Source of the DNA: Sphingobacteriales bacterium
GTDB taxonomy: Bacteria > Bacteroidota > Bacteroidia > Chitinophagales > CAIOSU01
Length of the DNA stretch: 64,000 bases
Reading direction: 5' to 3'
NCBI GenBank assembly: GCA_027486795.1
Contig: JAIXOI010000009.1
Coordinates: forward strand, 22,147 to 86,146
This document shows positions 1 to 64,000 of this stretch, one piece after another (the stretch's first letter is position 1; every line of letters starts with the position of its first letter). The position numbers were made by a program, and so were the translations under genes. The notes beneath the pieces were generated by a model. It was not told the DNA's origin. It ran no database searches and saw only the letters and a list, made by a program, of their open reading frames with translations.

Positions 1-828
1 AGCAATCCCCCAAGTAAGAAAGTTTTGTTCGGCAAGATATACCCCGATACGGCTTTGGTGAACGCGGTTTTTAACGATACTGACCTTATTGATACCAAGC
101 TAGTGCTTATTAGTCATGCGCACTATGACCACTTAATGGATTTGCCCCCTTTGTTGCCCCGCTTACCCACAGAAGCCATTATAGCCGGAAGCAATACCAC
201 CAAACATATTCTAGCAGCAGCCAAGCCAAGGCAAACACTGCTAACGTTGAACGATGTTGCTGGAACCGATAGTACCCAAGGGCAATGGATTTATAGTGTT
301 GATAGTGCCGTTAGAACTATGGCATTTGTAAGTAGCCACCCGCCGCATTTTATGGGCATAACATTGTTTCCTGGCCCTTATACCGAAGATTTGAAAGAGA
401 TACCCGTAAAAGGCAGTGATTATAAACGTGGTTTGCCACTATCTTACCTCATCGATTTTATGGAAGATGGAGTGCCGGTGTACCGTATTTTTTCTCAGTC
501 GTCATCGGCCGATGGTAATAAAGGGCTTTTTCCTAAAGCCATGTTGCAAGAAAAGGCAGTAGATGTCGTTTTGCTGTCTCAGGCAGTTCATGGCAAAGAG
601 ACGGATTACTCTGAGTTGGTAATAAACCATTGCCATGCTCCCATAGTGTTTTGTACCCATTGGGAGAATTTTTTTAGAGGTACTGGACAACCTCTAAAAA
701 CCGTACCCAAGGCCAAAGTAGAAGCCAATTACCAATATTTGGTTAGTACATTTGCCGACTCTATGTGCGTTATACTACCTAAGCCTGGTAGTAAGTACAC
801 TATTCAACCTCAAGCATTGCACCCGTGA
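1..828 (+). CDS. MBL-fold metallo-hydrolase, 5' end runs off the window
   Basis: Frame 1 is open from nt 1, and the TTG at 25 is only the first start-like codon. The translation contains the HxHxDH metal motif (ISHAHYDH). Confidence 0.7.
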   Translation, partial: SNPPSKKVLFGKIYPDTALVNAVFNDTDLIDTKLVLISHAHYDHLMDLPPLLPRLPTEAIIAGSNTTKHILAAAKPRQTLLTLNDVAGTDSTQGQWIYSVDSAVRTMAFVSSHPPHFMGITLFPGPYTEDLKEIPVKGSDYKRGLPLSYLIDFMEDGVPVYRIFSQSSSADGNKGLFPKAMLQEKAVDVVLLSQAVHGKETDYSELVINHCHAPIVFCTHWENFFRGTGQPLKTVPKAKVEANYQYLVSTFADSMCVILPKPGSKYTIQPQALHP

Positions 829-1421
829 TAGTTTTACTATTTGCTGTTTTTTTTATCTGTTATAGTATTATTGCCAAACTAAAGCCAGTAGAGCATGACT
901 TGGTTCAGCAAGGCGATATAGTAACCATAACCCGAAGCGCCAAAAGGCAGTGGGCGCTGGCATATGCTATTTGGGTGCCTGGGGTATTAATGGTTATAGC
1001 TGGGGTATCATTTAAGGTTCCATATTTACCATCAGAGCCATTGCAGGTTATGTTGTTGGGCTTGGTTACGCTATTTATGGGGGCTTTTTTAGCATATATG
1101 CCTATGATATTAAGCCCTGTAATTGTAGTTAATGGCAAGCTAAAAACCGTACAGCTTAACAAAACAACTTTGGCTTTTAACGACCTGCAAGGCTTACGCT
1201 ACTATGACGCTCGCGCTCGCATAACCACTGCTAGAAACGGTTATGTACTTTGTTTAATACTTGCTACAGGTAAGGAGCGTAAGCTTATTGGCACCCGAAA
1301 CGAAGGCGAAGCCAAGCTATTGAACAAGATATTCTATCAATTGCTGAAACTGCCTACCCAAGCCATATTGCCTAATGGCTTAGCTAAAACCAAAACCGTT
1401 GAAGTTGATTACGTGAAGTGA
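825..1421 (+). CDS. hypothetical membrane protein
   Basis: GTG start overlaps the upstream stop (GTGA at 825-828). The translation has several hydrophobic helices. No family recognised. Confidence 0.5.
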   Translation: MIVLLFAVFFICYSIIAKLKPVEHDLVQQGDIVTITRSAKRQWALAYAIWVPGVLMVIAGVSFKVPYLPSEPLQVMLLGLVTLFMGAFLAYMPMILSPVIVVNGKLKTVQLNKTTLAFNDLQGLRYYDARARITTARNGYVLCLILATGKERKLIGTRNEGEAKLLNKIFYQLLKLPTQAILPNGLAKTKTVEVDYVK

Positions 1422-1478
1422 TTTTGGATGCCTTTGTGCTTGTTTTGGCTATCTTAGCATTTCAGTTTATCGTGCTTT

Positions 1479-2138
1479 ATGACCTTTGATGTAAATATGA
1501 TTTATGGTGGGCTATTGGTAATTTTTACGGTAGCGTTTCTTTACCGTTATAGGCGCAACCAAATACGCAACCATCATGCCAGAGAATTGTCTTCGATGAA
1601 GTTGGAGCCATTGGATACTGCTGAAAAAGTGGCAAATGATAAATTGATAGTAGTAAGTAACATTACCCAAGAGCAGTTGCAGCATGTTTTAATTGCTTTC
1701 TGTGAAGCACGGAATGACGAGATTATAACGGTTTGGCCTGAAATGGTAATTGCCAATGACCTTAGGTTGGCGGTAGTTTTTCCTTACGATGTTTCTTATG
1801 AGGTGTTTTGTGAGTTGCTGAATTACATAGTATATCCAATAAACATAGCAGCCGAACCTATAGCTATTGGCTGGGCTACTTACCCAACCGATGAGGCTGC
1901 CCTGCCAAAGGAAATGTTCGATACCCCGATGATGATTTTTGTGCCCGAGGAGGACCAGAACTATAGCCAGTTTTTTATGGTAAACAGCAGTGGCATTGGT
2001 TGCCACCAGCAATTGTTAGACCCAACTGGTTACAAAGTACACCCTAAGCCGGAAGAACCATATATGCAGCCACCATTTGATTCTACTGATGTCGATGGAT
2101 GGGTTAAACAGCGGGTTGCTATTGTAGATAGAAAATAA
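1479..2138 (+). CDS. hypothetical protein with N-terminal membrane anchor
   Basis: ATG-initiated 219-aa ORF with one N-terminal hydrophobic helix followed by RYRRNQIR. No family recognised. Confidence 0.5.
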   Translation: MTFDVNMIYGGLLVIFTVAFLYRYRRNQIRNHHARELSSMKLEPLDTAEKVANDKLIVVSNITQEQLQHVLIAFCEARNDEIITVWPEMVIANDLRLAVVFPYDVSYEVFCELLNYIVYPINIAAEPIAIGWATYPTDEAALPKEMFDTPMMIFVPEEDQNYSQFFMVNSSGIGCHQQLLDPTGYKVHPKPEEPYMQPPFDSTDVDGWVKQRVAIVDRK

Positions 2139-2281
2139 GCTAAATTGATTTAGTTTATTTCTGCTGAGGATATTAAACACTTACAGTGGGCTTGGTTACT
2201 GCGGTTACTAAGCAATAAACACTGCAGAGATTTCCCCATCCACCTTTTTTTTTGTATTTTTTCGATGCTAAATTATAAGAA

Positions 2282-3358
2282 ATGGAAACCCAGCTTGCTA
2301 GTATCGTAAAAATATCATCTTTAAAATCAGGGCAACAACTTCCGCTGTTGATTGAGCCTGCAGAGGGTGCGCCAAATGATGCCAGTACCTTGAAGCATTG
2401 GCTTGAAGAAAACAAAGCATTTATTAACCAAAAAATTATTGAGTATGGAGCCATTTTGTTTCGTGGTTTTGATGTGAATGGGCCAGAGCAGTTTGAAAAC
2501 GTAGCCCAAGGTGTTGACCCCGATTTGAAAAACAATTACCTCGGTACTTCGCCTCGAAATGCCGTGAGTAAGTATGTATTCTCTGCCAGCGAATTGCCAC
2601 CTTACTACCCAATTATGCAGCACTGTGAAATGAGCTTTTTGCCCAATCCGCCGCGCAAATTATTTTTTTATTGCCACATTGAGCCAACGGAAGGAGGAGA
2701 GACCCCAATAGTTGATTTCCGAAAGGTTTATAAAGATTTGGACCCTAAAATTCGTGAAGAGTTTGAGCGCAAAGGCATCAAAAATATCCGAAACTATAAT
2801 GGCCCGGCTGCTAAAGCAAAGTTCGATCTTTGGAAGCTAAAACGTTGGGATGAGATGTTTCTGACCACCGATAAAAAAGTGGTTGAAGAATCGTGCAAAA
2901 AGAACGGACTGGAGTTTTATTGGAAAGATGATGATAAGCTGGTACTTATAAATGACCAGGATGCAATAGCTAAGCACCCCGTTACGGGTGAGAAAGTTTG
3001 GTTTAATCATCTACAAGTATTTCACGAGGCTGCTGCTGCCATTGAGTATGGCTATATAGCCAAGCGCCAAAAAAACCTAAGGGCTGCAAGTTTCAATGTT
3101 TTTACCTCTTTAATGAGCAGCATTAAAAAGTTAACCACTAAAGAAGGCGACCAGGCCATGAATTGCACTTTTCGTGACGGCACGCCAATACCAGTGTCGT
3201 ACGTTAAACATGTGGAGGAGGTGATTTGGAAAAACATGGTGATTTTCTCTTGGCGCAAGGGCGATGTATTGGCTATTGATAATTTCAGCACTTCCCATGG
3301 TCGCTTGCCATATAACTGCCCAAGGGAAATACAAGTATGTTGGGCAGCGGACAACTAG
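2282..3358 (+). CDS. TauD/TfdA-family Fe(II)/2-oxoglutarate dioxygenase
   Basis: Length and overall resemblance to TauD/clavaminate-synthase-like proteins. Candidate HxE...H triad (MQHCE, TSHGR). Confidence 0.65.
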   Translation: METQLASIVKISSLKSGQQLPLLIEPAEGAPNDASTLKHWLEENKAFINQKIIEYGAILFRGFDVNGPEQFENVAQGVDPDLKNNYLGTSPRNAVSKYVFSASELPPYYPIMQHCEMSFLPNPPRKLFFYCHIEPTEGGETPIVDFRKVYKDLDPKIREEFERKGIKNIRNYNGPAAKAKFDLWKLKRWDEMFLTTDKKVVEESCKKNGLEFYWKDDDKLVLINDQDAIAKHPVTGEKVWFNHLQVFHEAAAAIEYGYIAKRQKNLRAASFNVFTSLMSSIKKLTTKEGDQAMNCTFRDGTPIPVSYVKHVEEVIWKNMVIFSWRKGDVLAIDNFSTSHGRLPYNCPREIQVCWAADN

Positions 3359-3360
3359 TT

Positions 3361-3392
3361 AGTTACGGGTTTCGAGTTACGGGTTTCGAGTT
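3361..3392. repeat. period-7/14 tandem repeat (AGTTACG GGTTTCG)x2 plus a partial unit
   Basis: Read directly from the sequence. It starts 3 nt after the TauD-like stop and is an imperfect reverse complement of 3471-3502. Confidence 0.9.
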
Positions 3393-3470
3393 TTAAAAAA
3401 TAGAACCAAGCCAAGTTTTATCGCCAATCGTCTAGAAACTAATATTGTTTTCCCTTATAATTCATAATTT

Positions 3471-3502
3471 AACTCGTAACCCGTAACTCGCAACTCGTAA
3501 CC
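3471..3502. repeat. period-7 tandem repeat (AACTCGT AACCCGT AACTCGC AACTCGT AACC)
   Basis: Read directly from the sequence. It ends 3 nt before the TTG start of the BASS gene. 28 of 32 positions are complementary to 3361-3392. Confidence 0.9.
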
Positions 3503-3505
3503 TTC

Positions 3506-4390
3506 TTGGAAACCATCCAACTTAATTTTAACGAAAATAATCTGATAGCCCTTAACATATGTATAGGGTTTATTGTGTTTGGCGTGGCGCTTGATTTGAA
3601 ATGGGCCGACTTCCTTAGGGTAATGGACACCCCAAAGTCGTCGTTGGTGGGTTTGCTGGCGCAGTTTGTTACCATGCCAGCCCTTACTTATTTGTTGATA
3701 CTGGTTTGGAAACCTGACCCTGCCATGGCACTGGGTATGATACTGGTGGCGGCATGCCCGGGCGGCAATATCTCTAACTTCCTTTGCCAATATGCTCGGG
3801 GCAATGCGGCACTTTCGGTGTCCATTAGTGCTATTTCCACTATAGTAGCCATTTTTGCCACGCCCATCAATTTTGCTTTTTGGAGCAGCCTACTGCCTGG
3901 CACGGAAAACGAGCAAGAAATAGTTATGGATGCTTGGGCTATGTTCCAATCTATATTAGTAATCCTATTATTGCCGCTTCTGCTAGGTATGGCCTTCAAT
4001 TATAAGTTCCCGACCCTAACGGATAGAATACGCAAACCTGTAAGCAACCTTTCTATGCTGGTGTTTGTAGCCTTTGTAGCTATGGCGTTTACTAAAAACG
4101 CCCATGTATTTGTCGCTTATCTCGATGTGGTGATGCTACTGGTATTTGTACACAATGCCCTAGCATTGGCCAGCGGCTACGGCTTGGCATATTTATTCCG
4201 GCTACCAGAACCCGATAGGCGTTCAGTGGCGATAGAGTCGGGCATACAGAACTCTGGCCTCGGGTTGGTGCTGGTTTTCAATTTTTTTGGTGGCTCGGGC
4301 GGCATGGCGCTTATTGCCGCTTGGTGGGGTATTTGGCATATTATCTCGGGCTTTGCCCTGGCTTTTTGGTGGCGCACCAGGCCGAGTTAA
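3506..4390 (+). CDS. bile acid:sodium symporter (BASS/SBF) family transporter
   Basis: Polytopic protein with family-type signature ACPGGNISN. TTG is the first start-like codon after the in-frame stop at 3470. Confidence 0.8.
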   Translation: METIQLNFNENNLIALNICIGFIVFGVALDLKWADFLRVMDTPKSSLVGLLAQFVTMPALTYLLILVWKPDPAMALGMILVAACPGGNISNFLCQYARGNAALSVSISAISTIVAIFATPINFAFWSSLLPGTENEQEIVMDAWAMFQSILVILLLPLLLGMAFNYKFPTLTDRIRKPVSNLSMLVFVAFVAMAFTKNAHVFVAYLDVVMLLVFVHNALALASGYGLAYLFRLPEPDRRSVAIESGIQNSGLGLVLVFNFFGGSGGMALIAAWWGIWHIISGFALAFWWRTRPS

Positions 4391-4450
4391 CTTTAGATGG
4401 TTACTTTCAAATTCCTCATTAATATTATCTTAGCACCATAACCTCCTTTA

Positions 4451-5920
4451 ATGAACCAGTGGCTAAAAATAATATTGGGTCCAGCTTTGGGTATTGCCAC
4501 TTGGGCTATGTTTGAGGCCGTACAGCCTGAGCCAATGGTATCCGCCATGGGATTGGTAACCATTTGGATGGCGATGTGGTGGATTACCGAGGCTGTGCCA
4601 CTGGCGGTTACGTCTTTCTTGCCGGTGTTTCTATTTCCGTTATTAGGTATTATGGGTGCCAAGGCTGTGGCGCCACTGTATATGAACGATGTGCTGATGC
4701 TCTTTATTGGTGGGTTTATATTAGCCTTTGCAATGGAGAAATGGGACCTACACAGGCGTATAGCTCTCAAAACGATTCTTATCATCGGTACCGACTTAAA
4801 GCTGGTTTTGTTGGGTATGATGGCGGCCACCTACTTTATCTCCATGTGGATAAGCAACACAGCCACAACTATGATGATGGTGCCTACCACCCTTGCTGTA
4901 ATAGCCAAAATGAAGGATTTGCTGGGCGACAGGGCCATGCCCGTGGCGAAGTCGTTTTTGTTGGGTATTGCCTATGCGGCCAGTATTGGCGGTATGGCTA
5001 CTATGATAGGCACACCTACCAATATGATATTCGTATCGCAGTTTCAAGCCATTTTCCCTAATCAGCCACAGGTTACGTTTTTACAGTGGTTTATGTATGG
5101 AGTTCCAACGTCGCTCATGATGCTTTTTGCTTGCTATGGCATCTTGCGCTGGCAGCACAAAATACCTAAGTTGGAAAATCCAGCAGAAACGCTGCACATT
5201 TTTAAAAGCGAATATGCCTCGTTAGGCAAAATGACCTACGAAGAAAAAATGGTGAGCTTGATTTTTGGCAGTACAGCACTGTTGTGGTTTACCCGTGCCG
5301 AAGCCAATATTGGCAGTTTTGATTTTCCTGGCTGGGCCAGTTTGTTTGGTGATAACAAAGGCTATTTTCTGGATGGTACGGTGGCTATTGCCATGTCGAG
5401 CATATTGTTTTTAATACCTTCCAAAAAAGACAAAAAATCCACATTGATGGATTGGAAAACGGTGCAAAAAATGCCGCTAAGTGTAATACTATTGTTTGGT
5501 GGCGGGTTTGCCTTGGCTGAAGGGTTCGGAGTATCGGGCTTGGCCGATTGGTTGGCTGGCGAAATCTCCTTCCTCACTGTATTACCTGCTTGGGCAATGA
5601 TATTTTTGATTTGTGTATTGGTAACCTTGTTGAGTGAGTTTGCCAGCAATGTGGCTACGGTTACGCTGGTGCTGCCCATTTTGGCGGCTATCGCCATTGG
5701 GTCGGGCATTAATCCATTATATTTAATGTTGCCTGCTACGTTCGCCGCATCGTTAGGCTTTATGCTTCCGGTGGCTACCGCGCCCAACACCATTGTTTTC
5801 GGTTCGGAAATGATAACTGCCAGAGAAATGGCTCGTGCTGGCTTCTTGTTGGATTTGGCAGGTGCAGTGCTTATTACTGGCACCATGCTATTGTTCGGGC
5901 ATTTTGTTTTTGGTTTATAA
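4451..5920 (+). CDS. DASS/SLC13-family anion:sodium symporter
   Basis: Two SNT/PNT hairpin-tip motifs (SNTATTMMM, ATAPNTIVF) and many hydrophobic segments. Confidence 0.85.
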   Translation: MNQWLKIILGPALGIATWAMFEAVQPEPMVSAMGLVTIWMAMWWITEAVPLAVTSFLPVFLFPLLGIMGAKAVAPLYMNDVLMLFIGGFILAFAMEKWDLHRRIALKTILIIGTDLKLVLLGMMAATYFISMWISNTATTMMMVPTTLAVIAKMKDLLGDRAMPVAKSFLLGIAYAASIGGMATMIGTPTNMIFVSQFQAIFPNQPQVTFLQWFMYGVPTSLMMLFACYGILRWQHKIPKLENPAETLHIFKSEYASLGKMTYEEKMVSLIFGSTALLWFTRAEANIGSFDFPGWASLFGDNKGYFLDGTVAIAMSSILFLIPSKKDKKSTLMDWKTVQKMPLSVILLFGGGFALAEGFGVSGLADWLAGEISFLTVLPAWAMIFLICVLVTLLSEFASNVATVTLVLPILAAIAIGSGINPLYLMLPATFAASLGFMLPVATAPNTIVFGSEMITAREMARAGFLLDLAGAVLITGTMLLFGHFVFGL

Positions 5921-5940
5921 GCAATGCGAAGGTAGGGGTA

Positions 5941-5964
5941 ATTAAAAAGTCCACCGAAGTGGAC
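5941..5964 (-). terminator. intrinsic terminator of small ORF copy 1
   Basis: The minus strand reads GTCCAC-TTCG-GTGGAC followed by TTTTTAATT. Confidence 0.7.
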
Positions 5965-6052
5965 CCTATGTATGTTACTTAGCCTTGGCTACTAATAAAG
6001 TGCTGTTTATGGGTATGAACCTAATAGGTTATACCGGGCAGTTATGCTTACT

Positions 6053-6181
6053 TTACAAGCAAGCAACAACTTCGGTAGTAGATTTCTCTACTTGAACTTG
6101 CGATTGTTCTTGTGGCATGGTAAAGCTGGTGAAAAACGCTAAAACACATACTGCGGCTCCTATTCTCATCATCTTGTTCAT
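6053..6181 (-). CDS. unannotated 42-aa small protein, copy 1 (MNKMMRIGAAVCVLAFFTSFTMPQEQSQVQVEKSTTEVVACL)
   Basis: Manual translation gives ATG...TAA. It is below the 60-aa ORF-track cutoff. The paralog at 6443-6571 differs at 5 synonymous sites and 1 conservative site. Confidence 0.6.
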   Translation of the reverse strand: MNKMMRIGAAVCVLAFFTSFTMPQEQSQVQVEKSTTEVVACL

Positions 6182-6204
6182 ATCTCTGTGCTTTTATTAC
6201 CTTC

Positions 6205-6232
6205 TTTTACGAAGGGTATTTGAAAAGGTTAC
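6205..6232 (-). promoter_or_regulatory. ECF-sigma-like promoter candidate (GTAACC-N15-CGTAAAA) for small ORF copy 1
   Basis: The motif is conserved with identical spacing upstream of both copies. CGTAAAA lies about 24 nt upstream of the ATG. Confidence 0.4.
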
Positions 6233-6329
6233 AGGTAGTTGAAAGATTTTTTTAAAACATTGCAATCAGTTGAAAAACAGCAACATAAATTAGGAGATTT
6301 CTCATTTCTTACCTTTTAAGTTAGGGGCA

Positions 6330-6353
6330 ATTAAAAAGTCCACCGGAGTGGAC
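6330..6353 (-). terminator. intrinsic terminator of small ORF copy 2
   Basis: The minus strand reads GTCCAC-TCCG-GTGGAC followed by TTTTTAATT. The only change from copy 1 is in the loop. Confidence 0.7.
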
Positions 6354-6442
6354 CTATATATGTTACGTAGCTTAAGCTACTAATAAAGTGCTGTTCATGG
6401 GTATAAGCTACCTAGGGCCTATACTGCGCAAGTATGTTTATC

Positions 6443-6571
6443 TTATAAGCAAGCAACAACTTCGCTAGTAGATTTTTCTACTTGAACTTGCGATTGTTCT
6501 TGTGGCATGGTAAAGCTGGTGAAAAATGCTAAAACACACACTGCGGCTCCAATTCTCATCATCTTGTTCAT
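6443..6571 (-). CDS. unannotated 42-aa small protein, copy 2 (MNKMMRIGAAVCVLAFFTSFTMPQEQSQVQVEKSTSEVVACL)
   Basis: Manual translation. Same length and frame as copy 1, with a single Thr36Ser change. Confidence 0.6.
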   Translation of the reverse strand: MNKMMRIGAAVCVLAFFTSFTMPQEQSQVQVEKSTSEVVACL

Positions 6572-6594
6572 ATCTCCGTGTTTTTGTTACCTTT

Positions 6595-6622
6595 TTTTAC
6601 GTGGGGCAGTTGAAAAGGTTAC
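6595..6622 (-). promoter_or_regulatory. ECF-sigma-like promoter candidate (GTAACC-N15-CGTAAAA) for small ORF copy 2
   Basis: Same motif and spacing as at 6205-6232. Confidence 0.4.
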
Positions 6623-6728
6623 GGGTGGATTGAAAGATTTTTCAAACAAAATGTCAAATGATTGATTTTCAGTTGTTTAATTTTGAAGTAAACTGAAAAA
6701 CTTCTTGAAACCACCAAAATTTTGAAGC

Positions 6729-7226
6729 TTATGCTAGCTCAAAAAACCGGCTGTGCCAGCTATCCTTGAAGGGCACTTCCCACTTAGTATGCAGGTCGCT
6801 GAGGGTTTCTATTAGGTTGTTATATACTAGTGTGTCGGGGGTAATGGTGCCTTGGGCCAACAAAGCTTCAAACCCTTCCCTATTTGCCGAGTTCACTTCA
6901 TTGCCAATTTTATAAGCTACATTAAACCGGTCAAAGAAGTCCACACCGTACTTTGCACCAAGCTCTTTTATAAAATGCACTGAGCTATCAATGGAGCAGC
7001 CACTCACGCCCACCTCGCGCTCATCAGCAGCGAGGATAACGAAGCGGTTGTGTACCAACTCTCCACCAGCAGCCACTTTCAGCTTGTGCGCGGTCCAGCC
7101 GCTTACAAATGCCGCAATATCGCGCTGCACGCTTGCTGCTTGCTCGGGTGTAAATGCTTTATTACTTTGGTACACCCATACTCGGCTTGCTGCGGGCAGT
7201 TGGGTAAAAAGGTTAGGGTTGGGCAT
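6729..7226 (-). CDS. conserved hypothetical protein
   Basis: 165-aa ORF resembling a Bacteroidota family I recall being auto-labelled ABC transporter ATPase. No Walker A (GxxxxGK[ST]) is present, so I do not adopt that label. Confidence 0.55.
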   Translation of the reverse strand: MPNPNLFTQLPAASRVWVYQSNKAFTPEQAASVQRDIAAFVSGWTAHKLKVAAGGELVHNRFVILAADEREVGVSGCSIDSSVHFIKELGAKYGVDFFDRFNVAYKIGNEVNSANREGFEALLAQGTITPDTLVYNNLIETLSDLHTKWEVPFKDSWHSRFFELA

Positions 7227-7879
7227 GGCGGTTTATCTTACTACAGGCAAAATAACACAATTGGACCGGTATTGATTCCATAGCCCCGCTCTTTTACTTT
7301 GCTTGGGGTTTTGTCGTGTACTTTTAGTTAATGGTGGAGCGGGTTTGGGTGTTTTAGGCTCGTTGATTTAGCTCCTTTTAACTTAGCCCTAGCTACCTGG
7401 TCAATCTATATGGACTTGCTGCAGGCAATTGGGCCTTGAAAATATTTATAAAAATGCAACCAGTTGTAAAACAATGGGTTATACACGACAAAACCCCTTT
7501 TCCTCAATCTAGTGTTTGGAAAATGTAAAATCGGATTTTAAATTAGATTACAGATGAGAAATGATAAATGTAGTTGACGCTTGAGAAACGTCGGAGAACA
7601 TTTATTACCCCCTGTGGCTCTTATGGACTGATAACAGCCATCGACCAAATGATAGAGTAGGCTACTAGGCAAGTTGGGAATGCCTTAGTAACCCACCAAT
7701 CAACCCAATACCCATTACCATTTACCTATTCCCGTTCATTATAACGGGGCCTGTGTTCTGTTGGCATTATGTTAGTGCCAAATTATCCTTTTAGTGCTGT
7801 TTTTTATTGTGTAAGGTGTTATGTGTTGGTTGCTGAATGGGGATAGTATTGCTACAAGAACAGTCTAGCAGCGGCGGTT

Positions 7880-9598
7880 TTATTCTCCAATTGGCTTTGA
7901 AATATATGAAATGGCATATTCTAGTACTTCATCCCTACCATCTTTCAGGCCTTGGAGATTTGGTTTTACCTCGATATCAGGCATTACACCTTTTCCATGA
8001 AATTGGCTTCCGTCTTGGTTAAGGGTTTCCATACCTGTAAAACTGATATTGTAACCAGGTAACAAAACGGAAATCATATTTCCATTGCTACCTGCCGTTT
8101 GGCTACCGATAATGGTAGCTAGCTTGTTATACTTTACGGTCATAAGCAAGGTTTCGGCGGCACTAATGGCTATTTCGTTGATAAGGAAAACCACGCGCTT
8201 GCTTTTAATTGGATGCTCAGCTGGATTGATGCTAACATTATCGGAAAAGATTTTGGAGCAGTCGCGCGATGGTGTATTCAAATGTCTTACACCGAAAAGC
8301 GGGTACTTGACCGGGGATTTGGCGAGCCAACTGATTAAGCCCCTAAAGCCTATTTTAGGGTATCCTCGCATTTCAAATATCACGGACCTGCAAGTGGTGT
8401 CTTTCAAGCGCTCTTCTAGTTCTTTATTTGTTATGCGAGTTAAATCAATATAGCAAATACTATCTGGCAATGATATTTTAGAGCGTTGCAGTACTCCAAA
8501 TCCCTCAAAAGCTTTGGCGGTGTATGGTAAAGTAAGGGTAAAGGTAGTTTGACCATTCGGCGATACCATTTTCAACTTGATGCTATCGCCTGGGTTGCCC
8601 ACTCGCAGTTCATTTAATACCTCACGTTTTCTATATGCTGGCGTGGAACCCGTTACTATTTTATCTGCTAACTGGTACTGGTATTCTGTAAGGTAATTGT
8701 CAATTTCAATTACCTTCATGCCAATACAATTTACCTCCACCAAGGAAGTATCGAAGTTGGTAACAATTAGCTCGCCGCCTACAAAATCCCACTGAATTGG
8801 TGCTCGGTAAACAGCACCGTTAGCAATTACCGCCTCACTATATACCCTGCAATGTCCATCTGGCAAATAGGATAGGAAGTGCCTGATTTTATAATCCCTC
8901 GTTTCGGTGCCATCTGCTATGGCGAAGCCCTTTGCCAGCATTTCATCCCAAGTTATGGGCAACTGGTAAGGGTAAAAGAAATGGAAGATGTTCCATAGTT
9001 CGATAACATCAATGTAGCTGCGTTTTTCGTCGGGAGAGGTGATGGCTGTTTTGCCTTTGTGAAAGCGCTTACCAATTTTTTTAGGTTGGTAGGGTATTGA
9101 CATCCAAACCGTGTCGCTAAGTTGCACTTCCCAAAAGCGTTCGCCAAATGCAACATCGCAGGTGTCGCTATACTCCAGTTTTTTAGGTTTGAGGTAATGG
9201 GTACCATACGGGCCGAATTTTCGGTATAGCATCACCATAATCCCTCCTTTTGGGATGTATTCTTGGCCGTAGCCTCGGTAGTACCAAAATTTATTGTTTT
9301 TGGGTAGATTGGCTTTGCTGCTGGTGGCTACTGTGGGCGAGTCATATATATGTATATTGAACCCCCAATTTCTAAACTGTTTTTCAACGGCTGAGGTTTG
9401 GCCTTGGTAACCCAATTTTTGCAAGGTATCTACGCTTTCCAGCAAAAATTTATCCCAATCTACTTTTTGTAAATCGGGACTAGGATAAAAGTACCGCACT
9501 GGCCCATATGCCTTGGCAAATAAGGAAAGGCTTTCAGGAATACTACCCTTGGAGGTAAAAGAAAGAATTAGCAATAAGGATAGCAGGAAATAGCGCAT
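7880..9598 (-). CDS. S41-family peptidase (C-terminal processing / tail-specific protease-like)
   Basis: Ser/Lys dyad contexts NEIAISAAETLL and FHGKGVMPD. A signal peptide starts at the internal Met (MRYFLLSLLLILSF), so I set the start at 9598 rather than 9655. Confidence 0.75.
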   Translation of the reverse strand: MRYFLLSLLLILSFTSKGSIPESLSLFAKAYGPVRYFYPSPDLQKVDWDKFLLESVDTLQKLGYQGQTSAVEKQFRNWGFNIHIYDSPTVATSSKANLPKNNKFWYYRGYGQEYIPKGGIMVMLYRKFGPYGTHYLKPKKLEYSDTCDVAFGERFWEVQLSDTVWMSIPYQPKKIGKRFHKGKTAITSPDEKRSYIDVIELWNIFHFFYPYQLPITWDEMLAKGFAIADGTETRDYKIRHFLSYLPDGHCRVYSEAVIANGAVYRAPIQWDFVGGELIVTNFDTSLVEVNCIGMKVIEIDNYLTEYQYQLADKIVTGSTPAYRKREVLNELRVGNPGDSIKLKMVSPNGQTTFTLTLPYTAKAFEGFGVLQRSKISLPDSICYIDLTRITNKELEERLKDTTCRSVIFEMRGYPKIGFRGLISWLAKSPVKYPLFGVRHLNTPSRDCSKIFSDNVSINPAEHPIKSKRVVFLINEIAISAAETLLMTVKYNKLATIIGSQTAGSNGNMISVLLPGYNISFTGMETLNQDGSQFHGKGVMPDIEVKPNLQGLKDGRDEVLEYAISYISKPIGE

Positions 9599-9710
9599 TT
9601 TCCTTTTTTGGTTTAATAACGCATTAATGTTTGGTTTATTATGTTCCAAGCGCAAACTAGGTTTAGTTTGGCTACAAGATGCAATCTCGCAGCAGCGACG
9701 TTTTAATTTC

Positions 9711-9753
9711 TAATAACCAATCAACCAATAACCAATTAACTAATCAACCAACC
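9711..9753. repeat. degenerate period-7 repeat of AACCAAT-type units
   Basis: Read directly: TAATAACCAATCAACCAATAACCAATTAACTAATCAACCAACC. Confidence 0.8.
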
Positions 9754-9754
9754 C

Positions 9755-9790
9755 CAAAGACACAAAGGCCACTCCTTGGGGGAGCGGCCT
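9755..9790 (-). terminator. candidate terminator after rplT
   Basis: 10-bp stem with one mismatch (AGGCCGCTCC / GGAGTGGCCT on the minus strand), followed by TTGTGTCTTTGG. Confidence 0.5.
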
Positions 9791-9813
9791 ATAGGTGTAT
9801 AGTTATAAGTAGC

Positions 9814-10158
9814 TTACTTTACCTTAGCAACCACGGCTTTGAAAGCCTCTGGGTGGTTCATAGCCAAATCGGCTAAAACCTTGCGGTTAAGGTTAAGGTT
9901 TGCCACATCCAACTTGTGGATGAATTGGCTATAGCTCAAACCTTCGGTGCGAACGGCAGCGTTGATACGAGCGATCCACAAAGAGCGGAACTCGCGTTTC
10001 TTGGCTTTACGGTCACGGTATGCATATACCAAACCTTTTTCAATGGCATTCTTGGCTACTGTCCAAACGTTCTTCCGGCGACCGAAATAACCTTTCGCCA
10101 ACTTCAACATCCTCTTACGGCGAGCTCGGGAAGCAACGTGATTTACTGACCTAGGCAT
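9814..10158 (-). CDS. rplT: 50S ribosomal protein L20
   Basis: Unmistakable L20 sequence ([30 protein letters not shown]...). Confidence 0.97.
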
Positions 10159-10218
10159 TTTTTATTGTTTTACTCTTTTCTTAAATCTACAATTCTCTAT
10201 TTAGCTGTTGTGCTAGGC

Positions 10219-10416
10219 TTAAGCCATAGCCAACATGCGCTTCACACGTTGCTCATCAGTTGGATCCACAATGGCAAATTGACCCAAAGCTTTCTTGCGC
10301 TTGTGGCTCTTTTTGGTAAGAATGTGGTTTGTGAATGCGTGTGCACGCTTTACTTTACCAGAGCCCGTTAACTTGAAACGTTTTTTGGCACTCGAGTTGG
10401 TTTTCATTTTAGGCAT
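10219..10416 (-). CDS. rpmI: 50S ribosomal protein L35
   Basis: [24 protein letters not shown]..., in the canonical infC-rpmI-rplT gene order. Confidence 0.97.
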
Positions 10417-10464
10417 CGACGTAAAAATTTTGGCAAAGATATGGATAATAATTCTTTCTGTCTA

Positions 10465-11019
10465 TTATTTTTTTGGCTTCGGCGCCAAAAACGCTATCAT
10501 TCTCCGTCCTTCCAGCTTCGGCATTTGCTCTAGCACACCCAATTCTGCCAATCTCTCGGCAAATTTCAACAACATCAACTCTCCGCGCTCTTGAAACAAA
10601 ATACCCCTTCCTTTAAACTGCACGTAGGCTTTAACCTTGGCACCTTCTTTCAAGAAATTTTCAGCATGCTTGGTTTTGAACTCGAAATCGTGGTCATCGG
10701 TATTCGGCGTAAAACGCACTTCCTTAATCACGGTTTTAGTTGCCTTAGCCTTTATTTCCTTTTCTTTCTTCTTCTTCTCGTACAGAAACTTGTTATAGTC
10801 TACTATACGGCAAACTGGTGGATCGGCTTTTGGCGATATTTCCACTAAGTCCAGTCCTAACTCTTCAGCTAGGTTAAGGGCTTTGCGGGTATCAAAAATA
10901 CCGGGTTCCACATTTTCGCCAACCAAACGCACATTCAAAGCACGGATATCGCGGTTCAAGCGGTGTGCTGATTCTTGCTGCTGTGGGCGGCGATCAAAAG
11001 GTTTTCTTGGCTTTAACAA
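10465..11019 (-). CDS. infC: translation initiation factor IF-3
   Basis: IF-3 N- and C-domain sequence and gene order. The start codon is non-ATG (TTG at 11019 is the ORF-track start), so the exact start is uncertain. Confidence 0.9.
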   Translation of the reverse strand: MLKPRKPFDRRPQQQESAHRLNRDIRALNVRLVGENVEPGIFDTRKALNLAEELGLDLVEISPKADPPVCRIVDYNKFLYEKKKKEKEIKAKATKTVIKEVRFTPNTDDHDFEFKTKHAENFLKEGAKVKAYVQFKGRGILFQERGELMLLKFAERLAELGVLEQMPKLEGRRMIAFLAPKPKK

Positions 11020-11039
11020 ATTAGTATTGTTGTTTTTGT

Positions 11040-12980
11040 TTAACGGTTCAATTGTTTGTTCACTTCATCCTGCACTAGCTTGGCAAATGCTTCGGCACTC
11101 ATCGCACCTAAATCACCTTCTCCATGCTTCCTTACCGATACGGTTGCGTTTTCTGCCTCTTGCTCCCCAATGATTAACATATAAGGAACTTTACCAACTT
11201 CAGCGTCACGTATCTTCCTGCCGATTTTCTCGTTACGAACATCAACGGAGGTGCGAATATCGCTATTTTTTAGATAATCTGAAACTTTTTCTGCGTACTC
11301 GTTATACTTATCACTAATTGGCAATACAATACCTTGCTCTGGGGTAAGCCAAAGTGGGAAATTACCAGCACAGTGCTCAATTAGCACGGCTACAAAACGC
11401 TCCAAAGAACCGAACGGCGCACGGTGAATCATCACCGGACGATGTTTCATGTTATCACTACCAACATATTCTAGCTCAAATCGTTCCGGAAGGTTGTAAT
11501 CTACTTGTATAGTACCTAGCTGCCAACGGCGGCCAATGGCATCGCGAACCATAAAATCGAGCTTAGGGCCATAGAAAGCGGCTTCGCCATATTCTACCAC
11601 GGTTTCTAGTCCTTTCTCGGCACAAGCTTCAATAATGGCGTTCTCGGCTTTCTCCCAGTTTTCGTCGCTACCAATGTATTTGCTGCGGTCTTCTTTATCG
11701 CGAAGCGACACTTGGGCGGTGTAGTTATCAAAACCTAGGGCTTTGAAAACATAAAGCACAATGTCGATTACTTTAATAAATTCTTCCTTCACCTGGTCGG
11801 GACGGCAGAAAATATGCGCATCATCCTGAGTAAAGCCACGCACACGGGTAAGGCCGTGTAATTCACCGCTCTGTTCGTAGCGATAAACAGTACCAAACTC
11901 AGCTAAACGCAACGGTAGGTCGCGGTAAGAGCGAGGCTTGGTTTTGTATATTTCGCAGTGGTGCGGGCAGTTCATCGGTTTCAAGAAATACTCTTCGCCC
12001 TCTTGTGGGGTTTTGATGGGCTGGAAAGAATCTTTGCCGTATTTCTCGTAGTGACCGCTGGTTACGTAAAGTTCTTTGTGGCCAATGTGCGGGGTAATAA
12101 CTTGGCTATAGCCACCTTTTTTTTGCACTACCTTAAGGAAATCGACTAAGCGCTCGCGCAACTCGGTGCCCTTAGGCAACCACAAAGGCAAGCCCAAGCC
12201 CACCTTTTGGCTGATGGCGAATAGCTCAAGCTCTTTGCCCAATTTACGGTGGTCGCGCTTTTTAGCTTCCTCTAATAATATCAAATAGTCGCTAAGCTCT
12301 TGTGCCTTCGGAAAAGTGATGGCATAGATGCGTGTAAGCTGTTTATTTTTCTCATTGCCACGCCAGTATGCCCCTGCTACGCTAAGTAGCTTTACGGCCT
12401 TAATAAAGCCCGTATCGGGTATATGTGGGCCGCGGCATAGGTCGGTAAAGTTTCCTTGGGTGTAAAAAGTAATTTTTCCATCTTCCAAGTCGCGTATCAA
12501 CTCTAGTTTGTACTGGTCGTCCTTTTCGGTAAAGTATTCAACGGCATCGGCCTTGCTTACCTCTTTGCGCACAAAAGCACTTTTTTGGCGGGCAAGCTCT
12601 GTCATTTTGTTCTCTATTTCCTTAAACTCGGTTTCTGATAGCGGGGCGCGGTCGCCTAAATCGATATCGTAATAGAAACCGTTTTCGATTGGCGGACCAA
12701 TACCAAATTTAGTACCTGGGTATAATGCTTCCAGCGCTTCGGCCATTAAGTGTGCCGACGAGTGCCATAGCGTGTTTTTACCTTCTTTGTCGTTCCAGGT
12801 CAATAGGCGCAACTTGGTGGCTTCTGGCAATGCACGGGTGGCATCCCAAACTTCTCCATTTACTTCTGCAGCCAAAACGTTGCGGGCTAGACCTTCGCTT
12901 ATACTTTTAGCTACATCGAGTGCAGTAGCCCCGTTATCGTAATCCCTAACGCTGCCGTCAGGTAAGGTTACTTTTATCAT
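11040..12980 (-). CDS. thrS: threonine--tRNA ligase
   Basis: 646 aa with a TGS N-terminus, editing domain and class II core, full length. Canonical position upstream of infC. Confidence 0.97.
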
Positions 12981-14014
12981 TTCTTCAGTTTCTTTAGTCG
13001 GTCAAAACCATTCAGGGCATTGGTGTGCAGGGCATCAATGCGCAAAGTTTGGTCGTAATAATACTCCGCATTTTTGATATCGCCAATACTTTCTGCTATC
13101 AAACCGCGCATGTAGTAGGCATCGGTGTAATCGGGCTTTATGCTGATGGCTATTTTAAAGCTTCCGTCAGCTTTGTCTAAGCTGTCCATTTGAAAGTAAA
13201 CCCAACCCATGCCATAATGCGCGTTTTCGTATTGCGGCGATTCTTTAATCATTAGCCTATATTCTTCTAGCGCCTCGTTATATTTTTTTTGTTCTTGCAA
13301 GGCAAGGGCTAGAGCATAGCGCAAATCATTGTCTCGTGGCGACAATTTAACAGCATTGCGGAAATATTGTATCGCTAATGGGTTCTTTTTCTGTTTGTAA
13401 ATATATCCTAGTTCTTCATAGGCTTCCAAAAACTCTGGGTCTTGCTCCACGGTGGTTTGCAGGTTGCTTATGGCCTTGGCGGTATCTTTTATCTCTAGAA
13501 AAATTAAAGCTTTTTGGAAGTAGGCACCAGCATAACCAGGGTCTAATTTTAAGGCAGCATCAGCGCTTTTTATACTTTTGTCGCGCTCGCTGTTGTAAAA
13601 ATAATAACGGCTAAGCACCAACAATATTTCTTTGTTTTGGGGCAATACCTCGGCACCGGTCTCCAGCGATTTAATGGCTCGGATAATGTCGCGTTTTGCA
13701 AAGTACAAATCGGCTTGTAGTAGGTATATCTTAGCAACGGTTTTATCCAGCAACAAAGCCGTATCCAAGTCGGCCAAAGCGGCATCGTTATTCACCAATT
13801 TATAGTGTATCAATGCCCTATCGATGTATGCTTGGGCACTATCGGGGTTTTGCTGTATACGCAGGGTTGCTGCTGCCAGTGCCGGGTTTTCCACTATTTC
13901 GGGTACCGTTTCGGCAGGGGCAGGAGGCACAGGTTTATCGCCTTCGCAACTCGCAAGCAGCAAGCAGCAGAGCAAGGCAACAATTGCGCTATATTTTATT
14001 AAAGATGATAACAT
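12977..14014 (-). CDS. TPR-repeat lipoprotein
   Basis: Multiple TPR-like repeats. A lipobox-like LLLASC follows the internal Met, so I set the start at 14014. The stop overlaps the thrS start (ATGA). Confidence 0.7.
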
Positions 14015-14034
14015 GGACTGCAAAGTTAGGGTAT

Positions 14035-14066
14035 TTAGACACAAGACCTAAACCGCTAGACACAAG
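14035..14066. repeat. two copies of TAGACACAAGA, 21 nt apart (reverse complement of the GTCTTGT repeat unit)
   Basis: Read directly. It matches the reverse complement of the array at 21324-21390. Confidence 0.7.
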
Positions 14067-14114
14067 AATTTTAATACTTGTTGCATAGGCTATTACCTCT
14101 AAGAGAAATAGCAC

Positions 14115-14148
14115 ACAAAAAAGCCATAACTACTGGGTAGCTATGGCT
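14115..14148 (-). terminator. intrinsic terminator after the decarboxylase gene
   Basis: The minus strand has stem AGCCATA...TATGGCT followed by TTTTTTGTGTG. Confidence 0.7.
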
Positions 14149-14198
14149 TTTAAAGGTTGTTTTTGAATATGCCTAGCAGTATTAATCAAATGCGCTAA

Positions 14199-15590
14199 TC
14201 AATACCCCAATATTTTCAGCATCGCCTCAGGGTTTTGCTCTTGCGAGAAAACTTCTTTGGTTAGGTTACCGTCTTCGTCTCTATTAATGAGCAATACTTT
14301 TGGTGCGGGTATCAAGCAGTGCTTGGTGCCACCATACCCGCTAATACTTTCTTGGTATGCGCCCGTGTGGAAGAAACCAATGTATAAGGGTTCTTTTTCG
14401 TCGAGCTCTGGCAAAAATACTTGGTGTTGGTGGGTTTCGCTGTTATAGTAATCGCCAATGTCGCAGCTAAGGCCGCCAATATTCACCTTTTGGTAGTCCT
14501 GCTCCCATTTGTTAAGCGGTAGTAGTATAAAGCGTTGGCTCATACCCCAAATGTCGGGTAGGGTAGTCATAAGGCTACCGTCAATCATATACCAATCTTC
14601 AATGTCGTTCTGACGTTTTTCGTTGAGCACGCTAAAAATGGTTGCGCCACTTTCGCCAACGGTAAACGAGCCAAACTCAGTAAATATGTGAGGTACTTGC
14701 ACCTCGCTGCTATCGCATTGTGTTTTAATGGCCTTTACTACCTCGCGCAGCATATACTCATAGTCGTAGTCAGAGTGCAGCCCGTGGCGAATAGGCAAAC
14801 CGCCGCCAATATTGATGTATTCAAGGCTAGGGCAAATTTTCTTTAAGGCGATATATACTTTAATGGCCTTATTCAACTCGCTCCAGTAGTAAGTGGTATC
14901 TTTTATACCGGTATTGATAAAGAAGTGGAGCATCTTAAGCTCGAACTTCGGGTTATTCTCTATGTTCTGTTTATAGAACTCAATTATATCGCTGTACCGT
15001 ATACCAAGGCGCGAGGTATAGAACTCATATTTAGGCTCTTCATCGGCAGCTATTCGGATACCAATTTTCATTTGGCCATCCAAGTGCTGCTGGTAGTAGT
15101 TTATCTCCGGTTTGTTGTCCAAAACAGGAATGATATTGTTAAAGCCGTTTTGGCGCAGACGCAATATATTGGCCTTGTATTGATCGGTTTTGAAGCCGTT
15201 GCAAATGATAAACTGGCTAGTATTTACTTTGCCTTTGGCTACTAGGTTTTCTACCAGGTTTATATCAAATGCCGATGAGGTTTCTAAGTGAATGTCGTTT
15301 TTCAAAGCCTCCTCAACTACAAACGAAAAGTGCGATGCCTTGGTGCAATAGGAGTAGAAATACTGCCCATCGTAATTGTTTTCCTTTATGGCTTCGTTGA
15401 ATATGCGCTTGGCCTTTTGTATTTGCGAACTTATCTTGGGTAGGTAGCTAATCCTAAGCGGGGTGCCGTATTCCTTCACTAAATCCATTAATGGAACGCC
15501 GTTGAAATCTAGCTGTCCCTCTTTTACATCAAATCCTTCTTGCGGAAAGTAAAAGGTTTGTTCAATAAGGTCAATGTAGCGGTTCTTCAT
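14199..15590 (-). CDS. type III PLP-dependent decarboxylase (Orn/DAP/Arg decarboxylase family), probably arginine decarboxylase
   Basis: Candidate PLP-Lys context YCTKA, Gly-rich GGGLPI, EFGSF, and GGLSCDIGD near the C-terminus. The size matches the short Bacteroidota arginine decarboxylases I recall. Confidence 0.65.
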   Translation of the reverse strand: MKNRYIDLIEQTFYFPQEGFDVKEGQLDFNGVPLMDLVKEYGTPLRISYLPKISSQIQKAKRIFNEAIKENNYDGQYFYSYCTKASHFSFVVEEALKNDIHLETSSAFDINLVENLVAKGKVNTSQFIICNGFKTDQYKANILRLRQNGFNNIIPVLDNKPEINYYQQHLDGQMKIGIRIAADEEPKYEFYTSRLGIRYSDIIEFYKQNIENNPKFELKMLHFFINTGIKDTTYYWSELNKAIKVYIALKKICPSLEYINIGGGLPIRHGLHSDYDYEYMLREVVKAIKTQCDSSEVQVPHIFTEFGSFTVGESGATIFSVLNEKRQNDIEDWYMIDGSLMTTLPDIWGMSQRFILLPLNKWEQDYQKVNIGGLSCDIGDYYNSETHQHQVFLPELDEKEPLYIGFFHTGAYQESISGYGGTKHCLIPAPKVLLINRDEDGNLTKEVFSQEQNPEAMLKILGY

Positions 15591-15764
15591 CAGGCCTTGG
15601 GCAATGGGTTTTAAGTGAAAAATTTAGGTGTAAAGGTAACAACTTTGAATATCTCGCAGCCAAATAGAGCGGTTAATGTACATTACTTAACACACTTTAA
15701 AGGTAATGACCCAAAAAACCATGCAACCTTGGTTTTCGCAGCGAAATATTGATAAGTCCTTTAC

Positions 15765-17813
15765 TTAAGGTTTCTTAGGGTCGATGCGTATATCCTCTGG
15801 GGTAATCGACTCCAAATTGAACGTTTCGGAGAGGATTTTAAATGTGGTACGTCGGTTAAGTTGATACTCTTCTTCAGTACATTCTACACCGTCAACGCAC
15901 TTGTTAATAGGTTTACTTTCACCATATCCCACCGCTTTTAAGCGTTGTGCCGGGATGCCCTTACTTACAAGGTACTTTACTACTGAGGCGGCGCGCCCTT
16001 GCGAAAGAATAATATTGTATTCGGTGCTACCTCTTGAGTCGGTATGGGCGCCAATTTCTACAACTATAGTTGGGTTTTCGGCAAATAGCGAATATAGGGT
16101 ATCCAACACCGGAAACGACTCGGGCCTAAGAGTGGTTTTGTCGTAATCGTAGTAAATGTTTGGTATCACTATTTCCCTGTCTTGGTATATACGTTCTACA
16201 ATCAACCTCACCTTAACTGGTATGGTTATGTTCTTCAGGTCGCGTAGGCCTTTGGTACTAAAGTTGGCGGATTGTTTCAAGAAACCCTCTTTTTCGCCGC
16301 TAACGTAGTAGTCGCTTTCTTTAACCAAGTCGCAACCAAAGCGTCCAAACTTATCAGAATTTATGTTTGCCACTACAGGAAAACCAGGGCCATATTTTTT
16401 AACGGTTATGTTGGCTTCGTTTACGGGCTGAAAATCGATAACCTTGCTGTTAGGGTCGCTCGGGTCAGCAAATATTTTCTCTAGTATCACCCCCTCAAGC
16501 ACAAACAGGTTCTCGTTGCTAAGTTGGAACATGTATATATCATCTTTGCCGGCACCACCGGGGCGGTTGCTACTAAAAAAACCGCTCATACGCACCGGGT
16601 CGTTGGCGTCTTTTGGTTTAGCTTTAGTAAGCCATAGGCCATAATCGTCGGCACCCGAGTTAATAGGAATTTTCAGGTTCTCGGGTTTGCTCCAAACTCC
16701 GCCACTCGCAGGTGCCGAGAATATATCCAACCCACCAAGGCCATCGTGGCCATCGCTGCTAAAATATAGCGTTCCTGTTTCGTCAATATATGGAAATACC
16801 TCGTTGCCCGGAGTATTGATATCTACACCTAGGTTTTTAGGGCTGGTCCAAGTACCAGCTTGCAAAAAGGTTATATAGAGGTCTTTACCGCCATAACCAC
16901 CTGGTGCCTCTGCAGCAAAAAGCAAGTATTTACCATCTTTGCTCAAAAACGGGTGCCCTACATTAAAGGTATCGGCATCAAATAGTTTAATCTTTTCCGG
17001 CGAACTCCATCCGCCCAATGATTGCAGGCGGCTAACGAAAATGGCACAATAGTCGTCTTTGTCTTTACCCTGAGAGCCACAGCGTGTAAAATAAACTTCG
17101 TTGCCATCGCGGCTAAAGGTTATAGTGCCTTCGTTAACCCCACTATTTAGCTCTGGCGAATAATTTACCACGCCGCTAAAGCTACCATTGGTTTGCTTTT
17201 TGGAAAGGTACAAATCACTGTATTTTTCGCCAGTCCAGCCATACGTGTCATTACCAGTTGCATCAATCCGGTCAGAGGTGAACACCAAATCGCCACTGGG
17301 CAATACAACTGGTGCATACTCGCTACCGTTACTATTGATGGCGGTGAGGTTTTGTAAATCGAGGCTGACCCGTTCTTTAATCCATTTCAATGCGAGGTTG
17401 CACGATTTTATCTGTTCAAATGCTTTTTCTTTGCTAAAAGGCTCCAAGCGGGCAAAATTGGTAAATTGCTCAATGGCTAATTTGTACTTTTCGTTGGCTT
17501 TAAGGGTAATGGCATAATTGTAGGTAGCAATGGCATCATAGCCTTGCTTAATGGCTTCGGCATACCAGCCTTCGGCATCCTTAGTGTTGCCGCTTAATCG
17601 GTAGCTTTCGGCTACGTAGAAGGCTTTTTCGCCCCTAAGTAGTGGCACTTGCTGCTCTTTGTATTCGTTTTTAAGCTGTGGTATGGCTAGGGTATAGTTT
17701 TTTTCATCGAACAAGGTCATGCCGTTTTTGACCTTGCCGCTGCCACCGCACGAGGCTAGTAAAACCATTATTGAAACGGCTAGTAAGTATAGATACATTG
17801 AACGTGCTATCAT
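15765..17813 (-). CDS. OmpA-family protein with N-terminal TPR and PD40/TolB-like beta-propeller repeats
   Basis: C-terminal OmpA-like motif (HTDSRGSTEYNIILSQGRA), repeated ...DG..L.F.S.R... blades and a lipoprotein-like signal (LLASCGG). Confidence 0.85.
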   Translation of the reverse strand: MIARSMYLYLLAVSIMVLLASCGGSGKVKNGMTLFDEKNYTLAIPQLKNEYKEQQVPLLRGEKAFYVAESYRLSGNTKDAEGWYAEAIKQGYDAIATYNYAITLKANEKYKLAIEQFTNFARLEPFSKEKAFEQIKSCNLALKWIKERVSLDLQNLTAINSNGSEYAPVVLPSGDLVFTSDRIDATGNDTYGWTGEKYSDLYLSKKQTNGSFSGVVNYSPELNSGVNEGTITFSRDGNEVYFTRCGSQGKDKDDYCAIFVSRLQSLGGWSSPEKIKLFDADTFNVGHPFLSKDGKYLLFAAEAPGGYGGKDLYITFLQAGTWTSPKNLGVDINTPGNEVFPYIDETGTLYFSSDGHDGLGGLDIFSAPASGGVWSKPENLKIPINSGADDYGLWLTKAKPKDANDPVRMSGFFSSNRPGGAGKDDIYMFQLSNENLFVLEGVILEKIFADPSDPNSKVIDFQPVNEANITVKKYGPGFPVVANINSDKFGRFGCDLVKESDYYVSGEKEGFLKQSANFSTKGLRDLKNITIPVKVRLIVERIYQDREIVIPNIYYDYDKTTLRPESFPVLDTLYSLFAENPTIVVEIGAHTDSRGSTEYNIILSQGRAASVVKYLVSKGIPAQRLKAVGYGESKPINKCVDGVECTEEEYQLNRRTTFKILSETFNLESITPEDIRIDPKKP

Positions 17814-17990
17814 TTATCCTATCGTGGCTATGGGCTCAACTGCCTTTATGGAACAACGCCATATTGCTGCGTCAAGTTGTTTCAAATTTAACAATATTAT
17901 TGCAGTTGGTAACCAATTCGGGTCCATTTGGTATAACCATAATATTTGCTAATTATTTTCAAATAGAATAGATTAGCAGAAAGAACAAGT

Positions 17991-18389
17991 ATGCGAGCAG
18001 TATTTATCACCCTTAGCCTGATATTGGCAACTGTGACAATGTGCGATGCCCAAACTTATGTTTATGCTAGTGAGCGTGAATATTGTGCCTATAATCCTGC
18101 AACTGAGGAGTTTGATAAGTGCGAGAGCTGGGAAGATCATAGCTTGTTTGTGATAAATGATCGTGAAACCAGTTTTCAACATTTTACCGATGACGTAAAC
18201 TCTTTGTACCAGATTGATAGCAAAGAGTATAACGAGGACATGAAAATGAACTTATGGTATGTAACCAGCGATGCTGGTAACAAATATACCTATGTAGTGA
18301 ATTTGGAAAATAAGGCCATTGCTGCCTTGTACGATAACGGCGACGAGAGTTTCATCGTTACCTTTACGATAAGCAAATATTGGAAGTAA
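17991..18389 (+). CDS. hypothetical secreted protein
   Basis: Signal peptide MRAVFITLSLILATVTMCDAQ. No family recognised. Confidence 0.55.
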   Translation: MRAVFITLSLILATVTMCDAQTYVYASEREYCAYNPATEEFDKCESWEDHSLFVINDRETSFQHFTDDVNSLYQIDSKEYNEDMKMNLWYVTSDAGNKYTYVVNLENKAIAALYDNGDESFIVTFTISKYWK

Positions 18390-18406
18390 ACATCCAAACT
18401 GGTTGT

Positions 18407-18856
18407 TTACATAATCTCTTGTACCGTTTGCTTTTGATCTCTAAAATCGAAAGTCTCGCCTTTCTTTTTTCCATCCATGGCTTGGTATAAAGGCGATTCT
18501 GTTGAAATGGTGAAGAATGTTTTGCCTTCAACTATTACCTTACCTACACTTACCCCTATCAACACGTTTGTTTTGTCGGTCATTACCAAAGCACCGTGTT
18601 TTACAGTGCTATTCACTTGGTTTGGATCAATAAGTTTTAGCATGGCATATGCTGCGTTGGCTTGGTCTAGCTGGCGAGAGTACATGGCTAAATCGGCGTG
18701 CAATTGCTCGCGCATCGACTCTGAGTCGTCGGTGCTGCTACCCGAAGTGTCTTCGTTGGCGCTTTCTTGAACCTGTTGCACGGTTTCTTTAAGTCTCTTT
18801 ATGCTCTCTTGCTGTTGCAGTAAGCTTGCTTGTAATACTTGTTCTTTCAGCTTCAT
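18407..18856 (-). CDS. GreA/GreB-like coiled-coil protein (tentative)
   Basis: N-terminal coiled coil plus a C-terminal beta-rich domain reminiscent of the GreA C-terminal domain. Resemblance only. Confidence 0.4.
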   Translation of the reverse strand: MKLKEQVLQASLLQQQESIKRLKETVQQVQESANEDTSGSSTDDSESMREQLHADLAMYSRQLDQANAAYAMLKLIDPNQVNSTVKHGALVMTDKTNVLIGVSVGKVIVEGKTFFTISTESPLYQAMDGKKKGETFDFRDQKQTVQEIM

Positions 18857-18928
18857 AGTGGGTATAATCGGGACTGCAAAATTATCGAAAATCGCCGTTA
18901 TTTAATCAGGCACCCCACATAATTGCAA

Positions 18929-18957
18929 TAAAAAACCCTCTTACCTTGGCAAGAGGG
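18929..18957 (-). terminator. intrinsic terminator
   Basis: The minus strand reads CCCTCTT-GCCAAGGT-AAGAGGG followed by TTTTTTATT. Confidence 0.75.
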
Positions 18958-18984
18958 TTGAAAGTTAACGTTATAAAGTATAAC

Positions 18985-19179
18985 CTAGGCTAGCTTATAG
19001 TTAGTAAAAAGGCTTTGATACTGAAGGCCGAATGTGCGAATAACCCATGTTTGTAGTTCTTGCCTATCGTTGGGCATCAACATTTTTAAGGCCTTTAACA
19101 ATTCTTTCTCAAACAACTTGCTGTCGAAACTAACCTTTTCCAGTATTGTCTTACTGTATTCAAGCATTGAAGTGGCCAT
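18985..19179 (-). CDS. small hypothetical protein
   Basis: The ORF track gives 18985-19254. I prefer the internal Met (MATSMLEYSK...), but the start is uncertain. Confidence 0.4.
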   Translation of the reverse strand: MATSMLEYSKTILEKVSFDSKLFEKELLKALKMLMPNDRQELQTWVIRTFGLQYQSLFTNYKLA

Positions 19180-19422
19180 AGCTTGATAATTTTTAGTGGT
19201 GAAACAATCAAGTACTTTAAAGTAACTAAAAACTTGCGAGACGCCCAAATTCATTGAGCACTTTCCTCGCCCGTTTAATACTCCCTAACACTTAGTTGAT
19301 TTGGTGGTAATTTACCCAAGCATTTCAACTGTTACACCGATAAAACGAATAGCTTAGGCATATGTTTTGCGAAGAAAGATTTTTAACACCTTTTTAACGA
19401 GCATTAACGTTTTTGCAAAACT

Positions 19423-21204
19423 TTACATACGCTCTGGTACATCAATTCCCAGCAGTTTAAAGGCACCTGCCAACACTTTGGCAGTAAGGTCGGCAAGGCC
19501 TAAGCGTAGGTGCTTAGCTTCCGGGGTTTCGGCATTTGCTATGCTATGATCAACATAGAACTTATTGAAGGTTTTCGCCAAGTTGTATGTGTAGCTTGCT
19601 ACCACCGATGGGTCGAAATTTCGCGCCGATTCCTGAATTATAGCTGGGTATTGGTATAGCTCAATCAACACTTCCTTCTCTAATGCTGACAAGGTATAGT
19701 TAGCAGGCAGCTCAATTTTTATATCTCCCACCTTGGTTTTGATGGATTGGATTCGGGCATAACTGTATTGTACAAATGGCCCCGTTTGGCCTTGTAGGTC
19801 AATTGATTCCTCAGGATTGAACAGCATTTTCTTTTTAGGGTCAACGCGCAGCATAAAGTATTTCAAGGCACCCATACCAATGGTTCGGAACAGCTCTTCA
19901 GCCTCTTCGCTTTCTGGGTTCTCCAGTTTACCTAGTTCCAAGGTTTGTGCTTTAGCAGCAGCTACCATTTCTCGTATCAGGTCGTCGGCATCTACTACAT
20001 TACCTTCCCTCGATTTCATACGGCCGTGCGGGAGCTCTACCAACCCATACGACAAGTGGTATATGCCTGCTGCATAGGGTTTGCCCAGCTTCTCTAAGGT
20101 AAGTTGCAGTACTTTAAAGTGATAGTTTTGCTCATCGGCTACTACATATACGTTTCGGTCCATGTGGTAATGGTCGTAGCGCAAATCGGCAGTGCCTAGG
20201 TCTTGCGTAAGGTATACTGATGTGCCATCGCTGCGCAAAAGCACTTTTTGGTCTAGTCCTTTATCAGTTAGATCAACCCAAATAGAACCATCCTCTTTTT
20301 TAAAGAAAACGCCACTAGCTAAACCTTCTAACACCAAATCGCGACCCAATAGGTAGGTTTCCGACTCAAAATAATCACGGTCAAAATCGACGCCCATTTT
20401 ATCAAAAGTAACTTGGAAACCAGCATATACCCAGTCGTTCATCTGTTTCCAAAGTGCAATGGTTTCAGCATCTCCAGCTTCCCATTTCAAGAGCATGGCT
20501 TGCACCTCAAGTTGGATGGGTGCTTTCTTTTTGGCTTCATCTTCTGTTAGGCCTTCGGCTTTTAGTTGCTCAACCTGCTCTTTATATTTCTTATCGAAAA
20601 CCACATAGTACTTGCCTACCAGGTGGTCACCTTTTATGCCGCTGCTTTCAGGTGTTTCGCCGTTGCCAAACTGCTGCCAAGCTAGCATCGATTTACAAAT
20701 GGCAATTCCCCGGTCGTTGTAGATATTCACCTTACTTACCTCATTACCTGCAAACTCTAATATAGAGGCCACAGAATAGCCCAACAGCATATTACGTATG
20801 TGCCCCAGGTGCAAGGGCTTATTGGTGTTAGGGCCGCAGTACTCTACAGTTATTTTCTGACCGGTGGGGGTACCTTTACCATATTCATGGTTGTGCAAGG
20901 CGCTGCCAAGGGTTTCTATCCAGAAGCTATCGGTTAGGCTTAGGTTCAAAAAGCCTTTGATAACACTGAAGCCCGAAACCTGAGGCACATTAGCCTGCAA
21001 GTATGCTCCAAGGTCGTTGGCGGTCTCTTCGGGTTTCTTTTTCGATACGCGCAGCAGCGGAAACACCACAACGGTGTAGTCGCCAATTTGGTCTTTGTTG
21101 GTGCGCTCCACAGCAATGCTGGCAGCCTCCATATCGGCATTATATAATTCCTTTACGGCCGCTGCACAAGCTGTGCGTATCTGTTGTTCAATGTTATTGG
21201 TCAT
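19423..21204 (-). CDS. argS: arginine--tRNA ligase
   Basis: 593 aa with HIGH-type motif (PLHLGHIRN), an anticodon-binding C-terminus ending in ...RM, full length. Confidence 0.95.
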   Translation of the reverse strand: MTNNIEQQIRTACAAAVKELYNADMEAASIAVERTNKDQIGDYTVVVFPLLRVSKKKPEETANDLGAYLQANVPQVSGFSVIKGFLNLSLTDSFWIETLGSALHNHEYGKGTPTGQKITVEYCGPNTNKPLHLGHIRNMLLGYSVASILEFAGNEVSKVNIYNDRGIAICKSMLAWQQFGNGETPESSGIKGDHLVGKYYVVFDKKYKEQVEQLKAEGLTEDEAKKKAPIQLEVQAMLLKWEAGDAETIALWKQMNDWVYAGFQVTFDKMGVDFDRDYFESETYLLGRDLVLEGLASGVFFKKEDGSIWVDLTDKGLDQKVLLRSDGTSVYLTQDLGTADLRYDHYHMDRNVYVVADEQNYHFKVLQLTLEKLGKPYAAGIYHLSYGLVELPHGRMKSREGNVVDADDLIREMVAAAKAQTLELGKLENPESEEAEELFRTIGMGALKYFMLRVDPKKKMLFNPEESIDLQGQTGPFVQYSYARIQSIKTKVGDIKIELPANYTLSALEKEVLIELYQYPAIIQESARNFDPSVVASYTYNLAKTFNKFYVDHSIANAETPEAKHLRLGLADLTAKVLAGAFKLLGIDVPERM

Positions 21205-21214
21205 TGTTGTGTTG

Positions 21215-21291
21215 GTATCAGGTAGTGAGTATCAAGTATCAAGTATCAAGTATCAAGTATCAAGTATCAAGTATCAAGTATCAAGTATCTT
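21215..21291. repeat. heptanucleotide array: two degenerate units, then (GTATCAA)x8 perfect, then one degenerate unit
   Basis: Counted directly. Perfect copies span 21229-21284. The array begins 11 nt upstream of the argS start. Confidence 0.95.
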
Positions 21292-21305
21292 TTCGTTTAT
21301 CTAAC

Positions 21306-21319
21306 ATCTGATATCTGAT
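21306..21319. repeat. (ATCTGAT)x2
   Basis: Read directly. Confidence 0.8.
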
Positions 21320-21323
21320 ATTT

Positions 21324-21390
21324 GTCTTGCGTCTTGTGTCTTGTGTCTTGTGTCTTGTGTCTTGTGTCTTGTGTCTTGTGTCTTGTGTCT
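21324..21390. repeat. heptanucleotide array: GTCTTGC, then (GTCTTGT)x8 perfect, then a partial unit
   Basis: Counted directly. Perfect copies span 21331-21386. Confidence 0.95.
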
Positions 21391-21473
21391 AAGTTTCAGG
21401 CACAAAGTTATGCCTTTAGATGCAAGATGTAATCCTATAAAAGTGAAAGTGTTTGAGAGGGAGGCTTTTCGCT

Positions 21474-21501
21474 ATGGACCATCGACCATGGACCATCGAC
21501 C
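21474..21501. repeat. (ATGGACC ATCGACC)x2
   Basis: Read directly. It ends 3 nt before the stop codon (21505-21507) of the downstream minus-strand gene. Confidence 0.9.
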
Positions 21502-21504
21502 AAA

Positions 21505-22326
21505 CTATCGTCGCCTGCCGAGCTCGAAGCTTAGGTAAGCATTCATGAAAAACGGCCTTTGCGGCTGATTGATCATGATGGGGATGTTCTTGTAGTAAAT
21601 ATCGGCAGCTACCCCAACTTCCATGGCAGTAATAAACGCATCTCTAGAGCCCCATTCAAAATTTAGACCCAACTTAATAAATGCGCCAGGTACTGGTTGC
21701 AGTTGCTTAAAACCTTTACTATATCTTGATGCACCGATAATTTCGTACCAGTTCAAAAATTTCTGGGCATTGCCGTTTTCCGGGTCATCATTATAGCGTT
21801 CGCTTTTGGCCTCAACAATAAAGGTTGAATCGTTTACTTGGGTAATGTATGCCAAATCGAGGTAATACGGTTTCAAGAAACCCAACGATATGCCGCCCAT
21901 ATACACCAAAGCCAGGTTTACACCGTTCTTTTTGGCTTTCTCTGCTATGTTCTTTTTGTATCCAAAGGCCGCACGGAGGGTAAAAAATTCATTTTGCTTG
22001 CCGTAATAAAAATCTCGAGGCGAATCGAACCCTGAAATGGCAAGGTTGAAATCGGCGCTTTGTTTTTTCTCCTTCGGGTGGCGAATGTCGGAGAACTCAA
22101 TCATCCACAACCGGGTTTTGTGAATGTTGATGATTTTACCGGTATTCATATAAAAGCCCCAACCGTTGCTGGCTATTTTGCCGCCGAAAGTCATCTCCTT
22201 GTTGTAAATGATGCCTTTTTTCTCAATCTCCTTCTTCACCTTACGCTGCTGCGCATAGGTGGTTGTGGTGCTTAAAAGCACCAACAGCAAGAAGAAAGTG
22301 AAAATCCGCATCAAAGATTTATACAT
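21505..22326 (-). CDS. hypothetical outer-membrane/secreted protein
   Basis: A signal peptide begins at the internal Met (MYKSLMRIFTFFLLLVLLSTTTTYAQQ), so I set the start at 22326. The sequence is rich in aromatic/Gly beta-strand-like segments. Confidence 0.55.
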   Translation of the reverse strand: MYKSLMRIFTFFLLLVLLSTTTTYAQQRKVKKEIEKKGIIYNKEMTFGGKIASNGWGFYMNTGKIINIHKTRLWMIEFSDIRHPKEKKQSADFNLAISGFDSPRDFYYGKQNEFFTLRAAFGYKKNIAEKAKKNGVNLALVYMGGISLGFLKPYYLDLAYITQVNDSTFIVEAKSERYNDDPENGNAQKFLNWYEIIGASRYSKGFKQLQPVPGAFIKLGLNFEWGSRDAFITAMEVGVAADIYYKNIPIMINQPQRPFFMNAYLSFELGRRR

Positions 22327-22377
22327 GTAGCAACCCAAAATAGTTCTTAAATTTATCAAAAATTTAACACACTGACC

Positions 22378-22782
22378 ATGACAGCCGAAATAATTTACGA
22401 AGGTGGCCTGCGCACTCGTGCCGTTCATACCCAATCAGGCTACGAAATAGTGACCGACGCCCCTACCGATAATCATGGCCAAGGTGCGGCTTTTTCGCCA
22501 ACCGATTTGGTGGCTACTGCCCTAGGTAGTTGCATGCTTACTCTTATGGGCATTTACGCCAACAACCACAACCTAGCCATTGAGGGCACACGCGTAACCA
22601 TACAAAAAGTAATGGCCACCGACCCACGCCGCATTAGCGAAGTGCAGGTGCGCATGCTGATACCTGCAGGATCGCTTACGGATATAGAACGCAAAAAACT
22701 TGAAAACGTTGCGCTCACGTGCCCAGTTGCCAAAAGCCTGCATCCAGATATTTATCAGGATGTAGTATTCGAATACATATAG
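22378..22782 (+). CDS. OsmC-family protein
   Basis: 134 aa. Typical OsmC core (SPTDLVATALGSCMLTLMG) and a second Cys (LTCPVAKSL). Confidence 0.8.
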   Translation: MTAEIIYEGGLRTRAVHTQSGYEIVTDAPTDNHGQGAAFSPTDLVATALGSCMLTLMGIYANNHNLAIEGTRVTIQKVMATDPRRISEVQVRMLIPAGSLTDIERKKLENVALTCPVAKSLHPDIYQDVVFEYI

Positions 22783-22809
22783 GCTGAGGTCAATTGGCAA
22801 GGATTCAGC

Positions 22810-23796
22810 TTACTTTTTGTCGAACCAATCAATAACCGTCTTTTTCTTGCCAATGTTTCGCGGGATGGTATAAACATTTAGTTCATTGGGTCCAACTAAG
22901 CGCACGCCACCGCCATTGCGAAAGTTGTTTCCATCGGCTACGTAAAATTGTTTGCTCACGGTCTTTTTGAGCGTAAACTTTTTGGTTTCGTTGCTGAACG
23001 ATACTTCAAACAAATCAACAAAGTTGCCATCCTTGCTACGGAAAAATGCCATCATATATATCTTGCCATCGGCACCCGTAAATAGGTTTATACCTTGGTA
23101 GCTTGGCCATAACTTGTTTATCCATTCATCCTTTTCGCCTTTAGTGGGTGTGTAGGTTTGTATCAGTTCAAATTTGCATTTGGGGTCGCTGAGTGGCTTG
23201 GCGTTGCTCCAGTAAAAATCGATGGTATTGGCATCCCAAGTAGCCACTGCAAGTAGGTGCTGTGTGTCAAAAAATGTAATGCCCACTGCTCCAGCGGTTT
23301 TCGTTTTAAACTCCCCGTTGCGATCGATGGTAATAGCTGGAGTTACATCGCTTGTGCCTGGGTTGCTAATATTGTAAAACAATATTTTAGAACTGTTTTT
23401 ATCCAAATTATCCTCAACGCCCACCACTAAAAAATCGCCGATAACCTGGCACCCGCCTGCATGGTCGAGCGGGGTGTTGAGCAGCACATTGTAGCGCACC
23501 ACTTTTTGCACGGTATCGTTAATGTCAATCATGGCATAATAGGCGCTGCTATCGCTGCTGCCTGTTACAATCATGTACTCGGTGGTGCCATTGGTGTAGT
23601 ACTGCACCCCTTGCAAATGGCCGCCCTCGTTGCGAATGGTAAAATCGGGGTTCTTAAAAGGCACTTTGGTGCGTTCAACTTTTACGTTCTCAAATGCCTT
23701 TGGTATATCGGTAGTAGCAGGGTTTTTATCGTTGTTTTGTGCCATTATCAAAATAAACGGCAGCATCAATCCAAAGAAAAGGGCAACTCTTAGCAT
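22810..23796 (-). CDS. hypothetical secreted protein
   Basis: Signal peptide at the internal Met (MLRVALFFGLMLPFILIMAQ). Beta-rich. No family recognised. Confidence 0.5.
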   Translation of the reverse strand: MLRVALFFGLMLPFILIMAQNNDKNPATTDIPKAFENVKVERTKVPFKNPDFTIRNEGGHLQGVQYYTNGTTEYMIVTGSSDSSAYYAMIDINDTVQKVVRYNVLLNTPLDHAGGCQVIGDFLVVGVEDNLDKNSSKILFYNISNPGTSDVTPAITIDRNGEFKTKTAGAVGITFFDTQHLLAVATWDANTIDFYWSNAKPLSDPKCKFELIQTYTPTKGEKDEWINKLWPSYQGINLFTGADGKIYMMAFFRSKDGNFVDLFEVSFSNETKKFTLKKTVSKQFYVADGNNFRNGGGVRLVGPNELNVYTIPRNIGKKKTVIDWFDKK

Positions 23797-23840
23797 TGGT
23801 ATTTTTTTATAAAAATAGGCAAAGAGCATAGGATTGACAA

Positions 23841-25226
23841 TTATGCCCCAATGCCCACTGGCAACAAAGCCATAGGTAAAGCCTCGGCCTGCTGCCTAAT
23901 CTCGCGTAAGGCGGTCGTTTCCCATAAGTTGCCCTTCCTTAACGAGCCAATAGCAAATAATCCCATTTGGGTATTTCCATTGCTATTAATCAACTCACCA
24001 TTTACATTAGTATTCAATCCCATTTGCAGTGCACCGGTAGTTGCATAGCCACTTTGTAAAAGTTGCTCAAGCAGCGGGTCGCCACTGCGGGTCAGGTCAG
24101 TTACAGGGCCAGTACAGTTAATAATTAGGTCGGTTTCAAAGGTCACACTAGCTTGCGTATGCCTTGGGCGATAGGTAATAATGGTTTTCTCATCATTACC
24201 GTTGATGATATTTGTAATGCGGCCCTTCAATAATTGCAAATTACCACTCTGGATAAGGTTTTGCACTAACTGGTGCGAAAACGCAGGCACTCGGTGTCGA
24301 TGTATTTCCCAAAATGGCTGCAAATGGCGCATAAAGCATTGCTTTTCGTCATCAGACAATGTTTGCCACAAAGTTGGTATCTCGGGTCGAATGTTATGGA
24401 AAATAGTGCGCCAACCGCTGCCTTGTGCTTCCGCTTCTTTCGCTAATTCACGGAAAGCTTTTAACAATTCGTATGTAGACTCTTTAGGACCTAAAGTAAG
24501 GTGGTTGTGCGGTTCAGGTATTTCTGGAAGCGGTACTAACCCGTGGCGCGATAGTACCCGTATAGGACCATGGTAACCTTGTTTATCTAGTTCAATTATG
24601 GAATCAACCATACTCAAACCGCTACCAACAATGAGTACTTGTTTGCTCGAATCAATCTTTGGCAATCCTTCCCAAGAATGTATTATGGGCAGTTCCAAGT
24701 TGCGAGAATTTGGTGGCAAAAAGATGGCTTTTTGCGGCGGCACGTTACCTGATGCCAGTATTACTTGGTGGTATGTTGTTTTTAAATCGTTAGTTGCCAA
24801 AATATACCCTTCATTGCTTGGGGTAATTGACAATACCTTGTCCGCAATAACTTCCAGTTCATGATCGCCACCACATGTAGCAACTGTTTTTTGAAAAATG
24901 TCGGTTAGATAGTCCCCAAAAATTTTTCTTGGCACATAATCTTCCATTTCTGCGCCATAAATGCAGGCTTTGAGGCGGGTTTCATTTTCGTGTAGCCACT
25001 GGTAAAAATGGTTGGGCTCTTGACTAAAAAGGCTCATTCGGCTTATCGGCACATTCAATGGCTGGTGCACATTGTTTTCGCGGTAAGCTGCTCCTCGGTT
25101 TAGTTGTGCAGGTTCTTGCTCGTATAAATCAATCCTAACAGGAGTATGTTGCTGCCTTAATAAGTTGATGGTCGTTAGGGTGCCGCTCAATCCGCTGCCT
25201 ATTATTGCTATTTTGGTAAGTGCCAT
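23841..25226 (-). CDS. FAD/NAD(P)-binding oxidoreductase-like protein
   Basis: N-terminal Rossmann GxGxxG (IAIIGSGLSGT) and a second dinucleotide-binding segment (VLIVGSGLSMVD). Confidence 0.65.
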   Translation of the reverse strand: MALTKIAIIGSGLSGTLTTINLLRQQHTPVRIDLYEQEPAQLNRGAAYRENNVHQPLNVPISRMSLFSQEPNHFYQWLHENETRLKACIYGAEMEDYVPRKIFGDYLTDIFQKTVATCGGDHELEVIADKVLSITPSNEGYILATNDLKTTYHQVILASGNVPPQKAIFLPPNSRNLELPIIHSWEGLPKIDSSKQVLIVGSGLSMVDSIIELDKQGYHGPIRVLSRHGLVPLPEIPEPHNHLTLGPKESTYELLKAFRELAKEAEAQGSGWRTIFHNIRPEIPTLWQTLSDDEKQCFMRHLQPFWEIHRHRVPAFSHQLVQNLIQSGNLQLLKGRITNIINGNDEKTIITYRPRHTQASVTFETDLIINCTGPVTDLTRSGDPLLEQLLQSGYATTGALQMGLNTNVNGELINSNGNTQMGLFAIGSLRKGNLWETTALREIRQQAEALPMALLPVGIGA

Positions 25227-25346
25227 AATACTGTTTGTTGAAACAAAAGTACTAAAAGTCTATAAGCCTAATAGGGTAATTGAAAACATTTGCATTTTTT
25301 TAATAGATTTCTATGATTTTCTTGCTTGTCCACATAAGTTCAAAAA

Positions 25347-25374
25347 GTGATTAGGTAACGGTGATTAGGTTAGA
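25347..25374. repeat. (GTGATTA GGTAACG)(GTGATTA GGTTAGA), a 14-nt unit x2
   Basis: Read directly. Confidence 0.8.
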
Positions 25375-25432
25375 TAATTTTACCAAACACAGTTGAAATA
25401 TAAGAGGACAGATGAAAAATAAAGAAATAGTT

Positions 25433-25467
25433 AACCAATAACCAATAACCAATAACCATTAACCAAA
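25433..25467. repeat. (AACCAAT)x3 followed by AACCATT and AACCAAA
   Basis: Five 7-nt units end exactly at the rdgB ATG (25468). Confidence 0.95.
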
Positions 25468-26052
25468 ATGTACCACGGAACCCTCGTTTTTGCAACCGGA
25501 AATGCCAATAAAGTAAAAGAAGTGCAAGCGCTGGTGGGCGATGATGTGGCGGTTAAGAGCCTGCACGACCTTGGCTACTTTGAGGAGTTGAGCGAAACGC
25601 ACGATACCCTTGAGGGCAATGCACTAGAAAAGGCACAGTTTATTTTTGAGAAATTCGGTGAGAATTGCTTTAGTGAGGATACTGGTTTAGAAGTAGATGC
25701 GTTAAACGGTGAGCCAGGGGTATATTCGGCCCGATATGCCGGACCAGATAAAGGCGCCGAAGACAATATGGCCTTGCTTTTAGAAAAGCTAAAAGGCCAG
25801 ACCAACCGAAAAGCACGCTTCCGTACCGTAATTTCTTTGATCATTGATGCTAAAGAATTCCGCTTCGAAGGGATAGTGGAAGGGCAGATTTTAGAAGCCC
25901 GGAAAGGTACGGCTGGCTTCGGTTACGACCCCATTTTTGAACCCACCGGTTATGACCGTTCTTTTGCTGAAATGAGCTTAGCAGAGAAGGCCCCAATTAG
26001 CCATCGTGGGAAGGCGGTTTCGCAGTTATTAAAATTTCTGAAATTTTTTTAG
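25468..26052 (+). CDS. rdgB: RdgB/HAM1-family non-canonical purine NTP pyrophosphatase
   Basis: FATGNANKVKE N-terminus, FGYDPIF and SHRGKA motifs. Confidence 0.92.
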   Translation: MYHGTLVFATGNANKVKEVQALVGDDVAVKSLHDLGYFEELSETHDTLEGNALEKAQFIFEKFGENCFSEDTGLEVDALNGEPGVYSARYAGPDKGAEDNMALLLEKLKGQTNRKARFRTVISLIIDAKEFRFEGIVEGQILEARKGTAGFGYDPIFEPTGYDRSFAEMSLAEKAPISHRGKAVSQLLKFLKFF

Positions 26053-26121
26053 TATTTTCAAAGGAAACTATTGCGAAAGACAAAGTTTCTTTGTAATATT
26101 AAAGCATAATCATTCCTTCTC

Positions 26122-26703
26122 ATGAAATTCGGGTTCATCGGCTCCTATTCTGAAGATCAAATCATCAACGGATGCGTTGTTGGAGATCGTACAGCGCAGC
26201 AAACGCTGTATAGCCGCTATTCACCGAAAATGTTTGCCATTTGCCTTCGTTATGCTAAAGATTACCACAGCGCCGAAGACATTTTGCAGGAGGGCTTCAT
26301 CAAGGTTTTTAGGTACATTTCAAACTTCCGTCGCGAGGGTTCTTTCGAGGGTTGGATGCGCCGCATTTTTGTTAATACAGCCATTGAGCATTTGCGCAAA
26401 GCAGTAAGTCTTTATTCCATTGTGGATGATGAGGACAAGCCAATGGATATATTGGACGAGAGCGCCTTTGATGCATTGGATTACCAAGATTTGCTTAACA
26501 TGGTACAGAGCCTTTCGCCAGGCTACCGTACCGTTTTCAATCTATACGTGGTTGAAGGTTATAGCCATAAAGAGATTGCGAAGTTATTGAACATTAGCGA
26601 AGGTACTTCGAAATCTCAACTGGCCCGTGCCCGCATGATTCTGCAAAAGAAAGTGGAGTCTTCTCAACGCCTGCCTTTGGAAGGCACTTCAGATTGGGGC
26701 TAA
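26122..26703 (+). CDS. RNA polymerase ECF-type sigma-70 family factor
   Basis: Region 2 (EDILQEGFIKVF) and region 4 HTH (SHKEIAKLLNISEGTSKSQLARAR). No anti-sigma gene follows. Confidence 0.88.
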   Translation: MKFGFIGSYSEDQIINGCVVGDRTAQQTLYSRYSPKMFAICLRYAKDYHSAEDILQEGFIKVFRYISNFRREGSFEGWMRRIFVNTAIEHLRKAVSLYSIVDDEDKPMDILDESAFDALDYQDLLNMVQSLSPGYRTVFNLYVVEGYSHKEIAKLLNISEGTSKSQLARARMILQKKVESSQRLPLEGTSDWG

Positions 26704-26859
26704 TTGATACTTTTATCGCTTCGGGAAATGGTGTTTGAATAACTATTTTACTCACTACCCGACCATTACCCCCACCCAACCTCCCCCTGAAATGGGGAGG
26801 AGCTTACCGTAGTTTATTCAGCGTAGGTGCAATTTAACGTAAGGCCTTACCTTTGCACC

Positions 26860-27399
26860 ATGAAATTCCCGAAAATAACCAACGATGCCCTTGGGCGCAT
26901 GGATGTAGCCGCATACAAATCCGCGTCCAAAACCCCGCTGGTAATTGTGCTTGATAATATACGCAGCCACAACAATGTGGGCTCGGTGTTTCGCACTGCC
27001 GATGCCTTTAGGGCACAGGCTATTTACCTTTGTGGCTATACCGACAAACCACCCCACCGCGACATACATAAAACCGCCCTTGGCGCCACCGAGAGCGTTG
27101 ATTGGCAATATTTTGAAACAACAGCCCTAGCTTTGGCGGCGCTTAAAGCCGAAGGCTACCATATATGGGCCATTGAGCAAGCTGATGGTAGAACGATGCT
27201 CAATGAATTGAATCTATCCACCGGGGGCAAGCATGCCGTTGTATTTGGCAATGAGGTCAATGGCGTTGATGATGAAGTAATGGCTATGGTAGATGGTGTA
27301 ATAGAAATACCCCAATTCGGCACCAAACACTCTTTGAATATATCGGTTAGTGCCGGCATCGTTATCTGGGAGTTTTGGCGGCAATTGGGGATTGGTTGA
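26860..27399 (+). CDS. TrmH/SpoU-family RNA 2'-O-methyltransferase
   Basis: SpoU motifs (NVGSVFRTADAF, VFGNEVNGV, HSLNISVSAGIVIWE). I prefer the ATG at 26860 to the upstream GTG at 26827. Confidence 0.85.
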   Translation: MKFPKITNDALGRMDVAAYKSASKTPLVIVLDNIRSHNNVGSVFRTADAFRAQAIYLCGYTDKPPHRDIHKTALGATESVDWQYFETTALALAALKAEGYHIWAIEQADGRTMLNELNLSTGGKHAVVFGNEVNGVDDEVMAMVDGVIEIPQFGTKHSLNISVSAGIVIWEFWRQLGIG

Positions 27400-27457
27400 T
27401 TGGTTATGGGTTGATTGGTAATTGGTTGATTAGTTATTGGTTATTGGTTGACTGGTA
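27391..27457. repeat. array of ATTGGTT-type units (reverse complement of AACCAAT), period 7 with occasional 8
   Basis: Read directly. The first unit supplies the last codons and the TGA stop (27397-27399) of the TrmH-family gene. Confidence 0.9.
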
Positions 27458-27540
27458 ATGCGTGCTGTGCTTAAAGCGCAACGTTACCATAGCTTGTTAG
27501 AAGCAAGTTAACGTGTTACAGGCTTGCCTGCGTAAGGCGG

Positions 27541-27840
27541 GACAGGCTGAAGGCGCTGCGTCCGTTTCGTCCTCGTCAAAATAAGACGAGCACGATTAGG
27601 GTTACGTATAGCGTGCTTGTCAGAATCAGAATTACTAGAATTTTAGAATTACCGAATCAATACTTGAAACACAATTCTAAAATTCTTTAATTCTGGAAAT
27701 TCTGGTTCAGACAATGGCACTGGCGTCTGTAGACGCTGGGTCCGTTTCATCCTCGTCAAAATAAGACGGGGATGAGTGGGGGCAACGTTTGTATCTTCCT
27801 CGTCAAAAATACGTGAACGAATAAGGGTTAAAACAGTTTA
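27541..27840. repeat. cluster of repeated hairpin elements flanking a long imperfect palindrome
   Basis: A 29-nt direct repeat GTCCGTTTC(G/A)TCCTCGTCAAAATAAGACG occurs at 27560 and 27740 with one mismatch, and a diverged third copy lies near 27797. The palindrome arms are 27621-27650 and 27673-27705. Confidence 0.85.
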
Positions 27841-27859
27841 ATTATTCCAAATAAATAAG

Positions 27860-28285
27860 TTACTTTTTTGAAAATATTTCTTCAAGAATTCCAGCAATCA
27901 CAAAAGCACCAGCCACAACACCTAAGCCAATAAATGCATTTTTAACTTGTCTATTATTCTCTATTCTTCTCTTATCTGTTTCTCTTTGCATAATTAGTCT
28001 TTGCTTTTGCATCCTTAAGAGATTCTCTTGCATACGTTTCTGCTCTTCAGCTTCTTTACGTTGCCTTTCAATTTCTTCTTGGTATGCGTTTAGTTCATTG
28101 TCATATGCCGCTCTTTTGGCATAGTCTGACAATGTTTCATACATACTACCTCGCTCCTTAAAAAGGTCTTCTTTCTTTGGATATTTGTCTGGATGATTTT
28201 CTTTCCAAAATTGTCGCATCAATTTTTTAATTTCATCGCAGCTAGCGGTTCGTGAAATGTTTAGGATTTGGTAGTAGTTATTCAT
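27860..28285 (-). CDS. J-domain (DnaJ-like) protein with coiled coil and C-terminal TM helix
   Basis: J domain with HPD (KENHPDKY), a charged coiled coil, and the C-terminal hydrophobic segment AFIGLGVVAGAFVIAGIL. Confidence 0.8.
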   Translation of the reverse strand: MNNYYQILNISRTASCDEIKKLMRQFWKENHPDKYPKKEDLFKERGSMYETLSDYAKRAAYDNELNAYQEEIERQRKEAEEQKRMQENLLRMQKQRLIMQRETDKRRIENNRQVKNAFIGLGVVAGAFVIAGILEEIFSKK

Positions 28286-28421
28286 CTTCTTGATTTACAA
28301 GTTATTCAATACTGGACCAAAAACACATTCTATGCCAAATCATGCAGGCTGCCAAAATGGCACAACATCCTGTATATTCTATAGTTAAAGGTAATAGCTC
28401 TTATGCAAGCAATTTGTTCTT

Positions 28422-28462
28422 AAAAAAAAAAAAAAAAACGCGGAGTCTCTCAACCCCGCGTT
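28422..28462 (-). terminator. intrinsic terminator after nrdA with a 17-nt T tract
   Basis: The minus strand reads AACGCGG...CCGCGTT followed by T17 (A17 on the plus strand, 28422-28438). Confidence 0.8.
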
Positions 28463-28484
28463 AATCGTCATTAACTATCTCTTT

Positions 28485-28526
28485 CAACTCGCAACCCGCA
28501 ACCCGCAACCCGCAACTCAACTCCCG
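28485..28526. repeat. heptamer array CAACTCG (CAACCCG)x3 CAACTCA ACTCCCG
   Basis: Read directly. The nrdA stop codon (28517-28519) lies inside the fifth unit. Confidence 0.9.
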
Positions 28527-30988
28527 CACGCCTCGCAAGCATCCGGGTTATCCAGGCTGCAAGAGATTTGTTCTTCGGGGGTGTAGTATTTAGGGGCTGG
28601 TTCGTTTACCAAAAAGGTTTCGCTTACTGGCGTGGCGTTACTGGTCTTGTCCAGTATGGTGTTCTGGGCTACAGTCATGGTATTTACCACGGTGGCGGTT
28701 GGCGCAACGGCTTTTTTGGCCTCGTTGCTAACGGTAAATTTAATTGGGTCGGCAGCGGCCTTGGTGCGCAGGTAGTACATGCCCGTTTTCAGGCCTTTTT
28801 CCCAAGCGTAAAAGTGCATGCTGCTGAGCTTGCCGAAGTTCGGGCTCTCTACAAACAGGTTCATGCTCTGGCTCTGGCAAATAAATGCGCCACGGTCGGC
28901 AGCCATATCAATAATGGTTTTCTGCTTAATTTCCCAAACGGTTTTGTATAGCTCCTTAATGTCGGCCGGTATGGCGTCAATGTTCTGCACACTGCCGTTG
29001 TTGCGTATCAGTTCATTCTTCAGTCCGTCGTTCCAAATGCCCAATTGTATCAGGTCTTTCAATAGGTGCTTGTTCACCACTGCAAAGTCGCCACTAAGGG
29101 TACGGCGGCTGTATATGTTGCTGGTGTATGGCTCAAAGCACTCGTTGTTGCCCAATATTTGGCTGGTGCTAGCCGTTGGCATTGGGGCCAAGAGCAAGCT
29201 GTTGCGCACGCCTACTTTTTGTATTTCGGCACGCAGGGCGTTCCAATCCCAACGGTCGCTAGGCTCTACGCCCCACATATCGAACTGGAAGATGCCTTGG
29301 CTGATAGGCGAACCCGGGTAGCTTTGGTAGTGGCCATCTTTGGCAGCCAAATCTTTACTGGCATTGAGGGCAGCAAAGTAAATGGTCTCAAAAATGTTCT
29401 TGTTCAATATCTGTGCCTCGTTGCTCTCAAAGGGCAAGCGCAATAGGATAAAGGCATCGGCCAGGCCCTGCACGCCTATACCGATAGGGCGGTGGCGGAA
29501 GTTGCTGTTGCGTGCCTCAGGCACTGGGTAAAAGTTTACGTCAATTACCTGGTTCAGGTTTTTGGTAACCTTATAGGTAATGTCGTATAGTTTCTGGAAA
29601 TCGAAGCTTTGGTCGGCCTCGTTCACAAACTTGTTCAGCGCTATCGAAGCTAGGTTACAAACCGCCACTTCGTCTTTGCTGGTAAACTCCATGATCTCGG
29701 TGCACAAGTTGCTGCTGCGTATGGTGCCGAGGTTCTTTTGGTTCGATTTTTCGTTGGCGGCATCTTTGTACAAAATGTACGGCGTACCAGTTTCAATTTG
29801 GCTCTCTAAAATGGCAAACCAAAGCTCTTGCGCACGTATCTGCTTGCGGAATTTGCCTGCCGCTTCGTAGCCTTCATATAGCGCCTCAAACTTAGCACCG
29901 TAGGCATCAAATAGGCCTGGGCACTCGTTAGGGCACATGAGGCTCCATACACCGTTTTCCTTTACGCGCTTCATAAACAAATCGGGAATCCATAGGGCGT
30001 AGAACAAGTCGCGGGCGCGGGCTTCTTCTTTACCATGGTTCTTTTTCAGTTCCAAGAAGTCGTTGATATCGGAGTGCCACGGCTCAATATAGATAGCGAA
30101 AGAGCCTTTGCGGCGGCCACCACCTTGGTCAACGTAACGGGCGGTGTCGTTAAACACGCGCAACATAGGCACAATGCCGTTGCTCTGGCCATTAGTGCCT
30201 TTAATGTAGCTACCCGTGGCGCGAATGTTGTGTATGCTCAAGCCAATGCCACCGGCACTTTGGCTTATTTCGGCACATTGGCGCAGGGTATCAAATATGC
30301 CCGGTATGCTATCCTCTTGCATGCTCAAAAGGAAACAGCTGCTCAATTGTGGCTTCGGTGTACCCGCATTAAAAAGGGTAGGGGTAGCGTGCGTAAACCA
30401 CTTCTCGGCCATAAGGTTGTAGGTCTCAATGGCTTCGGCAATGTCGTTTTTGTGTATGCCCACGGCCACGCGCATCAACATTTGTTGTGGGCGCTCGGCT
30501 ATACTGCCATTGGTTTTAAGCAAGTAGGCGCGCTCTAGGGTCTTGAAACCGAAGTAGTCGTATTGGTAGTCGCGATCGTAAATGATGGCACCATCTAGCT
30601 CGTCCGCGTTCTCGCGGATGATTTGGTACACGTCCTCGGCAATCAACGAAGCATGTTCGCCCGTTTTCGGGTCGGTATAGTTATAGAGGTCTTCAATGGT
30701 TTCACTGAAGTTCTTTTTGGTGTTTTTGTGTAGGTTGCTCACCGCAATACGTGCCGCTAGTATGGCATAATCGGGGTGGCGGCTAGTCATACTAGCAGCG
30801 GTTTCTGCAGCCAAGTTGTCCAGTTCGGTAGTGGTAATATCGTTGTAAATACCCTGAATCACCACTTTGGCAATCTCCACGGCATCCACATGGTGTTGGT
30901 TAAGGCCGTAGCTCAGTTTGTTAATACGTGCTGTTATCTTGTCGAAGTAAACAGGCTCTTTTTTTCCGCTTCTTTTAATTACGAACAT
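28517..30988 (-). CDS. nrdA: ribonucleoside-diphosphate reductase, class Ia alpha subunit
   Basis: ATP-cone N-terminus, active-site SNLCTEI and C-terminal CEACGS tail, 823 aa. Confidence 0.97.
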
Positions 30989-31119
30989 GGGCGTCGGTGG
31001 GGTTCTTAGTTGCGAGTATTTAATGTACCAATGTGCTGATGTACCAATATACCGATGGAGGAGTCAACCTATTGAACGCTATTTACTCTTTATGTTTTTA
31101 ATGCTATTTATTTTTCAAT

Positions 31120-31147
31120 CGTACTTCGTACATCGTACATCGTACAT
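31120..31147. repeat. heptamer array CGTACTT (CGTACAT)x3
   Basis: Read directly. It ends 3 nt before the nrdB stop codon (31151-31153). Confidence 0.9.
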
Positions 31148-31150
31148 TTT

Positions 31151-32122
31151 TTAAAAGTCTTCATCCAAGCTAAATACTTGGCTATCCTTCTCGGCCATTA
31201 CGCCCGATTTCTGGTATTCGCCCACGCGCTTCTCAAAGAAGTTGGTTTTGCCTTGCAGGCTAATCATCTCCATCCAAGGGAACGGGTTGGTGGCATTGTA
31301 AAATTTGTTGCAGCCCAACGATTGCAGTAAGCGGTCGGCTACAAACTCAATATACTGGCCCATCAATTCGGCGTTCATGCCAATTAACGACACCGGTAGT
31401 GCGTCGGTAACAAACTCTTTCTCGAACATTACCGCATCGGTAATGATGCTGGTAACTTCTTCGTTGCTGGGGCGGTTTTGCATCATACCAAACAATAGGC
31501 AGGCAAAATCGCAATGCAAGCCTTCGTCGCGGCTTATCAACTCGTTGCTGAAACAAAGGCCCGGCATTAAGCCACGCTTCTTCAGCCAAAACACCGAGCA
31601 AAAGCTACCCGAGAAGAAAATACCCTCAACGGCCGCAAATGCCACCAAGCGGTGTGCAAACGATGGCGCCTCGTCAATCCACTTCATTGCCCAATCGGCC
31701 TTCTTTTTCACACAAGGCAAAGTTTGGAGAGCATTGAACATCTTATCCTTCTCTACCGGATTTTTAATGTAGGTATCAATCAACAAGCTGTAAGTCTCAG
31801 CGTGTATGTTCTCAATCGCAATCTGGAAACCGTAGAAACAACGTGCCTCTGGTATTTGCACGTCTTTCATAAAGTTTAGCACCAGGTTCTCGTTCACAAT
31901 CCCATCGCTGGCGGCAAAAAAGGCCAACACGTGCGAAATAAAGTGCCGCTCGTTGTTATTCAGTTTGTCCCAATCAATCAAATCGTGGCTCAGGTCAATT
32001 TCCTCGGTAGTCCAAAAGCTAGCTTCTGCCTGTTTATACATCTTCCATATCTCGTCATACTTGATAGGGAATAACACAAAACGGCTTTCGTTCGGTTCGA
32101 GGATAACGTCAACTTTGCTCAT
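31151..32122 (-). CDS. nrdB: ribonucleoside-diphosphate reductase, class Ia beta subunit
   Basis: Di-iron ligand motifs ([17 protein letters not shown]) and the acidic C-terminal tail LDEDF. Confidence 0.97.
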
Positions 32123-32266
32123 GGTATGCTAATATTCAATGGGTAATAAAAATCAATTTCGAGCACCTAACCCTACCAACCGGAGACAGTAATAGCCCCC
32201 TGCCGGTTCTGTTCAAAAAAAATTGAACCGGTCAGTTATGGCACAAGGCCATCAGTTGATATGGTT

Positions 32267-32290
32267 AAAAAAACCGGGTAGACTTCCCGG
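32267..32290 (-). terminator. terminator-like hairpin in the sense orientation about 145 nt upstream of the nrdB start
   Basis: The minus strand reads CCGGG-AAGTCTA-CCCGG followed by T7. Confidence 0.5.
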
Positions 32291-32662
32291 CTCGGTAACT
32301 GTTAATACAATATTAAGGAATGAAAAATGGTGGTTGAAAAATCTTTTTCAACACCCCTGCTGGATAAGAATTAAAAGCCTTATTTCACAAGGCTTAGGGC
32401 TGTGGAAATCTCTTTTTTTGGAAAATAAATTTGGTGCTTTCAATTCACTTACCATGGGCTCAAAGATACTATTTATGCGGTATAGCGCATATTTTGCCCG
32501 AACAATTTTACGTACAGGTGTTAGGTAAACCTTTCGGTTGTTGTGTAAACATTCTGTTGACCTAAAATGACGTTATACACAACTTAACGTGGTAGAAAAA
32601 AGTAGTTGTTTTTTGAACTAAAAACGGAAACGGTTTGTGCTCAACTATAGGCAGTAAAAATA

Positions 32663-33094
32663 TTAATGTGTGTGTGGCACTTTACACGTTTTGCAAACCG
32701 AGTTTGCATACTTATGGTTGAAGTATAAACCAAAAGCCACCATTACGGCACCCAAAATAATAACTGGGGTCTCGAACCAATGGCCATGGAAAAAATGGGC
32801 AATAAACAGAAAACTAAAACCCGAGATAACCACCAACAGCACGGGTAGGTTATGGTGGTGGTTGATATAATTATGCAACGTAATGCCGCCGCCAAATAAC
32901 AAGCCGCTGCCTAAAAGTATATACTCAAGCCAGGGGTTAGTCTCGAAATAACTACCCAGAAACGGCAGCGAAACGGCCAAAAACGGCGTAGCCAAACAAT
33001 GGATGGCACACAGCATGCTCAATGCAATGCCCAAACGGTTGGTAATGCGGTGGTATGGTCTTAAGTTTTCAGTCTGGTGTAAATGGTCGTTCAT
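32663..33094 (-). CDS. MerC-domain-like membrane protein
   Basis: Four hydrophobic helices, CAIHC in helix 1 and a C-terminal CKTCKVPHTH. I prefer the internal Met at 33094. Confidence 0.55.
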   Translation of the reverse strand: MNDHLHQTENLRPYHRITNRLGIALSMLCAIHCLATPFLAVSLPFLGSYFETNPWLEYILLGSGLLFGGGITLHNYINHHHNLPVLLVVISGFSFLFIAHFFHGHWFETPVIILGAVMVAFGLYFNHKYANSVCKTCKVPHTH

Positions 33095-33280
33095 AATTGC
33101 TACAAAGTTGCAGTTTTCTAGTTTATAATGCAACAAGGTTGCAAATAATTCCATGTTAGCCCAATTTGTTCAAACCGATAGGTAAAATGGATAATTATCA
33201 ACGCCTGTACGCAACTATTTTAGGTGGTTTTTGCTCTATAACTAGATATTTTTTGCGGTATTGCGTAACTTAGCTAAGTA

Positions 33281-34942
33281 GTGAGACGGTTTCCTTTATT
33301 CATCATATTAGTGTTGGTTTACACCAATCTGTTTGCTCAGTTATCTGTGAGCAACAGGGGAGGACTTATATCTATCAAGCAAGGCGGCTTTATCTCCGTT
33401 CATGGCGATTACGAAAGTACCCTAAACGGCTTGGTTGATAATACCGATAGTATCTTCCTTTATGGCGATTGGATAAACAATGCCGGCAACACGGGCTTTA
33501 ACCCAAATGCCGGCGGCACCGTAATACTGAACGATGATGCGCAACGCATCACTGGTTCCGATGTTACCCATTTCGGACGCTTAGACCTTAGAGGCACCGA
33601 TGTGAAGTATGGCGACCTAGATGTAGTGGTTGACGAGGAGTTGTTGTTGAATGACCATGAGTTTAGCCTCGATACTAATACTGTTACCGTAACCAACCCT
33701 GCGCTTACTGCCGTTACCAATATTGGCGATGGGTATGTAAGTAGCCTGAATAATGGCGGCCTTGCGCGTAACACCAATAGTGTGGGTGAATATTGGTTTC
33801 CGGTAGGTTCTAATGTAGGTACTTTCCGTTATCGGCCGGTTATGATTACGCCATCATTAGCAAGTGGTTGGGTATATAAGGTGCGCATGGCCAATGTGGA
33901 CCCTACTCTTGAAGGCTTTGATACTGAAGTGCGCCAACCTACTATCTGTGTAGTTAACGAGAACTATTACCATCGTATATTTAGCAACGGTACTGGCAGC
34001 GGCAACCCTGCATCGTTGCGATTTTATTATGACAATGTAGCCGACGGGCCGTTTGAGAATGTCCTTCATTGGCAAAATTTACCTCAGTGGGAAGATGTAG
34101 GCACTGTAAGCAATACCATCGGTTCGCCATTCAGTACCTTGGAAGCAGCTAATTGGGCCGATTTTAGTACGCCAGCCTTCGCCTTGGGCAATGTAAGCAA
34201 GCCGTTTGAAGTATTGGGTTTGGATGAATTTTGCTTAGGCGATACTATTACCTTTACCATTTTAGAAAGTTTTAATGGTTACCAGTTTTACAACGGCAAC
34301 CAGTTATTGCAGGATAGTATCCTAAACACCTACACCATTAACAACTTGGTTTCGGGAGATTCCATTTGGGCTATTGGCATTGATTCTACTTGTATAGCAT
34401 ATGGCAGTGGTCCAGTGCTCACGGCCTTCCCAGTGCCGGTACCTGATGCTGGCCGCGACACTACAGTTTATTTTGGTGCCGATGTAACTTTGTTGGGTAA
34501 CGGTGGGTTGGATTATGAGTGGTACCCCGATTCGGTAGTGGCTTGCGTATACTGCCAAAACACACTGGCCAATGTATTTGAGGATACCGAATTCTTCCTT
34601 ACTGTTGGCAACGAATACGGTTGTAAGGCGGTTGACACGGTTTGGATATATACCAGTGCCGAAATTGATCCACGTGAGGTATTGAACATACCTAACGCCA
34701 TTACCCCCAATGGCGATGGCGTAAACGATAGCTGGAACATCCGGAACTTGAGCTTATACCCCGACAACGAAATTATTATCCTCAATCGTTGGGGTAGCGA
34801 GATGTATCGTCAAGGACCTTATACCCGTAATTGGAACGGCACCTACAATGGCACCGATTCACCAGCGGGCACGTATTATTACCTCATCAAGCTCAATAAT
34901 ATTGGCGAAGTGCTTACTGGCCCGCTTACTGTTATACGCTAG
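33281..34942 (+). CDS. secreted protein with T9SS type-B (gliding-motility-associated, CHU_C) C-terminal sorting domain
   Basis: Signal peptide. C-terminal PNAITPNGDGVNDSWNI ... LNRWGSEMY ... PAGTYYY. Confidence 0.85.
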   Translation: MRRFPLFIILVLVYTNLFAQLSVSNRGGLISIKQGGFISVHGDYESTLNGLVDNTDSIFLYGDWINNAGNTGFNPNAGGTVILNDDAQRITGSDVTHFGRLDLRGTDVKYGDLDVVVDEELLLNDHEFSLDTNTVTVTNPALTAVTNIGDGYVSSLNNGGLARNTNSVGEYWFPVGSNVGTFRYRPVMITPSLASGWVYKVRMANVDPTLEGFDTEVRQPTICVVNENYYHRIFSNGTGSGNPASLRFYYDNVADGPFENVLHWQNLPQWEDVGTVSNTIGSPFSTLEAANWADFSTPAFALGNVSKPFEVLGLDEFCLGDTITFTILESFNGYQFYNGNQLLQDSILNTYTINNLVSGDSIWAIGIDSTCIAYGSGPVLTAFPVPVPDAGRDTTVYFGADVTLLGNGGLDYEWYPDSVVACVYCQNTLANVFEDTEFFLTVGNEYGCKAVDTVWIYTSAEIDPREVLNIPNAITPNGDGVNDSWNIRNLSLYPDNEIIILNRWGSEMYRQGPYTRNWNGTYNGTDSPAGTYYYLIKLNNIGEVLTGPLTVIR

Positions 34943-35010
34943 TGGCTACTACATCTTAATAGTTTTACTATTTTTATCCTTATAACATCTTAACCGCTGC
35001 CTGCATTGGT

Positions 35011-36138
35011 ATGAATATACCTTACAATAAACCATATATTTCTGGTAACGAACTGGCTTACATTGAGGCAGCTATTAAGGAGGGCACCATATCTGGCGAT
35101 GGCAGCTTTACACACAAGTGCCAGCAGTTACTGCAACAGCGCTATGGCTTTAAGAAATGTTTACTGACCACCAGCTGCACCGATGCCTTGGAGCTTGCGG
35201 CCCTTTTGTTGGATGTTGGCCCTGGCGATGAGGTTATTGTTCCGTCATATACATTTGTTTCTAGTGCCAATGCTTTTATACTTCGCGGAGCAACCGTACT
35301 TTTTGCCGACTCATCGGCCGAAAGCCCCAATATTGACCCAGAGAGCATTCGCAGCCTCATTACTCCCAATACCAAAATAATAGTGGTGGTGCATTATGCG
35401 GGCATACCCTGCGACATGGATGCCATTAACGCCATTGCCCAAGAATATGGCATTTATGTGGTAGAGGATGCTGCTCACGCTTTGGATGCCTTTTACAAAG
35501 GCACACCTGCCGGGGCGTTGGGCACTATGGCAGCTTTCTCGTTTCATGCTACTAAAAATGTGATTGCCGGCGAAGGTGGTATGCTGGTAATAAACGATGA
35601 GCAGTTTGCGGCTAGGGCAGAGGTGCTTCGCGAGAAGGGAACTAATCGTGCAGCTTTTTTAAGGGGCGAAATAGATAAATATGAGTGGGTTGATACAGGT
35701 TCTTCTTTTTCGCCATCGGAGCTAAATGCGGCTTTTCTGTTTGCGCAGCTTGAACAACTAGATACCATTCAAAAACGTAGGTTGCACCTTTGGAACCGAT
35801 ATTACGCGGGCCTTCGTATGCTTGAATTGGGCAAGCAAGCGCAACTGCCCCTGGTGCACGATTATGAGACACACAGTGCGCATGTGTTTTACCTGGTTTG
35901 TGCCAATGCCGATGAGCGTATCGCCTTGATTGACCATCTAAAGAGCAACGGCATACAAGCCGTTTTCCATTATCTATCGTTGCATCAAAGCCCGTATTAT
36001 TTGCAGCAGCATGTACCCGCCAAATTGCCCTTTGCCCAGCATTATGCATATTGCCTAGTTAGGCTGCCACTCTACTTTGAACTTACCGATGAGCAGGTAG
36101 ACTGCGTTGTTGGCAAGGTGTTGGAGTTTTATGCTTGA
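35011..36138 (+). CDS. wecE: dTDP-4-amino-4,6-dideoxygalactose transaminase (DegT/DnrJ/EryC1 family)
   Basis: Close resemblance to E. coli WecE as I recall it through the N-terminal half (GDGSFT..CQQ, SCTDALELAALLLDVGPGDEVI.PSYTFVS.ANAF.LRGA). Confidence 0.8.
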   Translation: MNIPYNKPYISGNELAYIEAAIKEGTISGDGSFTHKCQQLLQQRYGFKKCLLTTSCTDALELAALLLDVGPGDEVIVPSYTFVSSANAFILRGATVLFADSSAESPNIDPESIRSLITPNTKIIVVVHYAGIPCDMDAINAIAQEYGIYVVEDAAHALDAFYKGTPAGALGTMAAFSFHATKNVIAGEGGMLVINDEQFAARAEVLREKGTNRAAFLRGEIDKYEWVDTGSSFSPSELNAAFLFAQLEQLDTIQKRRLHLWNRYYAGLRMLELGKQAQLPLVHDYETHSAHVFYLVCANADERIALIDHLKSNGIQAVFHYLSLHQSPYYLQQHVPAKLPFAQHYAYCLVRLPLYFELTDEQVDCVVGKVLEFYA

Positions 36139-36220
36139 AAAAGATTTTTTTACCAAGTCTAATTCGCGCTGAGGCTGAAATAGTGAACGAATACTATTTA
36201 GATGATGGGCTCAAGCCGTT

Positions 36221-37624
36221 TTACAGCAACTCATATACATGCTCATATTGAGCCACGGTGATATTTTTAAAGCCTGCATCGGCTAAGTGATTGGTCCAGG
36301 TGGGCATTACATCTGGATCGCCATGAACCAAGAACATCCTTTTTACTAAATCGGGGTTTTGGCAGGTCAAAAACTGTAACATCTCTTTATAATCACCATG
36401 GGCACTGAATGGGTCTATTACTACCACATCGGCATTTACATCATAGTAGTCGCCGTATATGCTCACGCTTTTTTCGCCATTTCGCAAGCGACCCGCTAGG
36501 CTGCTTGGTGTAGCCCAGCCTACTATTAATATGGTATTGCGGGGGTCCTCAATATGGTTTTTAAGGTGGTGTTTTATGCGGCCTGCCTCAGCCATGCCCG
36601 ATGCCGATATAATGATGGCCGGGCCTTTTAAGGTGTTTAATTGTATAGACTCCTGAACACTTTGTGTATAATGCAGTTTATTGAATCCGAATGGCGATGG
36701 GTCGTTTTCCATGTATTCGGTCAGTTCCTCGTTGAAGCATTCGGGGTGATTATGCATTATTTCGGTGGCATCTACAGCTAGTGGGCTATCTACATACACG
36801 GGTATTGAGGGTAGTTGATGCTCAAACGCAAGGTTGTTAAGCACATTCACAATCTCTTGAGTTCGCCCAACGCTAAAGGCCGGAATGATAATTTTACCCT
36901 TTTTAGCTACGCAAGTTTCTTCCACAACTCGTCGTAGTTGTTCTTCTACATCGCCAAATTTATCATGCAACCTATCACCGTACGTCGATTCGCAAAGTAT
37001 ATAATCTGCTTGCGGAAACGGTTGCGGATCTTTTAAAATGCGGTTGCCGTATTTGCCAATATCGCCAGTAAAGGTCAATCGTGTAGTTTTGTCACCTTCA
37101 TTTATCTTTAGGTTTACAATGGCGCTACCTATTATATGCCCTGCATCGGTAAAGGTTAGTTCTACACCCTCCATTATTTCAGCAGGCTCATTGTAATTTA
37201 TGGTGTTAAACTGTTTCAAGCACCGTTGCGCATCTTGGCTATCGTATAGTGGCTTTATAAGTTTCTTACCCTTAGCTGCTAACTTTTTGTTTACGTAGGC
37301 CACTTCGCTTTCTTGTATGCCAGCACTATCGGCCAGCATAATTTCGCATAGGTCCGCTGTGGCTGGTGTGCAATATATTTGGCCCGAAAAGCCATCTTTT
37401 ACGAGTTTGGGTATCAATCCTGAATGGTCGATATGTGCATGCGAAAGCACTAAAATATCTACTGCCGTTGGTTCAAAGCCCCAATGACGGTTCAACTCTT
37501 CTGTATCTTGCCCTCGCCCTTGAAATAGGCCACAATCCAACAATATGTTTTTGCCATTAGCAAGTGTAAGCAGGTGTTTGCTACCTGTAACCGTGCCCGC
37601 GGCACCATAAAATCCTATTTGCAT
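36221..37624 (-). CDS. MBL-fold beta-CASP family hydrolase (CPSF/RNase J-like RNA-metabolising enzyme)
   Basis: HAHIDHSG, DAGHIIGS, ESTYG, SAHGD and LVHGD motifs in beta-CASP order. Confidence 0.8.
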   Translation of the reverse strand: MQIGFYGAAGTVTGSKHLLTLANGKNILLDCGLFQGRGQDTEELNRHWGFEPTAVDILVLSHAHIDHSGLIPKLVKDGFSGQIYCTPATADLCEIMLADSAGIQESEVAYVNKKLAAKGKKLIKPLYDSQDAQRCLKQFNTINYNEPAEIMEGVELTFTDAGHIIGSAIVNLKINEGDKTTRLTFTGDIGKYGNRILKDPQPFPQADYILCESTYGDRLHDKFGDVEEQLRRVVEETCVAKKGKIIIPAFSVGRTQEIVNVLNNLAFEHQLPSIPVYVDSPLAVDATEIMHNHPECFNEELTEYMENDPSPFGFNKLHYTQSVQESIQLNTLKGPAIIISASGMAEAGRIKHHLKNHIEDPRNTILIVGWATPSSLAGRLRNGEKSVSIYGDYYDVNADVVVIDPFSAHGDYKEMLQFLTCQNPDLVKRMFLVHGDPDVMPTWTNHLADAGFKNITVAQYEHVYELL

Positions 37625-37874
37625 CGTTACTTAAGTTGTAATGTAAATATTGGCAATATCTTTTGCATTAGCTAGCAGAAAAGGTGATAGTGGATGTTTG
37701 GGTGCATGATACAAATCATCCTATTGGAAATGTAAATTTGCCTTTTTTTTCTTCCAAGCAATTTTACATTTCTTAGGTCAATATATAGGCTTAGGACATA
37801 TCTTTATGTTCAAATTGTGAAAGAGTTAATTACATTCCCAATGGTAGCACGCGCATTCCGACACTGCTTGTGCT

Positions 37875-39443
37875 ATGGGACAAGATAGAGAAGTTATGAA
37901 ACCGAGTGATGAATTGTCGGAGCTTATACGTTGTATGAGCCCTTCTGAGAAGCGTTATTTTAAGTTACAAGCTGCAACATTTAAGGAGGATAGCCACTAT
38001 TTGTTGTTGTTTGATGCTATAGACAAGAAGGAAATTGAGGATACAGAGTTGGAGAAATACCTCGCTTCAAATCAAGTTACGGTATCGCTTAGTCGGTTAA
38101 AGAACTATTTGCAGCAGTTGATTATGAAAACCCTTAGGGAGTATCATCTGGATCATTATCCAGAGTTTAAGATTATTGAGGCATATCGGGATTACCGCAT
38201 ATTACGCGATAGGAAGCTTGATAAGCAAGCAAGCAAAGCAATAGCAAGAGCCGTGAAACTGGCCAAGCAGTATGAGCGCTTTGCATACCTGTGGGAGATA
38301 AATAGGCATTTGGCTATTGATGAGATGGTTGAGATGGATGGAAATAAGTTCAGAAAGAATACTGATGCGGTATTGGATCTTCAAGATGGCATAGTGGCAA
38401 AGTTGCAGCTGGTAAACGACTGCCATCGATTGGAAGTGGTGGCTATTTTGTTGGAAAAAGAACACATCAAAACAATTGATCCGGAGAAGCTAAGTGCCAT
38501 AGAACAATTGCTGGCTAATGCCAAAGTTTTTGATAACGCAGATTTGCCATACTACGGAAAGGCACACCTGCATGGTGTGTATAATATATGCTATGCCCAA
38601 ACAAATAGGTATAGCGAGGCTCTGGAAACAAATTCTCGGTTAGTTGATTTGTTGCGCGAACGGCCTATTGAGATAGGCTGCAACGATGAGCAAATATTGT
38701 ACGCCTTTACCAACCAGCTCTATCATTTGCTTTACCAAGAAAAATGGGATGATTTTAAGAAACTAACCAGCGAAATAAAAGCTGACCCCAGCAAATACTT
38801 TGTTGGGCATGGCGAGTATTTTCAATCGGCATTGTTATTTGGGGCTTATAGTTTTGAGGTTTCGTTGGCTCTATTGAGCGGCAACTTTGAAGAGGGCAAT
38901 AGGTGTTTAGAGCCCGCCCAGAAAATTTTGGATAAACACGAGAACATTGCCTACGCTGAGTTTCATTTTTCGTGGCTATACCGCAAATTGGTGCTGTATT
39001 TTGGCTTGGGCAACTATACCATGGCGCTTCAAACCATCAATATAATACTGGATGGTAAGGTACTGAAATATGGGCCCGATTTTGGTCCCTACATACGCAT
39101 GCTTAACCTCATAATATTGTACGAGCTGGGCCACCTCAAAATGCTACCTTCGGCAATAAAAGCAACGGAGCAGTTTATACGAGGCAAAGAGAATTTATAC
39201 GTGGTAGACAAGCTGCTGCTTGAGATGCTGAAAAAATTCTTGAAAGCTAACAATGACGATAGCGTTAAGGCAATTTGCACTAGCTATGCAGCCAAGATAA
39301 AAGCAAAAATAGAAGCGGAGCCGTCTGCACGAACTCCGCTTATCTATTTCGATTTTTTAACTTGGATGGAAGGCAAAGCGAAAGGAATATTATTTGGAGA
39401 AGCTATGCACCAAAAACACCTTGCCAAGCAAAAAGCAGACTAA
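37875..39443 (+). CDS. hypothetical protein, helical-repeat (TPR-like)
   Basis: 522-aa alpha-helical ORF, divergent from the two-component cluster. An alternative start exists at 37896. No family recognised. Confidence 0.5.
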   Translation: MGQDREVMKPSDELSELIRCMSPSEKRYFKLQAATFKEDSHYLLLFDAIDKKEIEDTELEKYLASNQVTVSLSRLKNYLQQLIMKTLREYHLDHYPEFKIIEAYRDYRILRDRKLDKQASKAIARAVKLAKQYERFAYLWEINRHLAIDEMVEMDGNKFRKNTDAVLDLQDGIVAKLQLVNDCHRLEVVAILLEKEHIKTIDPEKLSAIEQLLANAKVFDNADLPYYGKAHLHGVYNICYAQTNRYSEALETNSRLVDLLRERPIEIGCNDEQILYAFTNQLYHLLYQEKWDDFKKLTSEIKADPSKYFVGHGEYFQSALLFGAYSFEVSLALLSGNFEEGNRCLEPAQKILDKHENIAYAEFHFSWLYRKLVLYFGLGNYTMALQTINIILDGKVLKYGPDFGPYIRMLNLIILYELGHLKMLPSAIKATEQFIRGKENLYVVDKLLLEMLKKFLKANNDDSVKAICTSYAAKIKAKIEAEPSARTPLIYFDFLTWMEGKAKGILFGEAMHQKHLAKQKAD

Positions 39444-39446
39444 TGC

Positions 39447-39968
39447 TTACCAGCCTGGGTTTTCGGTAGCAATACCGGTTGATACCAATATGATGGAGGT
39501 AATAACAACCAACACCACTACTACACCCATCACTATCAAGCCTTTTTTGTAAAGCTTCACGTTGTCTTCAAGCTTTTTGTGCTTAAAAACATTTACCAGC
39601 TTGTTCTCAGTGCGCAAAAACGAGCTTTCGTTTTTAATTACGTAGTCAAACGCACCGCTGGCCATGGTTTCTACCGCGATTTCAATTTTCTCTTGGCCCG
39701 ATAGCATCACTACTTCGGTATCGGCGTTGCGCGCTTTTATTTTCTTAAGAATCTCGATGCCATTGGCAGCACTTTTTTCTACGCTATTTAGGTAGTAATC
39801 AAGCACAATTACATCTGGGTTTTTATCAAGGTTTGCCAAGCAATCTTCGCCCGTTGAGAAAGTGGTAATATCAACTTTAAGCTTGCTGGAAAGGTGGTCT
39901 TTGAGCATTTGTAGGTGCATCGGATCGTCATCCACCAAAAATACTTTGCGTAAATCAGAATTGGCCAT
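39447..39968 (-). CDS. response regulator receiver protein with C-terminal transmembrane anchor, no output domain
   Basis: REC motifs (FLVDDDP, VIVLDYYL, phospho-acceptor Asp context) followed by GLIVMGVVVVLVVITSIILVSTGI. Confidence 0.8.
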   Translation of the reverse strand: MANSDLRKVFLVDDDPMHLQMLKDHLSSKLKVDITTFSTGEDCLANLDKNPDVIVLDYYLNSVEKSAANGIEILKKIKARNADTEVVMLSGQEKIEIAVETMASGAFDYVIKNESSFLRTENKLVNVFKHKKLEDNVKLYKKGLIVMGVVVVLVVITSIILVSTGIATENPGW

Positions 39969-40003
39969 GGCTCGGTTGTTATGGTTTGGTTTAGTTTTTA
40001 GTT

Positions 40004-40354
40004 TTAGTGCGCGTTTACATAGTCTTGAAGCTCAGCAAAAGCCTGTTTCATAGTAGCTTCTAGTTTTTCTATCAAGGGCGGCAAAGCATCTAGATTGGTA
40101 ACAGAACTGCTGTACTCTTCAATAGCCCTAATATCTTGCTCTAGGCTTTTTATACCCATATAAGTAAGCTGCGGTTTTAGTGAGTGCGCAGATCCTTTAA
40201 GTTGGTTATAGTCGCCAGTGCCTAGGCTAGTGCGTATTTCTTCCACTTGCTCTGGCGCACGGTCAAGAAACATTTGCACGTAACGTTTTATTTTTTGGGT
40301 ATCGTTTCCGGTAAAACTGCCCAAGAAAGTTAAATCTGTAACCTTGTCGCTCAT
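40004..40354 (-). CDS. Hpt (histidine phosphotransfer) domain protein
   Basis: 116 aa, four-helix-bundle-like, conserved GSAHSLKP. Confidence 0.85.
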   Translation of the reverse strand: MSDKVTDLTFLGSFTGNDTQKIKRYVQMFLDRAPEQVEEIRTSLGTGDYNQLKGSAHSLKPQLTYMGIKSLEQDIRAIEEYSSSVTNLDALPPLIEKLEATMKQAFAELQDYVNAH

Positions 40355-40363
40355 AATTTGGTT

Positions 40364-42391
40364 TTAAGCAGGCTGTGTGGTATTCGTCAGTCTATGAATT
40401 TTTTCCTTCAACACATCGGGGTCGAAAGGCTTGCTAATATAATCATTCATGCCCGATTCTAAACATTTATCAACTTCAAATTTCTCTACATTGGCGGTCA
40501 TGGCCATTATAGGGATGTTGTTTTTGGGCGAAGGTATCTGGTTGCGTATAAATTGAGTAGCCTCATGTCCACCCATTACAGGCATATTAATGTCCATAAG
40601 CACTAAACTATAATTGCCTGTGGCTATCTTTTCGCAGGCAATTTTACCATTCAGCGCCTCATCAATTTTGGCACTAGGGAAAAGGGTGCTCAAAGTGTCT
40701 TGTGCTACCATTTGGTTAAAATCGTTATCATCAACTACCAATATGTGCAGGTCTTTAGGTTCGCCTGATTTTAGCGCGGCTTCGGGCTTACTTTTATTGG
40801 TTGCCGAAATTAAAAGAGCAGTAATTTTTTCTTCTAGCTCCTCGGGCACAAATGGTTTTGAGATATAGTCGTTCATACCTGAATCTATGCATTCTTGTAT
40901 GGCCTCTTGGGTAGCACTGGCGGTCATGGCCATCACCAAGGTGTTTTTCTTGTCAGTATCAAGCTTCCTGATGGCCCGAGTAGCATCCAAGCCGTTCAAA
41001 ATCGGCATGTTCAGGTCCATAAGTACTAGGTCGTAGTGTTCTTTTGCTACCCGTTCCACGGCTAGTTTGCCATTTTCCGCAATATCAATCACGATGCCCT
41101 CAAACATACTCTCCAGGGTGTCTTGCGCTACTATTTGGTTGAAGGCGTTATCTTCGGCCAACAAAATTCTCAGTCCTTTTCCCGAAAACCGTTCATGCTT
41201 TTGGTGCTCTATAGTTGCACTTTGAGCGTTGCCAGGGGCAAAATCGAGGTCAAAGTAAAAGGTGGTGCCTTGGCCTACAATACTGCTTACACCAATATGC
41301 CCACCTTGTAGCTCTACCAATTGCTTGCAAATAGTAAGGCCTAGTCCGGTGCCACCAAATTTACGGGTGGTGGTGCTATCCGCTTGCGAAAAGCTTTCAA
41401 ATATGGCATCGAGCCGGTCTTCAGGTATGCCTATTCCGGTATCTACTACACTGAATTTGATGTTTACTTTGCCATTTTGGGTTGCACCTTGGGTTACGTT
41501 TATGGTTATGCCACCGCTTTCGGTAAACTTAACCGCATTGCTGGCCAAGTTCAGCAAAATCTGGTTTAGGCGCACAGGGTCGCCAACAAGCATCGGTGGT
41601 ATACCATCCGCAATGTTTATGTTTAGGTAAAGGCCTTTTTCGTCTGATTTAAACATGACTGTGTTGGCCACCCCGTCAATAGTCTCGGCAAGGGAGAAAT
41701 CAACGGCTTCAAACTCCAGCCTGCCCGCTTCAATTTTACTGATGTCCAAAATATCGTTGATAATTACTATCAGGTTATCAGCTGATTGCTTAATGGCTTT
41801 CAGGTATTTCATTTGCAGGGCCGTTGGCTCGGTTTTGAGCAATAGGTTGGTCATGCCCACCACGGCGTTCATAGGAGTGCGTATTTCGTGGCTCATGTTG
41901 GCCAAAAACTGCTCTTTGAATTTCCGGCTTTGCTCCGCTCTTTCTCGGGCCTCCTCGGCACCTACGAGTTGCGTTTTTGCCAACATGCCTTCCTTAATCA
42001 ACTTTACCTCTTCCAAGGTTTTGTTCAGGGTAAGGTCAAGGTCATTAAAATCAACGGGCTTGGTAATAAAGTCGAAGGCTCCGCTGTTCATGGCAGCCCG
42101 TATATTGCCCATATCGCCGTAGGCCGACATTACAATGATACGCGCGGGAAAGTTTTGCTCTTTTACCTTGCGTAGCAAGGTAAGGCCGTCCATTTCGGGC
42201 ATGTTAATGTCGGTAATCACTACGTCAATTTCGGGGTTGTTGCCCAATAACTCTAAGGCAACCAAACCATTGGGAGCATAAAAAAACTCCAGTTCACCTT
42301 GTTTAATCCTACGTCTAAAACGCTGCCTGAACAGGTCTTCGGCATCTGGTTCGTCGTCTACTAGCAGTATTTTTGGTATGGCTGTAATCAT
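40364..42391 (-). CDS. cytoplasmic hybrid histidine kinase: REC-HisKA-HATPase-REC-REC
   Basis: H-box SHEIRTPMN, G-boxes DTGIGI and GGTGLGL, and three receiver modules (LLVDDEP, LLAEDNAFN, LVVDDNDFN). No TM segment. Confidence 0.9.
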   Translation of the reverse strand: MITAIPKILLVDDEPDAEDLFRQRFRRRIKQGELEFFYAPNGLVALELLGNNPEIDVVITDINMPEMDGLTLLRKVKEQNFPARIIVMSAYGDMGNIRAAMNSGAFDFITKPVDFNDLDLTLNKTLEEVKLIKEGMLAKTQLVGAEEARERAEQSRKFKEQFLANMSHEIRTPMNAVVGMTNLLLKTEPTALQMKYLKAIKQSADNLIVIINDILDISKIEAGRLEFEAVDFSLAETIDGVANTVMFKSDEKGLYLNINIADGIPPMLVGDPVRLNQILLNLASNAVKFTESGGITINVTQGATQNGKVNIKFSVVDTGIGIPEDRLDAIFESFSQADSTTTRKFGGTGLGLTICKQLVELQGGHIGVSSIVGQGTTFYFDLDFAPGNAQSATIEHQKHERFSGKGLRILLAEDNAFNQIVAQDTLESMFEGIVIDIAENGKLAVERVAKEHYDLVLMDLNMPILNGLDATRAIRKLDTDKKNTLVMAMTASATQEAIQECIDSGMNDYISKPFVPEELEEKITALLISATNKSKPEAALKSGEPKDLHILVVDDNDFNQMVAQDTLSTLFPSAKIDEALNGKIACEKIATGNYSLVLMDINMPVMGGHEATQFIRNQIPSPKNNIPIMAMTANVEKFEVDKCLESGMNDYISKPFDPDVLKEKIHRLTNTTQPA

Positions 42392-42762
42392 TTTCGGAGA
42401 GAAAGGATTTTGTCCCTTAAGTTAGTAAAATCAACAGGCTTGGTCACAAAGTCATCGGCACCGTATGTTTTAGCGGTATTGTGGTTATCGTCATCGCCGT
42501 AGGCCGAAATCATGAATACCTGAAGGTGCGGGAATTGGTTTTTAACAATTTTGAGCAGTTCAAGACCAGTCATGCCAGGCATGTTAATGTCTGACAATAC
42601 AAGCACCAAATCAAATGGGCTCAACTGGCGTAAATATTCCAAAGCCTCTTCAGCTGAGAAAACGAATTTGAAATCCAGCTCCCCGGCTTTTAGCTCTTTG
42701 CGGAAACGTTGGCGAAATAATGCCTCTACGTCTCTTTCGTCATCTACTACCAGTATTTTCAT
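42388..42762 (-). CDS. single-domain response regulator (REC only)
   Basis: 124 aa. It is a paralog of the N-terminal REC of the downstream hybrid kinase. The stop overlaps the next start. Confidence 0.9.
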   Translation of the reverse strand: MKILVVDDERDVEALFRQRFRKELKAGELDFKFVFSAEEALEYLRQLSPFDLVLVLSDINMPGMTGLELLKIVKNQFPHLQVFMISAYGDDDNHNTAKTYGADDFVTKPVDFTNLRDKILSLRK

Positions 42763-42831
42763 CCTGTTGTTTGTTTTGATGTTTGTGTCAATTCAATCCT
42801 ATTGGTTTGCTACCCAAACCACCGTTTTTAT

Positions 42832-45800
42832 CTATAACGGAAGGCTTATTACAAACTCTGTAAAATTGCCTTCTTCGCTGTTGGCGTTTAGTTTTCCGTA
42901 GTGCCCTTTAACAACAATGTCGTAACTAATTGATAAACCGAGACCAGTGCCTTCGCCAGTAGGTTTGGTGGTGAAAAATGGGTTAAAAATTTTAGATAAG
43001 TTTTCTTTCGAAATGCCCGTTCCGTTGTCCCTAATGCTTACGATGGCAAATTTGCCTTCAACTTTTGTTGTGATGGTTACTTTTGGCACAAACGCATCGC
43101 CGGCCTGCTGTTTTTTCTTATAGGCTGCATAAATGGCATTATTGGCTATATTCAATATCACCCTCGATAAATCTTGCGTAACCAGCGACACCATAGGCAG
43201 GTTTTCGTCGTAGTGCTTATCAAATTGCACCGTTAGGCTTTGCTGTTTGCTTCTTAAACCATGGTAGGCTAGGTTCACGTTTTCCTCTACCATTTTGTTG
43301 AGGTTCACGCTCTCTTTTTCGCCGCTTTGGTTTCTTGAGTGCATTAGCATACCCTTAACAATACCATCGGCACGTTTTCCGTGTTCGTTTATCTTTTGCA
43401 CGTTATGGCGTAGGTCGCCCAGCAAGTCTTGTATATTCTCTAAGTCAGCCGATTCTATTTTTTGTTTCACTATTTCCTCTTCCAACTCATCAACCAACTC
43501 TTCTGATAGCTCGGCAAAATTGTTCACGAAATTCAGCGGGTTTTTAATCTCATGGGCTATGCCTGCGGTAAGTTGGCCAAGCGACGCCAGTTTTTGCTGC
43601 TCCACCAACATGTCTTGAGATTGCTTCAATTCGGCGGTGCGTTCGTTTACCAAATCCTCTAATTTTCGCTTTTCAACACGCAGTTGCCTCGAGCGCATGG
43701 AAATAATCAAGTAAATAAGCGCACTTGTTATTACCAAGCCGCCTAAATAGGCCCACCAAGTGCGAAACCAGGGTGGCGAAATGTTAAAGCTGTATTCATT
43801 CTCGAAGCTAATGTAATCAAAAGCATTTCGGGCGCGCACTTTGAAGGTATACTGCCCTTCGGGTAAGTTAGTATAATCTTTTCGTGTGTCGCTCGTCCAT
43901 TCCGACCAGTCGTTGTCGAAACCTAGGAGCTGGTATTGAAACTCTGTAAACTCTGGGAATTCGTAGCTTGTAGCGCCAAAATCGAAACGGAGGGCATTAT
44001 CCCTGAAAGGAAGCCTTGGTATCATTGCCATAGGTTGCTTTATTGACGGATACCCTTTTTCATCAAAATAAGCACCATCAAACAAAATGGTACCCTCGCC
44101 TAGCTGCACATGCCTTATCAAGCATTGGAAATCTTTATCGCCTTCGGCCATATTGTCGCTGGCTATGCGCATTAATCCTTGGTTGCCACCCAGCCAAATT
44201 TGCCCATCCTTGTCTCTAAAAATAGTGTTGTATGAGCGGTCGGCTAGGTTGTTAAAGGCTCTTGTGCTTATCTCATAATTGCCGCTGCTGCTTGTTTTGG
44301 CTATTCCTTTATCCATGTTGGTAATGATAAAGTATGCCGAGTCGGTTAAGGCAAGCATTGCTATTAAGCGTTTTCCTTTGTTCTTAAACTCGCTTCCAAA
44401 AACCGCCGATTGGTAAAATGTTCCTTGCCCGCTATCAAATTGGTACACTCCTTTTGTGCCCGATACCAAGAGTTTCCCATCCATCAAAAACAGCTTGTTG
44501 TCGCCATTACTGGGCAAGCCATTAGCGGTGGTATAATAGTCAACTTGTTTGGTCGATAAATTTGTGCTGCTAAGCAACATGTGCATTACACCATTGCTTT
44601 GTGTTGCGGCCCAAATACCATCTTTCTCAATTACTAGTGAGGTAAAGTTACCTGCAATTGATTGAAAGCTTGGGTGATAGCCCCAATTGCCATTGTTGTA
44701 TTTCAATGCTATGAGGCTGTCGTTTAGGCCTGCAAAAATTACAGTCGGGTCGAAAGGGTTTGATACCAAGAAATTGGTGTTTGCTCTAATTACTCGCTGC
44801 GGCACGTTGTTTTTAAGGTTATATATACCATCGGCAGTACCCAACAACAATCCTTGTGGATTCGATATCATGTCGTGAAACTCAGTGTAAAACCCGGGTA
44901 TATCGGTAAACGTTGAGTGGTATTTGAAATAGCTTTTCGACAATTCCGCATTGCTCACATCTTTTAAGTAATAAATACCCTGAGTAGTTGATACATATAG
45001 TACCCCATTATGCCTTACTATGCTATTTACGTTGCCTTGCAGCCCCGAGCGATCGGAGAATAGATATACAGGAGAAAATATGGATACGCGCACCAAGCCA
45101 TTATCGGTAGCTAACCAAAGTCCTTGTTGGTGGTCAACATGCACTGCATTAATGGTATTATCGGGCAGGCCGCTTTCTTTATTAAATAGTTTAAAAAGTG
45201 CGCCATTGGGTTCTATAATAACCAAACCACCGCGCAGTGTGGTAATACCAATTTTACCGTCAGGCAATATTAATCCGCCCGAAATAAGGTTTTCTTTTAG
45301 GTAATTGTCTACTTGGGTAGTAAACTGGCGCAGTTCTTTGCCATCCCAAAGCATTAGGCCATCAAATTTTCTGGCGATTAGCAATTTATTGCCTTCCAAC
45401 GGCAAAACCGCAATAATACCCTCGTTTATCAAAGCATTGCTGGTTTCGCCAAACACTTTTTTAAAACTATTGCCATCTAACGTCGATAGCCCTTTTTCAG
45501 CCAAAGTGAGGTAAAGCTTGTTGTTTACAAAAAAGGCAGGGTTGCGCAGCAGTAAGTTGGGCAGCACTGGCTCGTCGAGCTTACCGTTTTTATATATCAG
45601 CACCCTATTCAACGAAACAAAGTAAATGGCATCAGCACTTGTAAATACGTTCAAGAAACTGCCCAAGGTTTCGCTGGCCAAACTATCGGATAGCGATTGG
45701 TAACGCAATTGGCCAATCGAGTCGGGCGCAAGGTAACCAAACCCACCATCAAGACCAACATAAATTCTACCGTTCTTATCGGCTTGCAATGCCCTAACCA

Positions 45801-46053
45801 CCGCACTGGTAGGCACCGAAATATTGCGCCAACGGGTGCCATCAAACTCCAGTATGCCGTTCTCGTTGCCTATATATATCAGTCCTCTATTGTCGCCGGC
45901 TATGGCATAGTTGCGCTTGCTGCTTTTATACTCTTTGTCGGCATATACCCGCATTATGGGGTAAGCTATTTCTTTGTCGTTTTGGCCAAGCGCAACCATG
46001 CATGGCAATATCAAAGCAAGCACCAGTGCGTATAGCTTTATTGATTTTATCAT
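42832..46053 (-). CDS. sensor histidine kinase with periplasmic beta-propeller repeats and Y_Y_Y domain
   Basis: Signal peptide, two-component-regulator propeller repeats, YQLLGFDNDWSEW...YTFKVRARN, one TM, H-box AHEIKNPLN, and HATPase motifs (DNGTGI, GTGLGLS). Confidence 0.9.
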   Translation of the reverse strand: MIKSIKLYALVLALILPCMVALGQNDKEIAYPIMRVYADKEYKSSKRNYAIAGDNRGLIYIGNENGILEFDGTRWRNISVPTSAVVRALQADKNGRIYVGLDGGFGYLAPDSIGQLRYQSLSDSLASETLGSFLNVFTSADAIYFVSLNRVLIYKNGKLDEPVLPNLLLRNPAFFVNNKLYLTLAEKGLSTLDGNSFKKVFGETSNALINEGIIAVLPLEGNKLLIARKFDGLMLWDGKELRQFTTQVDNYLKENLISGGLILPDGKIGITTLRGGLVIIEPNGALFKLFNKESGLPDNTINAVHVDHQQGLWLATDNGLVRVSIFSPVYLFSDRSGLQGNVNSIVRHNGVLYVSTTQGIYYLKDVSNAELSKSYFKYHSTFTDIPGFYTEFHDMISNPQGLLLGTADGIYNLKNNVPQRVIRANTNFLVSNPFDPTVIFAGLNDSLIALKYNNGNWGYHPSFQSIAGNFTSLVIEKDGIWAATQSNGVMHMLLSSTNLSTKQVDYYTTANGLPSNGDNKLFLMDGKLLVSGTKGVYQFDSGQGTFYQSAVFGSEFKNKGKRLIAMLALTDSAYFIITNMDKGIAKTSSSGNYEISTRAFNNLADRSYNTIFRDKDGQIWLGGNQGLMRIASDNMAEGDKDFQCLIRHVQLGEGTILFDGAYFDEKGYPSIKQPMAMIPRLPFRDNALRFDFGATSYEFPEFTEFQYQLLGFDNDWSEWTSDTRKDYTNLPEGQYTFKVRARNAFDYISFENEYSFNISPPWFRTWWAYLGGLVITSALIYLIISMRSRQLRVEKRKLEDLVNERTAELKQSQDMLVEQQKLASLGQLTAGIAHEIKNPLNFVNNFAELSEELVDELEEEIVKQKIESADLENIQDLLGDLRHNVQKINEHGKRADGIVKGMLMHSRNQSGEKESVNLNKMVEENVNLAYHGLRSKQQSLTVQFDKHYDENLPMVSLVTQDLSRVILNIANNAIYAAYKKKQQAGDAFVPKVTITTKVEGKFAIVSIRDNGTGISKENLSKIFNPFFTTKPTGEGTGLGLSISYDIVVKGHYGKLNANSEEGNFTEFVISLPL

Positions 46054-46068
46054 GTAGCTTGGTTGTTA

Positions 46069-47328
46069 TTAGTGTTGGTTGTTTAACATTGATAAATCAG
46101 TGGTTTTAATGCCGATTGAGTTACCTTCTTGTTTTAGTTGTAGCCAGTAAGAATCGAAGTTGCCATTCACAATTTTCGTTTGCGTACCCATAAAGTCAGT
46201 AAACAGTACCTCGGTTATCGGAAAATCGAAATTCAGCTGTTGCACTTGGCCCCATGTTAAGGCCAATTCGCTAGTGTTTGCGGTAGCTTCGGTTTTGTCG
46301 CGTATTATATCATATTTCAAGTGGTACTCCAGTTTGCCGCTGGTGCCCGTGCTATTGAAAAATACCTCGGCGGTGTAACAAATCTTCCCGCCCGAGTTGG
46401 TTTTCCGGAAACTCCAGTCGCGGTTTTTTTGTCCTTTCGATATTTCAACAACCAACTCAACCGATTCTGGCATAAGTGTCCATCCCTCATGGTTAGGCAC
46501 ACACTGCTTTTCAACCAAATTTCCTTTGCTACCGTTTAACAAAAAGGTGCGGGTGCGTTTGGTTTGTTTTTCTGTGTTTTTGGCAGTGCTGTTTTTGGTT
46601 ATGGTAAGCTTTCCTGGCGAAGAGGGTATGGCCATAGCATAAAAATTATAAATGGCCGTAAACTGTTTCTTAGGGTTTATTTTTCGCCCAATTTGGCCTA
46701 CCAAGTGTAGTTTAAGGTTGGTTGCGGTAAGCAGTTCGGCCTTATCTAAATCTAATTGCTGTGGCCTAAACTTAAATGTTATCGTTGTATCGGTTGCATC
46801 TGCATACCCTACTTTTTTATTGCCGTTGTATAGGTAGGTCGCCAAAGTATCGCGCAATAGTACTGGGAACTCCCCCAAAAAAGTAACGGTAATAAAGTTG
46901 CTGTCTGCCTGGAAAAAATATACTGGTTTGGATGCCTTTAGCTTAAACTGGTTTTTTAGTACAATCAGGTTCGCTACAAAAGCAAGTGCCGAGTCTTTGC
47001 TGCTGATGCTTGGCTGTGTTGCAGCGGTTAAATTGTTTATTTGCGTTTCAAGGTTGTTGTATGCAGCTAATTCTACCTCATCTAGGTTGCTTATTTTGTC
47101 GAAAATACTCAAAGTACCGAGATTACTATAAGCAGATAGCGCATGAAGCCAAAATTGCGAAACTTCTGTTCGCTGAATTTTTTGGTCAATAGGACTATTT
47201 TTTACGTACCCATCCAATTTTTCATGCAGGGTAGTAAGTTTGCTCTCTAAATATACATCTTCTGTTTGGGCTGATATGGCCTGCACCGCTATTGCACAAA
47301 TCATTATAAAACTGGAAATAATCCTCAC
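46069..47328 (-). CDS. hypothetical secreted protein, first gene of the sensor cluster
   Basis: Signal peptide MRIISSFIMICAIAVQAISAQ. It lies 15 nt upstream of the kinase gene. No family recognised. Confidence 0.55.
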   Translation of the reverse strand: MRIISSFIMICAIAVQAISAQTEDVYLESKLTTLHEKLDGYVKNSPIDQKIQRTEVSQFWLHALSAYSNLGTLSIFDKISNLDEVELAAYNNLETQINNLTAATQPSISSKDSALAFVANLIVLKNQFKLKASKPVYFFQADSNFITVTFLGEFPVLLRDTLATYLYNGNKKVGYADATDTTITFKFRPQQLDLDKAELLTATNLKLHLVGQIGRKINPKKQFTAIYNFYAMAIPSSPGKLTITKNSTAKNTEKQTKRTRTFLLNGSKGNLVEKQCVPNHEGWTLMPESVELVVEISKGQKNRDWSFRKTNSGGKICYTAEVFFNSTGTSGKLEYHLKYDIIRDKTEATANTSELALTWGQVQQLNFDFPITEVLFTDFMGTQTKIVNGNFDSYWLQLKQEGNSIGIKTTDLSMLNNQH

Positions 47329-47562
47329 TCTGGTTCAATTTTAGGTGGGGGTAAATATACTACAAACCCTTGAAATTGTATTTCATTTTAGTATTACATA
47401 TTCTGAGCAATTTTGCAACTCGGTTACGCATTTGGGTTTATCGCAAACAGTATGGGTAGCCGATGGGTTCTTCGAATGTTAACAGAAGTTCATTTTTTTA
47501 TTAACAGAAAACTTTCGTTCTTTACTGACTGTAGTTTGATTAAAAATATTAATGAGGCTTGT

Positions 47563-50421
47563 ATGAAAGAAAAGTTAACTCGCTATTACACTGATTATTT
47601 CGTTTTCTTCGTTTTTTGCTTACCCTTGTTTTTCAATACTGTATCACATGCGCAGGTAATTAAGGGTTCGGTAGCAGATACTGAGAGCAAAGAATTGATA
47701 ATAGGGGTGGCCGTGGTAGTTAAGGGCACCACGGTGGGCACCACTACCGATTTTGATGGCAATTTTGAACTTGATCTTGGCGGAAGGCAGCTTCCTGTTA
47801 CGCTAGAGGTATCTTATCTGGGCTATACTACCCAAGACATAACAGTTACTCAAGATAATGTGGGTAAGAGCATAAAAGTTCTATTGGTTACTGATGCCGT
47901 TAAAGTGCAGGGGGTAGAAATAACTGCCAGCAGAATATCGGAAAAGCAACTGGAGGAACCTTTAACCGTAGAATCGTTGAATCTTGCAGCTATTAAAGAA
48001 ACACCAGCTTCTAGTTTTTACAATGGTTTGGGTAGCTTAAAAGGGGTTGATGTAACTACTGCGTCATTTGGCTTTGTAGTTATTAATACTCGTGGTTTTA
48101 ATAGCACCCGCCCAGTGCGCTCATTGCAACTAATGGATGGAGCCGATAACCAAGCACCGGGTTTGAATTTTTCGTTGGGCAATTTTGTAGGCTCTTCAGA
48201 GCTTGATATACAAAAGGTTGATTTGATTGTAGGTGCCAGCTCGGCACTATATGGCCCAAATGCATTTAACGGGGTCATAAATATGCAAACTAAAAACCCG
48301 TTTTTCCACCGTGGTTTGAGTGTTTTGCTTAAAGGCGGCGAACGCAATATGTTTGAAGGTGCCATTCGATATGCCAAGGCATTCAAAAACAAGGAAGGGA
48401 ATGACCTTTTTGCATTCAAAGTGAATTTTTCTTACCTGCGCGCCGATGATTGGGAAGCAGACAACTATAATCCTACCGAACAATCTCAAACCGATGCTAG
48501 CAACTGGAGTGGATATGATGCGGTAAATATTTATGGCGATGAGCGAACTTCAAGAGGCTCTAGTGATCCGGATAACTTTATTTTGCAAGAAAGGCAAACG
48601 CCTGGTTTAGGTATTGTTCACCGAACTGGATACAACGAAATTGATTTAGTTGATTATGGAAGTAAGAATATAAAGGCTGGTGCCGCATTGCACTTAAAGG
48701 TTACGCCAAAAATTGAGACTATTCTTACTTATAATTTTGGAACAGGAACTACTGTTTATCAAGGTGATAATAGATATAGTTTAAAGGGCTTTCAATTTCA
48801 TCAAATGAAGGCCGAAATTAGGGAAGAAGACAAGTGGTTTTTTAGAGCTTACCACACTAGGGAGAATGCAGGCCAATCTTATGATGCTGTTTTTACTGCT
48901 TTGCTATTGCAAGATGCTGCTCGCACCAACAATAGTTGGTACCAAAATTATGAAACCTATTATCGCCAGAATATAGTTCGTCGCGTGCAAGGTTTGCCTG
49001 GATATCCTGATCCTAATGATCCTCAGTTTACCCAGCTATGGTTTGGCGAGACCAGAGACTCTGCCGTTGCGCTCTCTAATGCAATCATGCAGCAGTATAG
49101 CGATTCTATGATAGCTTGGCACAACTTGGCTCGAAATTTTGCCGATAGTATTGGTGCGCCTACACAAGGCAATAACGTTCCTTATTTTGAACCCGGTACA
49201 GAGCGTTTTGACTCTATGTTTAACCAAATAGTATCGAGAACTGCTTTTTCGGAAGGTGGGTCAAGGTTTTACGATAAATCTGCACTTACCCATGTGCAGG
49301 GTGAATATAAGTTTACGCCATGGTGGTTGGATATTACCTTAGGCGGAAGCTTTCGCTACTATCAACCAGAATCGGATGGTACCATTTTTAGTGATACTGC
49401 GGGGCGTGTTATTACTAACTGGGAAGTGGGAAGTTACATTGGTTTAGAAAAGCGATTATTGGAAGATAAGTTATTGATAACGGGTACTGCTAGGGTTGAT
49501 AAAAACCAAAATTTTAAAGTATTGGTGTCGCCAGCTGCTTCGGTAGTATATAAAGTAAAAGGCGATAATGCCCTCAGGTTATCTTTCTCGTCGGCCATTA
49601 GAAACCCAACCTTGCAAGATCAATACCTATATTATAACGTAGGTCGTGCTTTGTTGGTTGGAAACTTAAATGGCTTTGATTCGTTGGCAACAATTGAATC
49701 TCTTATTAATTATTATGAAACACTCAATCGTGATACGCTAGTTTTTAACAATGTTGGTGCCGTTCGCCCAGAGAAAGTAAAGTCTATTGAGTTTGGATAT
49801 AGAGGTACAATAGGTAAGCGTGTATATGTTGATGGTAGCTATTATTATAGCTGGTATAGAGACTTCTTAGGATATCAAATTGGCGCAACCACTAGCTTTG
49901 ATGAAGCATCTGGTCTTTTACAAAGCTTTCAAACATACCGCGTATCCGCTAATTCTAATGACGTAGTTACTACGCAAGGTTTCTCAATTGGGGTAACCTA
50001 TGGCTTTGCTAAGTTTTACGCTCTTACAGGCAACTATAGCTGGAATAAGTTGGATAGAAGAGGGTCTGATGATCCAATTATTCCTGCCTTTAATACACCA
50101 GAACATAAGTTTAATGTAGGTATTTCAGGCAGAGACATTGTATTGAAAATTGGTAATAAGACTATCAAAAACTGGGGCTTTAACATAAACTATAAGTGGG
50201 TACAAGGTTTCTTGTTCGAAGGCTCACCGCAGTTTACAGGTTTTATACCAACTTACGATATGGTAGATGCACAAATAAATTATCGTATTCCTAAATGGTA
50301 TACAACCTTTAAGGTGGGTGCTACCAACTTGTTTAATAACAAAAGAGCGCAAACATATGGTGGACCTGAAATTGGAAGGTTAGGATATGTTTCAATTGTG
50401 TTCGAGTTTGACAAAATTTAA
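47563..50421 (+). CDS. TonB-dependent receptor with N-terminal CarboxypepD_reg-like domain
   Basis: A signal peptide starts at the internal Met (47563). VIKGSV..GVAVVVKGTTVGTTTDFDGNFEL is followed by a plug and a long beta-barrel. No SusD-like partner is present. Confidence 0.85.
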   Translation: MKEKLTRYYTDYFVFFVFCLPLFFNTVSHAQVIKGSVADTESKELIIGVAVVVKGTTVGTTTDFDGNFELDLGGRQLPVTLEVSYLGYTTQDITVTQDNVGKSIKVLLVTDAVKVQGVEITASRISEKQLEEPLTVESLNLAAIKETPASSFYNGLGSLKGVDVTTASFGFVVINTRGFNSTRPVRSLQLMDGADNQAPGLNFSLGNFVGSSELDIQKVDLIVGASSALYGPNAFNGVINMQTKNPFFHRGLSVLLKGGERNMFEGAIRYAKAFKNKEGNDLFAFKVNFSYLRADDWEADNYNPTEQSQTDASNWSGYDAVNIYGDERTSRGSSDPDNFILQERQTPGLGIVHRTGYNEIDLVDYGSKNIKAGAALHLKVTPKIETILTYNFGTGTTVYQGDNRYSLKGFQFHQMKAEIREEDKWFFRAYHTRENAGQSYDAVFTALLLQDAARTNNSWYQNYETYYRQNIVRRVQGLPGYPDPNDPQFTQLWFGETRDSAVALSNAIMQQYSDSMIAWHNLARNFADSIGAPTQGNNVPYFEPGTERFDSMFNQIVSRTAFSEGGSRFYDKSALTHVQGEYKFTPWWLDITLGGSFRYYQPESDGTIFSDTAGRVITNWEVGSYIGLEKRLLEDKLLITGTARVDKNQNFKVLVSPAASVVYKVKGDNALRLSFSSAIRNPTLQDQYLYYNVGRALLVGNLNGFDSLATIESLINYYETLNRDTLVFNNVGAVRPEKVKSIEFGYRGTIGKRVYVDGSYYYSWYRDFLGYQIGATTSFDEASGLLQSFQTYRVSANSNDVVTTQGFSIGVTYGFAKFYALTGNYSWNKLDRRGSDDPIIPAFNTPEHKFNVGISGRDIVLKIGNKTIKNWGFNINYKWVQGFLFEGSPQFTGFIPTYDMVDAQINYRIPKWYTTFKVGATNLFNNKRAQTYGGPEIGRLGYVSIVFEFDKI

Positions 50422-50513
50422 TGTGATATTTTATAATGCATAATATTATTATTACCGCCTAAAGTAGCTTATATTTATACTGCTATAAAAAAAGAACCCC
50501 AAAAACCTCAATT

Positions 50514-52061
50514 ATGAAACGCAACATTTTTACCCTGTTTATTACGCTGTTAACTATAGGCAGCATGTCGGCTCAAACCCGATACCTTGATGAAGTGTTT
50601 TCGGATGTGATTATTTCATCTAATGTGAAATACGCCGAGAACTATTCCTTCTTGTCTGGTTCACCAGCATTGGCCGATTTGACAATGGACGTATACGAAC
50701 CAGCTGACGATACTGTAGGCGGTACTTTTTACGATAATGCTAGGCCTGTTGTCATTTTTATGCACCCTGGTAGCTTTTTGCCAAAAGGCTTGAACACATT
50801 GCCGTTTGGTAATAACCGCGATAGTTCAGTAGTTGAAATTTGTACTCAATTAGCTAAACGTGGTTTTGTAGCAGCGGCTATTAGCTACCGTATTGGTTGG
50901 AACCCATTTGGTGCTAGCGATGTTGAGCGTGCAAAATCAATTATCAATGCCGTTTACCGTGCTAACCAAGATGCACACGCTGCTATCCGTTTCTTTCGTA
51001 AAGATGCTGATACTGGCAATACCTACAACATCGATCCATATCGGGTAGTAGTTGGTGGTACCAACTCTGGTGGTTATGTGGCTTTGGCTGTGAACTCATT
51101 GAACAGAACTTCTGAAATTTCTTTGTTGAAGTTCTTGGATGGTGATGGTAATTCATTTATCGACCAAACTGTAACTGGTGGTTTTTATGGCGAAGGTGGC
51201 TTGTCAGGTTTTAATGTATTAAATAACCCTGGATACTCTTCAGCTCCTGCAGTTGTTTTGAACATGGGCGGTGCAGTTGGCGATACAACTTGGATTAACG
51301 ATGATGAAGCTCCTATCGTGTCCTTCCATGGTGAGGCTGACCCACTGACTCCATACCGCACAGCTGTGGTAATTGTTTCTTCTACTGGCCAATCGGTAGT
51401 AGAAGTAAGTGGTAGCTTTGATATTTCAAAACAAGCCGACGCTTTAGGAATTCAAGACAAGATTATACCTACTGTACCTTTTAGCGATGCTTATACTACT
51501 GTAGCTGAGAGCCGCAGCAGCAATGAAGGTTTGTTCCCTTTCCCTGGCGCAACTAATGGCTATGAGCCATGGTCATGGTATGATGCTGCTGACCCGAATA
51601 TTGACAATGCTACTGCAGGTGCATCTGGTTTTGGCTCACGTGCCAATCCGTTTGCCACCAAAACTAAGGCTTTGCTTTACATTGATACCGTAATGAATTA
51701 TTTCATTCCACGTGCTTTGGAAGCGTTTGCTAATGTTGATTCTGTAGCTGCGGAAACTGCTGACCCTGCTGATACAGTTGTGATTATTGGTATTGCCGAT
51801 ATTGCTGCTATCAATGCTGCGCTTACGCTTTATCCAAACCCTGCAGCTACCGAGTTGAACTTGAGCTTGGCTAATGGTAATTACAATATGAGTGGTGTGA
51901 ATGTTTATGATATTACTGGCCGTTTGGTATTAACTAGTAACACTATTACCAACCCACAATATCACCGCATTTCATTGTCTAACTTGGAAAGTGGAAGTTA
52001 CATAGTAACTATTAGCTTCGAAACTGGAGAGCAAGTAAGCAAGCGCTTATTGGTTAGATAA
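50514..52061 (+). CDS. secreted alpha/beta-hydrolase (esterase/lipase-like) with T9SS type-A C-terminal sorting domain
   Basis: Signal peptide, HPGSF oxyanion-like segment and nucleophile-elbow-like GGTNSGG. The C-terminal domain has LYPNPA...YDITGRLV...SGSYIV...KRLLVR. Confidence 0.75.
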   Translation: MKRNIFTLFITLLTIGSMSAQTRYLDEVFSDVIISSNVKYAENYSFLSGSPALADLTMDVYEPADDTVGGTFYDNARPVVIFMHPGSFLPKGLNTLPFGNNRDSSVVEICTQLAKRGFVAAAISYRIGWNPFGASDVERAKSIINAVYRANQDAHAAIRFFRKDADTGNTYNIDPYRVVVGGTNSGGYVALAVNSLNRTSEISLLKFLDGDGNSFIDQTVTGGFYGEGGLSGFNVLNNPGYSSAPAVVLNMGGAVGDTTWINDDEAPIVSFHGEADPLTPYRTAVVIVSSTGQSVVEVSGSFDISKQADALGIQDKIIPTVPFSDAYTTVAESRSSNEGLFPFPGATNGYEPWSWYDAADPNIDNATAGASGFGSRANPFATKTKALLYIDTVMNYFIPRALEAFANVDSVAAETADPADTVVIIGIADIAAINAALTLYPNPAATELNLSLANGNYNMSGVNVYDITGRLVLTSNTITNPQYHRISLSNLESGSYIVTISFETGEQVSKRLLVR

Positions 52062-52082
52062 TTCTCTAGAAAATAGATAATT

Positions 52083-52116
52083 AAAAGGCCGTGCCATTTG
52101 GTGCGGCCTTTTTTAT
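52083..52116. terminator. bidirectional intrinsic terminator between convergent genes
   Basis: GGCCGTGCC-ATTT-GGTGCGGCC is flanked by an A tract upstream and a T tract downstream. Confidence 0.8.
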
Positions 52117-52511
52117 TTTTCTTGGCAAAGCTCAATTAATACCCCGTTGGTAGTTTTGGGGTGGAGGAAAACGACTAGCTTATCATCGGCACCAGGTTTT
52201 GGAGTTTCGTTTAGTATCGTAAAGCCTTCCGCTTTTAAGCGGGCTACTTCAGCATATATGTCAGTTACATCAAAGGCTATGTGGTGAATGCCTTCGCCTC
52301 GCTTCTCGATAAATTTGGCAATTGGGCTATCAGGGTTGGTAGCCTCTAACAACTCTATCTTGGTTTCTCCCATTTGGAAAAAAGCGGTGTTAACGCCCTC
52401 GCTCTCCACCGATTCGGTTTTGTATGGCGGCACATTAAGTAGCTTGCTAAAAAGCTCATTGCTAGCTGCTAAATCTTTAACGGCTATACCTAAGTGTTCA
52501 ATCTTGCGCAT
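52113..52511 (-). CDS. mce: methylmalonyl-CoA epimerase (VOC family)
   Basis: 132 aa. MRKIEHLGIAVKDL..., GEGIHHIAF and NGVLIELCQ are typical of the epimerase subfamily. Confidence 0.85.
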   Translation of the reverse strand: MRKIEHLGIAVKDLAASNELFSKLLNVPPYKTESVESEGVNTAFFQMGETKIELLEATNPDSPIAKFIEKRGEGIHHIAFDVTDIYAEVARLKAEGFTILNETPKPGADDKLVVFLHPKTTNGVLIELCQEK

Positions 52512-52592
52512 AAAATGGAGTTCTTATTGGGCTAAGATAACGCAAAACTAGGTTGCTGTATCTAAAAATGTTTGCCGAAGGGCCAAGCGCTG

Positions 52593-52624
52593 AAAACAAA
52601 AAAGCCTCCCATTGCTGGAAGGCT
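52593..52624 (-). terminator. intrinsic terminator after tRNA-Gln
   Basis: The minus strand has stem AGCCTTCC...GGGAGGCT (one mismatch) followed by TTTTTTGTTTT. Confidence 0.7.
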
Positions 52625-52629
52625 TCTTG

Positions 52630-52702
52630 TTGGTCCACTAGGTCTCGAACCTAGACTCTTCTGTACCAAAAACAGACGTGTTACCAATTACACCATAGAC
52701 CA
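52630..52702 (-). tRNA. tRNA-Gln (anticodon TTG)
   Basis: Manual cloverleaf of 73 nt: acceptor TGGTCTA/TGGACCA, D stem GTGT/ACAC, anticodon stem TCTGT/ACAGA with loop TTTTGGT, and T arm CTAGG-TTCGAGA-CCTAG. CCA is not encoded. Confidence 0.9.
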
Positions 52703-52963
52703 ATGCTTGGTAGTGGGTACGAAGGTAAGTATTTCCTCAAAAATTAGAAACAGTTTGTGAGGAAATATTTTTAGGTTTTTAATCAAATAATTAATTCACA
52801 GGCTTTTAAGTTCACTTCATTAGTTGTATTGCAAGCTAAAATTGGATGTAAAGGTTGTAAAACTGAACATACGGCCAATTTTGTTGGCCCAAAAGATGCC
52901 AATAAAGGGTTACTTTATTCTTATAAGTTTTTGGGGCTGGGAATTTAGGGTTATTTTCGTCAG

Positions 52964-53668
52964 TTGAAGCCTATGAACAGACAAGTAACAAATGCCATTC
53001 GTTTTTTGATGGACGAATGCATGCCGCCCCTGATTAGAGATAACAAGTACTTTATGTACCCGTTGTTTTACATCTGGTTCAAGGGCAATAATATACAAAA
53101 GCATATGGAGTTCAAATCGCTGGTGTACGATTGGACCGAAGAAGAGTTTGCTCGCTTTTACCAAGAGCGCGACTCGCTAGCAACCGACCGCGTAACCGAT
53201 TTGAGTGAGCAGAGTATTGATTATATGCTCGAGCGGTTGGATAAAGGTTCTAAAACGCTGTTAGACGTGGGTTGCGGCAATGGCTATTTTTTACAGAAGG
53301 CTCGCAAAGCCGGATACGACATACATGGATGCGATGTGTTGCAAGAGGTGAAAATTGAAGGGGGCACCTACCACCAGGGCAACCTAGAGAAACTTCCTTT
53401 CCCAGACAATTATTTTGATATTGTAACCTGTCACCACACGCTTGAGCACGTTATCAATCTGGAAGTATCGGTAAGCGAATTGAAACGAGTAGCCAAAAAC
53501 CAAGTGGTAGTAGTAGTGCCTTGCCAAAGGTATTTTTATTATACCCTTGACGAGCACGTGCGTTTCTTCCCATACAAGGCACTCGTTACCAATATGATGC
53601 AAATGAAAAACTCCGTTTGCGAAAAGGTTTGGGGCGATTGGGTATTCATCGGAAACAAAGAGCATTAA
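52964..53668 (+). CDS. class I SAM-dependent methyltransferase
   Basis: Motif I LLDVGCGNGYF and post-I acidic residue. The gene ends 3 nt before the GT2 gene. Confidence 0.8.
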   Translation: MKPMNRQVTNAIRFLMDECMPPLIRDNKYFMYPLFYIWFKGNNIQKHMEFKSLVYDWTEEEFARFYQERDSLATDRVTDLSEQSIDYMLERLDKGSKTLLDVGCGNGYFLQKARKAGYDIHGCDVLQEVKIEGGTYHQGNLEKLPFPDNYFDIVTCHHTLEHVINLEVSVSELKRVAKNQVVVVVPCQRYFYYTLDEHVRFFPYKALVTNMMQMKNSVCEKVWGDWVFIGNKEH

Positions 53669-53671
53669 TCC

Positions 53672-54463
53672 ATGTCGAGAAGCGCAACATTAAACAAGGA
53701 TGTAAGACCAGACGTAAGTTTGGTAATACCTTGCTATAATGAAGAAAAGCGCATACATATACTTACCGCCGCATTAAAAGAACTTGAGCAGCACCACACT
53801 TTCAATTTCGAAGTATTGGTAGTTGATGATGGCAGTACTGATAGCACGGTAGCCCAAATACAGCAGGATAAATTTTTAAAGGAGCTAGAAGCCAAAGGCA
53901 AGTTCCGGTTAATTGTTTCGGCCGCCAATGGTGGCAAAGGTGCTGCGTTAAGGCAAGGCGTTTTGGCTGCAAATGGCCATTATATACTTACCTTGGATGC
54001 TGATATGAGCACCCATCCGCTGCAATTGGAGAAATGGCGCGATAGCTTGGGCGGCCATTTTAACAACAAAGAAATTTATATCGGCTCTCGTCCGCACCCT
54101 CAGTCAAAGCTACAGGAAAAGCCAAGTCGCAAGTTTATCGGTATCATATTCAATTTTTATGTTCGCCTGTTTAGCGAGCTTACCGTAAAGGATAGCCAGT
54201 GTGGCTTTAAACTTTACCCAGCCGATATTGCCAAGAAGTTATTTGATAGCATGAAGGTAATGGGATGGGCGCACGATGTAGAGATCCTATATAAAGCGCA
54301 ACTGCTCGGTTATAAAATTACGGAAATGCCCGTAGTTTGGGATGTAAGAGATAATAGCAAAGTATCGGTGGTGCGCGATTCGGTAAAGATGTTCTTTCAA
54401 ATACTCAACATATCATTATATGTGAGGTTTAAATGGAAAAAAGAAATGTATGGCAACCGCTAA
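53672..54463 (+). CDS. family-2 glycosyltransferase, ALG5/GtrB-like polyprenyl-phosphate hexosyltransferase
   Basis: LVIPCYNEE, VVDDGSTDST, NGGKGAALRQG, LDADMS, DSQCGFKLY and WAHDVEILY motifs. Confidence 0.75.
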   Translation: MSRSATLNKDVRPDVSLVIPCYNEEKRIHILTAALKELEQHHTFNFEVLVVDDGSTDSTVAQIQQDKFLKELEAKGKFRLIVSAANGGKGAALRQGVLAANGHYILTLDADMSTHPLQLEKWRDSLGGHFNNKEIYIGSRPHPQSKLQEKPSRKFIGIIFNFYVRLFSELTVKDSQCGFKLYPADIAKKLFDSMKVMGWAHDVEILYKAQLLGYKITEMPVVWDVRDNSKVSVVRDSVKMFFQILNISLYVRFKWKKEMYGNR

Positions 54464-56552
54464 GAAACCAACATCGAATGCAACACTTGAGCCATTAACT
54501 GAAAAGCCGATTTTCAGAAGGCTGTTTTGGATATTGATAGCTGTGCTGGGCTTGTTGATGCCCATATTGAGCACCACAACCGGCATAAACGCCGACGATA
54601 GATGGCAAATAGCCAAGAGCAAGGCAATAGTTGCCTACTACTACACTATGGGCGAGGATACTTCCATTTACCGAACCTACGAAGAGTCATTGGCTTTGAT
54701 GGCCCAGTATGGCGAGGTAAAAGGTAAAGAGATGGGTTTTGATAAGTGGGTGCCCGACCCTGACAAGCTGCGCTACTATGGTGGCTTTTTTGAGCTTACC
54801 ACTGGAGTAATAAATGACCTTATTGGCAATAAAGACGAGTTTTCTTGGAGCTATATAAACGTAAGGCACATATTTAATGCGCTACTGGGGGTGTTGTGCA
54901 TTATGTTTGCAGGTTTGTTGGCTTTTCAGCTTACAGGTGCTTGGCGGGCTGCGGTGCTTACTGCTGTGCTGTTAGCGTTTTCGCCCAACTTTTTTGGGCA
55001 CTCTTTAATGAATCCCAAGGATATACCTTTTGCTTTCGGTTATTTAATGACAGTGTATTTTTTAGTGCGCTTTATTAAAGGCCTGCCTGAGGTAAACTGG
55101 GGTGTAGTTTCGGGTTTAACTGCCGCCATTGCTATCACCCTTAATATTAGGGCAGGCGGTTTGCTGTTAATAGTTTATACCCTGTTTTTTTCGGGTGCTT
55201 ATTATTTTTTCCATGCTTTTATCACAAAGGACCCACGGTTCGATATGAAGAAGCTCGTGAAAGTTGTCGGTGCTCTGGCATTGATAAGTGTTGCGGGTTA
55301 TTTTCTAGGAGTAATCTTTTGGCCATTTGGTTTAAGTAACCCACTTACCGCTCCGTTCGATGCATTGACGTTGCTCACCAATTATGAGGTAAACATTGTT
55401 CAATTGTTTGATGGAGGGCAAATAATGTCAACCGAGTTACCTTGGTATTACTTGCCTAAGTACATTGTTATCACCAATCCTTATTTTTTACATCTTGGGC
55501 TATTATTGTTTATTGTTTTAGTTTGGAAGTATTTGAAACAGCTAGATTGGCAGCTTTTGGCCTTTTTGTTGTTCGTTACACTATTCCCAGTATTCTATAT
55601 TCTCTACAAAAACTCCAATGTTTATAATGGTTGGAGGCATGTGCTGTTTATTTATCCTTTGCTTATAATGTTTGCGGCCAGCGGCTGGGAGTTATTACTG
55701 CGAACCCTTAAAGCCGCATGGGCGCCCTATGTTGTTGGCGGTGCTATTGGCATATTGATGCTGCTGCCCGCTGTGTGGATGGTGGGCAACCACCCGTACC
55801 ACTATGCTTATTTTAATGAGCTTGCCGGAGGTACTGGCAGTGCCTGGAAAAACTACGAAACCGACTATTGGATGCTAGGGGTGCGCGAAGCCTCCTTAGA
55901 ATTGTACGAAAAAGAGAAATTGGCCCAGAGCCCTAAGAAGATAGTGATAGGTACCAACTGCTTCTTCCCGGCTCAAACCTACTTTGGTATTTTAGATAAG
56001 GAGAATATTGAGGTACGCTACATCCGCTACTACGAAAAATGGCAAAAGCCGTGGGATTATGGCATTTTCTACAATGGTTATATTAACCCATACGAGTTGC
56101 AGAACGATTTATTTCCACCTTCATCAACCATCATAACCACCAAAGCGGGTGGTGCGCCCCTTTGTGCAGTTTTAAAGCGCCAAGATACTTTTGATCTGGC
56201 AGCCTATGAAGCGATGGGAAAACAAGCTTTTGCTGAAGCCGCGCCGCTGTTCGTTAAAGCGCTGCAAACTCGCAACCGTGAGGCAGACCTATACCGCGAT
56301 TTGGGCTTCTGCTACCTTAATCTAGGCGATTTGCCTAATGCAATTAATTCGCTTAATAACTCAGTGAGCCTTAATCCTGACGATTTTGGGTCGAACTATT
56401 ATATAGGCGTGGCTTATGCCCAAAGCAGTAAGCCAAACCTAACTATGGCAGCAAATTATTTGAACAAAGCATTGACTATCAATCCGGGAGCCACGCAAGT
56501 AAGGCAATTGCTCGACCAAATTAACAAGGCAAACCAAGGTGGATTCCGTTAA
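54450..56552 (+). CDS. polytopic GT-C-type glycosyltransferase (ArnT/PMT-like) with C-terminal TPR repeats
   Basis: More than 10 hydrophobic helices with an ArnT/PMT_2-like layout and C-terminal TPR (LGFCYLNLGDLPNAINSLNNSVSLNPDD). The start overlaps the GT2 gene by 14 nt. Confidence 0.65.
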   Translation: MATAKKPTSNATLEPLTEKPIFRRLFWILIAVLGLLMPILSTTTGINADDRWQIAKSKAIVAYYYTMGEDTSIYRTYEESLALMAQYGEVKGKEMGFDKWVPDPDKLRYYGGFFELTTGVINDLIGNKDEFSWSYINVRHIFNALLGVLCIMFAGLLAFQLTGAWRAAVLTAVLLAFSPNFFGHSLMNPKDIPFAFGYLMTVYFLVRFIKGLPEVNWGVVSGLTAAIAITLNIRAGGLLLIVYTLFFSGAYYFFHAFITKDPRFDMKKLVKVVGALALISVAGYFLGVIFWPFGLSNPLTAPFDALTLLTNYEVNIVQLFDGGQIMSTELPWYYLPKYIVITNPYFLHLGLLLFIVLVWKYLKQLDWQLLAFLLFVTLFPVFYILYKNSNVYNGWRHVLFIYPLLIMFAASGWELLLRTLKAAWAPYVVGGAIGILMLLPAVWMVGNHPYHYAYFNELAGGTGSAWKNYETDYWMLGVREASLELYEKEKLAQSPKKIVIGTNCFFPAQTYFGILDKENIEVRYIRYYEKWQKPWDYGIFYNGYINPYELQNDLFPPSSTIITTKAGGAPLCAVLKRQDTFDLAAYEAMGKQAFAEAAPLFVKALQTRNREADLYRDLGFCYLNLGDLPNAINSLNNSVSLNPDDFGSNYYIGVAYAQSSKPNLTMAANYLNKALTINPGATQVRQLLDQINKANQGGFR

Positions 56553-56589
56553 TTGTTATTAATAATTGTGTAATACATGTTAATGCAAG

Positions 56590-56618
56590 TTGCCTTTAAC
56601 ATGATTTTCTTATTTTTG
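56590..56618 (+). promoter_or_regulatory. candidate Bacteroidota sigma-A promoter (TTG ... TATTTTTG)
   Basis: A TAnnTTTG-type -7 element at 56611-56618 has a TTG 18 nt upstream. It lies 22 nt before the ATG at 56641. Confidence 0.4.
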
Positions 56619-56640
56619 GTGGCTTGATAAAACCGCATTC

Positions 56641-59600
56641 ATGAAACAGTATAAACTGGCGAACGACATAGCCGGATGGTTGGTCTTCCTAGTCGCCCTT
56701 ATAACCTACACACTCACCCTAGAAGCAACCACCAGTTTTTGGGATTGCGGGGAGTTTATATCAGGAGCCTACAAACTGCAAGTGGTTCACCCACCGGGCG
56801 CACCTATGTTCTTGTTGCTGGGCCGTTTGGCTACCATGTTTGCTTTCGATGACCCCAATTGGATTGCTTGGACCGTTAACTTTCTTTCGGGCTTGACGAG
56901 TGCCTTTTCGGTATTGTTCCTGTTCTGGATAACCACCCATTTTGCTCGCAAAATTGTAGCAGGTACTCAAATACCTACTACCATGCAAACCATAGCCATT
57001 ATAGCTACTGGTGCTATTGCTGGCTTAGCTTGTACCTTTACCGATACCATTTGGTTCTCGGCTGTTGAGGGCGAGGTATATGCCATGTCTTTGTTCTTTA
57101 TGATGCTCGTTTTCTGGACGATGTTGAAATGGGAAAGCTGCGAAGACGACCAATATCGTGATAAGTGGTTGGTGCTTACCTTTTTCTTGTTAGGCGTATC
57201 GAGCGGTGTTCACTTATTGAGCTTCTTGGCCATACCGCCAATGGCTTTGATATATTACTTTAAGGAGTACAAGAACCCTAAACCACTTGGTATTTTGGTT
57301 TCGCTGGTAATCGGCTTTGTTATCCTTGGCTTTTTCTTCAAAGGTATCGTTAGTGGCTTGATAAGCATTATTGCGTCTTTTGAACTCTTTGCAGTTAATA
57401 GCTTGGGCTTTGGTGTAGGTATTGGTTTCGGCATTTTTGTGCTGATTTTGGCCGCTTTGATTGTTGGAGGCCTATATGCAACCAAAGAAGGTAATGCTGC
57501 CAGCCGTTTGATAGGTGGTATGTCAAGGACAAAATTGCATGTTGCCATGCTTTGCTTTCTTATGACCATGATTGGCTTCTCAACTTACACAATTGTGGTT
57601 ATTCGTGCCGGTGCCGATACGCCTATTAACATGAACAACCCCGATAACGTGTTTATGCTAGAAAGCTACCTAAATAGGGAGCAATACGGCAGCCGTGCGT
57701 TGGTATATGGCCCTAATTATACGGCATATCCAACTGAGATAGAAGATAAAGGAAACCGCTATTTCCCTATTGAAGACAAAAAAACGGGTAAAGTAACTTA
57801 TGAGATTATAGGTAAGAAAGTTGACTATAAATTTGACAAGAAGGACATGATGTTTATGCCTCGCATGGGCTCATGGAACGATGATAGGCACGTAATGGCA
57901 TACAGGGCAATGCTTAACCCTGATTTTGCAGTTGTTGACCGCCAATCGGGACAGACTGTGAAAGAGTTTTCAAGTGAGAAACAAGGTTGGCAGTCGGCCT
58001 ACCAGCAAGCCCAAAACTTTGCTCAATCTTCATCTACTGGTTCGCTGGTAGTGAAGGATTTGATTTCGCAACGCGACAACATGTCGTTCTTTTTCAGATA
58101 CCAAGTAGGGGTTATGTATCTGCGCTATTTCTTCTGGAATTTTACCGGCAGGCAGAACGATATTCAAGGCCGTTTTGATAACAATGAAGGCAAAGCCATT
58201 ACTGGCATTGGTTTTATTGACAACAACATTGTTGGGCCATCTGAGAATTTGCCCGAATGGAGGAAAGATAATGCTGGCATGAATAAATATTTCATTTTGC
58301 CTTTCTTGCTAGGATTGATTGGCATGTATTATCATGCGAAGCGCGATTGGAAAGGCTTTTCTATTATTTTAGTGCTGTTCTTGTTTACTGGAGTACTTCA
58401 GGTAATTTACCTAAACTCACCACCTTTTGAGCCTAGGGAAAGGGATTATACCCTTGTAGGCTCCTTTGTTACCTTCTGTTTATGGATTGGTTTTGGTATG
58501 TTGGCCATTTATAAGGCCCTAGAGAACAGCAAGTTAAATAGTAAATTGGCACTGTCATTGTCTTTTGCGGTAAGTTTATCGGTGCCATTGGTGTTGGTTT
58601 CTCAAAATTGGGATGATCACGATCGTTCAGGACGCTACACGGCGAGGGATTTTGCCATCAACTATCTTGAATCATGTGCTCCTAATGCCATCATTTTTAC
58701 CCAAGGCGATAACGATACATACCCATTGTGGTATGCACAGGAGGTAGAAAACATTCGACCAGATATTAGGGTAGTGAACCTTAGCCTGCTAGGTGTTGAC
58801 TGGTATGTGCAGCAATTGGAGTACAAAATGAACGAGGCACCAGCGGTAAAACTATCCTTGACGCCGGAGAAATACAGAGGCAACACTCGCGATGTGGTTC
58901 GTTTTTATGATACAGGCAAATTTGACCAGAAGAGCTATTACCCACTGGCCGATGTAATAGGATATATTGCCAATGATGGCAATAAGCTGCGCACCCAAGG
59001 CGGCGAAATGGTAGAAGTGTTTCCAGTAAAGAACTTTTACTTGCCTGTTGATAAAGAAAAGGTAATTGCCAACGGCATTGTTCCAGCAGAGTACTATGAC
59101 CGAATAGCTGACCAGCTCAGGTGGTCGTTGGGTGACAAGAGCAATTTGCTAAAAAATGACTTGGTTACCTTGGATATTGTAGCGTCAAATCTTTGGGAGC
59201 GCCCAATTTACTTTGCGGTATCAGTAAGCCCAGATGCTTATCTTGGTTTAGATAAATACTTCCAATTGGAAGGATTGGCGTACCGTATAGTGCCTGTTGA
59301 GAGCGCAAACGGCGGCAACGGCTACATAGCTCAAAACATGATGTACGAAAATGCCATGACCAAATTCCGTTGGGGAGGTATTGAGCGCAAAAAAGTAATT
59401 GATTACACTGTAGCTAGCGGCGAAACTTTGGCAACTGTTGCCTATAAGCACAACCAAACGGTAGCCCAATTGAAAGCCTATAACAAGCTTGCCACAGATG
59501 AAGTGGCTGTTGGTACTAAGCTCAAAATTGAAGTGCCACAATGGATTTATCTGGATGAGAACATTAACCGGATGACTATGAACCTGCGCAGTAACTTTGG

Positions 59601-59976
59601 CAGGTTGGCGGAAGACTTAATTGCATCTAATAAAAAGGCTGAAGCTGTTAAAGTGCTAGACGAAAGCCTCAAGGTAATGCCAGAAGAAACATTGCCGTAT
59701 AATGTGTTTATGCTTCGCTACCCTGACATTTACTATAAGGCAGGAGCTAAAGAACAAGCGCAATTATTAATGCGCAAAGTGCTTGACCATACCTTGGAAG
59801 AATATGCTTACCTGCAGGATGTGAAAGATTTTGAACCAGGCTACAAGCGTGATTCTGATCAATCAATAGCCATATTATCTGAGTTGAGGCGTATAGCCAC
59901 CAACAACCAAGATAGTGAGCTAGTAGAGGAGATAAGTCAAAAATTAATGCAGCTACAAGGAATGGGTGCATTTTAA
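56641..59976 (+). CDS. DUF2723/TMEM260-like polytopic glycosyltransferase-family protein with embedded LysM domain
   Basis: Hallmark N-terminal FWDCGEFI, more than 10 helices, and a large extracytoplasmic C-terminal region containing LysM (YTVASGETLATVAYKHNQTVAQLKAYNKLATDEVAVGTKLKIEVP). Confidence 0.75.
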   Translation: MKQYKLANDIAGWLVFLVALITYTLTLEATTSFWDCGEFISGAYKLQVVHPPGAPMFLLLGRLATMFAFDDPNWIAWTVNFLSGLTSAFSVLFLFWITTHFARKIVAGTQIPTTMQTIAIIATGAIAGLACTFTDTIWFSAVEGEVYAMSLFFMMLVFWTMLKWESCEDDQYRDKWLVLTFFLLGVSSGVHLLSFLAIPPMALIYYFKEYKNPKPLGILVSLVIGFVILGFFFKGIVSGLISIIASFELFAVNSLGFGVGIGFGIFVLILAALIVGGLYATKEGNAASRLIGGMSRTKLHVAMLCFLMTMIGFSTYTIVVIRAGADTPINMNNPDNVFMLESYLNREQYGSRALVYGPNYTAYPTEIEDKGNRYFPIEDKKTGKVTYEIIGKKVDYKFDKKDMMFMPRMGSWNDDRHVMAYRAMLNPDFAVVDRQSGQTVKEFSSEKQGWQSAYQQAQNFAQSSSTGSLVVKDLISQRDNMSFFFRYQVGVMYLRYFFWNFTGRQNDIQGRFDNNEGKAITGIGFIDNNIVGPSENLPEWRKDNAGMNKYFILPFLLGLIGMYYHAKRDWKGFSIILVLFLFTGVLQVIYLNSPPFEPRERDYTLVGSFVTFCLWIGFGMLAIYKALENSKLNSKLALSLSFAVSLSVPLVLVSQNWDDHDRSGRYTARDFAINYLESCAPNAIIFTQGDNDTYPLWYAQEVENIRPDIRVVNLSLLGVDWYVQQLEYKMNEAPAVKLSLTPEKYRGNTRDVVRFYDTGKFDQKSYYPLADVIGYIANDGNKLRTQGGEMVEVFPVKNFYLPVDKEKVIANGIVPAEYYDRIADQLRWSLGDKSNLLKNDLVTLDIVASNLWERPIYFAVSVSPDAYLGLDKYFQLEGLAYRIVPVESANGGNGYIAQNMMYENAMTKFRWGGIERKKVIDYTVASGETLATVAYKHNQTVAQLKAYNKLATDEVAVGTKLKIEVPQWIYLDENINRMTMNLRSNFGRLAEDLIASNKKAEAVKVLDESLKVMPEETLPYNVFMLRYPDIYYKAGAKEQAQLLMRKVLDHTLEEYAYLQDVKDFEPGYKRDSDQSIAILSELRRIATNNQDSELVEEISQKLMQLQGMGAF

Positions 59977-59987
59977 ATAAATGAAAA

Positions 59988-60014
59988 GCCCTCCCATAGC
60001 GGAGGGCTTTTTTT
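59988..60014 (+). terminator. intrinsic terminator after the DUF2723 gene
   Basis: GCCCTCC-CATAGC-GGAGGGC followed by T7. Confidence 0.85.
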
Positions 60015-60027
60015 ACCACAATAGCGT

Positions 60028-60771
60028 ATGAGAGAGGAGAACCTAATATACGGTAAGCATCCATTGTTGGAAGCTTTGAGGGCAGGTAAGGAGTTTGAGA
60101 AAATTTTGCTGCAAAATGGCACTTCAAATGCAGAGTTGAAGGAGGTGGCTGCGCTTGCCCGGCAAGCAAGTATACCCGTGCAATATGTGCCACATCAAAA
60201 GTTAAACAGTGTTACGCGCAAAAACCATCAAGGTATGATAGGTTTTGGCTCGTTGATACAGTATTACGATGTGCAGGATATTCTTGACCATTGCTACGAT
60301 GAGAACAATGTGCCGTTGTTTGTTTTGCTCGATAGGGTAACCGATGTGCGCAACTTTGGCGCCATAGCCCGCACCGCAGAATGCTTCGGGGCTTCGGCCA
60401 TTATTGTGCCGGCCACTGGCGGTGCGCTTATACATGCCGATGCCATCAAAGCTTCGGCAGGTGCACTTACTACTTTGCCCGTTTGTAAAGTCAATCGTTT
60501 GGAAGATGCTGTTGAATTATTAAAATTGAATGGCCTCCAAATATTAGTAACCGAAATGGAAGCCAGTAAAAACCTGCACGAAATTGACTTTAGTATTCCG
60601 TTAGCCGTTATCATGGGCTCAGAAGGGGAGGGCGTAAGTGGCCGTTTGGCCAGTATGGCCGATGATAGTTTCAAAATACCTATGGTAGGCATCACAGAGT
60701 CTCTAAACGTGTCGGTTGCAGCTGGTATGGTATTGTACGAAGCGTTGCGCCAGCGTCTGCTTAAAGCTTAA
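60028..60771 (+). CDS. rlmB: 23S rRNA (guanosine-2'-O)-methyltransferase RlmB (TrmH family)
   Basis: N-terminal substrate-binding domain (IYGKHPLLEAL) plus SpoU motifs (RNFGAIARTAECFGA, GSEGEGVS, ESLNVSVAAGMVLYE). Confidence 0.85.
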   Translation: MREENLIYGKHPLLEALRAGKEFEKILLQNGTSNAELKEVAALARQASIPVQYVPHQKLNSVTRKNHQGMIGFGSLIQYYDVQDILDHCYDENNVPLFVLLDRVTDVRNFGAIARTAECFGASAIIVPATGGALIHADAIKASAGALTTLPVCKVNRLEDAVELLKLNGLQILVTEMEASKNLHEIDFSIPLAVIMGSEGEGVSGRLASMADDSFKIPMVGITESLNVSVAAGMVLYEALRQRLLKA

Positions 60772-60780
60772 TACGCCATG

Positions 60781-61722
60781 TTAGTTCGGTATATGCACTA
60801 GCATATCTGCTACCATAGTTTGCAAGTCATAATCTGGTTCCCAGCCCCAATCAAGTCGTGCATAATTGTCATCAATACTTACTGGCCAAGTTTCGGCTAT
60901 ATGTTGCCTAAAGTCAGGGGCATAGCCGATACTGAAATTTGGCAATTGTACTTTAATAGCATTGGCAAGCTCGGCAGGGGTAAAAGATAAGCTTGATACA
61001 TTATAGCTTGACCGAATGCGCAAATCATCAGCATCGGCTTCCATGAGTGCTAAGGTTGCTTTAATGGCATCAGGCATATACATCATCGGCAAGCGCTGGT
61101 CTTCTTTCAAGAAACAGGTATATTGTCCACGCGCCTTAGCCTCATAAAATATCTCCACAGCATAGTCGGTAGTGCCGCCGCCAGGTTTGCTACCATAACT
61201 TATAAGCCCTGGGTAACGTAAGCTGCGCACATCGAGCCCACGATTGCGATAGTAATAGTTGCACCAGCGCTCACCGGCCAATTTACTAATGCCGTAAATG
61301 GTATCAGGGTCCGTAACGGCGTATTGCGGTGTCAGGCGTTTTTTACTATGGTTGCCAAACACGGCAATGGAGCTTGGCCAGAATACTTTTTTTACGCCCA
61401 ATGTTGCACTTGCTTCTAGCACGTTTAGCAAGCCTTCCATATTTACTTGCCAAGCTAACCTAGGGTTTTGTTCGCCAGTTGCCGATAGAATGGCAGCGAG
61501 ATGGTAAACTTGGGTTACTTTATGTTTCGCAAATGCCTCATTTACCGCCTTAGCATCCATTATATCCAAAAGCTCAAACGGTCCGTTACTGCTGTTTTTG
61601 GCTTGGCGTATGTCCGAAGCGATAACGTTGTCGGCTCCATATTTTGCACGCAAAGCCATTACCAACTCAGTACCAATCTGTCCATTGGCACCAAGCACCA
61701 ATATCATTTCACGGGGTTCCAT
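60781..61722 (-). CDS. tdh: NAD-dependent epimerase/dehydratase-family L-threonine 3-dehydrogenase
   Basis: VLGANGQIGTEL, VIASDIR, FWPSSIAVFG and YGISK (YxxxK). It resembles the SDR-type TDH of flavobacteria as I recall it. An alternative start exists at 61707. Confidence 0.7.
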   Translation of the reverse strand: MEPREMILVLGANGQIGTELVMALRAKYGADNVIASDIRQAKNSSNGPFELLDIMDAKAVNEAFAKHKVTQVYHLAAILSATGEQNPRLAWQVNMEGLLNVLEASATLGVKKVFWPSSIAVFGNHSKKRLTPQYAVTDPDTIYGISKLAGERWCNYYYRNRGLDVRSLRYPGLISYGSKPGGGTTDYAVEIFYEAKARGQYTCFLKEDQRLPMMYMPDAIKATLALMEADADDLRIRSSYNVSSLSFTPAELANAIKVQLPNFSIGYAPDFRQHIAETWPVSIDDNYARLDWGWEPDYDLQTMVADMLVHIPN

Positions 61723-61751
61723 ACAAAGGGCGGTTTCGGGGGCAAAGGTAA

Positions 61752-61786
61752 GTACGATTTATGATTTACGAGGTACGATGTTCGAT
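61752..61786. repeat. degenerate heptamer array GTACGAT TTATGAT TTACGAG GTACGAT GTTCGAT
   Basis: Read directly. The unit is the reverse complement of the ATCGTAC phase of the 31120-31147 array. Confidence 0.8.
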
Positions 61787-61888
61787 TGTCTTATCAAATC
61801 AAAAATCAATTTGGCTTCACATCTTACTAGTAACAATACGTTCCGTAGCTTTGTATTTCATTTATTTAACCTCAATTGTACAGGTTAC

Positions 61889-61906
61889 CTCGTGTACTTC
61901 GTACAT
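61889..61906. repeat. short CGTAC-type heptamer stretch (CTCGTGTACTTCGTACAT)
   Basis: It shares the 13-nt string GTACTTCGTACAT with 31121-31133 and is inverted relative to 61752-61786. Confidence 0.7.
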
Positions 61907-61942
61907 ATTTTACTACTTTTATTTTCGCTTAAAGAGGCCCTA

Positions 61943-64000
61943 ATGAAAACGAACGATTTAAAAGCCAATATTTTACCCCATCTGGCAGCGCTGCTTATTT
62001 TTGTAATGCTATCTTATGTTTATTTGATGCCGCTGCTGCAAGGCTCTGTATTGGCTCAGCACGATTATACCCAAGCAATGGGTCAGCAACACGAGATAAC
62101 CGAGTATGTAGATAAAACTGGTGACCAGACACTGTGGACCAACTCCATGTTTAGTGGTATGCCAAGCGTGCAAATTTGGCTTGGCTACCCTAGCAATTTG
62201 GTTGGGCAGTTGTATGTTTTTATCAGCGCCTTGTTTGTAAACGAAACCAACATCCTCTTCTTTTTGATGGCAGGGGTTTATTTAGCCTTATATCCTCTCA
62301 CCAAAAACGTTTGGATAAGTACAGCCGGTGCTGCGGCTTTTGCCTTTGCTTCTTTTAACATGATAAGCATTGAAGCTGGCCACTTGAACAAGGTGCTGGC
62401 TATGGCTTTTATGGCACCAATGTTGGCAGGCATAATTATAGCCTACCAGGGCAAGTGGCTGGCAGGAGCTTTGTTAACTGGCTTTTTCCTGGCTATACAG
62501 CTAAGGGCTGGGCACATACAAATAACCTACTATACCGTAATTGCAGGTGCAATATTGGCCTTATTTTTTGTTGAACATGCCATTGTAAAAAAGGCTATGC
62601 CTATGTTTTTGAAAGCTACGGCAGCGCTCGCTTTTGCTACGGTATTGGCAGTAGGGAGCAACACCGCACAAATATGGGGCACTTACGAGTATAGTCACGC
62701 TACTATAAGGGGCGGTAAATCGGAGTTGTCGAACGTAAAGCCTGAGGATAAGCAAGGCGGTTTGACCAAGGATTATGCCTTCAACTGGAGCCAAGGTATT
62801 GACGAGACCATGACCATACTTATACCCAACTTTATGGGTGGCGGTAGTTCGGGCAATTACGAGGGCACTGAGTCGCATAAAAAAATGGTAGCCTTGCTTA
62901 AGCAAAATGGTTACCCTGCAAAAGAAGCCGATAAGGTTGCCAATCAAGTAGCCGGAAGCGAACTATATTGGGGCGACCAGCCGTTTACCTCGGGGCCAAT
63001 TTATTTTGGTGCTATTGTGTGCTTTTTGTTTGTGTTGGGCATTTTTGTTATTAAGCATCCTTACAAGTGGGCAATGCTGGGTGTAGCAATACTTGCAATA
63101 ATGTTGGCTTGGGGTAAAAACTTTCCTGCATTCAACTACTTTGTTTTCGACCATGTCCCGATGTATAATAAGTTTCGTACACCAACCATGATACTTACCA
63201 TCACCAATTTGGTGTTTGTATTGGTCGGGTTTTTGGGCTTAAAGGAAATTTGGGAAACCAAGGATAAGCAAATGGCTTTAAAGCAATTGAAAATAGCGGT
63301 GGGCATTGTTGGTGGTGTGTTAGTTTTGTTTGGCCTAGGCGCGGGTATTTTCTTCGATTTTACGGGAGCGCCCAAAGGACAGGAATATATAGATGCAGCT
63401 ACCAAAATAGCCGACCGAAAAAGCCTTTTAAGTGGCGATGCTTTCCGTTCATTGTTTTTGGTTTTGGCAGCTGGTGGGCTCGTTTGGGTGCTCATTACCG
63501 AAAAGCTCAAAAAACAATACGTTGTGGCTTTGTTGGGTGTGCTTATTTTAGGCGATTTATGGAGCGTGAGCAAGCGATACCTGAACGATGATGATTTCGT
63601 TTCTAAATCTGAATATGATAGAATGTTTGTGCCGAGCGAGGCTGACCAATTGGTGCTGCGAGATACCGACTTGAGTTACAGGGTGCTCGATTTTGCAGGC
63701 GGAGCGCCGTTTACCAATGCATCTACTTCTTATTTCCATAAATCTATAGGGGGATACCATGCCGCTAAATTGCGCATCTATCAAGAGTTGATAGAGAACC
63801 AAATATCAAAGGATATGGGTACATTGCAACAGGGCCTTAAAAATGGCGCGGTGCCCGAGAATTTGCCCATACTCAATATGCTCAATACCCGATATTTCCT
63901 TTTGGGAAAAAAGGGAGGCGAGGTAGTGCGCAATCCTTATGCAGCGGGCAATGCTTGGTTTGTTTCCAATATACTTACCGTAAACACCGCCGATGAGGAG
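61943..64000 (+). CDS. large polytopic membrane protein, YfhO-like (putative GT-C glycosyltransferase), 3' end runs off the window
   Basis: I translated all 686 codons from the ATG at 61943 to nt 64000 and found no stop, which is why it is absent from the ORF track. It has many TM helices, and the motifs WTNSMFSGMP and SIGGYHAAKLRIYQELI resemble Bacteroidota YfhO-family proteins as I recall them. Confidence 0.6.
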   Translation, partial: MKTNDLKANILPHLAALLIFVMLSYVYLMPLLQGSVLAQHDYTQAMGQQHEITEYVDKTGDQTLWTNSMFSGMPSVQIWLGYPSNLVGQLYVFISALFVNETNILFFLMAGVYLALYPLTKNVWISTAGAAAFAFASFNMISIEAGHLNKVLAMAFMAPMLAGIIIAYQGKWLAGALLTGFFLAIQLRAGHIQITYYTVIAGAILALFFVEHAIVKKAMPMFLKATAALAFATVLAVGSNTAQIWGTYEYSHATIRGGKSELSNVKPEDKQGGLTKDYAFNWSQGIDETMTILIPNFMGGGSSGNYEGTESHKKMVALLKQNGYPAKEADKVANQVAGSELYWGDQPFTSGPIYFGAIVCFLFVLGIFVIKHPYKWAMLGVAILAIMLAWGKNFPAFNYFVFDHVPMYNKFRTPTMILTITNLVFVLVGFLGLKEIWETKDKQMALKQLKIAVGIVGGVLVLFGLGAGIFFDFTGAPKGQEYIDAATKIADRKSLLSGDAFRSLFLVLAAGGLVWVLITEKLKKQYVVALLGVLILGDLWSVSKRYLNDDDFVSKSEYDRMFVPSEADQLVLRDTDLSYRVLDFAGGAPFTNASTSYFHKSIGGYHAAKLRIYQELIENQISKDMGTLQQGLKNGAVPENLPILNMLNTRYFLLGKKGGEVVRNPYAAGNAWFVSNILTVNTADEE

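Follow-up and report, generated by a model that had tools for sequence, protein, structure and literature searches.

Proteins of fewer than 50 amino acids are routinely missed by open reading frame (ORF) cutoffs, and few have been characterized in Bacteroidota. Among small proteins described elsewhere, E. coli AcrZ, MgtS, MntS, and KdpF are stress-induced inner membrane proteins that bind transporters. The Phr genes of Firmicutes share the layout of the genes described below, including an alternative-sigma promoter, and the sigma-W promoter of B. subtilis reads TGAAAC-N16-CGTA. Promoters of S. coelicolor sigma-E have the form GGAAC or GCAAC-N16/17-CGTC (PMC6767563), ECF40 promoters have the forms CGTAAC-N16-CGAT and GTAAC-N17-18-CGAT (PMC12019637), and Bacteroidetes genomes carry about 22 ECF sigmas each (PMC7826278). 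Within the stretch of DNA analyzed here (the window, 64,000 nucleotides), two 42-codon ORFs lie beside a DASS-family transporter gene and, judged by sequence comparison, both are genuine conserved protein-coding genes, not non-coding RNA.

An 808-nt gap separates the DASS gene from a gene for a 165-amino-acid protein; in this gap, two modules follow each other head to tail on the minus strand. Each would be an independent transcription unit for one small protein, running in order from an upstream block through a putative ECF-type promoter, a short A-rich leader, and the 42-codon ORF to a 3' untranslated region (3' UTR) of about 115 nt with a terminator. An earlier interpretation made from the letters of this DNA (the sequence-only reading) had placed tandem modules in the gap beside the transporter and, at 6053-6181 and 6443-6571, two ATG...TAA ORFs of exactly 42 codons; we recovered both the arrangement and the exact coordinates. 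The features of the locus are as follows.

4451-5920, plus strand: DASS-family (Na+/anion symporter) transporter gene, convergent with the modules (TIGR00785, PF00939).
~5921-6310, minus strand: module A.
5935-6052, minus strand: 3' UTR of copy A, with three hairpins as in the copy B 3' UTR (consensus fold); the terminator stem, about 25 nt away from the stop codon of the DASS gene, includes TCCACTTCGGTGGA at 5950-5963.
6053-6181, minus strand: ORF of copy A, the downstream copy, 42 codons, MNKMMRIGAAVCVLAFFTSFTMPQEQSQVQVEKSTTEVVACL (homologues).
6182-6207, minus strand: -10-to-ATG region of copy A, a putative short leader.
6208-6232, minus strand: candidate ECF-sigma-type promoter of copy A, GTAACCTTTTCAAATACCCTTCGTA, with the -35 element at 6227-6232 and the -10 element at 6208-6211.
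6233-6294, minus strand: upstream block of copy A, more diverged, CAACTGATTGCAATGTTTTAAAAAAATC (upstream sequences).
~6311-6728, minus strand: module B, at a start-to-start spacing of 388-390 nt from module A.
6326-6442, minus strand: 3' UTR of copy B, with a variable hairpin, a TAGC-loop-GCTA hairpin, and a terminator hairpin (consensus fold).
6336-6355, minus strand: terminator hairpin of copy B, with a T-run after it (terminator scan).
6443-6571, minus strand: ORF of copy B, the upstream copy, 42 codons, MNKMMRIGAAVCVLAFFTSFTMPQEQSQVQVEKSTSEVVACL (homologues and dN/dS).
6572-6597, minus strand: -10-to-ATG region of copy B, with the putative transcription start site and a predicted short A-rich leader, GGTAACAAAAACACGGAGAT (placed from the promoter position).
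6598-6622, minus strand: candidate ECF-sigma-type promoter of copy B, GTAACCTTTTCAACTGCCCCACGTA, with the -35 element GTAACC at 6617-6622 and the -10 element CGTA at 6598-6601.
6623-6684, minus strand: conserved upstream block of copy B, AATTAAA..CTGAAAATCAAT..TTTGAAAAAT (read by eye).
6729-7226, minus strand: 165-amino-acid gene upstream of the modules, with no function assigned (neighbor comparison).

The copy A peptide is identical to database protein P0001. Pfam, NCBIfam, and structure searches with the 165-amino-acid neighbor returned no informative family or solved structure. By eye, the upstream block of copy B contains a near-palindrome resembling TTGAT-N-ATCAA, together with an A-tract.

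The way in which the two copies differ is the first sign that they are translated. Their ORFs differ at 6 of 129 nt and have no indels between them; as the sequence-only reading had described, five of the changes are synonymous and at third positions, and the sixth is a second-position change, ACC/AGC (Thr36Ser). The probability of finding at least five of six changes at third positions is 0.018. The flanks are about 20% divergent (Fisher p = 1.2e-4 for ORF versus flanks), with 12 differing positions in the 60 nt upstream of the ORFs and 22 differing positions plus 4 gap columns in the 3' region, which bears out the reported contrast between conserved ORFs and flanks full of substitutions and indels. 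Because dS between the ORFs is 0.23, matching the divergence of the flanks, while dN is only 0.01, the pattern agrees with selection acting on the protein and not with gene conversion restricted to the ORF.

Homology searching and codon-aware dN/dS analysis, which had been proposed as a check on this idea, extended it to a family of about 20 distinct homologues of 40 to 44 amino acids in Chitinophaga-like MAG and metagenome contigs. The comparison covered 27 ORF copies and 25 distinct promoter-plus-ORF sequences. The sense frame is the only one open in 16 of 16 family members, length differences amount to whole codons, substitutions inside the ORF are concentrated at synonymous sites, and pairwise dN/dS ranges from 0.04 to 0.62, even where the dS of neighboring genes is saturated. 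No frameshifted yet conserved homologue occurs among the 27 copies. Coding status and purifying selection are shown by the comparison, and the proposal of a translated, selected peptide is strongly supported by orthologues and paralogues alike through the open frame, dN/dS, and in-frame indels. A scan of metagenome contigs returned only the contig of L003, which was already known. A Myxococcus locus (L010, 43% identity over residues 9 to 40) and three long or repetitive proteins (P0007, P0009, and P0010) were treated as spurious. The most distant member, L016, has neither the DASS neighbor nor the C-terminal Cys.

These patterns also bear on whether a non-coding or dual-function RNA could explain the conservation, with the ORF being incidental. 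The 3' UTR of the window lineage ends in an intrinsic terminator and has a consensus fold with three stem pairs showing compensatory changes, and the mRNA folds somewhat better than shuffled sequences (z = -2.5). Between clades in which the dS of neighboring genes is saturated, the distal ~65 nt of the 3' UTR are about 80% identical by eye, compared to 62 to 64% for the 3' UTR as a whole. This distal segment is conserved beyond neutral expectation, and the model that we favor below leaves its conservation unexplained. An RNA-based account could draw on the compensatory changes, the folding, and the distal conservation, but it fits poorly with an ORF that changes at synonymous sites and gains or loses whole codons, and with the loss of the 3' UTR in several lineages while the ORF stays (L009, L014, L015, L023, and the second L013 copy). 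An Rfam scan at permissive E-values also matched no family; the best sub-threshold hits, isrB at 21.7 bits (threshold, 35) and TarB at 21.1 (threshold, 80), cover the terminator hairpin only. RNA as the sole explanation is largely refuted already, and we regard it as extremely improbable. The 3' region may hold a conserved element as well, alongside the coding function and not in its place.

The second conserved feature is a promoter-like box, observed as G(T/C)AAC-N16-CGTA upstream of the ORF in 24 of the 25 distinct copies and with an N17 spacer in 1 of 25. The elements of the box are invariant across the 25 copies, the spacer sequence varies, a T-tract follows the AAC, and the distance from CGTA to ATG is 26 nt in 20 copies, copy B included. 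The box has the architecture of an ECF-sigma promoter, and from this we infer ECF dependence. The pattern GTAACC-N14-18-CGTA has an expected count of 0.58 in the window. The promoter motif was found nowhere else in the window or in loci L001 to L017, and a position-weight scan of the window returned no further regulon members. No Bacteroidota sigma-A -7 box (TAnnTTTG) was found upstream in the sense direction, and a consensus scan returned no sigma-70-type promoter. With E. coli RpoE as the query, a single ECF sigma gene was detected in the window, at 26122-26703; the family box is absent upstream of it, and no cognate sigma was identified in the window. A cognate ECF sigma, usually autoregulated from a shared motif, may be encoded elsewhere in the genome.

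The position of the box implies a short leader, and the 5' UTR is probably about 18 to 20 nt long, a correction to the long structured UTRs of the sequence-only reading. A 5' hairpin of the window lineage (ACCTTTT/AAAAGGT) is not kept in distant members, which favors sequence-specific promoter recognition. Upstream of the -35 element, a conserved block of about 60 nt suggests that an additional regulator may be involved; the block is possibly a regulator site or an UP element.

The neighborhood of the family is constant on one side and variable on the other. The DASS gene is convergent with the small gene wherever downstream sequence was seen, except at L016/L017 (DASS synteny was found at L001/2, L004/5/6, one P0001 site, L009, L012 to L015, L018 to L021, and L023). 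In compact relatives, the unit is reduced to promoter and ORF and abuts the DASS stop codon, and the gap to the DASS gene is 0 to 7 nt in L009, L014, L015, L023, and the second L013 copy. Across the family, at least five kinds of upstream neighbor occur, and the 165-amino-acid gene fills this place in many relatives but not in every one; the most distant relative is among those that have it. Neighbors seen were the DASS transporter, the 165-amino-acid protein, an amidohydrolase, QueG, and others. A constant DASS neighbor combined with a changing upstream neighbor means that the function of the small gene is most likely linked to the transporter. A gap of 0 to 7 nt leaves few breakpoints, so this link could also be passive. 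Copy number, like synteny, was read directly from the loci: each carries one, two, or three copies of the small ORF, and one (L006) is chimeric, its 5' end resembling copy B and its 3' end copy A. The tandem pair in the window is a snapshot of a locus whose copy number rises and falls, from one to three, by recombination between repeats.

The encoded peptides share a plan of a basic N-terminus, a hydrophobic stretch, a conserved TSF-T/S-P boundary, and about 19 polar residues, the first three parts being exemplified in the family by MKKMIR, IGAAVCIIAAF, and TSFTPA (the N-terminus in the window is MNKMMR). The polar tail ends in a conserved [VI]-A-C-[LIV], within E-x-[VI]-A-C-[LIV]. The basic start, hydrophobic stretch, and polar tail noted in the window pair recur across homologues. 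All members have an n-region of the form M-[KNS]-[KERV]-x-x-R and an h-region of 11 hydrophobic residues, as expected of the Sec type, with its positively charged n-region and hydrophobic h-region of 7 to 15 residues. The hydrophobic core comprises 11 residues (IGAAVCVLAFF), or 15 to 16 with TSFT(M), and is bounded by R6 and P22/23. An AF2 model predicts a helix over residues 3 to 20 (pLDDT of ~85) and then a break at T-M-P, with a low-confidence tail (pLDDT of ~54). Such a peptide resembles a Sec signal peptide or a membrane anchor, and export or a membrane topology would follow.

The putative c-regions of deeper lineages (T-P-A↓E, S-P-A↓Q, T-P-S↓Q, A-P-A↓N, and T-P-A↓Q, or [TSA]-P-[AS] followed by Q, E, or N) would suit cleavage at an A-X-A type site, with small residues at -3 and -1, as well as the Bacteroidetes Q-rule, by which Q is frequent at +1 of signal peptidase I substrates (PMC5837995). 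The putative site of the window lineage, T-M-P↓Q, has a proline at -1, which is poor for signal peptidase I, so here the peptide may stay membrane-anchored. The hydrophobic N-terminal segment is also better conserved than the tail. This would be unusual if the segment were no more than a signal peptide, and it hints at a function for the helix itself. A lipoprotein with Cys12 as the lipobox Cys was considered and rejected, as the preceding h-region is only 5 residues long and Cys12 is replaced by Gly or Ser in several members.

The sequence-only reading had likened the pair to a type I toxin-antitoxin locus, in which the mRNA of a membrane-damaging toxin is checked by an antisense RNA. A small peptide whose N-terminus forms a hydrophobic helix and whose tail is polar or charged would suit such a locus, as would tandem copies varying from one to three, since tandem duplication is typical of type I loci. 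In compact relatives, the 3' end of the DASS mRNA must overlap the small ORF in antisense, making it a possible antisense partner in principle. However, the peptide has no match at E <= 1 in Pfam-A, NCBIfam, or PADLOC, and thus none to a toxin family in these libraries, and a motif-based scan of leader, ORF, and 3' UTR found no antisense TAnnTTTG promoter in 14 modules. The leader is short rather than long and structured, several lineages lack the 3' UTR, and compact members have neither a conserved non-coding block nor room for a separate antitoxin gene. The hydrophobic core of 11 to 16 residues with its signal-peptide-like c-region looks short for a toxin helix, which would have about 18 to 20 residues or more, and closer to a signal peptide, and the family holds a single, vertically inherited syntenic position rather than a patchy distribution. 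A type I toxin-antitoxin locus is thus not supported and is unlikely. Some first copies have a lone antisense TAnnTTTG site about 113 nt upstream, but it is oriented away from the ORF and was rejected as an antitoxin promoter.

Two alternatives had been offered alongside the toxin. A secreted or membrane peptide fits better, and a RiPP precursor is unlikely, as no modifying enzyme is conserved nearby. The small Cys-containing peptide and a TauD-family dioxygenase two genes beyond could be taken to indicate a RiPP precursor or the leader peptide of a biosynthetic or attenuation system, but no same-strand downstream gene is conserved either, upstream neighbors vary, and L015 is without the SBF-TauD block. 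Attenuation of a downstream gene is also impossible, because every copy carries a promoter and a terminator of its own and a convergent gene lies opposite it. We consider an origin of this kind very hard to credit.

The best reading, and one that we think fairly probable from comparative data, is that the family encodes an ECF-induced exported or membrane microprotein, possibly linked to the DASS transporter. In such a model, an extracytoplasmic signal would activate an ECF sigma factor, and the small gene would be expressed. The Sec signal peptide or anchor would bring the tail to the periplasm, where it would be released or remain tethered to the inner membrane. The peptide could then act on the DASS transporter as an accessory or regulatory microprotein, or the effect could be exerted via convergent transcription. 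A helix face of small residues (G8, C/G/S12, A15, and S19) would be compatible with helix-helix packing.

A more specific possibility is an exported signaling pro-peptide, from which the signal peptide would be removed to leave a conserved C-terminal part, possibly processed further, as the active extracellular or periplasmic signal. In its favor are a layout analogous to that of the Phr, PapR, and NprX pro-peptides of Firmicutes (about 42 amino acids, a putative signal peptide, a variable middle, and a conserved C-terminal motif), an alternative-sigma-type promoter of the gene's own, and the dosage changes via tandem copies. This account is doubtful, given that no receptor or oligopeptide importer gene is conserved adjacent to the family and that the hydrophobic N-terminus is its best-conserved part. 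The adjacent TPR receptor gene of RRNPP systems is absent, with only a faint TPR_6 match beside L016, and no peptide signaling system of such a type is known in Bacteroidota. Spelled out, and with little expectation that it will hold, the proposal would be an ECF-controlled, Sec-exported signaling or effector pro-peptide of Bacteroidota whose C-terminal segment acts outside the cytoplasm. It is likewise improbable that the segment would carry a pyroglutamate in lineages with Q at +1 and have its dose set by tandem copy number. The segment could serve as a cell-cell or envelope signal, or else as a ligand for, or regulator of, the DASS transporter encoded next to it. If this is true, Phr-like peptide signaling would have a Gram-negative counterpart.

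The microprotein family by itself overturns no current view, and it offers unusually clean comparative evidence for translation. Its conserved ECF-type promoter would supply a reporter for immediate use and a way to find the sigma factor behind it, and the tail-to-tail link to one anion transporter persists across relatives, making the family a tractable entry to an ECF regulon and to the roles of microproteins in Chitinophagaceae.

Set against known systems, the family resembles each in part. Type I toxins (Hok, Fst, TisB, Ldr, Ibs, and ZorO) share its size, hydrophobic N-terminal helix, and intergenic tandem duplication, but the family differs in its ECF-type promoter, short leader, stable synteny, and lack of an antitoxin block. 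The promoter box agrees with the described ECF promoters of S. coelicolor sigma-E, ECF40, and B. subtilis sigma-W in its -35 AAC, -10 CGT, fixed spacer of 16 to 17 nt, and T-tract after the AAC, and it differs in the conserved ~60 nt upstream of the -35 element. Phr, PapR, and NprX likewise combine an ORF of about 40 amino acids, a Sec signal peptide, a variable spacer, a conserved C-terminal motif, and an alternative-sigma promoter, whereas the present family, in which signal peptide and promoter are putative, belongs to a diderm phylum, has no RRNPP-type receptor adjacent, carries a conserved Cys in the motif, and conserves its N-terminus more than its tail. Like AcrZ, MgtS, MntS, and KdpF, its members have fewer than 50 amino acids, one N-terminal hydrophobic helix, a stress-type promoter of their own, and a place beside a transporter gene. 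They differ from these proteins in showing no sequence similarity, in their shorter hydrophobic span and signal-peptidase-like c-region, and in being convergent with the transporter gene rather than part of its operon. The two ORFs belong to an undescribed small-peptide family of Chitinophaga-like bacteria, a new family of a familiar kind.

The two 42-codon ORFs encode a peptide under selection, as indicated both by their divergence from one another and by their relatives. The interval that holds them, and its borders, consist of the following features.

4451-5920, plus strand: DASS (Na+/anion symporter-family) transporter gene, one border of the two-module intergenic region
6053-6181, minus strand: copy A, ORF of 42 codons, ATG...TAA, from sequence reading
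6443-6571, minus strand: copy B, ORF of 42 codons, ATG...TAA, from sequence reading
6729-7226, minus strand: 165-aa gene, the other border

The modules lie head-to-tail on the minus strand at a spacing of 388-390 nt. Across 129 nt their ORFs show 6 differences and no indels, five of the changes being third-position synonymous and one ACC/AGC (T36S); the probability that at least five of six changes fall at third positions is 0.018. In the flanks, 12 of the 60 positions 5' of the ORFs differ, as do 22 positions plus 4 gap columns in the 3' region (ORF versus flanks, Fisher p = 1.2e-4). Because dS between the ORFs (0.23) is as high as the divergence of the flanks but dN is 0.01, selection on the encoded protein accounts for the contrast between ORF and flanks. 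The ORF coordinates, six-nucleotide difference, indel-free ORFs and diverged flanks described in the sequence-only reading were all reproduced as written.

The translated, selected peptide proposed there was also borne out when the homologue search and dN/dS comparison it had suggested were run. Database searches with the peptide and growing alignments yielded ~20 distinct homologous proteins of 40-44 aa, carried on contigs of Chitinophaga-like Bacteroidota MAGs, and two more were read from locus DNA (related locus L009 and the second copy in L013). Compared with the window peptide, the homologues are 33-100% identical, and pairwise dN/dS lies between 0.04 and 0.62. Stops and frameshifts, named beforehand as evidence against translation, are absent from the relatives' frame: among six frames the sense frame alone is stop-free in all 16 sequences examined, and lengths differ by whole codons. 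Divergence can be calibrated from neighboring genes, whose dS is 0.37-0.68 between the window and L001 and 1.7-2.5, or saturated, between the window and L012, L013, or L014; by this measure the small ORF has persisted far past neutral decay. The entire 3' untranslated region (UTR) is absent from L009, L014, L015, L023, and the second L013 copy, yet the ORF persists there, and its stop lies 0-7 nt from the transporter stop. A purely non-coding role for the modules is rejected on the dN/dS values, whole-codon indels, single open frame, and retention of the ORF where the 3' UTR is missing, together with the lack of any matching Rfam family.

The peptide consensus begins with a basic M-K-K/E-M-I/M-R, continues through a hydrophobic core, I-G-A-A-V-[C/G/S]-[VI]-[LI]-A-x-F, to a near-invariant boundary, T-S-F-[T/S/A]-[P/M], and ends in a tail of ~19 polar residues rich in Q/E/T/V/K that closes with E-x-[VI]-A-C-[LIV], optionally followed by K/R. 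An AF2 model built on the family alignment is confident for a helix at residues 3-20 (pLDDT ~85), breaks at T-M-P, and has low confidence in the tail. The n/h/c layout and length (~23 residues) are, from the sequence, those of a Sec signal peptide. In deeper lineages the c-region sites (T-P-A|E, S-P-A|Q, T-P-S|Q, A-P-A|N, and T-P-A|Q) appear compatible with signal peptidase I and the Bacteroidetes Q-rule (PMC5837995). The window lineage has T-M-P|Q, a poor signal peptidase I site, so its peptide may stay anchored in the membrane. A small-residue face on the hydrophobic part (G8, C/G/S12, A15, and S19) would be a suitable surface for packing the helix against a partner. A lipoprotein acylated at Cys12 was rejected because the h-region before this residue is too short and several members replace it with G or S. 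The hydrophobic part is better conserved than the tail, and an exported signaling pro-peptide whose conserved C terminus is the active part is an unlikely reading.

Upstream of the ORFs, G(T/C)AAC and CGTA separated by a 16-nt spacer (17 nt once) occur in 25/25 distinct promoter-plus-ORF sequences, with CGTA 26 nt from the ATG in 20 of the 25 and 27-37 nt away in the remaining five. Both motifs, and a T-tract after AAC, show little or no variation, the spacer sequence is variable, and across the 64-kb window and loci L001-L017 the box was found solely before these small ORFs. With AAC in the putative -35 and CGT in the putative -10 element, 16-17 nt apart, it has the architecture of an ECF-sigma promoter. 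The Bacillus subtilis sigma-W promoter is TGAAAC-N16-CGTA. Streptomyces sigma-E promoters read GGAAC/GCAAC-N16/17-CGTC (PMC6767563), and ECF40 promoters read CGTAAC-N16-CGAT and GTAAC-N17-18-CGAT (PMC12019637). Neither a sigma-70 consensus nor the Bacteroidota sigma-A -7 box TAnnTTTG was found upstream of the small ORFs. From this absence and the box architecture we infer an ECF-dependent promoter and a short (~18-20 nt), A-rich leader, and the long structured UTR once proposed is not borne out on the 5' side. Further promoter-related features are as follows.

6623-6684 and 6233-6294, minus strand: conserved ~60-nt block upstream of the -35 element, at the same position in all related loci, by eye
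26122-26703, plus strand: ECF-type sigma factor gene (phmmer E = 6e-18, Escherichia coli RpoE query)

By eye, the upstream block contains a GAAAAT tract and an 11-bp imperfect palindrome close to TTGAT-N-ATCAA (exact in L020 copy 2, TGAT-N-ATCA in L012 and L013), and it may be a site for an additional, dimeric regulator or an UP element. The RpoE query detected no other ECF sigma gene in the window, and no GTAAC-N16-CGTA box was found in the region upstream of this one. Bacteroidetes genomes encode ~22 ECF sigmas on average (PMC7826278).

In the window lineage and the clade of L012, L018, L020, and L021, the ~115 nt 3' of the ORF contain two or three hairpins, of which the final one, with a UUCG-type loop, is an intrinsic terminator; compensatory changes occur at three stem pairs.

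5935-6000 and 6326-6390, minus strand; L012 5190-5250; L018: distal 3' UTR, in the order ACUUUAUUAGU, GCC/GGC hairpin, AACAUAUAUAG, UUCG-loop terminator

By eye, these distal ~65 nt share ~80% identity with L012 and L018, compared with 62-64% for the whole 3' UTR, whose proximal half is not conserved; synonymous sites of neighboring genes are saturated between clades sharing the element. It is missing, and dispensable, in other lineages, and is a candidate that may act as a stability element or 3'-derived small RNA. In the lineages lacking the 3' UTR no terminator separates the convergent small ORF and DASS gene, so their transcripts must overlap in antisense.

The same DASS gene is convergent with the array at every locus with visible downstream sequence (L001/2, L004/5/6, L009, L012-L015, L018/19, L020, L021, L023, and one further occurrence of P0001, the database protein identical to copy A, that shows the downstream gene), except L016/L017. 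The upstream neighbor varies (165-aa gene, amidohydrolase, queG, 391-aa gene, or 371-aa gene). At the locus of the most distant member (region 4337-5833 of L016, also L017), the 165-aa neighbor (50% identity) and the promoter box are kept without the DASS gene or the C-terminal Cys; the peptide has 40 aa and ends ..TALK, the box spacer is 17 nt, and the gene opposite encodes 194 aa and gave a faint TPR match. The DASS linkage may be functional or a mere result of the tiny intergenic gap.

Other features were noted in the neighborhood. Four tandem heptamers (GTAACCC GTAACTC GCAACTC GTAACCT; 3476-3506, plus strand), directly 5' of an SBF/bile-acid:Na+ symporter-family gene (3506-4390), look like a repeated operator or direct-repeat regulator site. 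L012 has a called 44-aa ORF between its DASS and SBF genes (6955-7089, minus strand), very polar and of low complexity (MSDQKNPKEQETRKDQQNPQNPSKEQGKPGAQPGKQSETQQPRK), with none seen in the window. An S41 (C-terminal processing) peptidase-family gene (7880-9655, minus strand) separates rplT from the 165-aa gene only in the window; in L001, L003, L004, and L005 these two genes follow one another without it. The C terminus of the small peptide is a hydrophobic ..A-C-L tail, yet the peptidase gene is not conserved with the peptide.

Copy number varies. One copy is present in L001, L004, L005, L006, L008, L009, L012, L014, L015, L016, and L021, two in the window, L007, and L020, two diverged paralogues in L013, and three in L018; in L019 two ORFs are called and there is a third promoter box, and in L003 a second copy starts at the contig end. 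Single-copy strains have A-type or B-type flanks. The single copy of L006 (349-660) joins the 5' flank of copy B (57/60) to the 3' UTR of copy A (107/116) and looks like the product of unequal crossing-over within the duplicated ORF. Copy-number variation and these mixed flanks indicate that the array is dynamic and that the tandem pair is one of its states rather than a defining trait.

A type I toxin-antitoxin locus, the interpretation favored initially, is unlikely: the peptides match no toxin family in Pfam, NCBIfam, or PADLOC, a motif scan of 14 modules gave no conserved antisense promoter, no conserved antitoxin block was found, the predicted leader is neither long nor structured, and stable syntenic inheritance fits poorly. 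A RiPP precursor, offered earlier as an alternative, or an attenuation leader peptide has no conserved partner gene of any sort. The best-supported model, which we consider reasonably probable, is a Sec-targeted micro-protein whose gene would be induced by an ECF sigma and whose polar tail would lie in the periplasm; that it is also functionally tied to the DASS transporter is a more doubtful part of this model.

Pfam, NCBIfam, PADLOC, and Rfam do not include the family, and source databases call its members "hypothetical protein" or leave them unnamed. The comparative evidence for it is clean, and its conserved ECF-type promoter and its linkage to the transporter open it to experiment. Nothing about it is categorically new: it is a new family of a familiar kind, that of conserved small bacterial ORFs whose product is a micro-protein with a signal peptide or a single helix.

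Follow-up and report, generated by a model that had tools for sequence, protein, structure and literature searches.

A GT2 and GT-C/TPR gene pair beside two phylum-wide GT-C families in a Chitinophagales genome: a candidate envelope glycosylation locus

The window, a 64,000-nucleotide stretch of a contig from a Sphingobacteriales bacterium (Bacteroidota; Chitinophagales), carries at positions 52964-64000 a run of genes that an earlier note had read as one candidate extracytoplasmic glycosylation system, and all the ORFs named there are present in the ORF listing of this region. On the plus strand the gene for a SAM-dependent methyltransferase (MTase, 52964-53668) comes first and is followed after 3 nt by that for a GT2 of the DPM1/ALG5/GtrB/ArnC type (53672-54463), which overlaps by exactly 14 nt (ATGGCAACCGCTAA), as had been claimed, the gene for a 700 aa GT-C protein with TPRs (GT-C/TPR, plus strand, 54450-56552). 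After a spacing of 88 nt comes the gene for a 1111 aa TMEM260-like protein (DUF2723, CAZy GT117; plus strand, 56641-59976), and 8 nt 3' of its stop codon an intrinsic terminator-like hairpin, GCCCTCC-CATAGC-GGAGGGC then seven T, can be read directly on the plus strand (59984-60014); the same palindrome was found by a terminator scan, with 11 pairs, and reported on the minus strand. As judged from this layout MTase, GT2, GT-C/TPR and TMEM260-like genes (52964-59976) form one terminator-bounded four-gene unit. Beyond it lie rlmB (60028-60771), the product of which scores 191 bits against TIGR00186, above cut-off, and on the minus strand an SDR gene, tdh (60781-61722). The best PDB matches of the tdh product are SDR-type L-threonine 3-dehydrogenases (for example 2yy7 at 6e-115), so that its earlier label is correct and a sugar epimerase identity is rejected. 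The last ORF (plus strand, 61943-64000) encodes a YfhO-family GT-C protein and runs past the window end, so that about 685 of some 830 aa can be read; lying behind rlmB and tdh and divergent from the latter, it is by its position a separate transcription unit. No CE4 gene is present in the window and no GtrA-like flippase is found among its ORFs, the latter as the earlier note had it, since the other polytopic ORFs encode solely MerC, SBF and Na/sulfate-symporter family proteins.

The MTase matches Methyltransf_11 (2.4e-18) and has no predicted TM segment, and so is expected to be a soluble class I SAM-dependent enzyme. The start codon in use may lie a few codons 3' of the TTG; the L131 homolog, which is 50% identical over 230 aa, conserves the first 47 aa. 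An MTase adjoins a DPM1-like GT2 in L081, L082, L166 and L167 also, as two non-orthologous pairs which are only 28-30% identical and each of which adjoins GT-C/TPR genes, and one GT2-MTase fusion (P0418) is found among the GT2 relatives. In the GT2 itself the four motifs NGGKGAALRQG, LDADMS, DSQCGFKLY and WAHDVEILY quoted earlier are all located in the translation. The protein matches PF00535 (2.3e-26), its residues 14-258 match the P. furiosus Dol-P-Man synthase 5mlz full-length (4e-10), and GtrB and ArnC structures match too. Full-length matches to the NCBIfam models AglJ, ArnC and PpgS are below threshold and similarity to PgfS is weak; every equivalog-level score falls far under its cut-off, and so these scores establish neither sugar nor lipid acceptor. 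With no TM helix predicted (maximum KD19 hydropathy 1.16), the GT2 is a predicted polyprenyl-phosphate sugar synthase that would be soluble and DPM1-like. In one relative, P0454, the GT2 is joined to a TM domain of MprF type that resembles a flippase.

The adjacent GT-C/TPR protein exceeds the gathering cut-offs of both PMT (2.5e-7, 30.9 bits) and PMT_2 (1.8e-6, 28.7 bits) and carries TPRs at residues 584-694. Its AlphaFold model (pLDDT 88.5, pTM 0.89) finds ArnT 5f15 as the top Foldseek match (8e-7), with STT3, Pmt4, ALG9 and DPY19 also retrieved, and residues D49, within a GINADD motif of the first loop, and R139, D191, R396 and H397 are invariant. The model thus predicts, with high confidence in the fold, a GT-C glycosyltransferase that bears a periplasmic alpha/beta domain and ends in TPRs, in an architecture like that of TMTC or TfpW. 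Among the 150 nearest GT2 representatives, 41 are single polypeptides with the GT2 placed N-terminal to a homolog of this GT-C/TPR protein (13 of the top 20 representatives), and a search starting from the GT-C adds nine more, whose GT2 domain matches at 1e-62 to 1e-78. Because of these fusions the GT2 and GT-C/TPR proteins are, on sequence grounds, a real functional pair, and the proposal that the GT2 works with a GT-C enzyme gains its backing for this partner, recurrent metagenomic adjacency included. Pairing is frequent and not obligatory: of 80 GT-C/TPR loci from metagenomes, 4 have the GT2 as a fusion, 6 have it immediately upstream and 4 carry it no more than a few kb away, and about 60 show no detectable GT2 within 8 kb.

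The TMEM260-like protein, with about 10 predicted TM segments and a large C-terminal periplasmic region, matches PF11028 (2.2e-65) and the human TMEM260 structure 9rql (6.5e-21, in two blocks). Its D35 aligns with human D52, the D52A change at which yields a catalytically dead enzyme, and D35, E38, H50 and a GDNDT block are invariant in 24 sequences. The bacterial protein is about 380 aa longer than the human one, and its TM7 is followed by an insert of about 250 aa. A LysM at residues 922-963 (2.1e-8), proposed earlier as an acceptor-recognition module, is indeed there, but as an insert in the closest homologs only and not as a feature of the family. Genes of this family occur in all orders of Bacteroidota (at least 597 matches), and the statement that bacterial DUF2723 proteins are experimentally uncharacterised agrees with the literature consulted.

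For the last ORF the visible 685 aa give no Pfam or NCBIfam match even at E = 10, and its label depends on its relatives. Those of full length (810-870 aa) are named YfhO; the 97% identical P0121 reaches 27.8 bits on PF09586, just under the 28.5 cut-off, via residues past the window end, and PF09586 is matched by 23 of 23 family members tested (E <= 0.01). The P0121 model (pLDDT 84) retrieves AftD (8.6e-6), ArnT, STT3, PglB and EmbB, a D41 in the first loop is invariant, and Bacteroidales relatives are 43% identical. Names, profile matches and predicted fold together point to a Bacteroidota YfhO-family GT-C protein. Profile and fold searches thus bear out the earlier assignments for GT2, GT-C with C-terminal TPRs and TMEM260/GT117 with LysM, and the YfhO-like label through its relatives.

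How far the neighbourhood binds these proteins together is a different matter. The cluster with all three GT-C proteins was seen only in relatives in which the TMEM260-like protein is 51-84% identical (84, 59, 56, 54 and 51%), plus one near-identical contig (overall range 51-99%), and there the order is retained even though inversions and insertions have intervened. Around 80 TMEM260-like genes from more distant Bacteroidota, phmmer and profile searches over 10 kb found no relative of the GT2, GT-C/TPR or YfhO save one weak profile match to the GT2, and the contexts of two distant YfhO loci are unrelated; both families are phylum-wide and normally lie far from such a GT2. The claim that three GT-C families are served by one synthase is therefore not supported in the form in which it was made: the YfhO gene is in a divergent unit and the cluster is clade-limited. 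Since the synteny of the clade also keeps the functionally unrelated rlmB and tdh, neighbourhood alone is weak evidence for counting the TMEM260-like and YfhO genes in. It may be that the system consists of MTase, GT2 and GT-C/TPR alone, with the TMEM260-like and YfhO genes as synteny neighbours like rlmB and tdh whose donors are made elsewhere in the genome, a reading we consider somewhat unlikely. That rlmB also lies 3' of the TMEM260-like gene in several distant loci, and that in L168, L081 and L082 the YfhO gene is followed by a DUF5672 gene and 70-aa ORF of its own, would fit it. However the TMEM260-like gene sits inside the terminator-bounded unit, six relatives keep the order GT-C/TPR then TMEM260-like across inversions and insertions and at identities as low as 41-51%, and YfhO-like genes flank GT-C/TPR homologs in L085 and L097.

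Among known systems the Firmicutes ones are close in logic: a cytoplasmic GT2 charges undecaprenyl phosphate with a monosaccharide, and after flipping a GT-C enzyme uses this lipid-linked sugar outside the membrane (PMC8035078, PMC5836110, PMC12041528), with CsbB/GtlA, GtcA and YfhO/GtlB glycosylating teichoic acids and streptococcal GtrB with PgtC2, and the Pgf systems, targeting Ser/Thr-rich protein regions. The window likewise has a GT2 of that type and GT-C enzymes including a YfhO-family member. In contrast its host is a Gram-negative Bacteroidota, its GT2 lacks TM helices and is of a kind often covalently fused to the GT-C partner, no GtrA/GtcA flippase is near the cluster, and the YfhO-like protein is a marginal match to the Pfam model, its gene standing apart from that of the GT2. 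Eukaryotic O-mannosylation, by DPM1 (Dol-P-Man synthase), TMTC1-4 (GT105) and TMEM260 (GT117), offers a further likeness: the GT2 resembles human DPM1 in having no membrane anchor, the GT-C/TPR protein has the ArnT-like GT-C module, first-loop DD motif and C-terminal TPRs of TMTC, and the TMEM260-like protein is a true sequence homolog that keeps the catalytic Asp. For the GT-C/TPR protein, however, the searches report no DUF1736, the TMTC-specific Pfam domain; the TMEM260-like protein of the bacterium has its extra length and LysM, and mannose and a protein acceptor are candidates here. By architecture the GT-C/TPR protein is like Pseudomonas aeruginosa TfpW, a GT-C with a DDx motif and periplasmic C-terminal TPR that glycosylates pilin, although TfpW uses decaprenyl- or undecaprenyl-linked D-Araf and its gene is beside that of the acceptor, pilA. 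Actinobacterial Ppm1 and Pmt, a polyprenyl-phosphate mannose synthase and a PMT-clan GT-C, O-mannosylate secreted proteins and are unfused to each other; Pmt is a GT39 without TPRs, and hallmarks of that family such as MIR domains are missing from the GT-C/TPR protein.

Decoration of lipid A with amino sugars by ArnC-ArnD-ArnT, and by the FlmF2/NaxD/FlmK and LgmA/LgmC/LgmB trios, is a fourth comparison, in which the Und-P sugar comes from a GT2 and is passed on in the periplasm by a GT-C. A CE4 deacetylase without signal, recalling ArnD or NaxD within these trios, is the commonest neighbour of distant TMEM260-like genes (directly downstream in 35 of 76 loci). In the window no CE4, ArnE/F-like flippase or sugar-nucleotide modification genes accompany the unit, ArnT has no TPR domain, and the similarity is at fold level only (12-14% identity). 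That glycans or lipids (LPS or lipid A, exopolysaccharide, peptidoglycan) rather than proteins receive the sugar, as in Arn, Gtr or CsbB-YfhO type polymer decoration, seems unlikely. It draws on the ArnT match and on AftD, ArnT and Emb for the YfhO-like model, on the teichoic acid substrates of characterised YfhO enzymes, on LysM as a binder of GlcNAc-glycans, on the CE4 gene beside TMEM260-like genes elsewhere, and on GT4 and Wzx-like genes beside YfhO in relatives; against it, the TPR-bearing GT-C enzymes known to date (TMTC, TfpW) act on proteins, TMEM260 is protein-specific, the LysM is limited to the closest homologs, and the CE4 gene is missing from the window.

Least favoured, and improbable as it stands, is that the initiation machinery still missing for phylum-wide protein O-glycosylation in Bacteroidota is this cluster or lies within it. 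Here the GT2 would make Und-P-mannose, the TMEM260-like protein and/or YfhO would attach the reducing-end hexose, or the core glycan, to Ser/Thr within D(S/T)(A/I/L/V/M/T) motifs, and the other GT-Cs and the MTase would extend or decorate it. The reducing end is mannose in most species, methylated sugars are found in these O-glycans, and the core machinery, flippase and OTase "remain undiscovered", with a search for eukaryotic O-mannosylation homologs suggested (PMC12871550); a July 2026 preprint has the OTase still unidentified and proposes in silico the Bacteroidota YfhO family to which the last ORF belongs. TMEM260, for its part, is a proven protein O-mannosyltransferase. But adjacency of the TMEM260-like and YfhO genes to a DPM1-like GT2, or to each other, is limited to one clade, the CE4 partner suggests an amino sugar rather than mannose, current models favour a core oligosaccharide moved en bloc (PMC12871550), and P. 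gingivalis O-glycosylates yet reportedly has no YfhO.

Overall the reading we prefer, with a confidence a little above even, is of two layers, a four-gene unit containing a GT2 and GT-C/TPR two-protein machine, and two phylum-wide "orphan" GT-C enzymes. The soluble DPM1-like GT2 would be held at the membrane by its GT-C/TPR partner and would move one sugar from a nucleotide sugar onto undecaprenyl phosphate at the cytoplasmic face; flipping, we infer, would fall to a protein encoded outside the window. The GT-C/TPR protein would then transfer the sugar in the periplasm via its first-loop Asp-Asp motif while its TPR/periplasmic domain holds the acceptor, most likely Ser/Thr of envelope proteins, and the co-transcribed MTase probably methylates the sugar or its product. 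A point against a protein acceptor is that the best structural match, ArnT, has lipid A and not protein as its substrate; there are precedents for GT2 and GT-C enzymes that together glycosylate proteins or polymers (PMC12041528, PMC8035078, PMC5836110), and for GT-C enzymes with TPRs that act on proteins (TfpW, TMTC). The TMEM260-like and YfhO-family proteins would have their own conserved jobs in Bacteroidota, their genes standing beside the GT2/GT-C pair only in this Chitinophagales-like lineage, and may share its lipid-linked donor but need not. The cluster is a useful lead rather than a demonstrated system, and its GT2/GT-C pair, together with the TMEM260 and YfhO relatives, provides testable candidates for the enzymes of protein O-glycosylation in Bacteroidota.

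The methyltransferase, GT2, GT-C/TPR and TMEM260-like genes look like one transcription unit. All four lie on the plus strand and encode a class I SAM methyltransferase of 234 aa with no TM segment (MTase, 52964-53668), a 263-aa GT2 with a PF00535 match (53672-54463), a polytopic GT-C protein of 700 aa with PMT, PMT_2 and TPR matches (GT-C/TPR, 54450-56552) and a polytopic TMEM260-like protein of 1111 aa with a PF11028 match (56641-59976). Along this order the spacing is 3 nt, a 14-nt overlap and 88 nt, and a canonical hairpin followed by T7 sits at 59984-60014, 8 nt past the TMEM260-like stop codon; it is from this spacing and hairpin that a single unit is deduced. The 14-nt overlap reported earlier is exact and reads ATGGCAACCGCTAA. 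Beyond the terminator comes rlmB (60028-60771, plus strand), convergent with tdh (60781-61722, minus strand), the product of which is an SDR-type L-threonine 3-dehydrogenase as first labelled and so is ruled out as a sugar epimerase of the pathway. Divergent from tdh and forming a unit of its own is the polytopic YfhO-family ORF, which runs on the plus strand from 61943 to the window end with 685 aa visible. In near-identical and related contigs this unit runs on into a DUF5672 gene and a 70-aa ORF, the 173-aa DUF5672 protein following YfhO after 2-6 nt and preceding a small conserved ORF for a soluble product of about 70 aa (L168:7140-7876, L081:17829-18569, L082:19266-20011). The small ORF carries the motif NEDVF.SR...CETEFRLG and looks like a detached C-terminal part of the DUF5672 domain, and the remainder of this conserved three-gene unit would lie just past the window end.

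Upstream of the MTase gene are genes for tRNA-Gln(ttg) (52629-52702, minus strand), a glyoxalase, a T9SS-tailed esterase and a SusC-like receptor, and the tRNA gene together with a strong terminator-like hairpin at 52599-52628 sets the glycosylation unit apart from the glyoxalase gene. A sigma-70 promoter scan returned 20 sites against 22 expected, with a model that does not cover Bacteroidota promoters. Of the window ORFs scanned, just one other is a sugar-modification gene, that of a DegT/DnrJ/EryC1-type sugar aminotransferase some 17 kb upstream (35011-36138, plus strand); at 33281-34942 on the same strand is a gene for a CHU_C (T9SS) protein. The upstream genes establish that the DNA comes from a Bacteroidota bacterium, and the closest named relatives of the window proteins come from Chitinophagales and Saprospiraceae MAGs.

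The GT2 is a predicted DPM1-type polyprenyl-phosphate sugar synthase. PF00535 is matched at 2.3e-26 over residues 16-191, the DxD motif is the DAD triplet inside LTLDADMS, and the Dol-P-Man synthase structure of P. furiosus (5mlz) aligns to residues 14-258 at 4e-10 in a PDB search which also recovered GtrB and ArnC. These results uphold the ALG5/GtrB-like assignment made earlier, and the four motifs then quoted are all found in the translation. NCBIfam models for AglJ, ArnC and PpgS align over about 210-235 residues, which is full length and far below threshold, and no sugar-specific subfamily was reached, the equivalogs scoring 40-67 bits against cut-offs of 182-550 bits. In contrast to GtrB, ArnC and the archaeal DPMS, which possess their own transmembrane anchor, the window GT2 has none (maximum 19-residue Kyte-Doolittle score 1.16), and in this it is like human DPM1, an enzyme dependent on a membrane partner. 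Full-length matches without a TM helix therefore suggest a DPM1-type synthase unable to anchor itself in the membrane, and fusions to GT-C proteins imply that its membrane partner would be GT-C/TPR.

Recognition of GT-C/TPR as a GT-C protein of ArnT/PMT-like type with C-terminal TPRs, as the earlier note had it, is borne out by profiles and by fold. Pfam gives PF02366 (PMT) at 30.9 bits (cut-off 22.7), PF13231 (PMT_2) at 28.7 bits (cut-off 26.1) and TPRs at residues 584-694, and the AlphaFold model (pLDDT 88.5, pTM 0.89) has a small alpha/beta domain and TPR hairpins formed by helices at 581-695. Foldseek pairs this model with ArnT at 8e-7 and with STT3, Pmt4, ALG9 and DPY19, each match having probability 1.00. 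Right behind TM1, in the first extracytoplasmic loop, the GINADD motif (residues 44-49) has an invariant D49 and nearly invariant G45, I46 and N47 across 27 sequences. No Pfam match to a MIR (beta-trefoil) domain was obtained, and so despite the NCBI names on its relatives the protein is not filed as GT39, the protein O-mannosyltransferases proper. The TMTC proteins (GT105) share the layout of a GT-C module followed by C-terminal TPRs, although the TMTC-specific DUF1736 is absent from the window protein, in which Pfam at E <= 0.01 finds PMT, PMT_2 and TPR families only, and the sequence and structure searches recovered no TMTC. The protein is thus described as a putative GT-C enzyme of TMTC/TfpW-like layout, as judged from profiles and model, and is assigned to neither GT39 nor GT105; such a TMTC-like layout in bacteria is a new element.

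Within the finding, the pairing of GT2 with GT-C/TPR has the strongest support, as far as comparative sequence analysis can take it. At least nine GT-C homologs carry an N-terminal domain to which the window GT2 aligns from end to end (1e-62 to 1e-78). With the GT2 as query, 1.84 billion representatives were searched exhaustively, and the architectures of the 150 nearest proteins show 41 fused to a GT-C(/TPR) module (13 of the top 20), 83 stand-alone, one fused to two methyltransferase domains (P0418) and 25 with another or an unidentified region. This last group includes several tandem GT2-GT2 proteins and a relative fused to an MprF-type, flippase-like LPG_synthase_TM domain (P0454), and P0365 is among the fusion and tandem examples. 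Around 80 metagenomic GT-C/TPR homologs a GT2 was fused in four cases, directly upstream in six and within a few kb in four, with none detected within 8 kb in about 60 of the 80, and so the pairing is common and not universal. GT-C/TPR genes adjoin each of two MTase plus GT2 pairs that share only 28-30% identity, and therefore the association appears to be functional and not inherited by descent alone. That the window genes are a frameshifted fusion, a split pseudogene, is rejected, because the same split into 263 and 700 aa occurs in the related locus L081, the GT2 of which is 86% identical to that of the window; stand-alone GT2s of 250-266 aa, common among the nearest relatives, also argue against it. 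Most simply, the GT2, lacking an anchor, would act at the cytoplasmic side of its GT-C partner, and this partner would then use the flipped product. Frequent covalent fusion of a synthase to its GT-C partner is a second new element, a ‘Rosetta stone’ link from a DPM1-like synthase to a TPR-bearing GT-C that suggests a route of membrane recruitment for the anchor-less enzyme.

The 1111-aa protein is clearly placed by profile and alignment in the TMEM260 family (DUF2723, CAZy GT117), as had been proposed from the sequence. PF11028 scores 220 bits against a cut-off of 24.2 (residues 35-212, positions 1-177 of the 179-position model), with PF28495 and PF28497 also found in relatives, and the human TMEM260 structure 9rql is matched at 6.5e-21 in two blocks. 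In the first block the human GGD52SGE aligns with the bacterial FWD35CGE, where D35 is invariant in 24 sequences, and the human D52A variant is catalytically dead; the second pairs profile positions 581-694 with human residues 366-479 and includes the GDxD...LxY motif. The LysM insert (residues 922-963) is confined to the closest homologs. No functional characterisation of a bacterial DUF2723/GT117 protein was found in the literature searched, in line with the earlier note, and a bacterial member sharing a unit with a GT2 and GT-C/TPR is a third new element. Tandem pairs of TMEM260-like genes occur in some Bacteroidales and Marinilabiliales genomes (L036:9956-16486, L063:5747-12049, L075:6433-13222).

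The TMEM260-like family has at least 7995 homologs and is spread over all orders of Bacteroidota, with matches in at least 597 species-level genomes, and neighbours within 10 kb were compared at 80 loci of 35-43% identity. By phmmer none of these held a relative of the window GT2, GT-C/TPR or YfhO, and profile HMMs added one weak GT2 match and three probable TPR-only matches, and so the expected phylum-wide adjacency of GT2 and GT-C genes around TMEM260-like genes is rejected. The commonest neighbour is instead a CE4/NodB-type polysaccharide deacetylase of 200-220 aa without signal peptide or TM segment, its gene directly downstream on the same strand after 7-160 nt in 35 of the 76 loci with enough sequence (for example L004:13048-13686, L008:3282-3965 and L014:10218-10856). 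The pairing occurs in MAGs of Bacteroidales, Marinilabiliales and Flavobacteriales; neither CE4 nor DUF6427 genes are present in the window or in L081-L162, which comprise close relatives and metagenome loci. By analogy with ArnD and NaxD the pairing hints at a de-N-acetylated lipid-linked sugar; unexpected as it was, it constrains the possible donor and argues for caution over any transfer of mannose from polyprenyl-P-Man to Thr of a folded protein domain by the TMEM260-like protein.

The last ORF is a predicted GT-C enzyme of the Bacteroidota YfhO family with marginal Pfam membership. The truncated sequence alone has no Pfam or NCBIfam match even at E = 10, and a PDB search gave no meaningful match, and so the family was assigned through full-length homologs and a predicted structure. 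Full-length relatives are of 810-870 aa and annotated YfhO. A 97% identical one (P0121) reaches 27.8 bits for PF09586, short of the 28.5-bit cut-off, and its match is confined to residues 722-803, beyond the window end; another (P0132) scores 31.6 bits, and all 23 relatives tested match at E <= 0.01 (best 5e-13). The P0121 model (pLDDT 84) matches AftD at 8.6e-6 and also ArnT, STT3, PglB and EmbB by Foldseek, and D41 in the first loop is invariant. The YfhO-like label given earlier rests on these relatives and the predicted GT-C fold, although the visible fragment itself carries no profile match. No CsbB-type GT2 lies beside YfhO in L081, L082, L163-L165, L167 or L168, the last a near-identical contig, and in the window four genes separate YfhO from the GT2. 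The family has 4905 homologs, and two distant loci have unrelated gene contexts.

The three GT-C families are not paralogs: they are separate, with no detectable kinship in profile-profile comparison. YfhO-like and GT-C/TPR show no significant relationship (probability 1.5%), and TMEM260-like and GT-C/TPR match weakly in their TPR-like tails only (probability 49%). Their clustering is a clade-level feature which in close relatives survives inversions and insertions. At 84% TMEM260-like identity L081 keeps the window order with an extra PMT_2/TPR paralog upstream, L167 (59%) and L165 (51%) retain the cluster, L166 (56%) has no YfhO within 10 kb, and L082 (54%) has MTase-GT2 inverted and a Wzx-like gene after YfhO; in L083, with a GT-C/TPR 41% identical to that of the window, the TMEM260-like gene lies 1.7 kb downstream of it. 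The L081 paralog (4154-6163, 669 aa) sits directly upstream of the MTase gene, where the window has the tRNA-Gln and glyoxalase genes, and in L166 the GT-C/TPR and TMEM260-like genes are separated by an inserted gene for a 600-aa secreted protein without a Pfam match (7994-9796). Adjacency of GT2 and GT-C, for which the earlier note proposed a test of conservation, is thus kept in close relatives and fusions but not around the 80 distant TMEM260-like loci (phmmer). Since the cluster also keeps rlmB and tdh, gene order by itself is no proof of a common pathway. A system consisting of the three-gene core alone, the other genes being neighbourhood only, is consistent with this and with those 80 loci, and the retention of the cluster through rearrangement in close relatives speaks the other way; we regard that reading as possible and somewhat doubtful.

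Drawing on the genes, folds, catalytic residues, fusions and synteny observed, we modestly favour transfer of a lipid-linked sugar by the GT2 and GT-C/TPR pair. Docked on GT-C/TPR, the GT2 would load a monosaccharide onto undecaprenyl phosphate, a flippase encoded outside the window would move the product across the membrane, and in the periplasm GT-C/TPR would transfer the sugar to an acceptor, most likely a protein, held by its TPR/periplasmic domain. The MTase may modify the sugar, and the TMEM260-like and YfhO proteins, as phylum-wide GT-Cs, may share the donor in the lineage of the window. Carrier, sugar, flipping and acceptors are here what we infer. As first remarked for GtrA-like proteins, the 64-kb window encodes no small flippase (GtrA/GtcA, ArnE/F) and no Wzx, one of which a complete multi-component system would be expected to have among its own genes; Polysacc_synt (Wzx-like) genes shortly downstream of YfhO in L082 (20004-21476) and L167 (12949-14424), past the equivalent of the window end, are candidates for the one missing. 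Actinobacterial Ppm1/Pmt follows the same multi-component transmembrane logic, and the scheme drawn here shares it with Ppm1/Pmt, Gtr, Arn, CsbB/YfhO, GtrB/PgtC2 and Pgf. Such glycosylation is established for Gtr, Arn, CsbB/YfhO and the streptococcal GtrB/PgtC2 and Pgf (PMC8035078, PMC5836110, PMC12041528). That the acceptors are glycans or lipids would fit a known scheme of lipid-linked sugar decoration, and the TPR domain as a putative acceptor holder points to protein; we think glycan or lipid acceptors unlikely. An extracytoplasmic glycosylation system with several GT-Cs, as envisaged at the outset, is thus partly supported: the families and the GT2/GT-C fusions speak for it, but the three-GT-C clustering is limited to one clade.

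A link of the locus to the open question of Bacteroidota O-glycosylation is real but indirect. According to a 2025 review (PMC12871550) the core-glycan machinery, flippase and transferase (OTase) of that pathway are undiscovered, and a search for homologs of eukaryotic O-mannosylation is advised; a July 2026 preprint has the OTase still unidentified, proposes the Bacteroidota YfhO in silico, and finds P. gingivalis, in which an O-glycoproteome is documented, to be without YfhO. The TMEM260-like family readily suggests itself as a further candidate, with its frequent CE4 partner arguing for caution on mannose. That the cluster is itself the missing core and OTase machinery would answer the advice of the review, and its restriction to one clade stands against it; we judge this improbable. 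Quite improbable too, in our estimate, is that TMEM260-like (GT117) proteins, alone or with the Bacteroidota YfhO, start phylum-wide protein O-glycosylation with a polyprenyl-phosphate hexose as donor, supplied by a DPM1-like GT2. If they do, the window cluster would be a rare instance of all the pathway enzymes (the synthase with the TMTC-like, TMEM260-like and YfhO proteins) encoded together and would provide bacterial roots for two of the three animal O-mannosylation pathways.

Overall the locus appears to be a solid lead, with the GT2 to GT-C fusions its one strong new suggestion. The enzymes attaching the conserved Bacteroidota O-glycan core have eluded discovery for over 15 years, and the locus supplies a short list of three GT-C candidates. 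Were the protein-glycosylation reading wrong, the locus would still be a new arrangement of a known scheme of lipid-linked sugar decoration; were it true, it would open a core step of a pathway important for the fitness of gut Bacteroides.
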